Positions 1-64,000 of a DNA stretch of 64,000 bases are shown piece by piece. Made by a program: the position numbers and the translations under genes. This DNA is from Selaginella moellendorffii (Eukaryota > Plantae > Lycopodiophyta): NCBI RefSeq assembly GCF_000143415.4, contig NW_003314318.1:124001-188000 (forward strand), written 5' to 3'. Each line of letters starts with the position of its first letter. Position 1 is the stretch's first letter. Under the pieces are notes generated by a model that was given only the letters and a program-made list of their open reading frames with translations, was not told where the DNA came from and did no database searches.

Positions 1-1832
1 GACTTCGGGTATCGAAAGTTACCTATCGACCAGTCCTTACGGACACTCTTACCTTACTGCCACGATGGTAGGAGGTCGGTATTGCTGGACCCTTTATTAG
101 CCCCTCTTGTGCTAGTGGAGTTAACTAGGCATTTCGAGTGTACTTAGACCGGACGAGCATAAGGACGGAATTCCTATGTGTTATTAGCTAAGCATACTTA
201 GCCCGGTAAGGAGTTCCCGTCTCGTTTTGTCTTGCACTTGCTAGTGACAAGAACCCTCGCGTATTGAGATTAGTCCCTCAATATCGCTACATGATAGCTT
301 ACTGTGTCTACCAAACACCCTCACTATCATGCCCTTTGTGTTAGTCTCAATTCGGTCCCAAATGCTATTTATGGAAAGTGTCTAGATTTGCTCATTTGGC
401 ATATCTACGGAATGTAGAGATCGGCCTGAACACAATGGTGTTTGTCCCATGTCCAAATTCGCAATCTAGCGCCAGTCTCTCAAGGATTGGGCCATCCATC
501 CAGGAGTAACCATCCAAGATCCACTCTTTAGCATCTCTAAGATGCCCGCAAACATGGGGAACAACCTTCCCTAATATCCCTTTTACAGTCCTCACCAAGT
601 CCCTTTTCTGCCCATGGCCATGTTCGCCAACACTGCCACTGGGATAGGGCCCATAGGCCCGACCACTAAGTCCCACTGTCCTCTAGAACTTCCTCACCAC
701 ATGACCGTATCATTGGTCACTACACCAGAGGACCATTCCTCTTCCTTTCCATAGTCTGGGACTTTGGGACAACATTTCTGTCACTTTGTGGTTTTGACCC
801 TTTATCCTATGGTGATTTACCATAGGATAACCATGAAGCGGAACCTAAACCCTCTTTGTGCCATGTGACATATGCTACGTGTCCATAGGACAGTGGTGTG
901 GAACCCGAGGTTTAGGGCCCTGGGCCACTGAACAAAGGAATGGTGCTAAGCCCCCAAACATGGAGCCAAGGAGTGTTGGAACCAGACCACAGAGCAACTC
1001 CTGAGCATACAGCCCAAGGAGCAAAGGGACAGGAGCCCGGAGCGACTTGAAACAGTCCTAGAGCAACCAGTATCCTAATGCTAGGACCAGCATGCAAAAT
1101 GGAGTTAAACGGAGTCTGGTGCTATTTCGGCATATTGGTGACCTAATATGAGGATATAGGTACTCCACCAGCTAGCATGGAATGGAACTTGGGCTTAGAC
1201 CCAAGCCGGACGTAGAACAAAGACAGGCATGCAAGCGAGAGCTAAACTATGCCTCAGGTTTTGAGGAACACATGCTTTGGGCTTTCACCCCAAGCCTCCC
1301 TTAGTACCAAGAGTTAGTCTTTGGGACAAGCTTGAAACTTACTAAATATAGAATGGTGCTAAAATGTGAATTTGGACACAGGACGAATACTATTGTGTAC
1401 AAGCCAATCTTTACATTCCGTAGATATGCCAAATCAGAGCAAATCTAGACACTTTCCATAAATAGCATTTGGGACCGGAATGAGATTAACACAAAGGGCA
1501 TGATAGTGAGGGTGTTTGGCAGACACGGTAAACTATCATTTAGCGAATATTAAGGGACCAAGTTTAATATCACGGGGGTTCCCAACACTAGCAAGTGCAA
1601 GTCAACGAATGAATTTCTCTAACCAAGTCAAGTATGTTTGACTAAATAAACATTTAGGAATTCCTTCTTTATGCTCATCTGGCCAAGTGCACACACGAGG
1701 ACTAGTTTCTCAACTAGCTTAGGCAGAGATTAATAATAGGTCTAGCAATACCAACCTTCTGCCATCGTGGCAGTAAGGAAAGAGTGTCCGAAAGGACTGG
1801 CCGACAGATAATTTTCGATGCCCGAAGTCACA
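1..1832. mobile_element. LTR-like element with ~465-bp terminal inverted repeats (left end just outside window)
   Basis: 1-~463 is the imperfect reverse complement of ~1364-1829 (gacttcgggtatcgaaag.. vs ..ttttcgatgcccgaagtc). The right end is ..gtcaca. Interior 471-777 is homologous to the LTR block at 29611-29921 and 35681-35990. Confidence 0.7.
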
Positions 1833-2782
1833 TTTGTGACAGTAATGCATTCTTTTGATCTTTTTAGTATGTTAATCATTTTCCACACTTATACTTTTTT
1901 CTAAATTTTTTAATTACTTTTTAATAATTTTAGATTTTTACATTTATTTTCAAAAAAAAACTAATTACAAAATTTTGAGGAGACAAAGTTGTAGATGCTA
2001 GGGAATTCTTAGACACTCTAACCTACCCATTTCAGACACTTGATATAACACACATAGAAGAGTAAATAGTTTAAAAATGATAAAGAAAAATAAAAACATA
2101 AAACATAATAAGGCAAAGAAAAAGAATAAAAAAAAGAATAACATATCTTGATGAAATCATTACCTCATTATCAAAGTTATTAAACTACAAAATTCACTCA
2201 AGCTCATAGACATTATTTTCCTATAGTGTAATGCCATTTTATTCTTCTGTAACATAACTCTACCATTATATTACATATTTTATGTTTTAGCACCCAAATA
2301 GAAATATAAAATTGAACAAAGGAAATTTTCTTTTTGTTTTTGTAGTGTTTGATATAAAGAGTGATTGATAATAACTGATTTAAAAGTTATGGATAAACCA
2401 GTCTAAAGGATCAAATTGAGCTAACACAATCACACATCATAGCATATCTAAAATCTCTTATACATCAACAACATTCCTAAACAAGGACAATGTTGATAAC
2501 TCTAAAAATACACACTTCTATTAACTAAAAACACAAACTTCAAAGAAAAAGAATAAATCTAAAGTAAAATTAGAATACCAAACCATACACAGAATTCTCT
2601 TGGGCATTAAACCTGCGATGCCGTCCTCTAAAACCTTAACTCAGACACGACTTCTAAGACAACGCATTGGCTCGCTGCCTCCATATTGTTACTGGGATGA
2701 GACAAAGTCAAGGAAAAGCAAGACCTCATTCCCATTCCCATTTAGTGTACGACTTATCACTGCTGTGTTTTTCCTTCCATTC

Positions 2783-4359
2783 ATGGATCTTCTCTCCCTC
2801 CCAAGTTTGAGTGCCTTAGTGCTGCTTGCTGCAGCTCTCTGGTTTTCTTCTACTAGAAGAAGAAATCCTCCAGGAAATCTCCCTCCAGGACCACTCAACT
2901 TGCCAGTCATTGGCTGTCTCCACAAGCTCGGCTCGCTCCCTCACATTTCACTCCACAAACTCTCCAAGAGATACGGCGATGTGATGCACTTGAAGCTCGG
3001 CAGCGTGTCCACAGTCATAATCAGCTCCGAGAGAGCTGCCAGAGAGATTTTCAAGCGCCATGGTCTCGAGTTTGCCTCCAGAGCTCCACTGATCTGCGGG
3101 AAATACTTTGAAAACGACTACAGTGGTCTAGTTTTCAGCCAATACACTCCGGAAGTGAAGCTCTACAGGAAGCTCATCAACACTCACTTGCTCTCCCCGA
3201 CCAAGCTCAAAGTTTACGATGGAATCCGTCGCGAGGAGCAGTGCCGTCTCGCTCGATCTCTCAGTTACGAGCGAGGGAATCCGGTCCTCCTGCGGCAAAA
3301 GCTCCACAACATGAACATGAACGTGATAACTTACATGCTATTCGGGAAGCGCTTCTGTGGACACCACAAGAACACTGCGAATGTCGACGAGTTCCTACGA
3401 CGAATGTGCAAGCGATCGTGGAGACGGTTAGGCTGGCTGGAGTTTTCAATGTGAGCGATTACATCCCTGGAATTCGCTGGCTGGACGTCCAAGGCCTGGA
3501 GAAGAAATACAAGCAGCTCATGGACCGGATAAACAGGCACCTCTTGTCGATCTTACGAGACCGGCAAGGGGATCCTCCGGTTTTCACCAGCGACGAGCCC
3601 ATGGCTTTCATCGACGTGCTCATCTCGATGGGAGAGAAGCTCTCAGACACCACCAAAATCACACTTCTGCTCGTAAGTTTCTCTTGGTCAAAGTTGTTCT
3701 TCTTTAACGCTGGATGAATCCCACAGGACATTTTGCTGGGTGCTGTGGATACTTCGGCTCTCTCGCTGGAATGGGCCATGGCCGAGCTTCTCCGGCATCC
3801 AGCCGAATTCTCGAGAGCTCGGAGCCAGATTGATGCAATTGTCGGCAAAGAAAAGCTTGTGGACGAGTCGGACATCGCAAAGCTTCCATACGTCGAGGCC
3901 ATAGCCAAGGAAACAATGAGGCTCCGGTCAGTGGCTCCGCTAGCTCTTCCCAAGATCGTCCAAGGAGGCCCAATCGAGCTCGATGGCTACACCCTCCTGG
4001 ACGGGACTGTGATCTACATCAGTAGCTACTCGATCGGTCTGGACGAGAGGTTTTGGAAAGATCCTCTTGAGTTTCGGCCGCAGCGTTTCATCGACTTGCC
4101 AGACATCGATGTCTTTGGCCAAAATTTCAACTTACTTCCGTTTGGAACAGGGAGGAGAGTTTGTCCCGGTGCAAAGCTTGGATTTGATGCTGTCCAGATG
4201 GGTATTGCAACGCTCGTTCAAGGATTTGACTGGAAGCTGGATGGAGATCTTGATGATCCGGCAAAGCTGAACATGGATCAAACATTTGGACTGGTTTGTC
4301 AAAAGAGTCAACCTCTTGTGGCTATCCCAATCCCGAGGCTGGATTCTCACGTTTACTAG
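2783..4359 (+). pseudogene. Cytochrome P450 (CYP71-clan-like), frameshifted; exons 2783-3672 and 3727-4359
   Basis: N-terminal anchor, PPGP hinge, I-helix GAVDTS, ETMR, heme motif PFGTGRRVCPG; GT..AG intron 3673-3726. An 11-nt insertion (3395-3405) relative to the paralog at 14529-16105 breaks exon 1. Confidence 0.85.
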
Positions 4360-4664
4360 AAACATTAGCTCATACCAGCTTGTTTCTTCCATAAAGTTTG
4401 CTTCCTCTCCAGGAAACTATCATAATTTCGGGTGTGACGCTCGAAGAACTATCATGATTCAACCATTTGGTTTTCTAGCCTTTTAATGATACAACTGATC
4501 AATATAACAATGTATCAATTCATGTGGAAGAAAAGTAATCTAAAAACGTCTATCCAGGATCAGTTGTGGAGGTAAGAGTTTATCCTAGTTTAGATGGTGG
4601 ATGTGGAAATAGATATTTTCTAGAAATGGTGGAAGTGGATATAGAAAGATATTGCATGAAATGG

Positions 4665-5353
4665 TCACCTCCCAAATAGGCGACCAAAGAAACTCGTGGA
4701 AGAGTTTGATTCCAAGCACTACCGCCCGAGCTTATCTTTGGAGCGTGGCTCTTTCGATGTGTCCTTGCCACAAACTTTGCATCGCTTGTCCACCCATCCA
4801 GTTTCAACGTACGCACCCTTCACTGATTGATCACGCAATACCTTGGCATGAGGACGAAAATGAAAAGACCCGAGGAGAAAAAAACACTCAAATAAGAAAG
4901 GGACTTGTAAATACCATCGATTGATTCTTTGAAGAAATCCTTGTAGGTGCCACCGATCTTCCGCCTCAGAGCTGCGTACTGCAAAAGTCAAGAAGGGAGA
5001 GATGAGAAATTCGCACGCATTGGATGTTTTTTCTCAAAGATGTTTTTTCGTACTTGCTCTCGGGACATTTTCTCGCCCGACTTTGTAGCCTGACGAGCCT
5101 CGTCGATCAAATCAGCGTCCCTCTCCGACCTTGCCTGAGAGAAATCCAGCGCGTCGGTGATGCTAGTCAGAAGCGATGTCTTCTCCTGCTTCTGTTCACT
5201 CCCCTCGCCGGGAGGAGTTTCATCCTTTCTATCCTGTGCCAGAAGAAATATACTAACTTTTTTGTGGGGGCTGTGATTAACTTCCCACTGCTGCTGCTTG
5301 ATCGATCTGCCAAGAAAACTCCCCTTTGTTGCTGCAACCGAAGCTGCCGCCAT
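4665..5353 (-). pseudogene. Conserved uncharacterised plant protein with C-terminal CxxC motif; in-frame TAG near the end; exons ~5353-5054, 4978-4915, 4822-4665
   Basis: Spliced translation ..LDFSQARSERDADLIDEARQATKSGEKMSREQ|YAALRRKIGGTYKDFFKESID|VKGAYVETGWVDKRCKVCGKDTSKEPRSKDKLGR*CLESNSSTSFFGRLFGR* with canonical GT-AG introns. Confidence 0.65.
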
Positions 5354-5600
5354 TAGCAACAAGAAAAAACGAAAAAAGAAGATGACCAACTTTGAAAGAA
5401 TCGGACTGGCTTAACATAATAATAAAAAAGATATAGATAAAATACATTAACATAACAAATAACCACAAATATTAGAATATTCATGCATCCTGGGAATATC
5501 TATTCCACATAGATGTATATATTGAATCGAAAACGTGTAATTGTTTTTTAAGTTATCATCTCCATTTTATTAATTAAACAAATTTATTGATTGATTGATA

Positions 5601-5718
5601 GTTTGCACATACAGCCAAGAAAGGAGCCGTGATCAGGAGGAAGACAAGATGCAGCTTAAGTTTACACATACAGCCAGGAAGGGAGCCGTGCTCAGGCGGA
5701 AGACATGATGTGACTTAA
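5601..5718. repeat. Imperfect tandem duplication of a ~59-bp unit
   Basis: gtttgcacatacagccaagaaaggagccgtgatcaggaggaagacaagatg is followed by gtttacacatacagccaggaagggagccgtgctcaggcggaagacatgatg. Confidence 0.8.
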
Positions 5719-6658
5719 CTTGCATTTGCATCCAGTTTCATGCTTGACTACACAACTATCAAAACAATATATAGATAGATAGCATGATTTGGAGTGTCTT
5801 AAGCATGCTAGAGTTGGGGCTTTGGAAATGCCTCAATATCGATATCAATGTCCAACATTTTACTTCTTGAAAGCAAAATTGGCTTTGTGCTCAAAGTGGT
5901 GAAGTTTTATGGAAATGATAATTAAAATCAACTTGCAATGATGGTGGGTTGGTAGAAAAAAATTTGCCCATGAGGAACTTTATAAATTAGCTGGCAGATA
6001 TGAAAGAATCAATAATCCCATATGATAAATAGATCCATGGTTTGCAGCAAACTTGTTAGGTGCTAGAATCATACAAGTTGGTCAGGAGCACTGATGCTGG
6101 ATTTGCATGACGATTATTATTAACACTATTTAGAGTGTTAAAATTTTAAGAATGTAAGAAGAATTTTTATTTTAAGTTGTTCTGAGCTTAAGCAGTGGAA
6201 ATGCTAGCTAAGCTCAGTACATTTTTTTCATTGTCCTGAGCTAAAGCTGGGGTGTTAGCTAAAGTTTGGTTTTCTACAGCAACAACTATGCTGTTTTTTA
6301 GGGCTGTAAATGCAGGAATAATAAAACATTATTATTATTTTATAATTTACACCAACAATTTCCTTCTCATTCCATCTAGATAAATTTTTTTTTCTGAGTT
6401 CCTGGCAGTGTCATGAGGAAAGGTATGGTAAATTTGGCCTATATGTTTATTTTTTTGACAAAGATACTTTTATAGTAACTTTTCTTTTAAAGTTAAATAG
6501 AATAGAGCAGAAAAGTACAACAAACTTTTTCCTTTGAGATGATAGCTGGTTTTGAATTTTGATTTAGAAGACATTGTTCTTAAATTACTCACGGCACTTT
6601 TATCCTTGAGAACCAACATCCAGCTCCAAGTTATTATAGGAAGTTACAAGACAATCGT

Positions 6659-7033
6659 CTATGCCATATCACACCCATAGTCAACATTCTTGAAATTGCG
6701 CTGGAGCACACACTCCTCAAAGTCCCCAGCATCGTTTCTGAACTGGAGCCTCAGAGGCTCGATCCGCCAGTCGATGCTCAGCCTCCCGCCCTTGCAAACT
6801 TCCTTAAACTCCTGGAACTTCTTCGAGTTCCCGCAGTGCACGGGAGTGGTCTGGCCTCCCGTGCAGCCGTGAACTCCCTCCACCGATATCCCACACACTG
6901 GAATCTGGCACGAGCTCCTCCCACACCCGCTCGATAGCTCCCCATCCTTGAGCAAAACGGTGCCTGCATCCGAGCAGCCAAGCAGCAACGCCAGGATCCA
7001 CAAGCAGGTCATCACCTTCATCGTCCTCATCAT
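6659..7033 (-). CDS. Small secreted cysteine-rich protein (124 aa, 8 Cys in mature part), unknown family
   Basis: Intronless ORF from ATG 7033 (MMRTMKVMTCLWILALLLGCSDA, signal-peptide-like); TATA-like element ~7097-7104; a degenerate paralog lies at 17716-17928. Confidence 0.75.
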   Translation of the reverse strand: MMRTMKVMTCLWILALLLGCSDAGTVLLKDGELSSGCGRSSCQIPVCGISVEGVHGCTGGQTTPVHCGNSKKFQEFKEVCKGGRLSIDWRIEPLRLQFRNDAGDFEECVLQRNFKNVDYGCDMA

Positions 7034-7139
7034 TCTAAGTTTTGATTGGATCTTAGAATGTTGTTTGTTATGATAAGCTGGAATGGAATCGTTGGAATTT
7101 ATAGGCAAAAGCGTCCATACATTTCACAACGCGTGGTCC

Positions 7140-7424
7140 TTGACGTGACTGACCTCTCTGAACTACACGTTGGGATGCTAATAGACCAAAATGGTGTGCA
7201 GTCTTGCTTGACTTCGCTATAACGGACGAGGCCTTTTTGCGACGTGGTGAGATGACGTTTTTGACCCCATTAGAACGAGTATTAGCGACTGAAAGTTCTA
7301 ATCGTTCGAAATCCTTGTCTAAGTTCTCCGTGGCGAGGAATCGTGGCCTCCAAGAACTAGCATCAAAGACGTTTTGGTGTTAACTTTCAAGCCCGTTGAC
7401 CTTCATTGACTACGACCATTGACT
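7140..7424. promoter_or_regulatory. W-box / TGACG cluster upstream of the secreted Cys-rich gene
   Basis: TTGACY at 7208, 7261, 7396, 7406 and 7419; TGACG at 7141 and 7253. Confidence 0.5.
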
Positions 7425-7873
7425 AAAATTTACTTAACAATTACATAGTTTTATCTTATATGATTATTTCAAACAAGCCCTAATATCCTTCTAGGGCATT
7501 GCAACTAAAATTCCTCTGGCGCGATGCTCGACTTCGCGATCCGCTATGCGTTGGCCATCGCACTGGTCTTCTCCTGCATAGCTCTCGGTAATTCGCCATT
7601 ACATTTGGATCGATCCATTACCCCAATCTCTTTCAGGATGGTTCGTGGCGTGGAAGCTGCTGCTCGTTCACATTCCTCTTGTCCAAGAGATTTGCGGCTT
7701 GCGGAAGAAACCTAAGAAGCCCGTTCTCAGGGCCAGCGCTCCATTCCCGGACAGGTAACGCGAAATTTCGATCAATACCAGCTCGCTCCAATCCTTGAGA
7801 TTCGCCAGGGTGAAATCGCAGTGATTCTTAGGGTTTATCAGAGCAGGGTTTCCAGGGAGCAGCGGCAGCGGCA

Positions 7874-10800
7874 ATGTTCTCGTCCACGGCGTCTTCGATC
7901 TCCAAAATGTCCGCTCTCGTCAGCGGCGTCGGCACGGATGCTGCGATCTACGACGATCCCCAGGACGCGGACATTCCCACGCTGCTCGACAGTCGCTACG
8001 ACGCGGACAAAGCCCAGGGATTGAAGCGCCTCATCGCGCTCATGGCACAGGGACAGGACGTTTCCACATTCTTCCCACAGGTAAATTTCTCTTCTTCATA
8101 GATGATTAGCTTCTTCTATCGTCTCTTCCTTCACAAATTCCTTCTTTTTTTCACAGGTTGTCAAGGGCGTTGCTTCACAGTCTCTGGAAGTGAAGAAGCT
8201 CGTTTACATCTACCTCGTCCACTACGCTGATAAGTAATGCTAGAACTTCTCCAGTTTCCAGGAAAAAAAATTCTCCAACGCGATACATCTTTCTTCTTCT
8301 TTGTAGACGACCAGACGAGGCGTTGCTTTCTATCAACAGTTTCCAAAGAGATCTATCCGATATCAATCCCCTGGTTCGTGCTTGGGCCTTGCGAGCGATG
8401 TCCGGGATCAAGGTCCGCGCAGTTGGCCCTCTCGTTATCATGGCTGCAAACAAGTGCGCCAGAGATCCTTCTCCTTACGTTCGGAGGTGTGCTGCGAATG
8501 CGGTTTCCAAGATTCATTCCATGGGTGACGAACAACATTTCGACGAGCTTGTACAGGTACGGTTGTTTCCAGTTCGTTGTCTGTTGGATTAGTAACAGGA
8601 TCTTTTTCAGCTTGTGTCCATCTTGCTGAACGACAATTATCCGGGCGTAGCTGGAGCCGCAGCGCAGGCTTTTATCTCTGTTTGCCCGGAGCGTTATTCC
8701 TTATTGAGCTCCAGCTTCAGGAAGCTGTGTGGACTACTTTACGAGGCTGATGAATGGGGACAGATTTCTCTTATGGACATCCTGATGCGGTATATCGTGG
8801 CAAAGTATGGCGTTGTTAGAGATTTCAGCTCCGCGAACGTAGAATTCTCATGTTTACAGCAAGCACACGAAGAAAATGGTGGCGACTTTTACAAAGCTGA
8901 CACGACGTTTCCGGATGAGAGGTGGGAAGTGAGGCTCATGCTATCGTCTACGCTTTCTCTGCTACGGAGCCAAAATAGTGCGGTCGTATTACAGGCGGCA
9001 GTCATCCATTGGTATTTTTCTCCGGGCAATGAACTCAGCAACATTGTCAAGCCATTACTGTTTTTACTTCGTTCGTCGCTTGATGCACGGCATGTGGTGA
9101 GCATTTGGCAGTTACTTCAGCTTTTGATCTAAGCCTTCTGTTTCAGGTGCTTGCAAATATACTTTCTTTCTCGAAGTGTGAGCCAAGTTTGTTCGAGGCA
9201 TATTTTGAAGATTTTTTCATATGTTCTTCTGACTCTCAAGCTATTCAAGCTCTGAAGCTGGACATACTAACAAACATTGTGTCAGATTTGTCCGCCACGC
9301 AAATTCTTCAAGAATTGGAGGTAAGCAAGACAAATGTTTTCCTTTGCTTACTTGCTACTTCATCACAGGCCTATATACGAAACCCAAACTCTCAGCTGGC
9401 AGCAGACGCAGTAAACTCGATTGGCCGGTGTGCGCTTCGACTGTCTTCCACAGTGGCTATATGCACCAAGGGTCTTCTCAAGCTAGTCGTTTCTCGGTCT
9501 TCCCGTGACGACGATTCGCTCCACAATGCAAATGAGGCTGAACCAAAGGTTGGAGACTCTGGCCGCGAACAATATAGTCCGGGGAGGGGAAGAGTGGTGG
9601 TTCAAGCGGTTTCGTCGCTAAGAGCTATTATGCAGAAGCACCCAGCAGAGCAGGACCAGGTTTTTTTATGTTGTTGTGTAAGTGCTGGAGTACTGAACTT
9701 TAATCTTGTCTTGCAGGTAATCCTTCATCTTTTACGCAACTTAAACCACATTTTAGAACCAACTGCACGTGAAGTCGTCATTTGGATGATTGGTGAACAA
9801 GCAATTGCTCGTCCTGCACTTGCTGAAGGAATCCCTGTGGCCCTGCGGTATCTAGCCAAAACGTTTGCAAATGAGTCTAATGGAACTAAGCTTCAAGTTT
9901 TGAACTGCCTTGCGAAGGTAAGCTTCTTTGCTGCTGATCTCTATCTTACAGAAAAAATGATCCAGATCATTTCATCTTCTCAACGGTGCTCGTCTTTGAA
10001 GACTGTCCTGTTAATTCTTCAGTATATTCTGGATCTTGCCGCCTGTGATTTAAACTATGACGTACGAGATCGAGCCTGGATTTTACGAGTTCTCTTGGCT
10101 GGCCATTTAGACGCTATCAAGCACCATTCGTCATATGACGCAGATCCACGTCTTCCGGAGATTATCGACGCTATTTTACTCAACATTGATCAGTCAAAAC
10201 TTGATCCAGGTGTACTATCCAAAGCTGCCAACTCCATGTTTCTTCGCCAGAAGTCGGTACCAGTATTACCTTCGTTGAGTTTACAGCCGTCCACATTCCT
10301 ACCAGGATCGATGTCTCATATGGTTCAACACATGTCTCCTGGATACAGACCTCTTCCACGCGAAAGATACACGGATTTGAGTCCTTCCAGCCCAACTTTA
10401 CCCGAAAGACAACCCGAACTTCAAAGCCAGAGTGAATCTACGGACTCGGGTAGTGAAAGCTTTGAGTCTGAGGATGACGGGAACTATACAGATGACGTTC
10501 TTGCTGTTATAAGTGATGCCGACGGGAACACAGCGAAGGAGAAAGCAGATTTAATTTCGCTGTCTGACACGGAACTGCTGAAGAAAGACGCTTCGCCTGA
10601 GGATCTGTCCCCGTCTGTGGATCTTGAGTCGTGGCTTGGACCTGAAGAACCTTCCAATTCGCCAGAGGACTTCGATAAAAGCTCCAACTCTGAAGTGAAA
10701 AAGGTGCTGGCTCTTGACTTCACAAACGGAGACGGACTGGAAGTTCACTACGGCTTTATGAGAGGTCCTTCCATATTTTCGTCCAGCATGGTGTGTGTGA

Positions 10801-11526
10801 GGCTCTTCCTTCACAACAAATCGTCGGAACCAATGCATGGGATAGAAATCAACGATGGAGAAACTGCAGGGTACGCAGCTGTTCTTTTTTCTTGGCTTGT
10901 CTAATTTGCTCTCTTTTCTCTCAGACGCCAGACTGCTTTCGAGAGTGGCACAGCGAGAATCATACCACCGGAAGCAGTTGCTCTCGAGCCAGGGGAGAAA
11001 ACGGAACTCAATGCGCATGTTGATTTTCGGCACAACCTAAGTATCGTCAAGGTGTGGCTGCACTGCAACTCAAACAAGTTCCCTATCAAGATATCGCCAG
11101 AACCAGGCGTTCTTTTGCGTCCTCGGAAGATGAGTATAAGCGTGTTTTTGGCTGCTGAAGCCCGAATTGCTGGGATGCACAGGTCTTCTCGGAGGTGAGC
11201 TTTCTCTTAGTCTAGCTTGCCGAAACTTAGTCTTGTTCTGGTGCTGCAGAATTTATCTTCACGGAATTTCTCCTGGACAGTGTTGCAAAAGAATAGTCGC
11301 AGCTGCCAGGGTCTCATTCATAGGCTCGCGAGACGCCGAAGACGTGGTTCTTCTTTTTGGCGCGGAAACTCTCACAGGGTCACTCTTATGTCTAATCTCC
11401 GTGGCCTTGGAACCGGATGCTGTGCATGGCACGCTTACGATCTGCTGCGAGGACACTTTATTTGGCCTTGCGTTGCTGAATCATCTTGACAAAGCCTTGA
11501 CATCTCTTGAAAGCACCGATTCTTAA
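7874..11526 (+). CDS. AP3B: AP-3 complex beta subunit (beta-3 adaptin, PAT2-like), multi-exon
   Basis: LKRLIALMAQGQDVSTFFPQV, EVKKLVYIYLVHYA, LLSINSFQRDLSDINPLVRAWALRAMSGI, DLNYDVRDRA, acidic hinge and ear domain (LDFTNGDGLEVHYGF); multiple GT-AG introns. Confidence 0.93.
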
Positions 11527-11971
11527 CCATGTGTGCTCATGCGCATCTTGGCACGCGGCTATATTTTTTTCGTCTACGGGAGACATGCCATGTTGCTGGT
11601 CGTGCTCAACAGTTACATATTTTTTCGTCTTATCTGGGAAGCGGCCCAACTTAATATGGTAACTTAAGTCCTGTTGTCCGTTGAAGATTCTTTTGTAACT
11701 TTGTTGTTTACTGGTTCCTTAGGTGTCGCCGGCTATAAACACGCGAATTTTCGGTGTTTACAGATGGTGGCGGCTAGTGCCATGGTAACTACACTTCAGT
11801 GCGTGGGGCCTTGACGTCTACATTTTAGAGGCCATTTTAGAAACGGCTCCAAACGCTTGCGTCTGCCGCGTGTTCATGTTCATTCAAGCCAAGAAAATCC
11901 TTGAGCCGCGCATCATCGCCGCCTTCGAGCTCAACGAGGAATGACGCTACCTCTTCCCGGTTGCTACCAGT

Positions 11972-13339
11972 ATGCTGCATTTGAAAAGGATAAGCTGCGG
12001 TGCCTTGCTGCTCTCGGTCAGCTGCTATTTGCTTCTAGTTCTTGTTCTACTAGTCTTTCCGGAGCACAGGATCAGCATTTCGTCCGATCTCAGGCGGCCG
12101 CTCTTAAACAACCTGGTACGAGACGAGCCCGGTGGCCAAGTCAGTTTCGACAGGTGCTGGGGGAAAAGAGTCTATGTCTACAATCTTCCAGCGCAGCTGA
12201 ATGAGGGGCTGGTGAAGAAATGCGACAAGCAACTCGTTTGTTGGCTAGACTTTTGCCAGCACCTTGAGAACTATGGGTTTGGACAGGCAATTGATCGGAG
12301 CGCTGGCTGGTACGCTACCGATGCTTACATGCTGGAGGTGATTTTCCATTCCAGGATTCGCAGCTATTCTTGTCTGACGAACGACTCCAGTCGAGCAGAC
12401 GCCTTGTTCGTCCCGTACTATGCCGGCTTCGATGCTCTTCAGTACCTTTACAGTGGCGGTTGTGTGAAGACAATGCAAGACCGGCACGGGGTGGAGCTTG
12501 CAAAATGGCTGGAAAAACAGGCTGGGGATGCGTGGAAGAGGTGGAACGGGAGAGATCACTTCATGGTGATGGGAAGGACTTCGTGGGACTTTGCGCTTGC
12601 TCCGGGATCATGGGGAACAGGGATACAGGGACTGGATCACGTAGCCAACATGACGACCCTCTACATCGAGAGGAACCCTTGGGAAGAGAACCAAGTTGCG
12701 GTGCCTTATCCGACGTCCTTCCATCCGTCCAATGCCACTCAGCTCAAAGCCTGGATCCGCACCGTGACCACGTCGCGAAGAAAATACCTACTGTCATTCT
12801 CGGGAGGGATTCGAGCCACCATGAAGGACGCGGCGAGCGTGAGAAGCACTCTTCTCAGGCAGTGCCAGAAACGGGCGGAGCTGTGCGTCCATGTCGACTG
12901 CGGAGGATCGCTCAAGTGTGGTCACGATCCCCGGCCGAGCGTGGCAACGTTTCTCGAGTCGGAGTTTTGCTTGCAACCCAGGGGAGACACGGCCACCCGG
13001 AGGTCGGCATTCGACGCCATCATCTCGGGGTGTATACCGGTGTTCTTCCACCACGACTCGGCCTACTCGCAGTACGTGTGGCACCTTCCATCGGATCCTG
13101 GCAGCTACTCGGTGTTCATCGCCGAAGAATCCATCACGGGTGGTGGCGTCGACGTGGTGGAGTTTTTGAGCTCTTTGCCTGGCGAGAGGATCCTGGAGCT
13201 GAGAAGCAGCGTGATTTCCTTGATTCCTAGGTTGATATATCGAATGCCTGGCGGAGAAAATGGGAGTGGATTTGAGGATGCTTTCGACGTGAGCTTGAGG
13301 GAAGTGTTGCGTAGGATTACAGGGCGAAAAGCTGGTTAA
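11972..13339 (+). CDS. Exostosin family GT47 glycosyltransferase (MUR3/KATAMARI1/XLT2-like subclade)
   Basis: Single exon, N-terminal TM, RVYVYNLP, WYATDAYMLEVIFHSR, GRDHFMVMGRTSWDF, SEFCLQPRGDTATRRSAFDAIISGCIPVFF. Confidence 0.92.
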   Translation: MLHLKRISCGALLLSVSCYLLLVLVLLVFPEHRISISSDLRRPLLNNLVRDEPGGQVSFDRCWGKRVYVYNLPAQLNEGLVKKCDKQLVCWLDFCQHLENYGFGQAIDRSAGWYATDAYMLEVIFHSRIRSYSCLTNDSSRADALFVPYYAGFDALQYLYSGGCVKTMQDRHGVELAKWLEKQAGDAWKRWNGRDHFMVMGRTSWDFALAPGSWGTGIQGLDHVANMTTLYIERNPWEENQVAVPYPTSFHPSNATQLKAWIRTVTTSRRKYLLSFSGGIRATMKDAASVRSTLLRQCQKRAELCVHVDCGGSLKCGHDPRPSVATFLESEFCLQPRGDTATRRSAFDAIISGCIPVFFHHDSAYSQYVWHLPSDPGSYSVFIAEESITGGGVDVVEFLSSLPGERILELRSSVISLIPRLIYRMPGGENGSGFEDAFDVSLREVLRRITGRKAG

Positions 13340-14356
13340 TTTACTCCAACTTTTTTTTTTTATCACATGCAAAAACAACACTGCTTCCAAATTCATAAAA
13401 ATCTGGACAATATATGCCAACTTCGGCAACAGCCTTTGAAGGCATTTTGTATTTTCGAAGGCATTTTGTATCTTTAGGAAGCCGGTGTCTGGTGTTCCCG
13501 TCCTAGGCATAATCCACACCAAATGATGCTGCTCTTGTACCTGGATTATGATGCCTCTGCTGCTAGATGACACTGAAGTCTGGGTGCGCAACATAGTCGA
13601 CAGCTTGTGGCTTGAAAAGTATGCAAAGCGGGCTCTTGGACAAGGAGCCTACAGACCACTTGATAACACTTTGAACACTACACGGACAACGACGGAAGCC
13701 GACTTCTCTGCTGCTTTGATGATTTCAAGAAGGCCTTCCATAACGAAAGCTCATTGAACGACTCCAAGTGCTCAGCGGTCCACCAGGAATTATCACGGCC
13801 ATTGAGCAGCTCCTCACATATTTAAAAGGTGTTGCTCATGTCTTTGAGAACGCAATTGGCAGAATTATATATCTACCTCTCCTTCTAGTTGCCTCAACTT
13901 GTGCGCTCAAGTGACGGTCTTTGAAAAAGCTCACGACAGCCAGGCATTGGACGATGGAGTCCTAGAAATACCTTAGATACATGATCCACAAGAGGAATTT
14001 TTGGGCTCCTGGTACTAGGGAACCCATCAAAGTGTCTATTATACTCTGCAAAGTGATCTCAAACAAACGGGTATCTTTCACTGGGACGCACGACAACAAT
14101 ACTACCACACTAAAGTTGTCCTAGTGAAGTGGAGTATAATTGCTTAGCATGTTGGAACTACTTCCCCTTATTTATTTATTTTAGTCTGGATGAACATGAT
14201 TCTTAGGTTATTCTCAAAACTATTTTAGGCTTGGGAAAAATTTAACATGATGCTAGAATATTCAAATTTATTCCCCATTCTCTTCTTTTTCTAAATGCCA
14301 TTTTTCAAATAAATAGTACACGACTCTAAAATTAAAAAAGTGAGGGACTCCCTCTG

Positions 14357-14423
14357 CTAGAATGTATGCTTTACTACTGTCATGAATGCGCCATTCATGA
14401 CAGTAGTAAAGCATACGTTCTAG
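14357..14423. repeat. Near-perfect hairpin: 32-bp arms, 3-nt loop
   Basis: ctagaatgtatgctttactactgtcatgaatg-cgc-cattcatgacagtagtaaagcatacgttctag; one mismatch. Confidence 0.95.
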
Positions 14424-14528
14424 ACGAGATCATGTTATTCGTGTGAGAAGTACCAGCCTTTTCATCAAACTGTGACGTTTGGAAAAGTAAAGAAACGATA
14501 TTTCCTAGACAAGCTAGTGTCGACCAAT

Positions 14529-16105
14529 TTAGTAAACATGAGAGTCCAGCCTTGGGACTGGGATACCCACGAGAGGTTGACTCTTATGACAAACCAGTCC
14601 AAAGGTTTGATCCATGTTCATATTGCCGGGAGCATCCAGCTTCCAGTCGAATCCTTGGACGAGCGTCGCAAGACCAATCTGGACAGCATCAAATCCAAGT
14701 TTAGCACCGGGACACACTCTCCTCCCTGTTCCAAACGGAAGAAAGTTAAAGTTATGGCCAAAAACATCGACGTCTGGCAAGTCGAAGAAACGTTGTGGCT
14801 GAAACTCTAGAGGGTCTTTCCAAAACCTCTCGTCGATGCCAATCGAGTAGCTGTTGATGTAAATCGTGGTACCGTCCGGGATGGTGTAGCCGCTGAGCTT
14901 AATGGGACCTCCCTGAACTTGTTTGGGAAGAGATAGCGGAGCCACCGAGCGAAGCCTCATTGTTTCCTTGACTATAGCGTCAATGTATGGAAGCTTTAAG
15001 ATGTCCGACTCGTCCACAAGTTTTTCTTTGCCGACTACCGCGTCTATCTGACTCTGAGCTCTTGAGAACTCTACTGGATGCCGGAACAGCTCCGCCATTG
15101 CCCATTCTAGCAAAAGAGCCGAAGTATCGACCGCACCCAGCAACAGATCCTGTGAGATTCCATTTTTCCAATGTTAAGCTAAGAAACCAACGGTTATAAA
15201 AAACTTACAAGCAAGAGTGAGATTATGGTGATGTCTGAGAGCTTTTCTTCCATGGAAATGAGCACGTCAATGAAAGCTATGGGCTCCTCGCTGGTGAAAA
15301 CCGGAGGATTCACTCGCCGGTCTTGCAAGATTGAAAGGAGGTGCCTGTTTACCCGGTCCATAAGGTGCTTGTACTGCTTCTCCAAACCTTGAACGTCCAG
15401 CCAGCGAATTCCCGGGATATAATCGCTCACGTTGAAAACCCCAGCCAGCCTCAAAATGTCCACTATCACTTGCACAAACTCGTCAACATTCACAGTGTTG
15501 TTGTAGTGTCCACAGAAGCGCTTCCCAAACAGCATGTAAGTTATCACGTTCATGTTCATGTTGTGGAGCTTTTGCCGCAGGAGGACCGGATTCCCTCGCT
15601 CGTCACTGAGAGATCGAGCGAGACGGCGCTGCTCCTCGCGACGGATTCCATCGTAAATTTTGAGCTTGGTCGGGGAGAGCAAGTGAGTGTTGATGAGCTT
15701 CCTGTAGAGCTTCACTTCCGGAGTGTATTGGCTGAAAGCTATACCACTGTAATCGTTCCCAAAGTATTTGCCAGAGATCAATGGAACTTTAGACGCAAAC
15801 TTGAGGTTATGGAGCTTGACAATCTCTCTGGCAGCTCTCCCGGAGCTGATGATAACGGTGGGCTTAATCCCAAGCTTCAAGTACATCACATCGCCATATT
15901 TTTGGGAGAGCTTGTGGAGTGAGATGTGAGGGAGCGAGCCAAGCATGTGAAGACAGCCAATGACTGGCAAATTGAATGGTCCTGGAGGGAGTTTTCCAAG
16001 ATTTCTTCTTCTAGTTAAAGAAGCAAGAAGAAACCAGAGAGAGATGAAAGTTAAAACAAGCAGCATGAAGGCACTCAAACTAAATGGGAGAAAATCCATA
16101 GTCAT
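14529..16105 (-). CDS. Cytochrome P450 (CYP71-clan-like), intact; exons 16105-15209 and 15149-14529
   Basis: Continuous frame across a 59-nt GT-AG intron; PPGP, GAVDTS, ETMR, PQRF, PFGTGRRVCPG; close paralog of 2783-4359. Confidence 0.92.
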
Positions 16106-16164
16106 AGTTTTGCTAGGATGGAAGAACGAAATGCGTAGTGGTGGCGGTAATGAGGTCTAATGAG

Positions 16165-16167
<3 letters not shown>

Positions 16168-16198
<31 letters not shown>
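16168..16198. repeat. (GA)n microsatellite
   Basis: About 15 GA units in the 130-bp gap between two divergent genes. Confidence 0.95.
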
Positions 16199-16200
<2 letters not shown>

Positions 16201-16234
16201 AATTAGTTAGTTTGGGTTTAGGGTTTATACGGCT

Positions 16235-17597
16235 ATGGCGGTTCTCCGGGCGACGTCTCCAACTGTGCTTCCAGGCGAATGCACGAGCGCGTCGTGGGAT
16301 TCTCTCGCAGCGCGGCAGGCGCGCATTTCATGCACAAGGCGTGGTTTCGTGTGCGCTGCTGCTGCTGCTGCTACCAATGGGCGCCCTGGAGCATCGTCTT
16401 CGTCCGGTCCTGGTGAGCGCCAAGAGTATAGATTCTTCGAGGAGAGCGACGGAGGGAGAGAAAGCAAGAGTGCTGCGACCAAGGACAAGAGAGTGGGCGA
16501 CAGTGGTCCAGGGAATTTTGGAGACAGGCCTTATAGAACGATTCCGGGGCTGGGGAAGTTCTACCTGGACGAATTGGACGTGATAACGCTGCTGGATCCG
16601 CCATACTTGTCGCCTCTAGATCCGGCGAGCTACAACCATGCGTCTTTCATCTGGTGAGTGACTCTTTCAGCTGGAGTTTTCTGGATTAACGTTTTAGTCG
16701 TGTCACAGGAAGAAGATTGGAGATGTCCCGGAAGAGCGAAGAGCTCGGCTTTTGGAGCTAATCCATCCCAGGTTTTGTGAGTTTTGGAACTTTTCTTGTG
16801 GAAAAGCTTGCTAACGAGGATGACAGTCTCATGCAGTCGATGTGGGAGGTGACTGGAAAACGCTATGACAGCCCCAAATTGTTTGCCGGGGACGCGTTTA
16901 CTCTTCTTCCAGCTCCCGAAATCGAGGAACCATACAAGAAAACGATCTGGCATGGAAAGGTTGGAGGAGGTAAAGTTCTTTCTTTTTCTATTCTCACAAG
17001 AACAACAAAGAATGTGTCACAGATTTCTGGCCATGGAGCTGGTTGAGAGACATAACAATCGTATGTTTTCCTTACTTTCATGTAAAGCTTTGGTTAAACT
17101 CTTTCTCTGCCTGTAGGAGTTTTTCGTGTCCAAGGACGATGGTATATATGGCCAACTTAGCTGCTGTAAGATCTTTTTTTCCTTGAAGCTGGAACTCATC
17201 ACGAATGCATTTCTGATCAGCGGGCCTGTTTGGGAGTGTTGTTTCACGTTACATGCCTTTGTACTTCAAAGTCCAACAGGCAGAGTTTGTGTCTGTCACA
17301 AATGACGAATGCGATATGGTTCTCGATTTTAGCAGCGGCCATCTCCATCTCAAAGACGAGCTGCCGTCCTCTTTTCGAAAACCAGGTGAGTAAATCACCG
17401 ATGATTGGTCTCTCTGCTGCTAAGATCTCCCACTTTTTCAAGCAGAAAAGCTTTCGTGGCCACTGGAAAACTTCGTGGCTTACATCCGCCCGGCTGGTCC
17501 TGGTGTTCTCGTCGGCCAGCTATGGCAGAAGCGTAGCGATGCAAAGGAGGCGCCTCCATTGAAACTAGGAAAGCTGGTCATTGTGAAAGGCGTTTGA
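16235..17597 (+). CDS. Uncharacterised conserved plant protein with transit-peptide-like N-terminus, ~7 exons
   Basis: Spliceable exons give DVITLLDPP..PLDPASYNHASFIW|KKIGDVPEERRARLLELIHP|..LMQSMWEVTGKRY..|..PLYFKV..|..YIRPAGPGVLVGQLWQ..KGV*; Ala/Ser/Arg-rich N-terminus. Confidence 0.7.
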
Positions 17598-17619
17598 CCA
17601 ATCTTTTCAAAGTGCATTG

Positions 17620-17990
17620 TTTATAAGAAGACATTATTCTTAAATCATTGCGCAATCAAGATCACTTTCATCCTTAGGAATCCAATATCCCAAACTCCAT
17701 TTATTCTACAAAGTGCTATGCCATATCACATCCATAATCGGCATTCTCGAAATCGCACAGGAACACACACACTCTAGCATCGTTCCTGAACTGGAGCCTC
17801 AGAGGTTCGATCCTCCCAGTGCGTGGGAGTGGTTCCGTGAACTCCCTCCACCGATACCACGCACAGTGGAATCTGGCACGCGCTCCTCCCACACCTGCTC
17901 GATAGCTCGCCAAAACGGTGCCTGCATCTCATCACCCGGATCTTGCGTGTGACACGGATTTGAGTCCTTCCAGCCTCTGAGGATGCAGAA
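17620..17990 (-). pseudogene. Eroded duplicate of the secreted Cys-rich gene and its 3' flank, followed by short AP3B-derived pieces
   Basis: Shares RIEPLRLQFRNDA and DYGCDMA with 6659-7033 but has deletions and frameshifts; 17952-17975 is identical to 10369-10392. Confidence 0.8.
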
Positions 17991-18350
17991 TTAACCGGAT
18001 CACCGGGATCGTAAAGGCGCAGCTCAACTGGCAAAGGCACTTAGAGAGGATGCCAGTTTCTCCTACAGAGATAAATGTAAATGAATTTAGACTGTAGACA
18101 ATGACTACAGCGTCCACCAGTAGTCTTTGTTCAGAGCTTCCCTTGACGGAACGATTAAGTTGAAGTAAAAGCAAACATGACTTATATTCAAGGACTCACC
18201 TCCTCTGGTCTAGGTGCATCAGGCATCGGATCTTGGTTTCTTCTTGTCTCTGCAACACTAACGTGCCTAGTCATCACGTATTCTTTGAACTTGATAAATA
18301 ATTGGGACTGCAAAACATAATCTAATGAACTTATGATGTATCCTGCTGAA

Positions 18351-18720
18351 ATAATGAGGCTCTGCCCAGTGGTTCCGCTAGCTCTTCCCAAACAACAAAG
18401 CCTCTCGTCGATGGCAATCGAGTAGGTATTGGTGTGGATCACAGTCCCGTCTGAGCCGCTGCGCTTAATCGGGCTTCCCTGAGGGAAGACCCTCGAGAGT
18501 TTCAGCCCCTTGACACTTGATGTCTCTGGCCATAATTTAACTTGCTCCGGTCTGGAACGGGGAGGAGAGTTTGTCCCAGTGCCAAGCTTGGGTTTGATGC
18601 TGTCCAGATTGGTATTGCGACACTCATCCAAGGATTCGACTGGAAGCTGGATGGTAGTCTCAAAAGATGAACATGGATAAAACCTTTAGACAGGTTTATC
18701 ATAAGAGTCAACCCTATATG
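18351..18720 (+). pseudogene. Cytochrome P450 exon-2 remnant with an internal inversion
   Basis: Plus strand MRLCPVVPLALPK and GTGRRVCPSAKLGFDAVQIGIATLIQGFDWKLD; 18397-18482 reads on the minus strand as QGSPIK..DGTVIHTNTYSIAIDERL. Confidence 0.8.
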
Positions 18721-20326
18721 GAAGTAGGAGTTGTTCTTTGGGACAATCATAAAAATTTATTAAATATGGAATAACACTACATGTAATGATTAATTCCTCA
18801 ATTAACTTAAATAGAAATCCCAAAGGGAACCAATAATACCAATCTTTTGTCGTCATGATAATGAGGAAAGAGTGTCTATATGATAAGTATATTTCAATAC
18901 CCAAATGCAATAAATAATAACTCAACTTTTAGAATAGAGGAATATTTAACACTATAATTGATCAAAAACTCTACCAAAGAAACAAAAATAAGATTCTCAA
19001 CTTTGCACATGCTCAACATTTAAATTAGTCTAAAGAGGACAAAGAATACTTAACTTAATGCTGGATTAAAATTGAGAATTGTAAGAGTCACAAATAATCA
19101 ATATGCTAAAAGAATAAATGAGGAAAGAACACTAGCAATATGAGAAAGTGGCTTAGGTTGAGAAATAAGGAAAGTTGGGAAAAAGTAAAAAATGAAAAGA
19201 AATGATCAAATAATAGATTAAAGGATTGATATCTACTATGTGAAACTTTTAACTTAGTCTTTAAAGCTATCTCTACAATAATTAAGATCTTTATCACAAT
19301 CTAAAATCCACTCAAGCTCATATATATCATCTTCCCATAAATTTAATCTTCAAACAATCTTTAAGAACAAAACTGCATTATTTATAACTCTTTAATTGAT
19401 GTTATAATCACTCATAGGACACTAAAAACTAAAGAAGCCATGTAATCACATCTCATGGAAGCTAAAGATATTAACACACCAAAGATGGGTGCAATACCAT
19501 TATAATCACACTCCATGATCTAATAAAGAATCATTAATAACCTTAAGTGATATATTTATTGATTGATGATAGGAGAATTTAAAGGACAAACAAATTTAAG
19601 CACACTAATAACTAGAATTCTAGATCTAGCAAAAAACTAATACAAATCTAAGTCTAAAAGAGAATGAAAGAATAAAAACAAAAAACACAATCTAAAACAC
19701 TAAAAAAACACTCAAAGCAAAATATTATTAAAAAGTTTTGCCCTTCAAAAATAAATTGTAATACGTTTTACCTCCACTAATGTGAGTGCTGGGGACAAAA
19801 GTTATAAATTGTCCAGCCACAGCTGCATTTTTACTAAAACCTTTATGGGAATAAGTATATTAATTGGGCTTGACACTAGATTCAGTTAAAAATAATGTAA
19901 CTTTGAATTTTCTTATTTATTTGTTTATTTCCATAAAAGTTTTAAGCGGGCCATCAAGGTCGTACGGCCAACAACGATAAGAGCTGGAGTAGAGCACCTA
20001 CTAAAACGCGGAACTCTTGTCCAGAGTAGTAAAACAAGCCTGCCTCGTTACGCAGAGGAGAGACAAAAGAAGAGAGCGAGCGAGCCACGAAGAAGAAAAA
20101 AAACCCGGGCTCTCTCAAACTCTTCCTCGTCTTAGTTCTCTCTTCCACTGCAGGATTATTTTACTTCTCCCATTCTACAAGTAGTACTTAGCAGAGCTGT
20201 ACAGGGAAAACAAAGGAGCAAGAAAAGAGAGAACGAAAAACGAAGAGACAACAAAGAACCAAAGAGAAAGGAAACAAGGTACGTTGTAAGAGGTAGTGGA
20301 GAGAAGAAGAAAAAAAAGAAAGATAG

Positions 20327-23300
20327 CTAGGAGAATAAGTATGAGGTAACGTAGACACGAACACCTATGTCGAGAGGGGAGCTATCACCACCGAGAGCAT
20401 GGATAAGAACTGGGATGTGTGAGAACAAGCGAAGGGTGAGAGGCATGGCTTCTGGCTCGATCATGGTTAAGCTGTCGAGATTACCAGTCTCGTCGTCAGG
20501 ATCCATTGCCGGATTGGACACAACTGCGACGTCAGAGATGCTTCGGCTCTTGGCCTTCCGAGAGTGTTGCCTCGGGCGGCAGTAATCCAGAACCAGTGTG
20601 CCAGTGTTCTCGAGCCAGTCTACCTTGAGACCCTCTACTTCGTCGTAGTATAAACGGCGCTCCATCTGGTGAGAGATGGCGTCCATTAGTCCGCCAAGGA
20701 AAACCAGGCGAAATTCACTTACCGCGATTTTGGAGACGTACAGCGACATGAACTTTGGTCCCAGGCCAACAACGCACGCATCTGATAACAAACCCTGCAA
20801 CCAGAAGCTTACACTGATAAGATACTGTCTTGGATGAAGGAAAGACGAAAGAAAAGCTTACCTTTCTTCTCTGTAGCATAGTCCACAGGTAGAGCCTGTC
20901 AGTCGCCTCTTGAACGTTCTTGCTTGCCATTTTCCTTTCGTTGCAATGGTCCGCAACCAAAGCCATCTCAGCGGGATCAGAGATCCTGTGCTTTGAAGCA
21001 GCCAACTGGAGTACCTCATAGTCCTTGGTTGAGACCAAATCCTCGGGACCTGTGAGGCTTTTGTTCAACAACTTTTCGGCCTCGAGAGCGGCTGACAGTG
21101 TCCGGTGCACGACGATGTCGGGATATCTTCGAATCGGAGATGTGAAGTGCGTGTAAACAGGCATGGCCAAGGCGTAGTGACCCCAGTCACCGTCCTTGTC
21201 CCGGCCCGTGCAAAAGTACTTCGCCACCTGCATCGGTTTGGTGGCGTAGAGTGTAACGATGCTGAGAAGAACCGGGTCGTCCTTGAGCTCCTCCCTCAGT
21301 ACTTCCAGGGACGCATGCAAGTCCGCCGAAGAGTCCGTCTTCAGCACAAACCCGTGCTTCTTGCAAAACTCTTGGAACTCGAGAAGCTTACGTGAGCTCG
21401 GTTCAGGATGACGCCTCAGGAGTGCACAGTCGGGGAACGCTCTCGATATCACTTTGGCGACGCTCACGTTAGCCAGAAGCATGAACTCCTGCACCAGCTT
21501 GTTGGATTCCATCTGCTCGTAGAAGCTGGTCTCGTGGGGATTCCCATCCCCATCTAGAGCAAAGACGAGCTTTCCAGTGTCTAGACGTAGTGCTCCGTCC
21601 CTAATTCTACTCTCTTCTAGCTGTTTGGCAATGTTGTACAAAGTCTTGATATCAGCGGCCACTTCCTGCCAGCTGAAATTTCCCGAAAGACCTGGTTTCT
21701 CGCTGAAAGTCCCGTCAACGATCTCTTGGGCATCACCATAACTTAGCTTGCAGCATGACTTGATCGCAGTTCTACCTATCCACTGCTTGACAATCTGTCC
21801 TGTTGAATCTAGATCCCACATCACCGAAAACGCTAACCTGTCTACTCCGGGCTGTAGCGAGCAGAGCTCCTCGCAGAGCAGCCGAGGAAGCATTGGAAGC
21901 ACCTGTTGGATCAAGTACACACTCGTCGACCGCTGCTGCGCTTCTTTGTCTAAACCCGAGCCAGCATGGACGAAGTAAGAAACATCTGCGATGTGTACTC
22001 CAACTCTCGTTAAACCATCCCCAAGATGCTCCACCGACAGTGCATCGTCCAAGTCCCTGGCAGTGACTGGATCGATTGTGAACACTCTACGTGAGCGCAA
22101 GTCCCTTCGTCTCTGTAGCTCCTTCTCCGGAATACTCCACGGAACACGAGGAAGACAAGCCATCGCCTCCGGAGGGAACTCGGCACTGTGAACCGCGTGC
22201 TCGAATAAAATAGCCGCTGTCTGTGCCTCTAGTTCCCCAGCTTGTCCCAAGCAATGTGTGATGATCGCGAGAGGATAAGGACTGTTACAGTCCCAGCGAT
22301 CAACACACGCTGCTAAAAGCTCATTCCCCATCTTACGATCCCCGTCCCGCAACCTTTGAGCTATAACTTCCGGAAGGCTGTCAGGTAAAACCACCATCTT
22401 CGGAAACTTGGCATCAACTGGAGTGAGAACCATCTGATTTCTCGTTGGCGGCTGGAACTTGACAGAGAGAAATCCGACCACCGCATCACGCCGGCGAGAC
22501 TTTGATAAGATAGACACTACTTTCCCAGTAGGCCTTTTACCCGGTGTAGCTTGGAGCAATGCCTGAACTTTTTCTAGCGCCGTCGACCCCGTGCCTGTCA
22601 GTAAACTACTCGAATCCTCACTACTTTCTACAACCTGGTTGCTTCTTCCAACACTTTCTATGACTACCTCCTCTTCTAGACGTATCTCTCTAGAAACCTG
22701 TACGCCTTCACCACTACTGAAACTTTGATTTGTCACAGCTATACTACTCGCAGTTACCACTCGATCAGTCCGGTTGTTGTTAAGGCCCTTCATCCTGGGC
22801 CATAAATTAGGCGGATCAAGGACAAGTGCAACTAAATCCCCTTCAAGCTGCAAAACGAAAAACCAGGTCAATTCTCGGAAGGAAAAATCTAACACGAAGA
22901 ACTTACTGCACGATTCTGAGCACAGGCTCCCTCGATCAAGATATCTACGGAAAGTCCGTCGACTGTGGCGTAAGCCTAGGCAACCACACAATGATCACGT
23001 ATACACCTCAAAAGAAATGGAAGGATTACGTACCTCACTTCGGTTGTGAGCATTTACTCTCAAGGAGCAAGAAAAAACACGCCCAGACTGAACGAAAAGA
23101 GCACATAATGCGTAAGACCAGAAATGAGCGAAGAGAACGGAGAAAAGCGGATACCTGCATGGCTTCGTTTACTTTAGGAAGCGACCAATGCTCTGGAAAA
23201 ATCTGTGGTGCAACTGGATCCTTCATCAACTGGAAATTGGTGTCTGTATCACCGTAGAATCGTGTAGACAGCGGACTTGCGCCTTTGCCAGGACTGACGA

Positions 23301-23862
23301 AGGCAACGGAATTGCTGCTGCTCGGCTGGTCGTGATTGTTGTTGAGAGCCGGCCCATAAGGTGGCAGCGTTTCCGTGAACTCTTTAAACTCGAGCTCCGA
23401 GTACTTCCCGTTCTTGTAGAGCGTCTTGACGACGTGATAATCTCTAGATCTTTGGACAGAAAAGTTGGGGGAGACCGGACTGCTCGTCGGCGACGCCCTC
23501 TCATCACACGACTTAAAAATCTCCACTCCTGCAACTAAAGGAGATGAGAAGATGAGAATGCGCTCTCCACAAAGGTCAAAGGAAAACAACGAGGAATCAC
23601 TGAAAGAAAACTTACCTGATCCATTGTCAGGAGAAACAAACTGCTTGGACTTGCGACTGGGCCTCTTCCGAAATTTCTTCTCCCCATCCCGATCTCGATC
23701 CCTCTCCCTGGCAGCTAAATCCTCGGTGCCTCCAGCAGATCTCGTCCGGGGCTTGGACACCGGGCTTTGCTGCTGGCACTGGAACGGATACTGACCATAC
23801 AGTGAAGGCGGTGGAGGCACGGCATGGTAGCCTCCTTTCTCATTCTTCCCTCCCGGCTTCAT
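20327..23862 (-). CDS. DIS3L2: DIS3-like 3'-5' exoribonuclease 2 (RNB family, SOV-like), multi-exon
   Basis: RRDLR..VFTIDPVTARDLDDALS, VGVHIADVSYFV, STSVYL..PMLP, SNKLVQEFMLLAN, YTHFTSPIRRYPDIVVHR. Confidence 0.93.
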
Positions 23863-24599
23863 CTACCAGGAATCCGAGGCCCCTCTCACCAAAATCTGGA
23901 GGAAATCTCTCGCGCTCCTGGAAACCCCACACCCCAAAATGCTGCGCCAAATTCTCTCACTCTCGGCCTCTCGCAACGATCGCCGCGCGCGCGGCTAGGG
24001 CCAGGGCGCCCTCCCCTCTCCCTCTCTCTCTCCCTGCCCCCCTCTCGCTCTCAAGCACGCGCCTCTCACCGCCTTCTTCGTCTTCCACCTCCAGGTTAGT
24101 TTTAGGGTTCTTCCCCCAGCCGGTTAAAAACTAAGGGCCTTTAATCCGGTTTAACGGGGACCTTTGTCCATGTCATGATGGCAAAGTGATTTAATTCCCT
24201 GTGGCGTGGCACGTGTCAGAGAATGTGTGGCCAGGCAGCCACCGGCCAACCAAATTGAAAAACAATACAAAAGTATTTCCTATGGTTACAAGCATTGATT
24301 TTGATTGATTGGGTGGATGATTTTGGCGGTGGAAGGAATATATAGGGAGTAAAAATTCCATGGTAGATTCTAGATGCAGACTTTGTAGAGCATAATTGGA
24401 CTGGCGTTTGGTTCTCCTTTATATATTTGCATGTTTATAGCGCTAGACTGAGACCATCGCGGGTGGGAATCCAGCCCCACCACCTTTCATTTGGCACCTA
24501 TCTAAATCTTAGAGTTTGTCCACTTTGAATCCTTAAGAATATTCACTGAAGTGCCTAGCTTATAATGAGTGTGATCTAGGTTTTTGCTTCTTGAACAAA

Positions 24600-26725
24600 C
24601 ACAGCTCTCAAATCTACTACTTGCTTGCCACAGTCCTACTTCAACTTGTGAGGACATTGATCTTGAGGATGGAAGCCTTGAGTCTCACACACTCCACACA
24701 TTGGTTGGTAATCTTCTGGCTTCTTTACATTTGGATAATTTGCTTGAATATGACCAAACTCCCAGCATTTATAGCATTGAGGACCTCTGCCACGGCCTCT
24801 TTCACATCCCATTTCTTGCTGCTGTTGCACTCCAACTTTTACACTAGAACACTTCTGGATGCAAACCGTTGCATTGAATTCTCTTGGTATGGAACTTGTG
24901 GCTAATATGGTGATGGAGTTTGCATTTGAACATGATAACTTGGAACCACATGTACTTGCAATTATGGAAAACTCTCTGGTGGAGGCACACGTTGCATATA
25001 AAGCTGCTGCTACTGATAGACAAGTACTGCTTGTCCTTGTGCTTTTGTCCTTGTGCTTTCATAGGATGATAGAAACAATTTTCCAATGCATGGTTAATCT
25101 AGCTATAGAATTGACAACTTACTCTCACTTGTTGGACTGGACACTCATTTGGATAGTGACCATAATTCTTGCATTTCACACACTACACAATTGAGTGATC
25201 ACACACTGGCTGCGGAGGATTCTGAACACCCTTGATCCAATTAACTTATAAGTCCCCCATTTTCTTTGTAAGAGCCTCAACTAAATCCTCTTTAACCTTG
25301 TTCATCTGCACCTCTAGTGATGGAGTTGGAACCTGAACTTGCATGGGAGCCACTAGAGCCACTGCTGGGATCAAAGTTGGAGCTGTCACACTCGTTGGAT
25401 TCAAAATTCCAAGTACTCTACCTGGATAGACTCCTAAATTTGTATGATCTAGCAAGCTTACTGGCTGTGTAGCCATTCCTCCAAGGACTAATGATGCTTG
25501 AACATGTCTAGGATGACTTGGCAACTTGGTGCTCAAACTGTGATGCCAAAGTGACTGCTGTGTCAAGATCAGCTGGTTCATGGCATTGCACAAAGAAGGA
25601 TGTGCTCTCTAGTAAGCCTTGCCAAAAATATCAAACATGACAATCTTCTACAGGTTTTGGATCCTTCTTCGAGAGGAGTTGCCAAAATCTCATTGCATAC
25701 CATTGAATAGTTTCTCTTGGCAGCAAGGTAATCACATTAAGCTTGTCACTCACTTGTTGATGAAATCCTATAAGGCAAAAAACATTTATAAATGCATTCT
25801 TTAAATTGGCCCAATTAGTGAAAGTTGCTCTTGTCACTGCTGCTGCATACCACTCCACAACAACATCCTTCAACATTGCAAAGTTTGCTCACTATTGGCT
25901 GTGCTCACGTTCTTGAATATGGTGATATGCTTATTGGGATCACCAAATATCACATACATAGGATATTTCATCTAGCTAGTAACTGTTGGTGGTGGTATTG
26001 TTGCATGATAACTGATTGTTGTTGTTGGTGTTGTGGAGAACTTTGATAATATCCCCACTCTTCCTCCTTGGTCTGGTGTGACCTTTATGGTGGTTTTTTC
26101 TGAAGATGCTGGATTGTTTTGCTGGCGCTTCTTAAATTTTCCTTCTTTGTCTTTTTCTAGATTTCTCCCTTTTAAGAATATCCTCTATAGCTTTTTCTAC
26201 TTGTTCTTATTGTTGTATGCATGCACAAGCTACTACTCCGCAGCTGAAGTCTGGCCTTCTAAGCTTCAATGCTCACGAATGCAACTCCCAACTGAGGCAC
26301 CAAACATGACAACTAGAAGCTCAACTAAAACCCTGAACTCATACTCAAAGAGCTACATAGGAATAAAAGCTTCTATTCCTCTAACAATTCAGCCAAGACT
26401 TCAGCTAGCAACTTAATCCACTCTTGCCCACAATGCAGGCACATTGTACTCACTCGCTGCTCACTAGATAGCCTCATTTGCTCTACACCACACTTGAATA
26501 CTTGACATCACCACATCAGCTCTATGCTGTGCTCCATTGTTCTACCTCTCTAACTCATGCCAAGCTCCACTTATCATTCTCCTCTCTTCCCTAACTTCTT
26601 TTAACTTCTTTTCTTCTTATCATGAACTCTTGGAATATCCTTCTTTTGAATATTCTTTAGAATCTTGACACTTCTGCCAACTCTCTAAATATTAGAAAAA
26701 TAAAAGAAAATGCCATATCTTGACA
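24600..26725 (-). mobile_element. Truncated Ty3/gypsy element: putative 5' LTR (~26307-26725), PBS, degenerate gag
   Basis: Gag-like LKDVVVEWY..FTNWANLKNAFINVF; knuckle-like CYKCWEFGHIQANYP; minus-strand TGGTGCCTCAGTTGGG at ~26287-26302 next to a TG..CA-bounded segment. Confidence 0.6.
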
Positions 26726-27339
26726 ATGTTTTATCACTGACACAATTTTATGATAATAAGAACATATGCAATTAAGGGTTTAAAGATCTATATTACTAAA
26801 AGAATTCCATAAACAACACAATTGATGATTTTTTGTTGGTGATTGTGATTTTTGTGGGGTCTTCCCTTATTTGAGAAAACATCTATCATGTTAATATTCT
26901 CATGTGTCATTTATGCTTCTTGGACAACATGTTATTCAACTCTCACTAGATTGTGTGATTTCATTAAATGAACTATAAGCAATGTAATCACTCAATAAAA
27001 AGTGGCAGTTGCCAAAATAAACCCTAAATTTGGGCTTGAGCCTTCCTTGACTTTGTGCATGCCATGATGAAAACAACAATTCAATCTTCTTCTGATTGTG
27101 TTTGGAACCAATACCTCACTATCATGAATAGTGTGCACATTGCTTGCTCATAAATGCTACCCAGAATACACCATTGGGTGACTGGTGTTGGGCACAAATA
27201 CACCATTTACCTTATAGGAACTAGATGCAACTGTGGTGTTATGAGTGCTAGTGGTACTATCTGAGATGATGAAGCTGCCTTGGTTGAGCTCGAGTTTCTA
27301 CCCCTAGCATCAATAAAACTCATGTTGCAGCCATTTTTC

Positions 27340-27600
27340 AAAAACAGCTTGAGACTTTTTTGTAGTTAGCGTACATATCGATCAGCAAACTAGCCATGAA
27401 TATATCTATTTGGTAGCTGTTTGAAGCTTGAGAATGGAGATCCATGCCGTTCAAAGATGAATGGCAGCATTCTTGTTTTCACGAACCATCATCACTTTAC
27501 TACCTTCATCCTTGGCTGCTAGACCAAAGCATGCCTTAAGAGCAGCAACAAAAGTCTTGTCATTTGGAGCACACTGCTCTACTCTCATGATGATGGTTCT
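27340..27600 (-). pseudogene. PPR gene fragment embedded in the TE nest
   Basis: Minus strand reads CAPNDKTFVAALKACFGLAAKDEG..IFMASLLIDMYAN, the same motif style as the 44637-47213 PPR. Confidence 0.6.
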
Positions 27601-29330
27601 GCCGTCCTCAAGCAAGACACCATGCACTTAACATGCTACAAGAGGGTAAGAGGGTGGCTATGAGTTCAAACCATTACCACAAGATAAAGTTTAGCGAGAA
27701 GCTGGCTTGAGAAGAACTTGTATCAAGCTGGCTACTAAGGCTCTTGTGCTCCCTAGTGGGCAGATTCAAGCCGCTCAATGGGCTATGGATGCCTAGACTA
27801 TGCAGAGATTGATCCAATGGGCTACTTGATGATTGGTTGAAAGAACAAGATTTATCTTCAAGATTGATTTCAAAGATCAAGTGCAGTGGAAGTGTGCATC
27901 TTGAGGGCAAGAAGAAATTGGAGCAGGAAACTGAGTGGTGAAATCTTGCCCTAGGTGTGACAGACTGGAAAAAAAGGATCCTTCATGAAGAGCTGATCTA
28001 CTTGTCAATTGGGGATTTTGAACAGGACAAGATTCAGGTGAGGTTGGAGGTAACAGCCAAAAAGCTCAACATGCAGTTCTACTGTATTCTAGTGTCACAT
28101 TGAGGAAACCAAGATTTTGTGATGAGCTTCTCATATACAGATTAGTGCCAATGTATCGCTCTGGAGCTACATGCTTACCATCTTTGTAATTGCAAGAATC
28201 TTCTATAGTGATAGAAAATGCTCAAATGGGCACTCCCAATAGTCTAGGCTCATGCAAAAGCTCGAGAGAAAGGGATTTATAGTGTGCAAGAAGAACAAAT
28301 GGGCTAAATATGGCTTTCTCTAATGATCTTGTCTTCAAGAACTTTCTTTGACAAAGTTGTGATCATGCAAAGAATTTTTCTATGCCTTCGCATATTTTGA
28401 GGGACTTGGACAACCAAAAACCAACAATTACTTTTGCTCAGTTACTTCAGCTAGCTCTAGAGCTTTGAATGGTTGTTTCTACTGTAATGCAATCTCATAG
28501 AGAATGGAGGGAGTGGAGGGAATATTATTCCAGATGAGATGGCATTTAAGCTTGGCTTAAGAGTTCCTATACCAGTGAATTGCCATGTTAGGATGGTAAA
28601 TTAAAGTTGGGTGAAGCCATTGAGAGTTCTTACAAGTGTGAAGATGGGTGTAGCAATGCTGAAATTTTTAAGTGGATTTTGTGATTCTTAGGATGAGTCT
28701 TGGTGAATTAACTTATCCATTGCTTCTAGGCTGACCTTGGTTGATACAAGTTCATGCTGCTCAATACTATCATAAAGGCTTGATGAGGATTTGAAGTGGA
28801 AATTTCAAACACAAGATTCAAGTTAGTGTTCAAGTAGTGTTAAATTTGATCCAGCTAGTGGAAATTGAAAAGGATGGTGATAGCAGTGATACTACTTGAA
28901 GAAGAGGAGAATTCTTGCTCTAATTCAGGTTTTAATGATGACTTAGAAGAGGATGAAGAAGTGGCTCTAGTCCTGAAAGAGAATATGACAAATTATGCCA
29001 ACTTAACCTTGTCTTCTTTTGAGTGCGATTCTAGTAGTAATCGTTTGAAGCATTAGTTATGGAAAGGGCATGTGGTATGTAACATGGTACAGGTTGAAGT
29101 TCTAAAGCTTTCGGACGAGGCTAACCTATTGCAGCAAGTTGAGCTGGTGGAAAAATCTTTTGCAATTTATGAAGAGCCAACAATACAGGTTGGAAAAGAG
29201 TCAAAATTTATCAAGCCTCCCAAGTTGATCAATTTAGATCTAGGGATGCCAAGAAGCTCTAGGTTCCTGAAGATTGGTGCTTAACTAGATCACAAGAAGC
29301 AAATGAGTTTAATGGAGTTGTTGTCTTATT

Positions 29331-31359
29331 TGTAAGCGACTAAATTTTTCCATTTTACTTTAGTCACTTAACCACACCTCTGACCACTTGGAGGAGTCTC
29401 ACTCACAACCTCTGTAAATCCTATTTTGGACTTGGGCTTACTAGCCCCGAGAATGGCATCCCCGCCACTCAACTTTTGCATTTGGTCCAAGTGCTCCACG
29501 TGTTCGATCCCATGACCGACACCCCAAGGTACCACCAACATATCAGTCCGTTACGCTAAAGCCATGCCCATTCACCTTGGTCACACCGATGGTCTGACAC
29601 CATCTGCATCCCAGTCCCGTCACTCAAAGATTGGGCCATCCATCCATGAGTGATCATCCCAGATCCACTCTTTAGCATCCTTAGGATGCCCACAGACATG
29701 GGGATTAGCCTTCCCCAATATCTCCGTTCCAGTCCCCACTAAGTCCCTTTCCGTCCTTGGCCGTGTTCGCCAACATTGCCACTGGATCAAGGCCCACGGG
29801 CCCGACCACTAACTCCCACTATCCTTTAGGACTTCCTCCCTGTGTGACTGTGTCCTTGGTCACCACACCAGAGGGTTATTCCTCTTCCTTTCCACAGTCT
29901 GGGACTTTGGGACGACATTTTGGAACACCGTGGCCCTACACGGGCCTCGTAGGTACTCTCCCTGCCTTTTTGCCTTTAGGTGCTTTAGCCATGGGCTTGA
30001 GCGAGGTTCCATTGAGCCACACCAGGTATCCAAGTAAGTAGTGCCACCCACACTTGGATTGGGAACATCGGCCAGACGATCTCCCGGGGGAACTAAAGCC
30101 GGCTCTTGAACACTTCACCAATTTACCCCACTTGTCGGTCTGTGTTCACTCTAGTCTTGGACTTCGCAGTGGTCAGCTCATCACCCAACACTGGGTGCAA
30201 CCTCTCTAGGCCAAACTAGCCTTTCCTGGCAAAACTGGCCTTTCCTAGCCAAACTGGCTCCATTGCAGTCCTCCCCCTACTATACTTTTGGAGCTCACCA
30301 AACCCCCCAAGGTCTGGGAGACGAACGCTTTGGGCTTTCACCCTCTCAAACTCGAACTCGGACTCGGACTTAGGCTTGGACTCGGACTCGGGCTCGGACT
30401 TGGCCTTGGCCTCGGCCTCGATCCTGATCTCAGTCTCGGTCTCGGTCTTGGTCTCGGTCTCGGTCTCGGTCCCGGTCTCGGTCTCGACCTCGGACTCCAT
30501 CTCGGGTCCTTCTCGGACTCCATCTCGGATTCCATCTCGGGTCCATCTCGGACTCCATCTCGGACTCCCTCAGCTCAGACTCCATCTCGGACTCTGTTTC
30601 GGTCCATCTCAGACTCTGTTTTGGTCCATCTCGGACTCCATCTCGGACTCCGTCTCGGTCCATCTCGGACTCTGTTTCGGTCCATCTCGGACTCCATCTC
30701 GGACTCCATCTCGGTCCATCTCGGACTCCATCTCGGACTTCGTCTCAGTCCACCTCGGACTCCGTCTCGGACTCCATCTCGGACTCCGTCTCGGTCCATC
30801 TCGAACTCCATCTTGGACTCCGTCTCGGTCCACCTCAGACTCCCTCTCGGACTCCATCTCGGACTTCGTCTCAGTCCACCTCGGACTCCGTCTTGGACTC
30901 CATCTCGGACTCCGTCTTGGTCCATCTCGAACTCCATCTTGGACTCCGTCTCGGTCCACCTCAAACTCCCTCTCGGACTCCATCTCGGACACNNNNNNNN
31001 NNNNNNNNNNNNNNNNNNNNNNNNNNNNNNNNNNNNNNNNNNNNNNNNNNNNNNNNNNNNNNNNNNNNNNNNNNNNNNNNNNNNNNNNNNNNNNNNNNNN
31101 NNNNNNNNNNNNNNNNNNNNNNNNNNNNNNNNNNNNNNNNNNNNNNNNNNNNNNNNNNNNCCTTGCTTATTGGTTGCCTCGTGCTTGCTCCTCGGAGCAC
31201 ATTTGGTTGTGTTAGTGTCCATCTTCTTGGCTCCTTGAACCTTCCAAGAAAAGAGCATTTTAGTCCAAATGTGTTACGCTCGGTTGGCTTTCGCTTCGGC
31301 CACTACCACGTGGTGACCTTCTAGCTCCACTTTGGGGCCTAGGGATTTTGTGTCTCACA
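29331..31359 (-). repeat. 3' LTR (contains N gap 30993-31160)
   Basis: Direct repeat of 35400-36846 with TG..CA ends. Confidence 0.9.
30350..30992. repeat. Minisatellite in LTR (6-mer ctcggN and 12-mer ctcggactccat units)
   Basis: Dozens of cggactccatct variants running into the assembly gap. Confidence 0.95.
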
Positions 31360-34300
31360 ATTCCACCACCCGTAGACGAAATTCGATATCCTCATCGAAC
31401 GGTAAACCCTCTTATAAAGTAACACCCGCATGTATTACCAGTTCCATCCTTGGCACCTAACCAATATTTGTCTATGGTTTGACACCAAAGGCGCACCATG
31501 CCTTATCCATCCTCTAAGGAGCATAGTCTCTCTAACATAGAAACTTATTCGACCATCTAGGGTAGTTTGCTCCCTTTTATTGGTTTAGTTCTCGCTAAAC
31601 CCGTTAGAGACTCCCTTTCTAACTCAATTCCACTACTCATTCTCGAGTAGTCTCAGATTCCATTGACATAACCTTGCACTTTGGAACTTTTAATTTTGAC
31701 TTCTCAGAGTTAATTTCCTAAGTGTCTCCGACACCTTACGTTGCACATGGTGCAACTCCACTTCCCTATCCTATGAAGTTCTTTACTTGAGGATACCATC
31801 ATCCTCTCTCCGATATCGTGCCACCTTTAACACTAAGTTTCAATTATCATAATTGGTGCTAAGGCTGCTCACGGCTCTATTATTTGGCTACCTTACCGCT
31901 CCCCCCTTTGGAGCATCCACTTCGCCAAATCGGAGCGGTTGGGAATCCACCCTTGGGGAAACATTGCCTTTCCCACAATCCGTTAGCACCCAACACATTA
32001 ATGTTCTCGGCCTAACTTTGCCATTTGGATTCTTTCCCAGGATTCCTATGGCTCTTTTCTTAGCCACTAGTCTTTTGCTCATATCCTTGATTGTTGCACC
32101 TAGCAATATAGGATCGCTACTTCCATTTTCGAGGTTTCCTTTTAGTTCCATAGCAAATACTTTGCTTTACAAAGTCCAGAGGGTGTTCACCCCTAATATG
32201 TTTCTTTAACATTTTCTGTTGTGGGCTCTATCCACGGCCCAACTTTTGAGATCCTCCCTTGGATCTCTTATAGAGACTACCTTCCTCGGACTTACTATGC
32301 CACAGCATTGACATAGCTCATTTCTCTTAGGTGTTCTTCCCACTTGGTCACCTTGCCCAAGCCACACCATTATCAATAGTTCAAATCAACACCTTGAACT
32401 AGGAATTATATTCCTTAACCCAAACAAAGACCTTGTCTTTGTTTAGCCACAAGATCATCTAGTGATCTCATCTTGACCCCTTAATAGGAACTAGGTCTTC
32501 CAGACCCCTCTATGTTGTTGACTATGACCTCGAGGGCATCCCCCACACTTGGCGGTGCGCCCAAGCCAGCCCTTCCGGCCAAGGATCCATAGCAACTAAG
32601 ACTGGGTGTCCCCATCTCATTCACCACGTCCTTGGTGCCCTTTGCACCAAAGTGTTCAAGTTAGATATGCCGAGCTTTCACTCTAAGCAATCTAACTGTG
32701 CATCACGACTCCGAGGCATCCCTCGCTTGACAGTGTGCCCAAACCAGTCTCCTCACTGAGAGTCCATGACCACCGAAAAATGAGTGTCCTCATATTCCAA
32801 ACCATCACCACGCCCTAGTGATTTGGGATTCGAACCCAAGCACTAGAGGGTTGAGACTCGAACCCAACCTCCATATATGCATCTATGGACGGCATCACAC
32901 CGGATGCCTAGTGTGACTCCCCATGCCGGTGCACCAACTTATATTTAAAGTGCGCTATAAATCACAGCTTTGGAACTTAGTTCCTCTACACTGCCAAGTC
33001 CTCTCACTTGACAAATCTGTGATCATGCATGGACTCCTCCATGCTCAGCCCACTTGGCCACCCCTTTGAAGTTGGCTCCTTCAACTAGAGTATTCGTTCC
33101 CCCCGACTTACCAATCTCACTTAGCAAGTCATTTGGCCACCGTAACATGGTTCATGCATAAGTATGAAAGTCCTTAACCATCAACTTTCGTTTAAAGCCC
33201 TCTCTTTGAACACTCGGGAACTACTTCCCCAATCTCGATAGCCTCGCCTCATGGCAAGCTTCAAGACGACGCTTCTGCTGCGCCACTCTGATTTCGCGCG
33301 TTCTATGAACCATTTACACTTGGCTGACTAAGTACTTATCTACCTAGGGGAACTTTCAAAGAACTCTGTTCCTTGGCTTGTTAAGGCCTTTCCTTTCACA
33401 AGCTTTCCAATTACCATATAGTTTAACATGGACAATCCTATGCTTTAGACTCTCCATGGCATCCCGGTTGCTAGTAACAACATCCTTGAGCACCCACTTG
33501 ATTCTTCACTCCCAACTTGCATAACCACCCTTGGTCATGCCTGTCAATTCCTATAGTTCGGTTCTATCCTTATACTACTTGCTTTTTGGCCTTATACATT
33601 TCCTTTGGTTATTCTCCTCCAAACTAGAAAGATAGCTTTGCACTTTCTACCATGCCTTGGCAAGTATTCATAGGGATGAACCTACCCGACAGCCTAGGGA
33701 ATGGTTCCTTAATCCGGGTTTGCTCACCTTGTAATCCCACACACTGGGATCACTGTTGCTACTTATGGGCCTTTATATGCCCATCACTGGCCTTGCCAAA
33801 ATCCCTCTTTGGCTTTGTCCAATTTGGGTAGACGGACTTCTCCTGTCTCCACAACCTTGGACATTTGGATAGCACCTCCTATCCTTCATTTGCTAGGGAC
33901 TTTGTCCCTTGGGCATTATCCATTACCCTCATAACACCAAATACCCCCTTCTGGTGTTCTAGAGTGTTTGGGTGTCCCAATGATGGCCTTTCTGACAATG
34001 AGCATTCCTTTTTCGACATTAACTTATTATGTCGCAATATAAAAAATTTATCCTTTATAAGGGTATATCAAACTTCCTTATCCCAATAAAAAGTCTTAGG
34101 TAGTTGCCTTCTACTAGTTTATGAATTATTTTGCACCTTTTGCTTAGTTATCTCATAGTTGTCAAATCCTACAACTCATTGCTAGTGCTTTCACACCTCC
34201 ATCATTATCTGGGTCACCACACTCTAATCGCATGCCTTCCAGCTTAGGCTATGCTATTCCCATTTCCATTGGGATTCCTTTGGAAGGGGTTCTCATGAAC

Positions 34301-35384
34301 CCACCAACTTGACCTCAAGGTAGCATGCCTTGGCACCTTCGGTGTCTCCACACCATAGGCTTCACGAGCTTACCTTTATGACACTTCTTACTTGTGTCCA
34401 GGTATTTTTGCCAAGACCAATATGGTTGTCTCTTAGGCCAATTATCCATTAGCACTGCACCATAGAGTTCATGCACAACTTTGTGTCAAAGTTATTTTCT
34501 TCTGGGAAACTCTTTCCCACGACTTTAGCATAGCACCTTCTGCCATCAATGAGATACATACTACTCTCATGCTTGGATCTCAAGATCCTCTCCATCCTTC
34601 GTGGGGCACCACACACCTTAGTCCAAATGCTTTCCCCAAGCCCTTAGGATTATTCCTTGACTCTATTGGAGTCATTCAACCTTTTGGACTTTGTTAATCC
34701 GACGACTTATAAAGTTCTACTTTTGAGGTGCTAGCTCACTGGAATGCAACTTCTTGTATTCATATCCTACTCACAAGGACCATCTTTTGCAAGTGTTACT
34801 CCGACACTTGATTTGTTATCTAGGGGCAACCTTTCGCCCCTTAGGACCACTTGTCCATGGGATGAGAATACCAACTCATCCTCTAAATACACCCCCAACT
34901 CCTTGGGTTGTTCTAGCATTTATTAGAGGTAGCCCTAGCTACCATTTCAAGGACTTGTGTCCTCTTCCGTATTTGACCTCCTACGGTCATTACTTCTGGT
35001 CTCAAATTCATGAGCACCAACCTCAATTTCATGAGGGTAATTTTGTGTCTCCTTTATCGTTTTGGAGTCTCTATCTTCCCTATGATCCCAACTATAGTTG
35101 TTTACCATAACTACATTAGCCAATTTGCTGAGTCAAATACTAATCTGGATCACATCCTCAACTCAATGAGGAAAACCTTGCACTGTTCCCAAGATCCCAA
35201 AGTCATTCCATTATTGGCCCTTTTCTATCCACCACCTCACCTACAAGTTCACACATGAACTGTAATGGAGAACCATGTCTTCCCGACCTGCTACTCCTCA
35301 AGGATAGGCCCACTCCTCAGACCTTCCGATGCCAACACCAGATGTGATATACTTGAGCACCAATAAAAGTCAGACTAAGGAACA

Positions 35385-35396
35385 GCTCTGATACCA
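35385..35396 (-). other. Primer binding site complementary to initiator tRNA-Met
   Basis: Plus-strand gctctgatacca is TGGTATCAGAGC on minus, 3 nt from the LTR. Confidence 0.9.
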
Positions 35397-35399
35397 AGT

Positions 35400-36846
35400 T
35401 GTAAGCGACTAAATTTTTCCATTTTACTTTAGTCACTTAATTGCACCTCCGACCACTTGGAGGAGTCTTACTCACAACCTTCGTAAATCCTATTTTGGAC
35501 TTGGGCTTACTAGCCCCGAGAATGGCATCCCCGCCACTCAACCTTTGCATTTGGTCCAAGTGCTCCACGTGTCCAATCCCATGACCAACACCCCAAGGTA
35601 CCACCAACATATTAGCCCATTACGCTAATGCCATGCCCATTCACCTTGGTCACACCGATGGTCTGACACCACCTGCATCCCAGTCCCGTCACTCAAAGAC
35701 TGGGCCATCCATCCATGAGTGATCATCCCAGATCCTCCTTAGCATCCTTAGGATGCTCACAGACATGGGGATTAGCCTTCCCCAATATCTCCGTTCCAGT
35801 CCCCACTAAGTCCCTTTCCGTCCTTGGCCGTGTTCGCCAACACTGCCACTGGATCAAGGCCCACGGGCCTGACCACTAAGTCCCATTGTCCTTTAGGACT
35901 TCCTCCCTGTGTGACTGTGTCCTTGGTCACCATACCAAAGGGCTACTCCTCTTCCTTTCCACAGTCTGGGACCTTGGGACGACATTTTGGAACACCGTGG
36001 CCCTACGCGGGCCTCGTGGGTACTCTCCCTGCCTTTTGCCTTTAGGTGCTTTAGCCATGGGCTTAGAGCGAGGTTCCATTGAGCCACACTAGATATCCAA
36101 GTAGGTAGTGCCACCCACACTTGCACTGGGAGCATCGGCCAGATGATCTCCCGGGGGAACTAAAGCTGGCTCTTGAACACTTTACCAATCTACCCCGCTT
36201 GTCGGTCCGTGTTCACTCTAGTCTTGGACTTCCCAGTGGTCAGCTCATCACCCAACACTGGGTGCAGCCTCTCTAGGGCAAATTGGCCTTTCCTGGCCAA
36301 ACTGGCTCCACTGCTCGGGCTCGGGCTCGGGCTCGATCTCGACCTTGGACTCCATCTCGGGTCCTTCTCGGACTCCATCTCGGACTCCATCTCAGATTCC
36401 ATCTCGGGTCCATCTCGGACTCCCTCTTGGACTCCGTCTCGGTCCACCTCGGACTCCATCTCGAACTCCGTCTCGGTCCATCTCGGACTCCATCTCAAAC
36501 TCCGTCTCGATCCACCTCAGACTCCGTCTCGGACTCCATCTCAGACTCCGTCTTGGTCCATCTCGAACTCCATCTCGGTCCACCTCAGACTCCCTCTCGG
36601 ACTCCATCTCAGACACTTCCACATGTCATGTGCTAGTCCTTTTTGGGTCCCTTTTTGGAGCCTTGCTTATTGGTTGCCTCGTGCTCGCTCCTCGAGCACT
36701 TTGTTGGGAGTTCCACTCCCGCTCTTGACCTTCCAAGTCGGAGCTTTTAGTCCAAACGTGTTACACTCGTTTGGCTTTCGCTTCGGCCACTACCATGTGG
36801 CGCCCTTCCGGCTCCACTTTAGTGCCTAGGGATTTTGTGTCTCACA
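35400..36846 (-). repeat. 5' LTR
   Basis: Direct repeat of 29331-31359, adjacent to the PBS. Confidence 0.9.
36314..36613. repeat. Same minisatellite, shorter array in the other LTR
   Basis: ctcggactccat variants. Confidence 0.95.
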
Positions 36847-38677
36847 TTATCGAGATGTTTTTGTGTGGACATACAAGGACATGAAGGAGATTGATCCAGC
36901 TCTAGCTATCCACATGATTTCTCTAATTCTTGGTGTTGTGCCAATGTGTCAACAACTTTACCATTCCAATCCTAGCTGTGAGAGGAGATTAAGAAGCTAT
37001 TGCAAGTTGGTTTTATCTTTAAAGTGGAAGTTAATGAGTGCCTTTCTCCAATTGTAGTCGTCAAGAAGAAGAATGGTCAACTCCAAATTTATATAGATTA
37101 TAGGAAGCTAAATGATGCAACAAGGATAGATGGCTTTCCATTGCCATTTATGGATATAGTGCTAGATTTAATTGCAGGCCATGGGCTCTACTCTTTTTTT
37201 TGATGATTTTAGTGGTTACAATCAAGTTTGAATAGCTAAAAAGGACTAGCTTAAGACTATGTTTGTGATAGAATGGGGATGCTATGCATATCAAGTGATG
37301 CTTTTTGGCTTAACAAATGCACTTGTGAATTTCCAAAGAGTGGTAACAACAACCTTCCAACCTTTTATGCAAAATTTCATGGAGGTATTCTTGGATGATT
37401 TTAGTGTGTTCACTGATGTTGAATAGCATGAGAAGAGGCTTGCTAACTGCTTTGACAGGTGTAAGCAATTTAGAATTTTGTTCAACCCTTTTAAGTGCAA
37501 TTTTGGAGTTATGCATAGAGTATTGTTGGGAAGGATTGTCTCCCAAAGGATTAGCAATTGATTCTAGTAAGAAAAAAGCTATTCAAGCTTTGCTAGCTCT
37601 AGTAGATGTGAAGCAATTGCAAGCTTTTTTGGGATATGTAAGATACCATTGCAAATTTGTGAGGAGATATGTTGAAAAAGCTATGCTATTGATTGAGTTG
37701 CTATGTAAGGATATAAAATATGAGTGGAATGAGAAGTGTTAGTAGGCTTTTGAAGAATTGAAGCAAGCTTTGGTCATAGCCCCAATTTTGATGGTATAAA
37801 ACTGAACCAATCACTACTACTACTATGCATCTAAGTGAACATGGAATTCTTGATACCAATCTAACATCTGCCTTTTGAAGATGGATGGGATCATCCTTTG
37901 AGTTATGATAGTAGACAACTTTCTACAACAGAGAAGAACTATTCAGCAATAGAGCAAGAAGGACTGAGAATCATTTTTGCAGTGCGACAATATTGACACT
38001 ATTTGTTGGGCAAGGTGTTTATTTTTTATATTGATCACTAGGCCTGGAAGTATCTTATTTTGAAACCATGTAGGACAGGTAGAGTGACTTGTTGGTTGCA
38101 AATTTTAACTGTAGCGCATTTTATCTCTCTCCCCTTAAGCCAACTGGAAAAAGGGCAATTGTTTAATGAGAGAGCCCTTAGTGGCTATTTTATCCCCATT
38201 TATCCCCCAAGGTTCCAAGGATCCACGGTGATAGTTTATCCAAATCTTATCCTATGATCACATGTGCTATATTAACAAGGGTTCCAATTTAAAATAAGTC
38301 TTAAGCCTGGGCAAAGTCTTAGTATGCCAGATCATCTTTCTTGGTTGCCAACTTTTATTGTGGATGAAGAAAAGGGTGTTGATGATGAGCTACTAAATGT
38401 AAATTTTTTTCAAGTGGATCTTGAGAGTTTAGACAAGTAGGTTTTTCAAGTTGAAGCTATTCCTAAGTGGTATTTTAAGGTAGTGCAATTTTTGGTGAGT
38501 GGTGAGTATCCTCTTGAATTTTCAAACAAGTTGAACAAATGATTGCTTCTTCAATCTTAATGATTTACTTTTATGCANNNNNNNNNNNNNNNNNNNNNNN
38601 NNNNNNNNNNNNNNNNNNNNNNNNNNNNNNNNNNNNNNNNNNNNNNNNNNNNNNNNNNNNNNNNNNNNNNNNNNNNN

Positions 38678-39422
38678 GACTCTCTAGATCCACCACTTGT
38701 CACCATGTATCTCAGTTGTACAGTGATCTCGGATGTACTACATCCTCACACCCCCACTTAGTCGAGATCAGCTTGCGAAGGCTAGATTAGAAAAAAGAAA
38801 CTAATGCTAAACCACTGAAATCAGCATCTTGTGGTGTTGAACAACAGTAGCAGCACGTTCTAAGGTACCCAAGCTTGCACACAGCCCAGCTTGTATCAAG
38901 ACCTGTCAAAAACCAGCATTTTGTTCCATCTTCCCCACTCAAATGTGATCTCTCCATCAACCTCAAGGCCCTTGCACACAGCAATTTCCAGGAAGAAGAG
39001 AAGCCTCTTGGCAGCACTAGGAAATCTCCAGCCCAAGGAAGCTTCCTTGGCAGCAGGGGCATCAGATCGTCTCTAGCAGTAGCAAGCAGTGCTACAACCC
39101 TTCCAATTCAAATCCAGGCCAATCTCAATCAAGAACTGCCTCTATTTTAGGGTTGCCTGCACAAAACAAAATAGACAAGAAAACCTCCATCTTGATATTT
39201 TCAATTCACAGCCACTCTAGATCAGGAGGCTTGTTGTCTTCCTCCTCCATTCAGCCCACGATTTAACCCCTAAGCTCCAATACCATGTTGAAAACTAAGG
39301 AAGAAGAGAAATACTCTATTGCTCAGATATCATCATTGCTATATATACATAGGTGAGAGTTGTGACTCTCTAGATCCACCACATGTCACCACGTGTCTCA
39401 GCCATACAGTGATCTCGGATGG
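38678..39422 (-). mobile_element. Miniature LTR element (TRIM-like) inserted in the gypsy integrase region
   Basis: Short direct repeats 38678-38742 and 39286-~39421; PBS TGGTATTGGAGC at 39274-39285; purine tract 38743-38760 on minus; ~540-bp interior. Confidence 0.75.
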
Positions 39423-40142
39423 ATGTAAGAGGATGGGGAAGCCAACACAACACAATATGATGCCATTGCAGCCACTTTTTCCAGTTTTACCATTTGAGAA
39501 GTGGGGAATCAATTTTGTGGGACCTCTTCCATCTTCAAGGCATACTCACTGTAGGTATGTGCTAATTTATACAAATTATGTGACCTTTAGCTTTGGTGTT
39601 GCGAGTGCTGGAGATAATTCGAAGCCAACTAAATAAGAAACTTTGTAAGGACATTCGTTTTCACCTTGCAAAGGCGCTCGCCCATGTGCTCCTTCTGTCT
39701 TGCATTTACAATGTAAATGAGATCCATCCGGCAGAAACTGAGATGTGCTTGGATTGTGTGATAAATTTCCTTCCAAATGGCAAGGATTTGAACTTGTTTG
39801 AGGGGCGATGATTGTGGCGATTCCCGTCCTGGCAGCTTCGGCAATGTGGATTTCATGAAGAAAATGCGTGGAATGAATGATCTCTACATTTCAAACACGC
39901 TGGTGAGCTTGTATGGAAATTGGTGGAAGCTGAGAGGGCTTTACAGAGGTGGGGTATCACAGTGTGGTCTCTTTGGAGCTAGGGCAAAAACTTTTCCCTC
40001 CTTGTTTTGTAAAGATACTTTGTCAGAAGAATATTCGCCAAGCCCAAGAGCCCTAAATTTCGGGGATCTGGAGAGCGAGGCGCGAGGGCCAGGGCGCGTC
40101 GCCGGGTATGTTCTAGATCGCTGCACACTCTCCGAAATAAGG

Positions 40143-43100
40143 ATGCAGCAAGCTTGGGACAAGCCGCTGCTGCCGAATCCAGCCAGGTTGGAGGAGCTCC
40201 ATCCCTCGATCAAGAACCAGCTCGAGGTTTCTAGCAGCGACGACGACGAGCGGGATTATAGCAGCGGTGGGGATGACGAACCCGGGGCTTCGATCTTCCG
40301 GAATTATCCGGGAGTAGCCGCGACAGATAATGATCCAGGGCAGCTTTTCCAGGCGGGTGTGAATCGGATCAACAGCCTCGTGGCCGCGACCAAGGGCGGA
40401 GCATCGACGTGCTTGATCTGCCTCGAGAAAATCCGCAAGATTGATCCAATCTGGCACTGCAAGCAAGGATGTTTTGCGGTGCTTCACTTGGTTTGCATCC
40501 AGTCGTGGGCTCGCCAGGCACTCAGCACCAGCGAAAATTCTTCCGCTGGAAGAAACTCGAGCTCCAGGACTTCCCCGGCGTGCTGGCACTGTCCAAAGTG
40601 TCGACGGGACTATCCACAGGCAGAGATCCCGCGAGAGTATCGTTGCTACTGCGGCAAAGAGGTGGATCCAAGGTCCGATCCTTGGCTCACTCCACACTCT
40701 TGCGGGGAGAGATGCGAGCTGGAGCTGGGACTTTGCTCGCACACTTGTGTGCTTCTTTGCCACCCCGGGCCGTGTCCGCCATGTCCTCAGCTCGTCCAGC
40801 TGGCTTGCCACTGTGGAAAGTTGGCGGAGCTCCGGCGCTGTGGCCACAAGAGCTTCTCCTGCCAAAGGCTTTGTTCCAAGCGCCTGGGCTGTGGAGTCCA
40901 CTCCTGCGACGAGATTTGCCACGAAGGGGAGTGCAAGCCTTGCAGCAAGTTCGGTGTCCATCGCTGCCGGTGTGGGAGTGTGACTGAAGTTCGCCCCTGC
41001 TCTCAAGCCGATTTCCAGTGCGAGAGGATTTGTGACAAGGAGTTGAGCTGCAAGAAGCACGTATGCGGGAAGCAGTGTCATGCTGGGGGCTGTGGAGAGT
41101 GTGAACTTCAAGGGAGGAGGACTTGCGCCTGTGGGAAGGAGGCGTACAAGGATCTAGCCTGTGATGTTAAAGTGCCGACGTGTGGATCAACATGTGAGAA
41201 GTTACTGGCCTGTGGACTTCATCGATGTCCGGAACGGTGTCATGCTGGTTCTTGTGTGGGGACCTGTCGAGTTTTGATCAACAAGCGATGTCGCTGTGGG
41301 AGCACGGCGAAGGAGGTCTGTGTTTCTATGTGTCTGCAACTATCTATGTTTCTTAGTTGAAGTTTTGTGTAGGTTCCTTGCTACCAGGATCTTGTTTGTG
41401 AACGGAAGTGCCAACACATACGGAACTGCCAGCGTCATGCGTGCAGGCGGAGGTGCTGTGACGGGGATTGCCCACCTTGTTCTGAGGTACACGAACTTGT
41501 TTTGTTTTCTTTGGCATGACGTTAGTTTTCTGCTGGTCCTGGACAGATTTGTGGCAAAAAGTTGAGATGTGGTAATCACAAGTGTCCAGCTCCTTGTCAC
41601 AGGTATCTATGCTGGTGAGGCTCTGGTTTTATATTTTGAAATATTCTTCTTATTATACTGTTGCTGTTGTTCGTGTTCAGAGGTTTATGTGCACCTTGCC
41701 CTTTAACTGTGAAAATTTCGTGTCAATGTGGATTCACTACACTCGAGGTATGTTTTGAATTTTTTATGTTCATTTGTGAAATTCTTTTCTAGGTTCCTTG
41801 TGGCGCAGACAAAGATGTGAAGCCTCCAAAATGCTCAAAACGCTGTCAGAGACCACAAATCTGTGGTCACGGTGATTTATGCAAGGTACTCTGATAAACC
41901 TATGGCTTCTAATATTACATTACATCTTGTATTGCAGCCTCACAGATGCCATTATGGACCATGTCCGCCTTGTCAACTGCTGTGCAACAAGAAACTTGAT
42001 TGTGGTCATTCGTGTAACCAGAGGTATTATTTTGGATGCATTAGCTTTGTAGACGCTAAAATTTTTGCTTCTAGGTGTCATGGACCACGACTAACATGTC
42101 CAGTCTTGAAGGGAACCAAGAAAGAACGCAAAGCTGTGATTTCTCCCATTCCAGGCTCTCCATGTCCACCATGTTCTGTTCTTGTGTCGAGGCCGTGCAT
42201 GGGCAAACATCCGGCCGGGTCGAGGATGGTACTGGCTTATTGATTTACTGGACCGGTCTATCATTTTAACTACTGCATTGCAGGTCCCGTGTAATGACGA
42301 ATCAAGATTTTCCTGTGAAAAACCATGCGGAAATCTTTTGTCGTGCGGAAATCACTTTTGCCGAGATCTTTGTCATGTAGTTACCATCAGTCGTGCTCTA
42401 TCGAATGGAACGGTCGTGGCCTCGGGTGGTGCTCAGCAATACGATTCGTGCAGCTCTTGCCGGCTGAAATGCACAAAGGTATAACCGTTTGTTTCTTGTC
42501 GTTGATCTGAAGTGGTGTTTTGTTTCGCAGACTCGGGATCCACCTTGTCCACATCCTTGTGAGATTGGCTGCCACACTGGGAAATGCCCGGCGTGCAAGG
42601 TTTCCTTGAAGAAGTCTTGCCATTGCGGTACTCTTGTGCGCACACTGGAATGTAGCGCCTTTGGTTGCCTTTCCGAGGACGAACGCATCGAGTTGCTTTC
42701 ATGCAAAGGTCCTTGCCACAGGTTTGGCTACATAATTCTTTCCTTTAGGATACAGTCTTTGATGAACCTCTTGCATGCAGGAAGCTTGAGAACTGCTCGC
42801 ACTTGTGCTCGGAAATTTGTCATCCAGGCTCCTGTCCAAGCCTGTGCTCCAAGAAGGTATGCTACGAATCCAAAAGCAAACGAATTGAATTGACTCATGA
42901 ATCCCACCCAGGTCACTACAAGATGTGCATGTCAGCGCATACGGAAAGCGTATCAGTGCTTTGAAGTTCAAGCTGCGCGAGAGAAACAATCGGCTTTAGT
43001 TCCGTGCGATCAAGATTGTTTGAAGGCCAAAGCCTCGCAGGAGCTGGAAGAAGATTTGCAGCACAAACAAGCAGCAGACAAAGAGGTACGTGGTTCTAAC

Positions 43101-43440
43101 GATCGATTTTTCATTTATGCTTTTGCTTCTCTTTTGCAGCTACGTCGTGATGACTTGAAGAAGGTCCTGCCGAAACAACGGAAAGTACGCGCACCGAGAA
43201 GCGCTCATGGGGACTGGAAGTACAAGGTACCTTTTCTCTTTCCCTTCTTTCATGGCACTGTTCTAAATGGAAACTTGCAAATTGCAGGAGAGCTTGCAAA
43301 TTGCAATGAGATATGCTCTAGTGGTTGCTCTTGTGCTGGGAGCGGTAGCAATGGCCTACTATGGCGCCAAAGCTCTGCGAAGCCTCTCGGACTGGATGGA
43401 CGAGATCGACAACCAGAGGCCCAGAGCAAAACTTCATTGA
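40143..43440 (+). CDS. NFXL2: NF-X1-type zinc finger protein with C-terminal TM segment (NFXL2-like), multi-exon
   Basis: RING-like [29 protein letters not shown], repeated NF-X1 fingers (CHPGPCPPC), last exon [31 protein letters not shown]. Confidence 0.9.
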
Positions 43441-43491
43441 AAGTTTTCCTACTCTAGAAAGCTTTGGTTTTGGAAATAAAGAGAGATGGTT

Positions 43492-44611
43492 TCATTGGCG
43501 CTGTTTGGCTTTGTGGCATGGAATGCTGATTCCTGGACAGAGGAACTTGTAGCAAAACTTTTGTGTCCACTGTAACAGAAACGTTACTTCGTTGCTTCGT
43601 CAAAAGACTTTGATTTGATTGCTTACCTCGGTTCCAAAGTAGCTGCTAAAAACTTTGAAAGCGGGATCTCGATCTGCCAGGTAGCGGTCGTAAGCAGCTT
43701 GTTTCTCGTGGCATCTCAGACAAAAGCCTGGATCCTCATTTGGCTCCAAAGAATGCAGAGATTTCAAGTATGTTGCGACATATTGCGTATAAACTGTGTA
43801 CATTCCACCGCTCGACACCTGTTTTTGTAAGATCAGATCAATGAGGAGTTGTAAGTCGCCGAAGCTGGAGAATTTTGCTTACCTCGAGATCGGGCTCCGA
43901 AGATCCTTGATCTGATCGAAAGAAGATCATTTGCTCCGATGCGAACTTGTCTTTGTCAAAGAAACGATCAGACATTTCACTGCACCGTGCTGCAAAAGGC
44001 TGGCGAAGCAACGCGAGCGGACGAATGTACTTCTCCAAGTAGCCTTGATCTTGAAAGAGTGGTATAAAATCTACCACGCACAGGATCTTGTTCGCGCCAA
44101 ACGAGAGCAAATCTATTCCCAGTAACGGGAGATCGAAACTAGATCAAATTCGAAAGACATGTATCAGAAGCCGATGAGAAAAATGAAAACATACCTGTTG
44201 TCTGGATAGAGCAAAGCATTGAGCGCTTGGCAAGCTCTCCCGGCATCGAAGTACGTGATTCTGATACGCCGGAGCCTCCTTGACGAGTAGAGCCAGTTAT
44301 AAACATTTGCCTTGCGCGGAGAGCTTTTGAATGCGAGCTGATCGTCTAGCGGAAGAGCTTGTACATCTGGGGCCGAGTCTAGCAGCTGGAAGCAGAGAAA
44401 ATCCAAGTAAGGCTTGTAGAGAAGTGCTCCTTGTTCTATCGGCTCGAGCATTTTCATGCCTGGAAGAGACTGTGAAAGACGAGAGTTAGTCCCGAAGAAT
44501 GAAAAAAATTGATACCTTTGGAACTCTGTCCTGTGTTGTTTGTTGGTGGCTTTGAGTGCTAGCTGCCAGAGCTTCGCGCGTCACGCAGCAGCAAGCAAGA
44601 GCCCTAGCCAT
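43492..44611 (-). CDS. PUBS: Ferredoxin-dependent bilin reductase, PebA lineage (phycourobilin synthase-like), ~5 exons
   Basis: RLRRIRITYFDAG..ALNALLYPD, FDLPLLGIDLLSFG..VVDFIPLFQDQGYLEKYI, QAAYDRYLADRDPAFKVFSSYFG.E|W.QKF..KFL; closer to PebA than to HY2 by recalled motifs. Confidence 0.8.
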
Positions 44612-44636
44612 CAACTTAAAGTTGATGTAATCCCCC

Positions 44637-47213
44637 TTAAGGTGCCTTAAGTCGCCGGAGAGCTCCCATTTCTTCCTCCATTTTCCACCTTTCCTCCAGC
44701 ATCCCAGCACCAGCATAGATACTCGCCATAAGAGCACACGCTGCTCCATTCTTCTCCAGCTTCATCACAGCCTCGAAAGCCAGCCTTCCAGCTTCTACGT
44801 TGTTCCACTCTCGAGCAGCCCCCAGCAAAGTCATCCAGATGATAGCGTTTGGCTCCAGAGGCATGCTTTTTACCATCGCCACTGCATCGCTCAGTCGGTT
44901 CGCCCGGCTCAAGAGATCGATGACGCAAGTGTAGTGCTTGATTCCTGGAACCACGCCGTACTTTGGAGAAGCCATCGCCTGGAAGTACTCCATGCCTTTG
45001 TCGATCGAGCCAGCATGGCTACACGCTGTGAGAACCGATAGGAAAGTAAGCTCGTCTGGCCTTAGTCTTTCTCTTTGGAGTCCCTCGAACAAAGTGAGCA
45101 CCGTCTCGCAGTCCCCTTGACGACTATATCCATCGATGAGAGTGTTCCAAGTTACCAAGTCTCGTCTTCCTCTAGCCTCTTCGAAAACTCGTTGAGCATC
45201 GACCATGCTGCCACACTTCCCGTAAAGATCCACCAAGGAGTTGACGATCACTATCTGGTCCTTGAGTCCAGCCTCTCTGATCTCCTTCTCGAGCTCAATC
45301 CCAGCTTCTAGAGATCCCAAACCTCCACAAGCTTTAAGCGCAGCGACAAAAGTGATGGCCACTGGTTGAACGCCTCGTTGTTTCATCTGTGAGTAGAGTT
45401 CTAGAGCGAGCTGGGGTGCGCCATTCTCGACGTATCCCAGGATGAGGCAGTTCCACGAAACCACACAGCGAGCGTCCTCGTCCATGCTGCTAAAACCCTT
45501 GTGAGCGTCCACCATGCTCCCACAGTTCGCATACATATCGATCAGGCTATTGGCGACGTAGCTGCAACGGTCGTGACCATCTCTCGCTGCTCGACTGTGA
45601 ATCGCCCGGCCTTTCCTCAGGCACTCCACTTTCAGATCTTTTCCATCGACTTCTCTCGCGGCTAGAAGAGCACAGGCCTTGAGAGCAGCCACAATGGTCA
45701 CTCCATCCGCTTCAACACGGCCTTCGTTCTCCATTCGACTGTAAAGCTCGAGAGCTAGCTCTGGATTGCCACTTTCAGCATTTCCTAGGATAATCGCGGT
45801 CCAGGACACCACGCTCTTATGCCGAATTCTCTCGAAGCTTTTCAGTGCTTCAGCCAAGCTGCCACATTTGGAGTACATATCCACCAGCGCGTTGGCGACA
45901 AACACTGGCAGATCGTTGTCACTCCAGTGCTGAGAAATTTGCATGTGGAGTTTTCTGCCGCGTTCTAGACACTCTGTCTTCCCGGCGAGGTCTTCTTTCT
46001 CGGCGAGCTTGATACAGGCCTTGAGTGTAGCGACGAAAGTCACAGCATCTGGCGTGAAACCTTCGTCTTGCATTTGCTGGAAGAGCTTGAATGCCTGCTC
46101 ACTGTCGCCAGTCTCGGCATAACCCGCAATCATCGACGTCCAGGTGACAACGCTGCGAGGAATGCTTCCGAACACTTTGCTGGCGTCTTCCATGCTACCG
46201 CACTTGGCATATAAGTCCAGCAGAGCACTCGCCACAAACTCGTGTGAGAGATGACGGCCCCTGGAAGCCTGTGAGTGAAAAGCTCGCGCTTTGTTCAAGC
46301 ATTCGAGCTTGACGAGCTTCCCCTGGACAAGCACACCTTGTTCCTTGCCTGCCAAAGCAATGCAGGCCTTGAGCACCGCGAGATAAGTCACGTAGTTTGT
46401 ACCGCAGCCTCGTCCCTCTTCGTGTAGCATTTGCTGGAAGAGGTCCAAAGCAATCTGCCCCTCGCCACTCTCGGCATATCCCAGGATGATCGTATTCCAC
46501 GAGACAATGCTGCGATGTTTCATGCCGTCAAAAACTTGGCGTGCTTCGACCATGCTCCCACACTTGGAATACATGTCCACAAGAGCGTTGGCGAGAAACA
46601 AATGGAGCTCTCCATCACCCTCGACCGCTCTATAGTGAACAGCACGGCCCTTGTCCAAGCAATCTGCCACCTTTTGGTTCTTTCCGCCTTCTCTCGCAGC
46701 TGCCAAGCTGGAACAAGCCTTCACCGCAGCGAGAAAGGTGACATAGTTTGGAGAACAGCCGCCTGTCCGTTGCTCGTCAAGCATCCGGGAGTAAATCTCT
46801 AGCGCTGTTTTTCCCTCTCCACTCTCCGCATAGCCGAGGATCAAACAGTTCCAAGGCACCACGTTTCGCTGCTTCATGCTGTCAAAAACACGTCGAGCAT
46901 CCACCAGGCTTCCACACTTGGCGTACATGTCCACCAGCGAGCTAGCAACGAAGATGTTGTGGCAGTCACCATTTTCCAGCACAGTGGCGTGGATTTTCCT
47001 CCCTGTCTCTAAATCCCTGGAGCTACTACAGGCCTTGAGAGCACCCAAAACCACGGAGACTCTGGGCTTTATTCCCAGCTCTCGAAACCTGTTGTAGATT
47101 CGTAGCGGCTCTACCCTTTCCTTCTCTCCCGTTCTTGCTGTTCTTGATTTTGTTGTATCGGAAGTGGATCGAAAAGTGGGACGTTCGTCGAGCCGCTGGA
47201 GCTTGGTAGACAC
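44637..47213 (-). CDS. PLS-class pentatricopeptide repeat protein with E-type C-terminus (start uncertain)
   Basis: Repeated LVDMYAKCGS..ARRVFD..VVSW motifs; TFLSVLTACSHAG, HYTCVIDLLSRA, PNAIIWMTLLGA; no DYW. Confidence 0.92.
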   Translation of the reverse strand: MSTKLQRLDERPTFRSTSDTTKSRTARTGEKERVEPLRIYNRFRELGIKPRVSVVLGALKACSSSRDLETGRKIHATVLENGDCHNIFVASSLVDMYAKCGSLVDARRVFDSMKQRNVVPWNCLILGYAESGEGKTALEIYSRMLDEQRTGGCSPNYVTFLAAVKACSSLAAAREGGKNQKVADCLDKGRAVHYRAVEGDGELHLFLANALVDMYSKCGSMVEARQVFDGMKHRSIVSWNTIILGYAESGEGQIALDLFQQMLHEEGRGCGTNYVTYLAVLKACIALAGKEQGVLVQGKLVKLECLNKARAFHSQASRGRHLSHEFVASALLDLYAKCGSMEDASKVFGSIPRSVVTWTSMIAGYAETGDSEQAFKLFQQMQDEGFTPDAVTFVATLKACIKLAEKEDLAGKTECLERGRKLHMQISQHWSDNDLPVFVANALVDMYSKCGSLAEALKSFERIRHKSVVSWTAIILGNAESGNPELALELYSRMENEGRVEADGVTIVAALKACALLAAREVDGKDLKVECLRKGRAIHSRAARDGHDRCSYVANSLIDMYANCGSMVDAHKGFSSMDEDARCVVSWNCLILGYVENGAPQLALELYSQMKQRGVQPVAITFVAALKACGGLGSLEAGIELEKEIREAGLKDQIVIVNSLVDLYGKCGSMVDAQRVFEEARGRRDLVTWNTLIDGYSRQGDCETVLTLFEGLQRERLRPDELTFLSVLTACSHAGSIDKGMEYFQAMASPKYGVVPGIKHYTCVIDLLSRANRLSDAVAMVKSMPLEPNAIIWMTLLGAAREWNNVEAGRLAFEAVMKLEKNGAACALMASIYAGAGMLEERWKMEEEMGALRRLKAP

Positions 47214-48249
47214 CCAGGATGGACAGAGCCGTGAGTGAATCCACAGGCATTCTCCAGTGGATGCATGCTTGAAATCTGGATAGCTCGGGCTCCTCTGCAG
47301 GAAACCGCCAAATCTAAGTTCGAACTAAGTAAAGTGGAAGAGAAAAAAAAAAATAATCCGTCCATACCTTGTTCCTTCTGTTGTCCCACCAGAGTGAAGG
47401 ATCTTCAAAGAACTTCCGCCATAGCCGCTCCTCGCTCATTTGCATCGAGCAAGAAAACAAATGAGTTTTACGCCTTTCGAGCGCGCATCATTCAGTTCGC
47501 TGCAAATGGAAGGAACAGTCGCATGAAAAAGAAAGAAAGGAAAATACCACGGAAGAAAGAACGAAAAACCTCGTAATTTCGGTCCCTGATGCAAAATCCC
47601 GCTCGAAATATTTGCGATGAACCATTCAAAGGAAGATTAACGATCGGCGCCACACTTACCAGGCCGGAGAGCTTAAACGCTGGCTGCAAATCAAAAGAAC
47701 GCGACACAAATCAACGCATTCTTCACCCAGCGCCCTACTTGCGATAAACCCTAGTCATGAACCCTAATAACTTTTTGGCGGGTATTTGAACTCTTTTAAA
47801 AGGAGAACACAGCAGAGTTAGTAATCGCCAGCCTTTGGCGCATCCTGTGCCAAAAGGATTCTGGCCATGGAGATTGATCGTCCCATGCTGAGAGAATCAT
47901 AGGCGAGGAACCCTTTCCCGCTTCCAGGTGGTGGAGTCCATCGAGGGCTCCACCGTCAACTTGTTCCGAATGTTTTGATCTTGGAGAACTTGATCACGGT
48001 CGGATTGCTATAGATATCAGCGAGGAAGAAAACCACACTATGATTTCTTTGTGAACATCAATCTCCCTATTTATTGTCTGGTGATCTTCAAAATGTGGAG
48101 TTCGTGAGCTGATCTGAACATAGTGCATTGCAACAGTTTTTGTTCTTTAAGCATGACATGCGTGGTGGCTGTACATATATCCACCACCTTTGTGCTTTTG
48201 TACCCTAGATACCTCGTGAATATGCCCTGTTCTTGCTTCCTATATAAAT

Positions 48250-49566
48250 TCGAAGCTCTGGTGCGCCTTGGCGGTGGACAAGCACGAGTTCTTGCAGCTG
48301 GAAAGGGCAAGCATCATTCAGCGGACGGGAATACACGCACGGGACCTGCGAATTTTGGATCCATTACTCTCCAATCCTTCCACGATTCTAATCCGGGAGC
48401 GAGCCATTGTCCTCAACCTTGAGGTACTTATTATTATGCTATATTCTTGCTTCCTAATTGCTGGTTTTGTAGCATATTAAAGCCATAATCACGAGGAATG
48501 AAGTGTTAGTAAGGAATCCCAACAATGTGGATGTGGTTCCTGTTATAGAGGAGCTTAGACAAAGGCTCAATGAAAACAAGTTTGAGATTGAGGCACTGCA
48601 AGTGGCATTGGAATCCATTAACAAGTTCCTTGGTGCCCAAGTAGAGGAGCTAGAAACTCATGGATTCTCAGCTTTGGATGACCTCCTTGCCAAGGTAATG
48701 AGTGGAGATTGTCACGTTTGTTTTTATCTTGTTCTTGGCAGATCAATAGATATAACTTGAAGCGAGTGCGAACCCTCAAAGGTGGAGTTGCTGGGCTTGT
48801 TGCTCGCCTTCAAAAGGTTGCGATAAAGTATTAACTTAAGTTTGGATTAATCCTGGGGCCTTTCAGGTGAATGTGGAGCTCGAGGACCTTTTAAAAGAGG
48901 ACGATGATAATTATTTTTTTCCGGGAGCACATGAAGAGATTTTGGAGGTAAAATTTTATTTTCTTGAGAACTTATATGTTCTTCAGTGGCATTTTATGCA
49001 AATTGAGGGGATGATAACGAAGCTTAAAACGGTAAATAGTCAAGTGTCTTAATTACATTCTTCTTAGTGCTTCTTACACAGCTAAGTGAACACGTAACCG
49101 ACACTGAAAAACACATCAAAATACAGGTTTGATTTCGTTGTAATAATTTCTAACGCGTCATGCAACTCTCGCACAGATTGTCAATCGCCGAAACGGTCTC
49201 ATACAGGTCTAAATTTTTGCATAGCAATTCCTTCACTCTGTAAGTACTTTTCTTGTAGATTGGGCTCATCCTCAACGCATGCGTCCTCGCAATGTCCTTC
49301 TTTTCGATGATTGCTAGTTTCTTCGGAATGAACTTAGTTCCAAAAAGTTGGCAAATATGTTGTCATCCTAAGTTCTTCAACTTGGTAAGCTCCTGACCAG
49401 TTTCTAAACTTCTTAACGTGACAATTCTTTCCGTGCTCTTAATAAGGTGGTCATAGCATCTTTCTTTCTCTGCGTAAGTTTGTTCCTGGTTATCGTGATC
49501 TCTTTCCTCAGAAAGCATGGACTTTTGATCTTCAAAAGAAAGAGTTTACGTGAACATTATTACTAA
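48250..49566 (+). CDS. MRS2: Divergent MRS2/CorA magnesium transporter, ~9 short exons; no in-frame ATG found (possible pseudogene)
   Basis: IHARDLRILDPLLSNPSTILIRERAIVLNLE|HIKAIIT, FEIEALQVALE, LKRVRTLK, RRNGLIQ, FFGMN motif and two TM segments. Confidence 0.8.
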
Positions 49567-50189
49567 TAAAAACCAAACGATTTTAAAAGGACTAATGCTG
49601 GAGAAGGACGAGGCTGACAAGAGCTGGAAAGTGGCAGAGTACCAATACGATGGTAAGCTCTTCCTGGAAAAGTACCTACGTCGTCTATTGCGTGGGCGAG
49701 AGTATGCGGGCAAGCGCGCAGGCCAGGTGGAGTTCATGGTGGGGAACCTGTTCGGCATCGATGGGATCCTGGACAAGAGACTTCAGGAGCATGATCAAGG
49801 CCCTTGTCTTTGGTGTGTTCGTTTTCAATTTCAATTCCTATTGGGTGTGCTTTTACAAGTGCCAGGTGAAAGAAGCCAGTTGATCAGAGAAACATGGTTT
49901 AAGAATATATTTGATTACAAACGAATTAGAAATATTCATGTTAATATATTTATTAATCCAATTGATACTAAGAGAAAAAAACTAAAAAGTGTTTAGGAAA
50001 ATTTATAAATTGTAAACATGTTTATAAATTACATGATTTGTAAGCTGATACAAATTAGATGATTTTCAGCTGATTGCTCCCTCTTTATCGATCCTTACGT
50101 TTGGAGTGTGGAAGATTTCGAGGTCATGGTAGAAAATGCACGATAGTAACAAATGATCAGACTAAAGTTTTGCACATAAATTCTTTCAT

Positions 50190-50325
50190 GCTGTAAGTAT
50201 TTTTCTTGCACATGTACATTGTCATCCTCAACGCATGCCCCTTTGTAATGTTCTTCTTTTCGATGAACTTAGTTCCAAAGAAGTCGCTGTGGCAAGTGTG
50301 TTGCCATCGTAAGTTCTTTAAAATA
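50190..50325 (+). pseudogene. Duplicated fragment of the MRS2 TM1 exon
   Basis: Matches ~49240-49380 (catcctcaacgcatgc..tcttttcgatga..acttagttccaaa) with an internal deletion removing the start of the GMN motif. Confidence 0.75.
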
Positions 50326-50373
50326 CATTCTCCTACATTTCAGTGCTGCGAAGCTTTCCTGGAGCAAAAGATC

Positions 50374-51516
50374 ATGAAAGAGATGTTGCTGGCTCTCGTG
50401 CTTCTCCAAACGATGCTGACGATCTCCTCATCGAGCCGCAACATCGCCGCTCCAGATCACACCGTCGGCTCGGGAATCATTATGGTCGGCTCGCCGGATC
50501 TCGGAGACTATGGCCAGTTCCTCGTCTCTCCAGGCAAATTCATCGACAGGATCATGGTCTGGCGAGCAAAGTCTTGCATAAAATCGATAGCTCTCTGGTC
50601 GATCGATGACTCCTTCATTCAAGTGGGAAGATCGAAGGAACGAGGACCCTTGCCGGTCCAGGAGTTTGAGTTCCAGCGTGGCGAGACCATCGTCTACCTC
50701 ATGATGCACAGCAATCGTCAAAACGACTGGGGTAAGCGAGAAATCTCAAGCTCATATAACTTTTCCGCTGATCCTGTGGATCATTCCAGGGAATAGACTG
50801 GGCTGGATAGAGTTTCGAACAAACTTCAACCGATTCTTCTCTTGCGGGAATCTCCCGGGAGGCCTCATGCAGCAAATCACTCCTCCAGTCCACTCGGGCG
50901 TGATCGTCGGGGCCGCGTTTACAACAGGAGGAACTGGTGGAGACACCCACGACGTCAACTCTTTCGCCATCTTCTTCCTCAAGAACTGGAGCGCTGCCCA
51001 GCTCCAAGACGTGACCTACGCCAGCCCAGGATATCTCGAAACCATCCTCGAGACCCCAGATCCTCCATCGCGGTAAGCCGGTGTCAAGTCTAGCAAAGTC
51101 AGGCTCGCCCGAATTGTCACAGGCTTGAGAAGGAGGTGACTATGGAGTCAATGTGGACCGTGGACTCCCTCGGCGTTGACGATTTCATATGGACGACCAC
51201 GCACACTCGTATTCCAACGGTGATGATGCCGTCGTTTGACGGGACCCCGTACTGGACTTGGACGGACACGATTACGTCCTCGCTCAAGGATCGAAGGAAC
51301 GCGACTTTGGTCTGGACGAGAGGATGGGATATTTGCATGGGCCCAATCTACTTGAACCTGGGAAGAGGTATCACACTCACTAACTTCACTGGTTCTATGG
51401 TTATAAGCTTTAGCGATGGCGATTCTTTCGTTTATCCGACTAGTGGTCGCTATTCCGGCCAGCACTTCTCGGGCTTTGGCTCAGTGTGCGCCGTGGATGA
51501 AGAAAGCCATGGATAG
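50374..51516 (+). CDS. Secreted jacalin-like lectin plus aerolysin-type pore-forming protein; exons 50374-50731, 50790-51072, 51123-51516
   Basis: Two phase-compatible GT-AG introns (58 and 50 nt) join three ORFs; hydrophobic signal peptide; QEFEFQRGETI, NRLGWIEFRTN, VHSGVIVG, FAIFFLK..LQDVTY, KEVTMESMW, GRG..NFTGSMVISFSDG..YPTSGRYSG follow the Dln1/natterin-like motif order. Confidence 0.75.
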
Positions 51517-51547
51517 AATTCGATTCGATTGCAAAGAATGCGAGTTT

Positions 51548-52413
51548 TATTTGCGTGGAGTAAACTCTCTGGTCCTGTTGGTTATTGCAAATCAGCCAAC
51601 GAGAGAGATGGTGTGAAGATTTCTTCCTTGCGAGTCTCAGAAGTTTACCTCTGGGAAGCGGTATCAGCGTCTCCAGCAACGTTGTCAGATGACAAGGCAT
51701 CGTCCAGCAGCGAATCGAAGTTGAGGGACCTGGTGATGAATCGATCGGCCAGGCTGAGGTGCCTCTCGGAAACCACCGTCTGGACACGCAAGAAACGAAG
51801 AGATCCAGCGAAAAACCAATCGGAAAGAAGAGCCCACCTCTGCGATGGTGATCTTGCTGATCTCGGAGATTGTTCGCTGGATCCTTCCTTCCTCGATCGC
51901 TCCATCCTTGTCCGGTGGAGACCCAAGAGCGCGAAATCCCCCGCTGGGCAATCCCAGCCTCGACGATGGCATCCCGGCAGTCACTGGCGTGGATGGTTGC
52001 GTCGCCGCCACCACCGCTGGAGTGTTGGCCGGAGTCGGGCCAACGAGCATTCCGGGCGAAAGGCAGCCAAGGCGATGGAATCCAAAGAGAGGGCCTTTCG
52101 GCACATCGCACTGGACTTGCTGGAGGAGGAGAGTTACCTGAGACCTCAAGAGATCCTCGCCAGCGCCTGGTGTCCCCGGCGTTCCTGGCGTTCCAGGGGA
52201 AGAACAATCACACAGCGGCGCTGCCGCGGGGAAGCGAGGAGCGAGGCCAGTGATCGGCGAGTCGCTGTTAGTGAGATCCGCGAGCACTCTCCGCCGCGGG
52301 CCCTTCTTGATCTTCGTGGCGCTGCTGCTACCGCCGCCGCAAGCCGGGGGCTTCCTCGCGAGCGCTGGAGTGGAGGAATCACCTGCGTTTGCCTGGCGCG
52401 AGTGTGGATCCAT
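51548..52413 (-). CDS. Disordered plant protein with D-box-like motif (At5g66230-like family); 3' end approximate
   Basis: RRVLADLTNSDSPITGLA, TPGAGEDLLRSQVTLLLQQV, PTPANTP, ITRSLNFDS; many S/TP sites. Confidence 0.65.
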
Positions 52414-52847
52414 GGAAGAGGAGAGTCGACGGCGTGCTCGGAATCGCGAATCGAAAGAGAAGCTAGCGCTAGAAACCTAGCTCCAAGATTTTGCCAGCGA
52501 TGGGGCCTTGTTCTAAACGACCTAAAATCGAGGGACCGTTGGAATGGACCGTTGCTTCTAATCCACTTTTTTTACAAGATGTTCTACCCTAATAAATATT
52601 CTCCAGATAAAATTAATCTCATTAAATATTCGAATCGGATAGATTAATACTTTTAACCCTAAAATATTTAAACAACGTAGAATATTCGAATCGATTCGAT
52701 CTTCTTTCGATATTGGTGGTAGAGTATGTACAGCTTAGAAGCTCAAAGCTCAAGCTATGGAGTGAGAAGTCTTCTTGATGCCAAGCTCGTGATTCGTTTC
52801 TTCTTTGTGTTCTTCGTGTTCTTCGCTTGGTTCTTTCCATCGCTCTC

Positions 52848-55800
52848 CTAGAACGATGCTGAATCCATAGCTCCTCCACTTTTCAGCCTCTCCATCCTGG
52901 CTTGCAATCCCGAGAGAGCACTGTCGTCCACCGCCACCACTGCCGTCGATACTTCTCCACTCTCGGCTGCTACTTCATGTTGTTGCTGTTGCTGCTGCTG
53001 GGAGACCACCACTTCCGAGCCATAGCCTCGACTAAACGATGGCGAGGAGCCATTCGGGATCGTGATTGCCGCGGCGGTCGGAGAAGGAATGGAGCCGGCT
53101 CCAACAGCAGCCGTGGCCGCGGCCTGAATGCTTCGCATCCGTTCCCTGATGGCGTCCAAAGTTCCAGAGCTTGGAGTAGACACCGGTTGGACATCGCCTG
53201 GAAGTATGAAAGAAGACAAAGGTTTCTAGAATCAATAAAACGAGAAAGTGGGAGTACCTGACGGGAGGGGACTCTCGTAACTCTTTGGCGTGTTTATGAA
53301 CACCATCTTTTTCAGCTCTGCTGTGTCTGATTCGGCTGGAGCTTCTACTTCCTCCCTGTAGTTGTAGTTTACGTTGTTATCCAGCCCAAGAGGCTGGACA
53401 CGGCTGCTGATCGGCACAACCGACGATACCATCTTTGGCGAGCTGTGGCTTGGAGGCGATGCCGGGGGTGGAGTGACCATAGCAATGCTTGTTGGTGCTC
53501 TTCCCGCGGCAACACTCTTCTCCATCTTGGCAAGAGAGAAATATACAAGGCTCAGAACTCGAGAGAACGAACGACAACATTCTTACCTGTGCTAAACCAT
53601 TTCTTATGTACGTTCTAAACGCCTCGCTAGCATTTTGCAGCTGAGAGAAAATGTCCACCTGGACAGAGTAACAAGCGAGTTAGCGTTACCCCATATGAAT
53701 TCGAAGGTTATACCTGAGGATATAACTGAGTTATACGATACAACTCGTACAACCCAATCGTGCACGTTTGCTTGTCTCCAATCTTTTTAAAAACCGCTGC
53801 TAACTCTTGCTGTGCAAACAAAAACGAAAGTACCGATCAGCGGATGAAACTGGAAAGAGAACGGGCTTCGCTGATGTAAGTTCTATTATGCACAGAGCTA
53901 GAGAAATTTACGTAGGATGTCGTGCACTCTCCTCGTGCAATCGCACTCTGCTTACTTTCAATTGTGCCTCAGCCGTATGACCAGCAGGAGAAGCCGGCCC
54001 ATTTGACGATGAATCAACCCAATGTGTTTGGCCAGTTGGACCAGTTGGAGTGAGCATTCGCGCAGCCGCTAATGTCTGTAACAGATTGTAAGAAAACTAT
54101 ACAACAACCACAAGCAAGCTTACTTGGAGATTGAGATCAATATAAGCAAGAATGATAGGTTGAGGTTCTGTGTCGATTGGCACCATGGAAAGGTGACCCT
54201 TAATGGCTGTTCCACGAAGCTTTACTAGTTCGTGAAGAACAGTCTTCACCATCCGCAGAGGCTTATCATCGGCTCCGGCTCTGCAATCATAAAAGTTCGA
54301 ACGAGAAAACTAAAAACATGTATACTACCGTCTCCGTATTTCCTCCATCCCTAGCTCTTGAAGATACTCATGAATACTTTGCAGTAGGCGATCAAGGTCC
54401 ACCTCAAAAATAGTTGAGCCAAGGACCTGACAATCCCACTCAGTAAAGATATAAAAGATTCGAGTATACCTTTGTCAATTTGATCAAGCATTTTACGACA
54501 AGATCTGAAAACTTTTGCCCTCTCGTAGCCGCTGCTTCTTCGGATGCTACACCAGGCCATCTAGATTCTAAAGGCCGTAGAAGACGTATCAACACAACGA
54601 ATGCGGATGTGCGACCAGCATTTTCCTGCATAGGCACACACAAGGTTAAATTCATGATGCTACAGCAACGACCATACCAGTATTTTGAGCATTAGAACAT
54701 TTAGCGCTTTCAAGAGCTGGCTGCCGTCGTCCATTAATGGAACTCTTTCATCCAGTAACCACAGAAGAAGTTCTGTAATCAGACTATGCAAGGTTGCTTC
54801 TCTTACGCCGTGAGCAAGCTTTTTAAGTTGAAATGTCTAGGACAAAATAATAATGTTAGTACAGCACGTAAAATCGGACGCATGTGCAACATACCTGCAT
54901 TAGCGTGTTTAACACGTATTTGCAAGACCTTGAGGAGGCACCACCAAGTCCCATGTTGAACGTCGTAGTTACTTTCAACGTTAAAATTCGCACAAGACGA
55001 TCTGCGTCTTTTGCAAAATCATCTGTCAAGCTGGTTTCCATATCGGCAGCCATTTGACTTAGCTCGTGACAAATGAGCTTCATCCCTTCCACAACCTGAC
55101 CAAACCATGCGTGTACGTGTAAGTTAACATTCATTGAAGACTTACCTGCTCTGGTGAAGAACCAAATTCTATCGTGTCCAGAGCCTCGCTCCAATCTGAA
55201 GGACCAGCCGGCGAGGCGGATGCCAATTCGAAGTGTTCATTACCCCTACAACAGCCGAAATGTCAATAAATGAGAATATTTTCTTGCTGACCTTAGAAGT
55301 ACAGGTGGTGCAGTGATGGGTCTTGACGTGCCCTCCCCACTTTGTTCAACAGCATCGTTCCTGAACAGAATATGTGAGCAGGCGCACATTAAAAAGTATA
55401 AAGGTATACCCATTCTCACGAACTGAACGCCGTAAGGCAGCCCTTGTTTCTCCCGGTTTTCCCTCTCTCCTCTTGTCCATTTCACGGGCCTTCCACTTGA
55501 ACTTATCATCAATCATGCTCTTCTGTGCGTCCGACAACTTTCCTAAATATCTCCAGACGTCATCGCCTACATGACACAAAAGATGAAACCTTCGAAAGCA
55601 AGCAAAGAATATGACACATACCCATTATTTTGTAAACAGTTGCAAGTGTTTGCAGTGCAGCCTTACGCAAATCGCCGTCCCGTTCAGTTGTCAAAGCAGC
55701 AACCGATTGCAGAGCCTTATTCGGACCCGCAATCTGCAAAAGAAACAATGAGTTAATAATACATCTAGCAGAAGACTATGGGCTTGCCTCTACGCCATAG

Positions 55801-58800
55801 CGATCAACCATAAAACCAATGTGATCGACACTTTCGATTCTAGTTCTGTTGTTCTTTGATCGAAGGCCCTCGCAAATGTACGTAAATAGCTTTGATGCAG
55901 GGTAGATGCAACAGATGAGTCTCATCAGCTCCCGCATCTTTTCCCGAACCTTTTCAATATTATGACCAGACTGCAGGAAACATGCTCAGCTAAACTCGCA
56001 AGCATAAATGTCAATTACCTTTTCAACAAGACAAGGTAAGAAAATTGTAGCCTCAAATTCTGTTAGTGCATAGCCTTCATTTTTTAAAGCCTCCACCAAT
56101 TCTGGCAGAAAGTCTAGCACCTGAAAACTACATTTACCCAAGAAAAAAGCAGTCTTAAGATAAAATTACCTTCAGAAGGCACGTAGTATTGGATTCACAA
56201 AAACGTAAAACAATCCAGCGAAGAAGTATATCTGAAATTTCTGCAATATCCTTAGTGTGCGTAGGAATTGCCTGCGGGAAGCAAGATTATTAGAATTGTA
56301 AGAAAATAAAACACAATTTCACACCTTTTGCAGAAGCTCCAGCCCATCAACTTGCTTCTTAAAATCCGGACTCAGTAATCTTCGATGGAGATCCTCCCTG
56401 AAGTATTTCATAACGTCCGCCTGCTTGTTAAAGAGTAACATAAAAATAATATCGATGCATAAGATACCGCATACCTCAACTTCAAGTATTTGTTCTGGCC
56501 TAGGCTCCTCAAATTTATACTTGCGAGGAATTGACCGCTCGCGCTCTTCCTGCAGAAGGCTTTGTCAAATTACAAAGGATTTCAGACAGTAAAAGGCTTC
56601 AGACCTTATTCGAGTCTCTCATGTTGAAAAGTGCCTGGCCCTGTACAGCAGCATCTTGTGCAGCGATTGCTGCAGCTTGCTTTGTTACTTTTCCAACAGT
56701 TTTCTGATTCCCCGTCAAAAGCAAGACATTAAAGTATTACGGCGAGCAAAAAATACTTACTGTTCCCCTTGGAGGAGCTTTAGCGGCAGGACGTTCTGGA
56801 CCGTTACTAGTTTGTTTTCCAGTCTTCGGAAGATTGCCTTTCGACCCCGCTCTGTCCTCGGAGGCATCTGCGTATCGAGGTTAGCGTGAGAATAATTATA
56901 GAGAGATATATGTACCGATTGCTCCGGGAGATCTTTGCTTTTCTAAGATTGGAAGGACCGCCGCGAGTGCAGAACCATGCAACTCTCTTGATGCTTTATT
57001 GATCTGCCAAGAGTTATCAGGAAATGCACAAGACAAATATACAGAACAAGTTACCGCGTCAAAACCACAAACTCGAAGTAGCTCCTGTAAGGCTGCGTCT
57101 GCTGCTTTACGAACTTCTACAGATTTATCCTGATCAAAATGCACTTTCAAACAGCTCGGCAGTGCACAAAAGGAAATACAAACCTGTAGTCCTACGGAGA
57201 TTGGCTTCAAAAGATGGGTCAGCTCGGAACAGCTGACACATTTTGTCAACTGTTTTGTCACCCAATCGAACAAATCTTTTCGGCCATCAGCACATAGCTT
57301 AGCATCTATCAGAGCAGGAACAATGTATGGTAGCTGAAAATGTACGTTGTTAGGAAACATAAAGATTGAAGTAAAGAATCGTACCATTTTATCAAGCTGC
57401 AAAACCTCGGCCCATCCATCCAGCGTCTTGATAACTGCTTCTCGCATAAGTTTTTTATTGTCTCCTAGACATTTTAGAACGTCCGCGAGAACACCCTGCA
57501 CCAGCGGAAAAATTGTCGTCTCTATAACGAAACAAAGCACATAACCAACCTTACTGTTTTTGTCAACAGCAGGACCCATTGCTGCAGCTAGACTTCCAAG
57601 AGTCGAAAGTGTCATCATCACAAGGTTTTTGTTTGAATCATTCAACCGTCCTTTCAAAGCTCCAAACAATTCTCCTGAAAACTAGAAATTAGCGAATATC
57701 ATGAAAGTCAGCAGAAATTACCTGTCCCGGTCGCTTGGATTCTCTTGTTCGCCTCCTCAATTATCCGGTTTACAGTTTCTATGGACTCCTGCCGAATCTT
57801 CCATTCCGGACTTCCAAGGTTTTTCATCAAAGTTGCTGACAATTTCCCGCTGACATCTTCACGCGGTAAACCATCACTTCCAGCAATAGGAGCTCCGTCA
57901 TCAGCGCCACGGACTGTTCTTTTCGGGGCAGCGGGACCCTGAAACATTTACGACATCAATGAAGAAATCGTGAAGGGTCTGTACTACCTCATAGGGATTT
58001 TTCTCATATTCGGTATCCAAAGCACTTTGAAGAGCAGGTTTCACATCCGTCAAAAAATTCTTCAAGCCTGAAACAGAACTTAAAAACGTAAGCTTTATAT
58101 TCAACATCATTGTCTGAAAAACCTGGCCCAACAAACTTGTGAAGAACCCCAATAAGCTTGATAGTTGCATTCCTTGTGGCAGGTGCACTAGACTGCAATC
58201 CCACATCTTTGCAAAATTCTATCAAGTCCTGCATCACAAGTCGAGCATCAATACCATATCCACAAACTGAAGCAACAGTTACCTTCAACTTAATATGGCT
58301 AATGCCGAAGTCCTCGATGCCAGTAATCATCCATGACAATCCCTCGCTGAGAACTTTGGGATTTCTGTGCTCTTTCATAATCTTATACATCTGCAAGCAC
58401 CCCTGGATCAATAACATAAAAAAAATCAACAACAGATACCTTATCAAATACAAAATTTGGTCCCGCGACTTCACAAAATACGGTAAGGCACCTAGTAGCT
58501 TGAGCTCGTGTTTTGATATCCGACGATCTTTCAGCCAATCCTGACGATCCGAGGCCTCAGTTCGGACTTCAACAGATAACAAAGTCCGTCTTACCAGGTA
58601 AACAAAGCATAACTGCTTTCTTGGAAAAACTTGTTGCTCTCTCTGCTATATGGCAGACAACTTCAATAACTTTCTGCTGAACCTGAAAGAAACACGTTTG
58701 TGTAAAGAGTTTTTGAACAGTAAGAAAATACCTGGACATTTTTCTCAGCCCAGCCAGGAAGTACGGAAAGGAGTCGCACTAGAATTTCACTATCTTTGTT

Positions 58801-61653
58801 GATCTCAGGTAACCCCTCCACAGTTTCTTTAAGGGAAGTCATAGCTAAAAAAGAACAGGCTCAGAATATACAGAAATATAGTCAACGAAATCCAAACCTT
58901 CCAGGCGTTCCTTCCAGACAGCGCTTTTTAAGTTCTCAATTATTTCTGGCTGCACAATACTTCCGACTCTCGACTCAATCTCCTCTAGAGACATTTCGCC
59001 GACTTCAATATCGTCGTTTGCTTCCACTGTAGCATCTCCCTTTTTCGAGACAGTTACCTTCGTTGACCCAGTCTTTTTCACACTCTAGCACAAGGACAAG
59101 TAGTTTATGTTAGCTTCTACTCAACAAAATCACGTAATCGGTGATACCTGGGTTGGAGCAGTAGGCTTTTTGCCAGACAACAAACTCGCAGCGGACTTTT
59201 TAACAACTGCTTCCGAATTCTAAAATCACGTGTGAGAAATTAAGTCGCGAGTTTAAGTAAACACTTACTTCATCTGTGCTCCTGGCCACGACTATAGGAA
59301 AGAATAAATGTTAAGTTGCCACAAAATATCTAAGCAGTGCTACCTGAAGTGGAGCTAGGCGTAGAAGTGTTCGAACCGGGACCGGAACCAATCATTTCAG
59401 TCAGCTTCTTTCTTCTGACTTCATCAAGTTTTTCTAAAGAACGTTCAAGTGGCTTCATGCCCAAGTGCTGAAAGACGGGAGAAGGGACATTAGTCTCTAA
59501 ACAAACGAGCGAACTGATTATCCCACTTTTGCAAAAGCAGCAAGTGCCGAAAACGCTGCATCCCGTACTTCTGGAGTCCCATCATTTAAGCTCTAAAGAA
59601 ACCTTTTCAAGTAAAATATAGCATATTGCAGCGACCATAGTACCTCCATAAGAATGGGAACGTAATCTTTGTGTAACTTCATCACAGTGAGCTTGGTATT
59701 GTTCTCAATGCAGAATGTCACCCAGTTCAAACACGAAGACCGCACCGAAGGAACCTTATTCTTTGTAGCCACTCTGACATCTGGTATTCTAAGGTCAGTG
59801 TTCGTGAAATTTAATTCAAGGTCTGGCTCACCTTCGATTACATCCGCGAGAGCCACACAACCACCTGTGTGCATGCTTTGAAGAGTTTGCATCAATGCAT
59901 CGACCACCAATTGTTTTTTCTCTTTAAGCTTGTCCTGTTCATCCAAAAAAAAAAACACGAAAGAAGCGCAAAAAAGGATCAGCACAACCGCTACAACGAT
60001 GGACTTCGAAAGTCCTTTACTAACATCGTTACCAGCAAAACAGGAAGCAGAATTCTTGAACAAACAGTGAAGTCCTTACGGAGACCTGAAGCAAGATTTC
60101 CAGCTGCTTGAATAGCCTCCACAGCAACCGCAATATTTACATCCGTTATAAGCTGAAAACCATTGTCAGATAACATCAGGCAGCTTACACAATCTGTTAC
60201 CTTTTTTAAAGTACGGCAAATTTCTGTGTAATCGCCAGCAGCAAGTCTTTTTGCAGACGCAAGCTTAGTAAGTTCGGCAACTGCATCGCGCCTCTCAGAC
60301 CATTTTGCAGCTTTCTGAAAAGGAGGAACATGCATTATCACCTAGGCCATTATTCAGCTTGCTTACCACTCCATCCCAAAATGATGACTTTCCCAGTGGA
60401 GTTAAAATGTCGACAGGGTCGACCAGATCATATTCGTCTATATCTTGCACTCCTGTATAACATGCATCGCACTTGTAAGCAGCAAACAAACGTTTTTTCA
60501 ATTACCAGTAGGGGACGCTTCATCTGCTGGCGGGGCACCCGGCGATTCTATTGCTGCCTCTTGTTCAACCTCTCTCGTCTGCTCGGATCTGGCATAGACG
60601 AGATAATCTTGAGTCTCAGGTTTCAAACGAGATAACTTAATACCTTATTTTGCGCGTCGGTTTTGAGACGCCTGTTACGTTGTCCATCTCAGCCTCTATC
60701 TCTTTTTTCTGTGACGTAAGTATTAGCAACTACAACAGAGGAGATTGATTACCATTGTATCTCGCATTTTCTCAAAGAGAATGGATTTGACGGAGTCTTT
60801 TCCTATCCACCGGCATAACTCTATAGTTAGTCCCTTGGCCGAAGCTCTTACATTCTGGTCTTGATGATCAAAAAGTTCAGGGAGAATTCTAAGTATCCTT
60901 TTCGGAGGAATTATCTTAGTCCCAAATTCACTGCATTCAAGAAAGCAGATGGTTCAAGAAAAAACCTCTATTACGAAAAGGAATGCTGCCATCACCAACC
61001 TGAGAGCTTGATACATAACATCAATCGCTGGCACAACAGCCTTCGCTACCTTGTTCTTAATAGCTTTTTCCATCGTATCCTGAAAGGAAAAAAAAAATGA
61101 TGACAACCAAACCTGCAGAGAGAGAACTAGAACCAACCAGGAAAACATCCGATGCTTCAAGCTCCACCCACAACATGAATGCCGCTTGTGCCTTTTCAAT
61201 GGTTTTCGGACGGCCAGTGAGGCACTTGGCCGCAATAGAATCGCAAACCTCTTTAGCATACCTGGGTGACGAAAAGAATTTCCAAACCTGAAAGGCCAAG
61301 GAAGAGAAAAACAAAAGCAGTACCTAGAAACATCAGCGTCGGCAGCTCTCAGAAAACCTATCAAAGCATCCAACGCCTTTTCTTGTACCGCAGCATTCGA
61401 ATCGGCCACACTCTTTTTAAATAAAGGCCCTGGAATCACGAAAACTTACTGTTGAGCAACCCAAATGTGCGTGGGAGAAGAACTAGAACTCACCGAATTC
61501 CCGCAGCCGTGGATCCTTAGGATCCATAATGCTGTCACACACGCCCGCAAGATCGATGCACCCATCGTTCCTAACCTTCCAATTCTTGTGCGTCAATCTG
61601 TCCTCCCACGGCAGCTTCTTCGCCTCCTTGAGGAGCTTCTCGTCCTCCGACAT
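52848..61653 (-). CDS. MOR1: MICROTUBULE ORGANIZATION 1 / XMAP215-TOG family, many exons
   Basis: Starts MSEDEKLLKEAKKLPWEDRL; TOG/HEAT motifs (KWSERRDAV, WKERLE, WKIRQESIE); ends LSGLQARMERLKSG. Confidence 0.96.
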
Positions 61654-62214
61654 TGCCGTAGATCTTCCTCACATCCACCTCAAAACCCTTTCTCCAGAGC
61701 TCCGGCAGCCGGATCGCCGGAAGAAACCAGCTTATCGACTGCCGAATTCGCTGCGCTCCAAGGATCTTGTGCGATGCGCCTGGATCGATGGCGCCTACCT
61801 GCCTCGCCTGCCGGATCCTGGAACCCTAGGACGCAATAAAAGAGAGGGAAAAGAATGGAGGCCGGCCCAACACACACAAACGTTAGCCTAGCATTAGAAA
61901 TGCCGAAATCTAATGACCTTGTTCTTCCCAGGCGGCGCACAGCCGTCGATGCACCGCATCCGACGCTCCAGATCGTGTCACGGCCCTCGGCGGTGCCATT
62001 TGGGCCACAAGCATTTGGTGGCCGCTCTGGTTGTACGGAGTGGCCCATCGAGATACTTTATTCTTTTTTTCTTGCTATGAGAGGCCATGGAAATCGCAAA
62101 CGCTGGCGTGTAGTTTTCTCGATCACGACCAATAGCTAAGGGGACTTCGCTTTCACTGAAGAACAAGAGCTAATTTTTCTTGGTGGGTCGACTGTCGATC
62201 TCTTCGGGAAAACG

Positions 62215-63861
62215 ATGATGGTGGTGTTTGATCCAGGCAGCCTTACTGCCAATCCCCAACTCCAGCAAGCCCTCGCCCGAATGGAGCAAGATCGATCAAT
62301 CGACTACACGGACTACGCAAAACTCCTCAAGCAGTGTGGAGATTCCAAATCCCTCGAGGACGGAAGGCTCGTCCACACGCACATCCAAACCAATGGCCAC
62401 GTCCACAACAGATTCCTCACGAACCACGTCATTCACATGTACGGAAGATGCGGCAGTGTGGAAGATGCCCGCAAGGTCTTTGATTCCATGTCCGCCCCAA
62501 ACGCGCATTCCTGGAATATCATGATCACGGCATATGCCCAGAACGGGCATCTTAACGAGGCGAGATGCCTCTTCGCCCAGATGCCCGACCTGGATGTTGT
62601 CACATGGAACGGAATGATCACGGCCTATTCTCAGAACGGGCATCCCAGAGATGCCCTCGGGATCTACTTCACCATGAACTTGGAGGGTCTCCGGCCCAAC
62701 AAGGTGACGCTCATCACCATTCTAAACGCGTGCTCCAAGCTCGGGGATTGGCACCAGGGCAGGATCCTCCACGACCAGATCGTCACCACCGGGTACCTCG
62801 CTGACGTCATGGTCGCGACTGCGCTGCTCGACATGCACGGAAAATGCGGCCGTACAGAGTACGCGAGGCGTGTGTTTGATGCGATGCCGGGCAAGAACGA
62901 GGTATCTTGGAGCGCCATGATATCGGCATATGCCGTGAACGGGCATATGCTCCAAGCTGGGAATCTTTTCCGTGCGCTGCCCGAGTGGAACGTGGTGGCG
63001 GCCACGGCCATGGTCCAGGGATATGCCCTGAAAGGGAATCTCGACACGGCCAAGGGAATGTTCGACGAGATGCCGTGGAGGAACGCTATCTCGTGGAATG
63101 CCCTCATGGCGGGATATGCCCAGAATGGGCAGGGCGACACGGCCGTCGATCTATTCCGGCGCATGGATCTGGACGGTGCACAGCCGTGTACGGTATCGGC
63201 CGTCATCGCCGTGGACGCTTGCACGGACACGGGCGCCATGGCTCAGGGCCGTGCCGTACATTGGAGCCTCCGCGAGTGTGGGATGGACGCCGACGTAGCG
63301 GTCGCGAATTCTCTCGTGAATTTCTTCGTGCGCTGCGGCCGGATCGACGAGGCGATGGGGATTTTCGGGGGAATCCGGCGCAAGAATGTGGTATCGTGGA
63401 CGGGCGTGATGATCGCCTTCGCACAGCAGGGCGATGTCGATGAGGCGATGCGCGTCTTCTTCGTGATGCAAGCCGAGGGAGTGGAAGCGGACGAGATCGC
63501 CTTCATGATAATCCTGGGCGCTTGCAGCCACAGCGGCGTTCTAGAGGATGGAATCCACTGCTTCACCTCCCTGGTCCAGGATTACAAGATCCGGCCGGAG
63601 CTGGATCACTACCTGTGCATGATCGATCTCCTGGGGCGATCGGGGCTGCTGTTCGAGGCCGAGGATCTCATCAACACGATGCCGTTCGAGCCCGATGCGG
63701 TGGCGTGGAGGATCTTGCTCAATGCGTGCCAGATGCATGGGAAATCCGAGGATGGAGCCGCGGCGGCGATGGAGCTCTTTGGCATCAATGGCAAGGAGCG
63801 AAGCTCCTCGCCATACGTGATGATTTCAAATATGTGGAGGAAGAAGTCCAAGAAACCCTAG
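62215..63861 (+). CDS. PLS-class PPR protein with partial E domain
   Basis: Single exon; MYGRCGSVEDARKVFD, ACSHSG, HYLCMIDLLGRSG, MPFEPDAVAWRILLNAC; no DYW. Confidence 0.93.
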   Translation: MMVVFDPGSLTANPQLQQALARMEQDRSIDYTDYAKLLKQCGDSKSLEDGRLVHTHIQTNGHVHNRFLTNHVIHMYGRCGSVEDARKVFDSMSAPNAHSWNIMITAYAQNGHLNEARCLFAQMPDLDVVTWNGMITAYSQNGHPRDALGIYFTMNLEGLRPNKVTLITILNACSKLGDWHQGRILHDQIVTTGYLADVMVATALLDMHGKCGRTEYARRVFDAMPGKNEVSWSAMISAYAVNGHMLQAGNLFRALPEWNVVAATAMVQGYALKGNLDTAKGMFDEMPWRNAISWNALMAGYAQNGQGDTAVDLFRRMDLDGAQPCTVSAVIAVDACTDTGAMAQGRAVHWSLRECGMDADVAVANSLVNFFVRCGRIDEAMGIFGGIRRKNVVSWTGVMIAFAQQGDVDEAMRVFFVMQAEGVEADEIAFMIILGACSHSGVLEDGIHCFTSLVQDYKIRPELDHYLCMIDLLGRSGLLFEAEDLINTMPFEPDAVAWRILLNACQMHGKSEDGAAAAMELFGINGKERSSSPYVMISNMWRKKSKKP

Positions 63862-64000
63862 CGCGCTGGCGATGGCGATGGCGGAGGAAGATTTTGGCGA
63901 CGCGGAGCTCTGGGCCGCGATCGACAGCGCCGCTGCTGCGAGGTATGGCGGGGACAGATCGATTGTTGTTTCCTCTCGATTCCAGCAGCAGCAATCTCCT

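Follow-up and report, generated by a model that had tools for sequence, protein, structure and literature searches.

A three-exon gene of Selaginella moellendorffii probably encodes a very diverged relative of natterin-like lectin and pore-forming proteins

Chimeras of a lectin and an aerolysin module recur among eukaryotes as a means of defence, and the patent literature describes the insecticidal PtIP-96-type proteins of ferns and lycophytes as jacalin/aerolysin-like proteins from Selaginella. The locus described here raises the question of whether a further gene of Selaginella moellendorffii encodes a protein of this two-module kind and, if so, whether its product could still work as a secreted pore-former. 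The gene lies in the window (the whole 64-kb stretch of DNA that was analysed) and has the following parts:

50374..50731, + strand: exon 1, encoding residues 1-119 and base 1 of the G120 codon; identical to residues 357-475 of a chimeric GenBank model
50732..50789, + strand: intron 1, 58 nt, GTAAGC...CCAG, GT-AG, phase 1
50790..51072, + strand: exon 2, encoding the remainder of the G120 codon, residues 121-213 and the first 2 bases of the R214 codon
51073..51122, + strand: intron 2, 50 nt, GTAAGC...ACAG, GT-AG, phase 2
51123..51516, + strand: exon 3, encoding base 3 of the R214 codon and residues 215-344, with a TAG stop at 51514-51516

This is an intact three-exon gene. Its ATG at 50374 has an A at position -3, and the spliced coding sequence of 1035 nt, in which the codons for G120 and R214 are split by the two introns, gives a protein of 344 residues; read past its 3' end into intron 2, the frame of exon 2 meets a TAA immediately. 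An in-frame start further upstream, in an ORF beginning at 50206, was discarded, since the other haplotype closes that frame by stops and a 1-nt deletion, which fixes the start at MKEM. The three exon translations occur letter for letter in a 700-residue GenBank model, at positions 357-475, 477-569 and 571-700 with G and R between them, and are colinear with residues 1-119, 121-213 and 215-344 of the allele SELMODRAFT_426445, the same two residues marking the junctions. Moreover, the HMMER alignments to lamprey LIP and zebrafish Dln1, the two solved relatives discussed below, cross both exon junctions without a break. The splice model of the preliminary description, with its canonical and phase-compatible introns, is thus confirmed by translation, by database proteins and by the other haplotype, for which the same splice pattern is annotated. 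A tblastn search of the 64-kb window gave no paralogues of the gene.

The gene is not, however, a hidden one, as it had been called. It is allelic to LOC9630730 / SELMODRAFT_426445 on the other S. moellendorffii haplotype, which is modelled identically in GenBank and RefSeq as the "uncharacterized" protein XP_002987700.1 and appears in UniProt (D8SWD7) as "Jacalin-type lectin domain-containing". The window copy itself sits inside the chimeric 700-residue GenBank model, of which its protein makes up residues 357-700, fused to an upstream Mg-transporter gene; those residues were used in all whole-protein searches of the window product. The locus therefore exposes a mis-merged GenBank model, in which a 'magnesium transporter' engulfs a lectin-type gene.

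As to the family of the product, a search of 177,635 PDB sequences with the window protein returned only two matches, both natterin-like: LIP (5ZU4, E 3.6e-6) and Dln1 (4ZNO, E 4.7e-6). The allele gave the same two proteins, with E values of 2e-7 and 2.1e-5, respectively. In the HMMER alignment the match to Dln1 is colinear and nearly end to end, pairing residues 52-330 with Dln1 44-324. The motifs on which the homology to Dln1 had originally been proposed (RIMVW, QEFEFQRGE, RLGWIEFRTN, IFFLK..LQDVTY and FTGSMVI..PTSGRYSG) are all present in the columns that HMMER aligns to Dln1, and the homology holds. In the ESM-Atlas, the ten best family-bearing neighbours are all clusters carrying Jacalin together with ETX_MTX2 or Aerolysin (0.93, with 187-189 shared features). 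On this sequence evidence we consider the gene product to be probably a very diverged relative of natterin-like lectin and pore-forming proteins.

The strength of the divergence, also claimed at the outset, was borne out by a series of negative searches. Pfam and NCBIfam gave no family match for any exon, for the full-length allele or for domain pieces at E values up to 10; no part of the protein reached the gathering thresholds of Jacalin (PF01419), Aerolysin (PF01117) or ETX_MTX2 (PF03318), and the precomputed Pfam entry of the allele is '-'. With exon 3 as query, an exhaustive HMMER search of 1.84 billion representatives brought up nothing but the allele, a word-index search of 5.8 billion clusters with the full-length allele (candidates of 0.55-1.75 times its length) found only the allele itself, and a metagenome scan with the two-allele alignment gave no relative. 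A word-index search with exon 3 as query returned nothing either, which says little because candidates were confined to 0.55-1.75 times the query length.

Homology is clearest in the N-terminal half of the protein, where two features are placed:

50461..51016, + strand: jacalin-like lectin module (about residues 30-195, split by intron 1), from the PDB matches, the UniProt name of the allele and the ESM-Atlas neighbours
50927..50965, + strand: predicted sugar-binding loop (residues 166-178, GGTGGDTHDVNSF), placed by aligning the protein to LIP with HMMER and by the known site residues of LIP (PMC6537362)

A PDB search with residues 22-199 alone retrieved two proteins, LIP (E 3.9e-5) and Dln1 (E 2.5e-3), and no others; by this criterion of sequence similarity the lectin half is homologous to the jacalin-like module of these proteins. 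The primary sugar site of LIP consists of G15, W39, R87, S132, D133 and D135, and mutation of D135 abolishes binding (PMC6537362). In the alignment, which is anchored at the sugar loop by an equal 16-residue spacing to a conserved QD motif, W75, R122 and D174 correspond to LIP W39, R87 and D133, while N176 is placed opposite D135 and D171 opposite S132, although the alignment register could instead place D174 at D135. The full set of LIP residues is thus not kept (three match, two differ and G15 is unmapped), and two insertions, of 4 and 2 residues, lie in the predicted loop.

Ahead of the lectin module lies a leader:

50374..50436, + strand: predicted signal peptide (about residues 1-21), with MKE, a 14-residue hydrophobic core and SSSS/R; Kyte-Doolittle heuristic

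The signal peptide of the preliminary description is upheld by this heuristic, in that the leader shows the expected succession of n-, h- and c-regions. No other part of the protein is as hydrophobic as the core of this leader, which has the top Kyte-Doolittle 9-residue windows at residues 7-11 and a mean value of 2.3 over residues 4-17, and which is followed by a small polar c-region, SSSSR. The leader lies N-terminal to the start of the LIP and Dln1 alignments and looks like a signal peptide. The window protein further contains four Cys residues and three N-x-S/T sequons; the other allele has two sequons.

The C-terminal half is the part in which the relatives would form a pore, and here the protein departs both from Dln1 and from its own allele:

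51017..51513, + strand: putative aerolysin-type module (about residues 196-344, split by intron 2), from the colinear Dln1 extension to residue 330 (Dln1 324); 24% Ser+Thr
51223..51357, + strand: predicted hairpin region for membrane insertion, coinciding with a patch that is hypervariable between the alleles (residues 248-292), from the alignment to the Dln1 AGIP-hairpin and the haplotype comparison

Alignment gaps of 9, 2 and 1 residues leave the hairpin region 12 residues short of that of Dln1. The counterpart of the AGIP motif reads DGTP (residues 253-256) in the window protein and DGIP in the allele, and this D-G-(I/T)-P motif is followed by an alternating W-T-W-T-D-T-I-T strand. Over a syntenic block of 20 kb, identity to the S. 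moellendorffii scaffold GL377648.1 is 96.5-98.4%; the allele is 97, 98 and 88% identical to exons 1, 2 and 3, respectively, and intron 1 shows zero differences. Within residues 248-292, on the other hand, 10 of the 45 residues differ between the plant's two haplotypes, with nonsynonymous differences in 10 codons and a synonymous one in 1, against about 3% in the rest of the protein, and the 200-nt bin over this patch contains 13 mismatches where the mean is 2.55, making it a local hot spot of haplotype divergence. The pN/pS ratio between the haplotypes is ~1.0 overall, ~1.5 in exon 3 and ~0.4-0.6 in exons 1-2.

Such values are compatible with relaxed constraint, and they lend some weight to the best surviving alternative, which we nevertheless regard as unlikely: that the gene is a decaying or repurposed natterin-like paralogue, with its lectin half constrained and its pore-forming half drifting, whose product would be a plain secreted lectin or functionless rather than a toxin. 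The residue replacements in the patch, the shortened hairpin with its DGTP in place of AGIP, the Asn opposite the key sugar-site Asp and the empty database searches would all fit such a history. Yet the substitution counts are too small to tell relaxed constraint from diversifying selection, and both haplotypes retain a full ORF of the same length; no indel separates them over 1143 nt, and their splice-site hexamers are identical. In addition, the alleles do not differ in the last strands (FTGSMVISFSDGDSFVYPTSGRYSG), which form the part that best matches Dln1.

Expression data bear on the same alternative. Two RNA-seq runs, of which ~12% each was read, gave 0 reads and no joints at 50374-51190, so that exons 1 and 2 are without reads, and the two contigs examined alongside are unspliced. 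The few reads on exon 3 always have their first mate on the + strand, the orientation that should come from the convergent neighbour on the minus strand, whose antisense transcript or UTR overlaps exon 3. Transcripts across the two junctions, which would have supported the original proposal, were thus not found in this sample; a sample of two runs from unknown tissues, read to this depth, makes this weak negative evidence.

We give still less credence to a more adventurous possibility, namely that a natterin-type pore-former has in this lycophyte been made into a secreted apoplastic weapon, with its insertion hairpin under diversifying or balancing selection. Were this true, the divergence of the hairpin would be an arms-race signature within the pore-forming element itself, and the remodelled sugar site, with its change of Asp to Asn and its loop insertions, may have brought a new glycan specificity.

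The aerolysin-type nature of the C-terminal half is the more delicate part of the proposed jacalin and aerolysin architecture: the lectin half is significant alone, whereas the aerolysin half is without an independently significant match. When the C-terminal half of the window allele or the two-allele profile was searched against the 177,635 PDB sequences, Dln1 was the top match, in the colinear place, with E values of 0.09-1; exon 3 alone again gave Dln1 first, at Dln1 262-324 (E 0.093), and separate searches with exons 2 and 3 were each topped by a natterin-like protein in the colinear position. For exon 3, a single-stretch E value of 2.8 over 177,635 sequences corresponds to ~1.6e-5 per comparison, which is meaningful when the search is read as a targeted test, its hypothesis having been given by the N-terminal half. 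The whole-protein score against Dln1 is 29.1 bits and the lectin-only score 20.9, a gain of 8 bits, and the alignment of the allele to LIP takes in the W-x-T-T and GIP motifs and extends as far as residue 271. Dln1 was absent from the PDB matches of the other allele's C-terminal half; the hemocyanins at the head of that list, which matched 'GIPYWTWT', were set aside, the resemblance to their repeated PYWDWT being a coincidence confined to a short motif.

Structural approaches to the C-terminal half were less informative. AlphaFold2 models, built from two aligned sequences each, had pLDDT values of 31.7 for the full length and 47.0 for the C-terminal half, too poor for a fold test, which failed because of the missing alignment depth; a Foldseek search of the PDB with the latter model returned cupins and other beta folds at E values of 0.1 or above, a result that is meaningless for such a model. 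In the ESM-Atlas, the C-terminal half alone had no usable feature match, and its Atlas model matched only unrelated beta folds with TM < 0.5. These results, together with the missing Pfam aerolysin and ETX_MTX2 matches, could be taken to mean that only the lectin half is natterin-related and that the C-terminal 150 residues are an unrelated, lineage-specific beta-rich domain whose colinearity with Dln1 is due to chance, but we hold this to be very improbable in the face of the colinear Dln1 match, the bits gained by the whole-length alignment and the LIP alignment of the allele, as well as a size, a Ser/Thr richness and an amphipathic strand that all fit an aerolysin-type module. On balance we take the C-terminal half, Ser/Thr-rich and predicted to be all-beta, to be most probably an aerolysin-type module that has diverged strongly.

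Among known systems, zebrafish Dln1, or Aep1 (PDB 4ZNO, 4ZNQ, 4ZNR, 5DI0), has its two modules in the same order, the jacalin-like lectin coming before the aerolysin module, and shares with the Selaginella protein the motifs (I/K)(M/I)WVW, QE(F/Y).F..GE and G.RLG.I.F.TN, a GIP-type motif that precedes the insertion hairpin, and C-terminal strands of the pattern TG...I....G....Y.T.G.Y.G. Unlike Dln1, the Selaginella protein comes from a plant, has no Pfam Jacalin or Aerolysin match and carries the signal-peptide-like leader, its N-terminus being ~35 residues longer on the LIP register with an offset of ~8 relative to Dln1; its sugar-loop insertions and shorter hairpin region also set it apart. 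Lamprey LIP (PDB 5ZU4, 6IUL; PMC6537362) is the best-scoring solved relative and shares the three matching pocket residues, but differs where its binding-essential D135 and its S132 face N176 and D171, and its chain begins at the lectin module. Within the same species, natterin-like genes have already been reported, among them LOC9641738 'natterin-3', which has the same proposed architecture (Lima et al. 2021, PMC8402412); that list does not include the locus allelic to LOC9630730, annotated only as uncharacterized or jacalin-type. The plant amaranthin-aerolysin chimeras, such as the cucumber AAT proteins and wheat Hfr-2, likewise join a lectin to an aerolysin domain and have a presumed defence role, but their lectin fold is amaranthin rather than jacalin-like, and almost all of them are without a signal peptide and are nucleocytoplasmic (PMC5554364).

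By analogy with Dln1 and LIP, the leader would take the protein into the secretory pathway, the lectin module would dock on a glycan of a foreign (microbial or herbivore) membrane, and the C-terminal module would oligomerise, with an amphipathic hairpin (about residues 250-283) entering the membrane as a beta-barrel pore. The name of apoplastic defence toxin, given to the product in the preliminary description, goes further than we would at present, with RNA support not found in the two runs and with the sugar site and the hairpin altered; secretion, glycan binding, pore formation and a role in defence are all properties that the protein may have by analogy.

The locus opens no new category, as natterin-like genes are already listed for Selaginella. 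It does allow a probable architecture and mechanism to be assigned to a protein listed as 'uncharacterized' or 'jacalin-type', with neither a Pfam domain nor detectable relatives. It also supplies a natural allele pair, differing mainly in the predicted insertion hairpin, that would permit a direct comparison in pore-formation assays. Were its product found to be secreted and active in pore formation, it would provide an early-diverging plant example for tracing the spread of the module among eukaryotes.

The three-exon gene exists as described: in the window sequence 49900-52000 and its ORF list, three open fragments of the + strand are linked by canonical introns, and the coordinates and motif strings of the preliminary description proved correct when the sequence and the exon translations were read. 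Its parts are the following:

50374-50731, + strand: exon 1, with the ATG at 50374-50376 and A at -3
50732-50789, + strand: intron 1, GTAAGC...CCAG, 58 nt, phase 1
50790-51072, + strand: exon 2, an open fragment
51073-51122, + strand: intron 2, GTAAGC...ACAG, 50 nt, phase 2
51123-51516, + strand: exon 3, with the TAG stop at 51514-51516

The coding total is 1035 nt (344 codons plus the stop), and the in-frame pieces of all three exons translate cleanly. MKEM marks the start codon, because the in-frame stretch upstream of it is closed in the other haplotype.

The gene is already in the databases, under uninformative or wrong names. A word search with the uninterrupted ORF 50197-50793, limited to its exon-1 residues, returned P0001, a hypothetical protein of 344 aa (SELMODRAFT_426445; XP_002987700.1, 'uncharacterized protein LOC9630730'; UniProt D8SWD7, named 'Jacalin-type lectin domain-containing protein'). 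The exon translations match its residues 1-119, 121-213 and 215-344 at 97, 98 and 88% identity, and its G120 and R214 are the residues predicted from the split codons at both junctions; the same splice model therefore already stands in GenBank and RefSeq. The contig encoding it, L001 (scaffold GL377648.1, assembly GCA_000143415.2), shares synteny with window 41592-61527, the nucleotide identity being 96.5-98.4%; the window thus represents the same locus, either in the other haplotype or in another assembly. The 90% cluster of P0001 has P0002 (SELMODRAFT_422512, EFJ15534.1; 700 aa, UniProt 'Magnesium transporter') as its second member; residues 357-475, 477-569 and 571-700 of P0002, separated by G and R, are identical letter for letter to the window exon translations, while its first 356 residues derive from an upstream MRS2-like gene, at window 48222 to ~49860. 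This model (window 48222-51516, + strand) is thus a chimera of an MRS2-like Mg-transporter gene and the lectin-aerolysin-like gene, and the gene, first presented as hidden, is so solely through mis-annotation on the window haplotype, where its copy is buried in that chimera. The fusion relies on an in-frame stretch upstream of 50374 that is open in the window, whereas in the other haplotype two stops plus a 1-nt deletion shut it. The 5' flank at 50162-50321 duplicates part of the neighbouring MRS2-like gene (49209-49380) at ~70% identity, including a donor-like CG|GTAAGT, and this duplicate probably led the gene predictor to join the two genes. P0001 and residues 357-700 of P0002 served as the sequences for the whole-protein analyses.

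We consider it rather probable that the product belongs to the natterin-like lectin-aerolysin kind, as a diverged member with a signal peptide. Searches with Pfam and NCBIfam came up empty for each exon, for the full-length allele and for the domain pieces, with E values as high as 10 admitted. When the window protein was compared with all PDB chain sequences, exactly two matches emerged, both natterin-like: the lamprey immune protein LIP (5ZU4, E 3.6e-6) and zebrafish Dln1 (4ZNO, E 4.7e-6), the latter aligning colinearly in a single piece, residues 52-330 with Dln1 44-324; the allele gave E 2e-7 and 2.1e-5, respectively. The lectin half alone (residues 22-199) was significant as well (LIP 3.9e-5, Dln1 2.5e-3, no third match). 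When the exons were searched singly, exons 2 and 3 each had, at the colinear place, a natterin-like top match (E 0.47 and 0.093), and exon 1 gave noise only. In an ESM-Atlas feature search with the full-length allele, the neighbours were Jacalin plus ETX_MTX2/Aerolysin clusters (0.93) from chordates, ascomycetes and streptophytes, on which all ten best family-bearing matches agreed. The proposal of a Dln1-type lectin joined to an aerolysin module is therefore partly supported: it holds for the lectin half and for the colinearity of the whole protein with Dln1, whereas the C-terminal half alone is not significant.

The protein departs from LIP and Dln1 in several ways. At the N-terminus, in line with the signal peptide proposed earlier, stands a hydrophobic leader (MKE, a 14-residue core that exceeds every other stretch of the protein in hydrophobicity, and SSSSR), which precedes the region aligning with LIP and Dln1 and, by a heuristic prediction, looks cleavable. 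Four Cys residues are present, and the N-x-S/T sequons number three in the window allele and two in the other; both features would suit the secretory pathway and prove nothing. LIP W39 (residue 40 as numbered in the PDB chain) corresponds to W75, and the N-terminus is therefore ~35 residues longer than that of LIP. The LIP sugar site comprises G15, W39, R87, S132, D133 and D135, and mutation of D135 to Ala abolishes binding (PMC6537362). In the alignment, W39, R87 and D133 pair with W75, R122 and D174, whereas S132 aligns to D171 and D135 to N176, although a register shift placing D174 at D135 is possible; the register used is backed by an equal spacing of 16 residues from the D135/N176 position to a conserved QD motif. 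The predicted sugar-binding loop carries insertions of 4 and 2 residues, and the stretch from the GIP motif to a conserved G-R, a predicted hairpin, falls 12 residues short of its Dln1 counterpart.

The haplotypes differ at 27 of 1143 gene positions, with no indels and identical splice sites; divergence and the ratio of nonsynonymous to synonymous changes are distributed as follows:

Exons 1-2: divergence 1.1-1.4%, 5 : 3
Exon 3: divergence 4.6%, 15 : 3, pN/pS about 1.5
Whole gene: divergence about 2.4%, pN/pS 1.0

In the predicted insertion-hairpin region (aa 248-292, window 51223-51357), 11 codons differ, 10 of them nonsynonymously, among them R/M248, S/P250, L/F252, I/T255 and those that give the window allele a new N-A-T sequon. 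The 200-nt bin 51200-51399 holds 13 mismatches, the maximum of an 11.4-kb colinear block (mean 2.55, SD 2.4); in the 8-kb upstream block, just two bins reach 13, both indel-rich and adjoining a 1.2-kb insertion/deletion. The latter lies in the intergenic region 5' of the gene (window 49817-49901 versus L001 8176-9379) and is bordered by the indel-rich bins that diverge most over the 20 kb compared. The exon-3 excess may reflect diversifying selection, relaxed constraint or a gene-conversion tract, the counts being too small to separate them. It is possible, if unlikely, that the pore half is decaying or has been repurposed; the final strands of the protein do not vary between the alleles.

The C-terminal half alone had Dln1 as its top PDB match at non-significant values (E 0.21 for the window allele, 1 for a two-allele profile), and for the other allele Dln1 was displaced by a short hemocyanin PYWDWT match. 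This we rejected as spurious: the string G(I/T)PYWTWT (window 51280-51303, aa 253-260) mimics PYWDWT, a motif repeated in mollusc hemocyanins, and yields PDB matches that can outrank the true relative. Since the natterin-like hypothesis was set by the N-terminal half, however, the C-terminal comparison is a targeted test, and the best stretch (E 2.8 over 177,635 sequences) corresponds to ~1.6e-5 per comparison at the homologous place, Dln1 262-324. The Dln1 score also rises from 20.9 for the lectin alone to 29.1 over the whole length, 8 bits more, and these sequence comparisons favour homology to Dln1. That the C-terminal half is unrelated to aerolysin, as its lack of significance alone would allow, appears improbable beside these two results. 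Its Ser+Thr content is 24% (lectin half, 13%), and an alternating W-T-W-T-D-T-I-T strand just follows a D-G-(T/I)-P motif that aligns to natterin AGIP, described in the natterin review as the hallmark of the pore-forming loop. An ESM-Atlas feature search with this half gave nothing usable. An exhaustive HMMER search with exon 3 against 1.84 billion representatives returned the allele only, a word search with the full-length allele against 5.8 billion clusters returned itself only, and a metagenome scan found no relative. The fold test for beta-prism and aerolysin failed because there were too few relatives to align: from two near-identical sequences, AlphaFold2 modelled the whole protein at pLDDT 31.7 and the C-terminal half at 47.0, and a Foldseek search with the latter model was uninformative.

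When raw reads from about 12% of each of two S. moellendorffii RNA-seq runs were placed on 50250-51650, no transcript spanned either proposed junction and exons 1-2 received no read; with two runs only and tissue unknown, this is weak evidence that the gene is unexpressed. Each run gave eight reads, all of which lie within 51190-51650 and have their first mate on the + strand, an orientation that in the usual stranded libraries denotes minus-strand RNA; they fit the 3' end of a convergent neighbour:

~51016-52413, - strand: convergent neighbour gene, with the ATG at 52413 and an annotated 244-aa product

The annotated CDS of this gene ends ~31 nt beyond the stop of the lectin gene. X1, a deep contig of a third run (depth 183), covers 51016-51650 unspliced with the other allele's letters and continues past 51650 toward the neighbour, whose transcript or 3' UTR thus seems to lie antisense across exon 3 and intron 2 of the lectin gene. 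The low-depth contig X10 (50699-51234, unspliced) looks like DNA. The neighbour's product has no Pfam match, and its N-terminus carries a D-box-like RxxLxxxxN string, RRVLADLTN.

By analogy with Dln1 and LIP, the lectin module would dock on a glycan, after which a beta-barrel pore would form. The jacalin family is expanded in S. moellendorffii (PMC6362431), and one natterin-like gene, LOC9641738, has already been reported there (Lima et al. 2021, PMC8402412). Plant amaranthin-aerolysin chimeras almost all lack a signal peptide (PMC5554364), in contrast to the predicted leader of the Selaginella protein. If the natterin-like reading is correct, this protein would add a strongly diverged member to the known natterin-like lectin-aerolysin kind.
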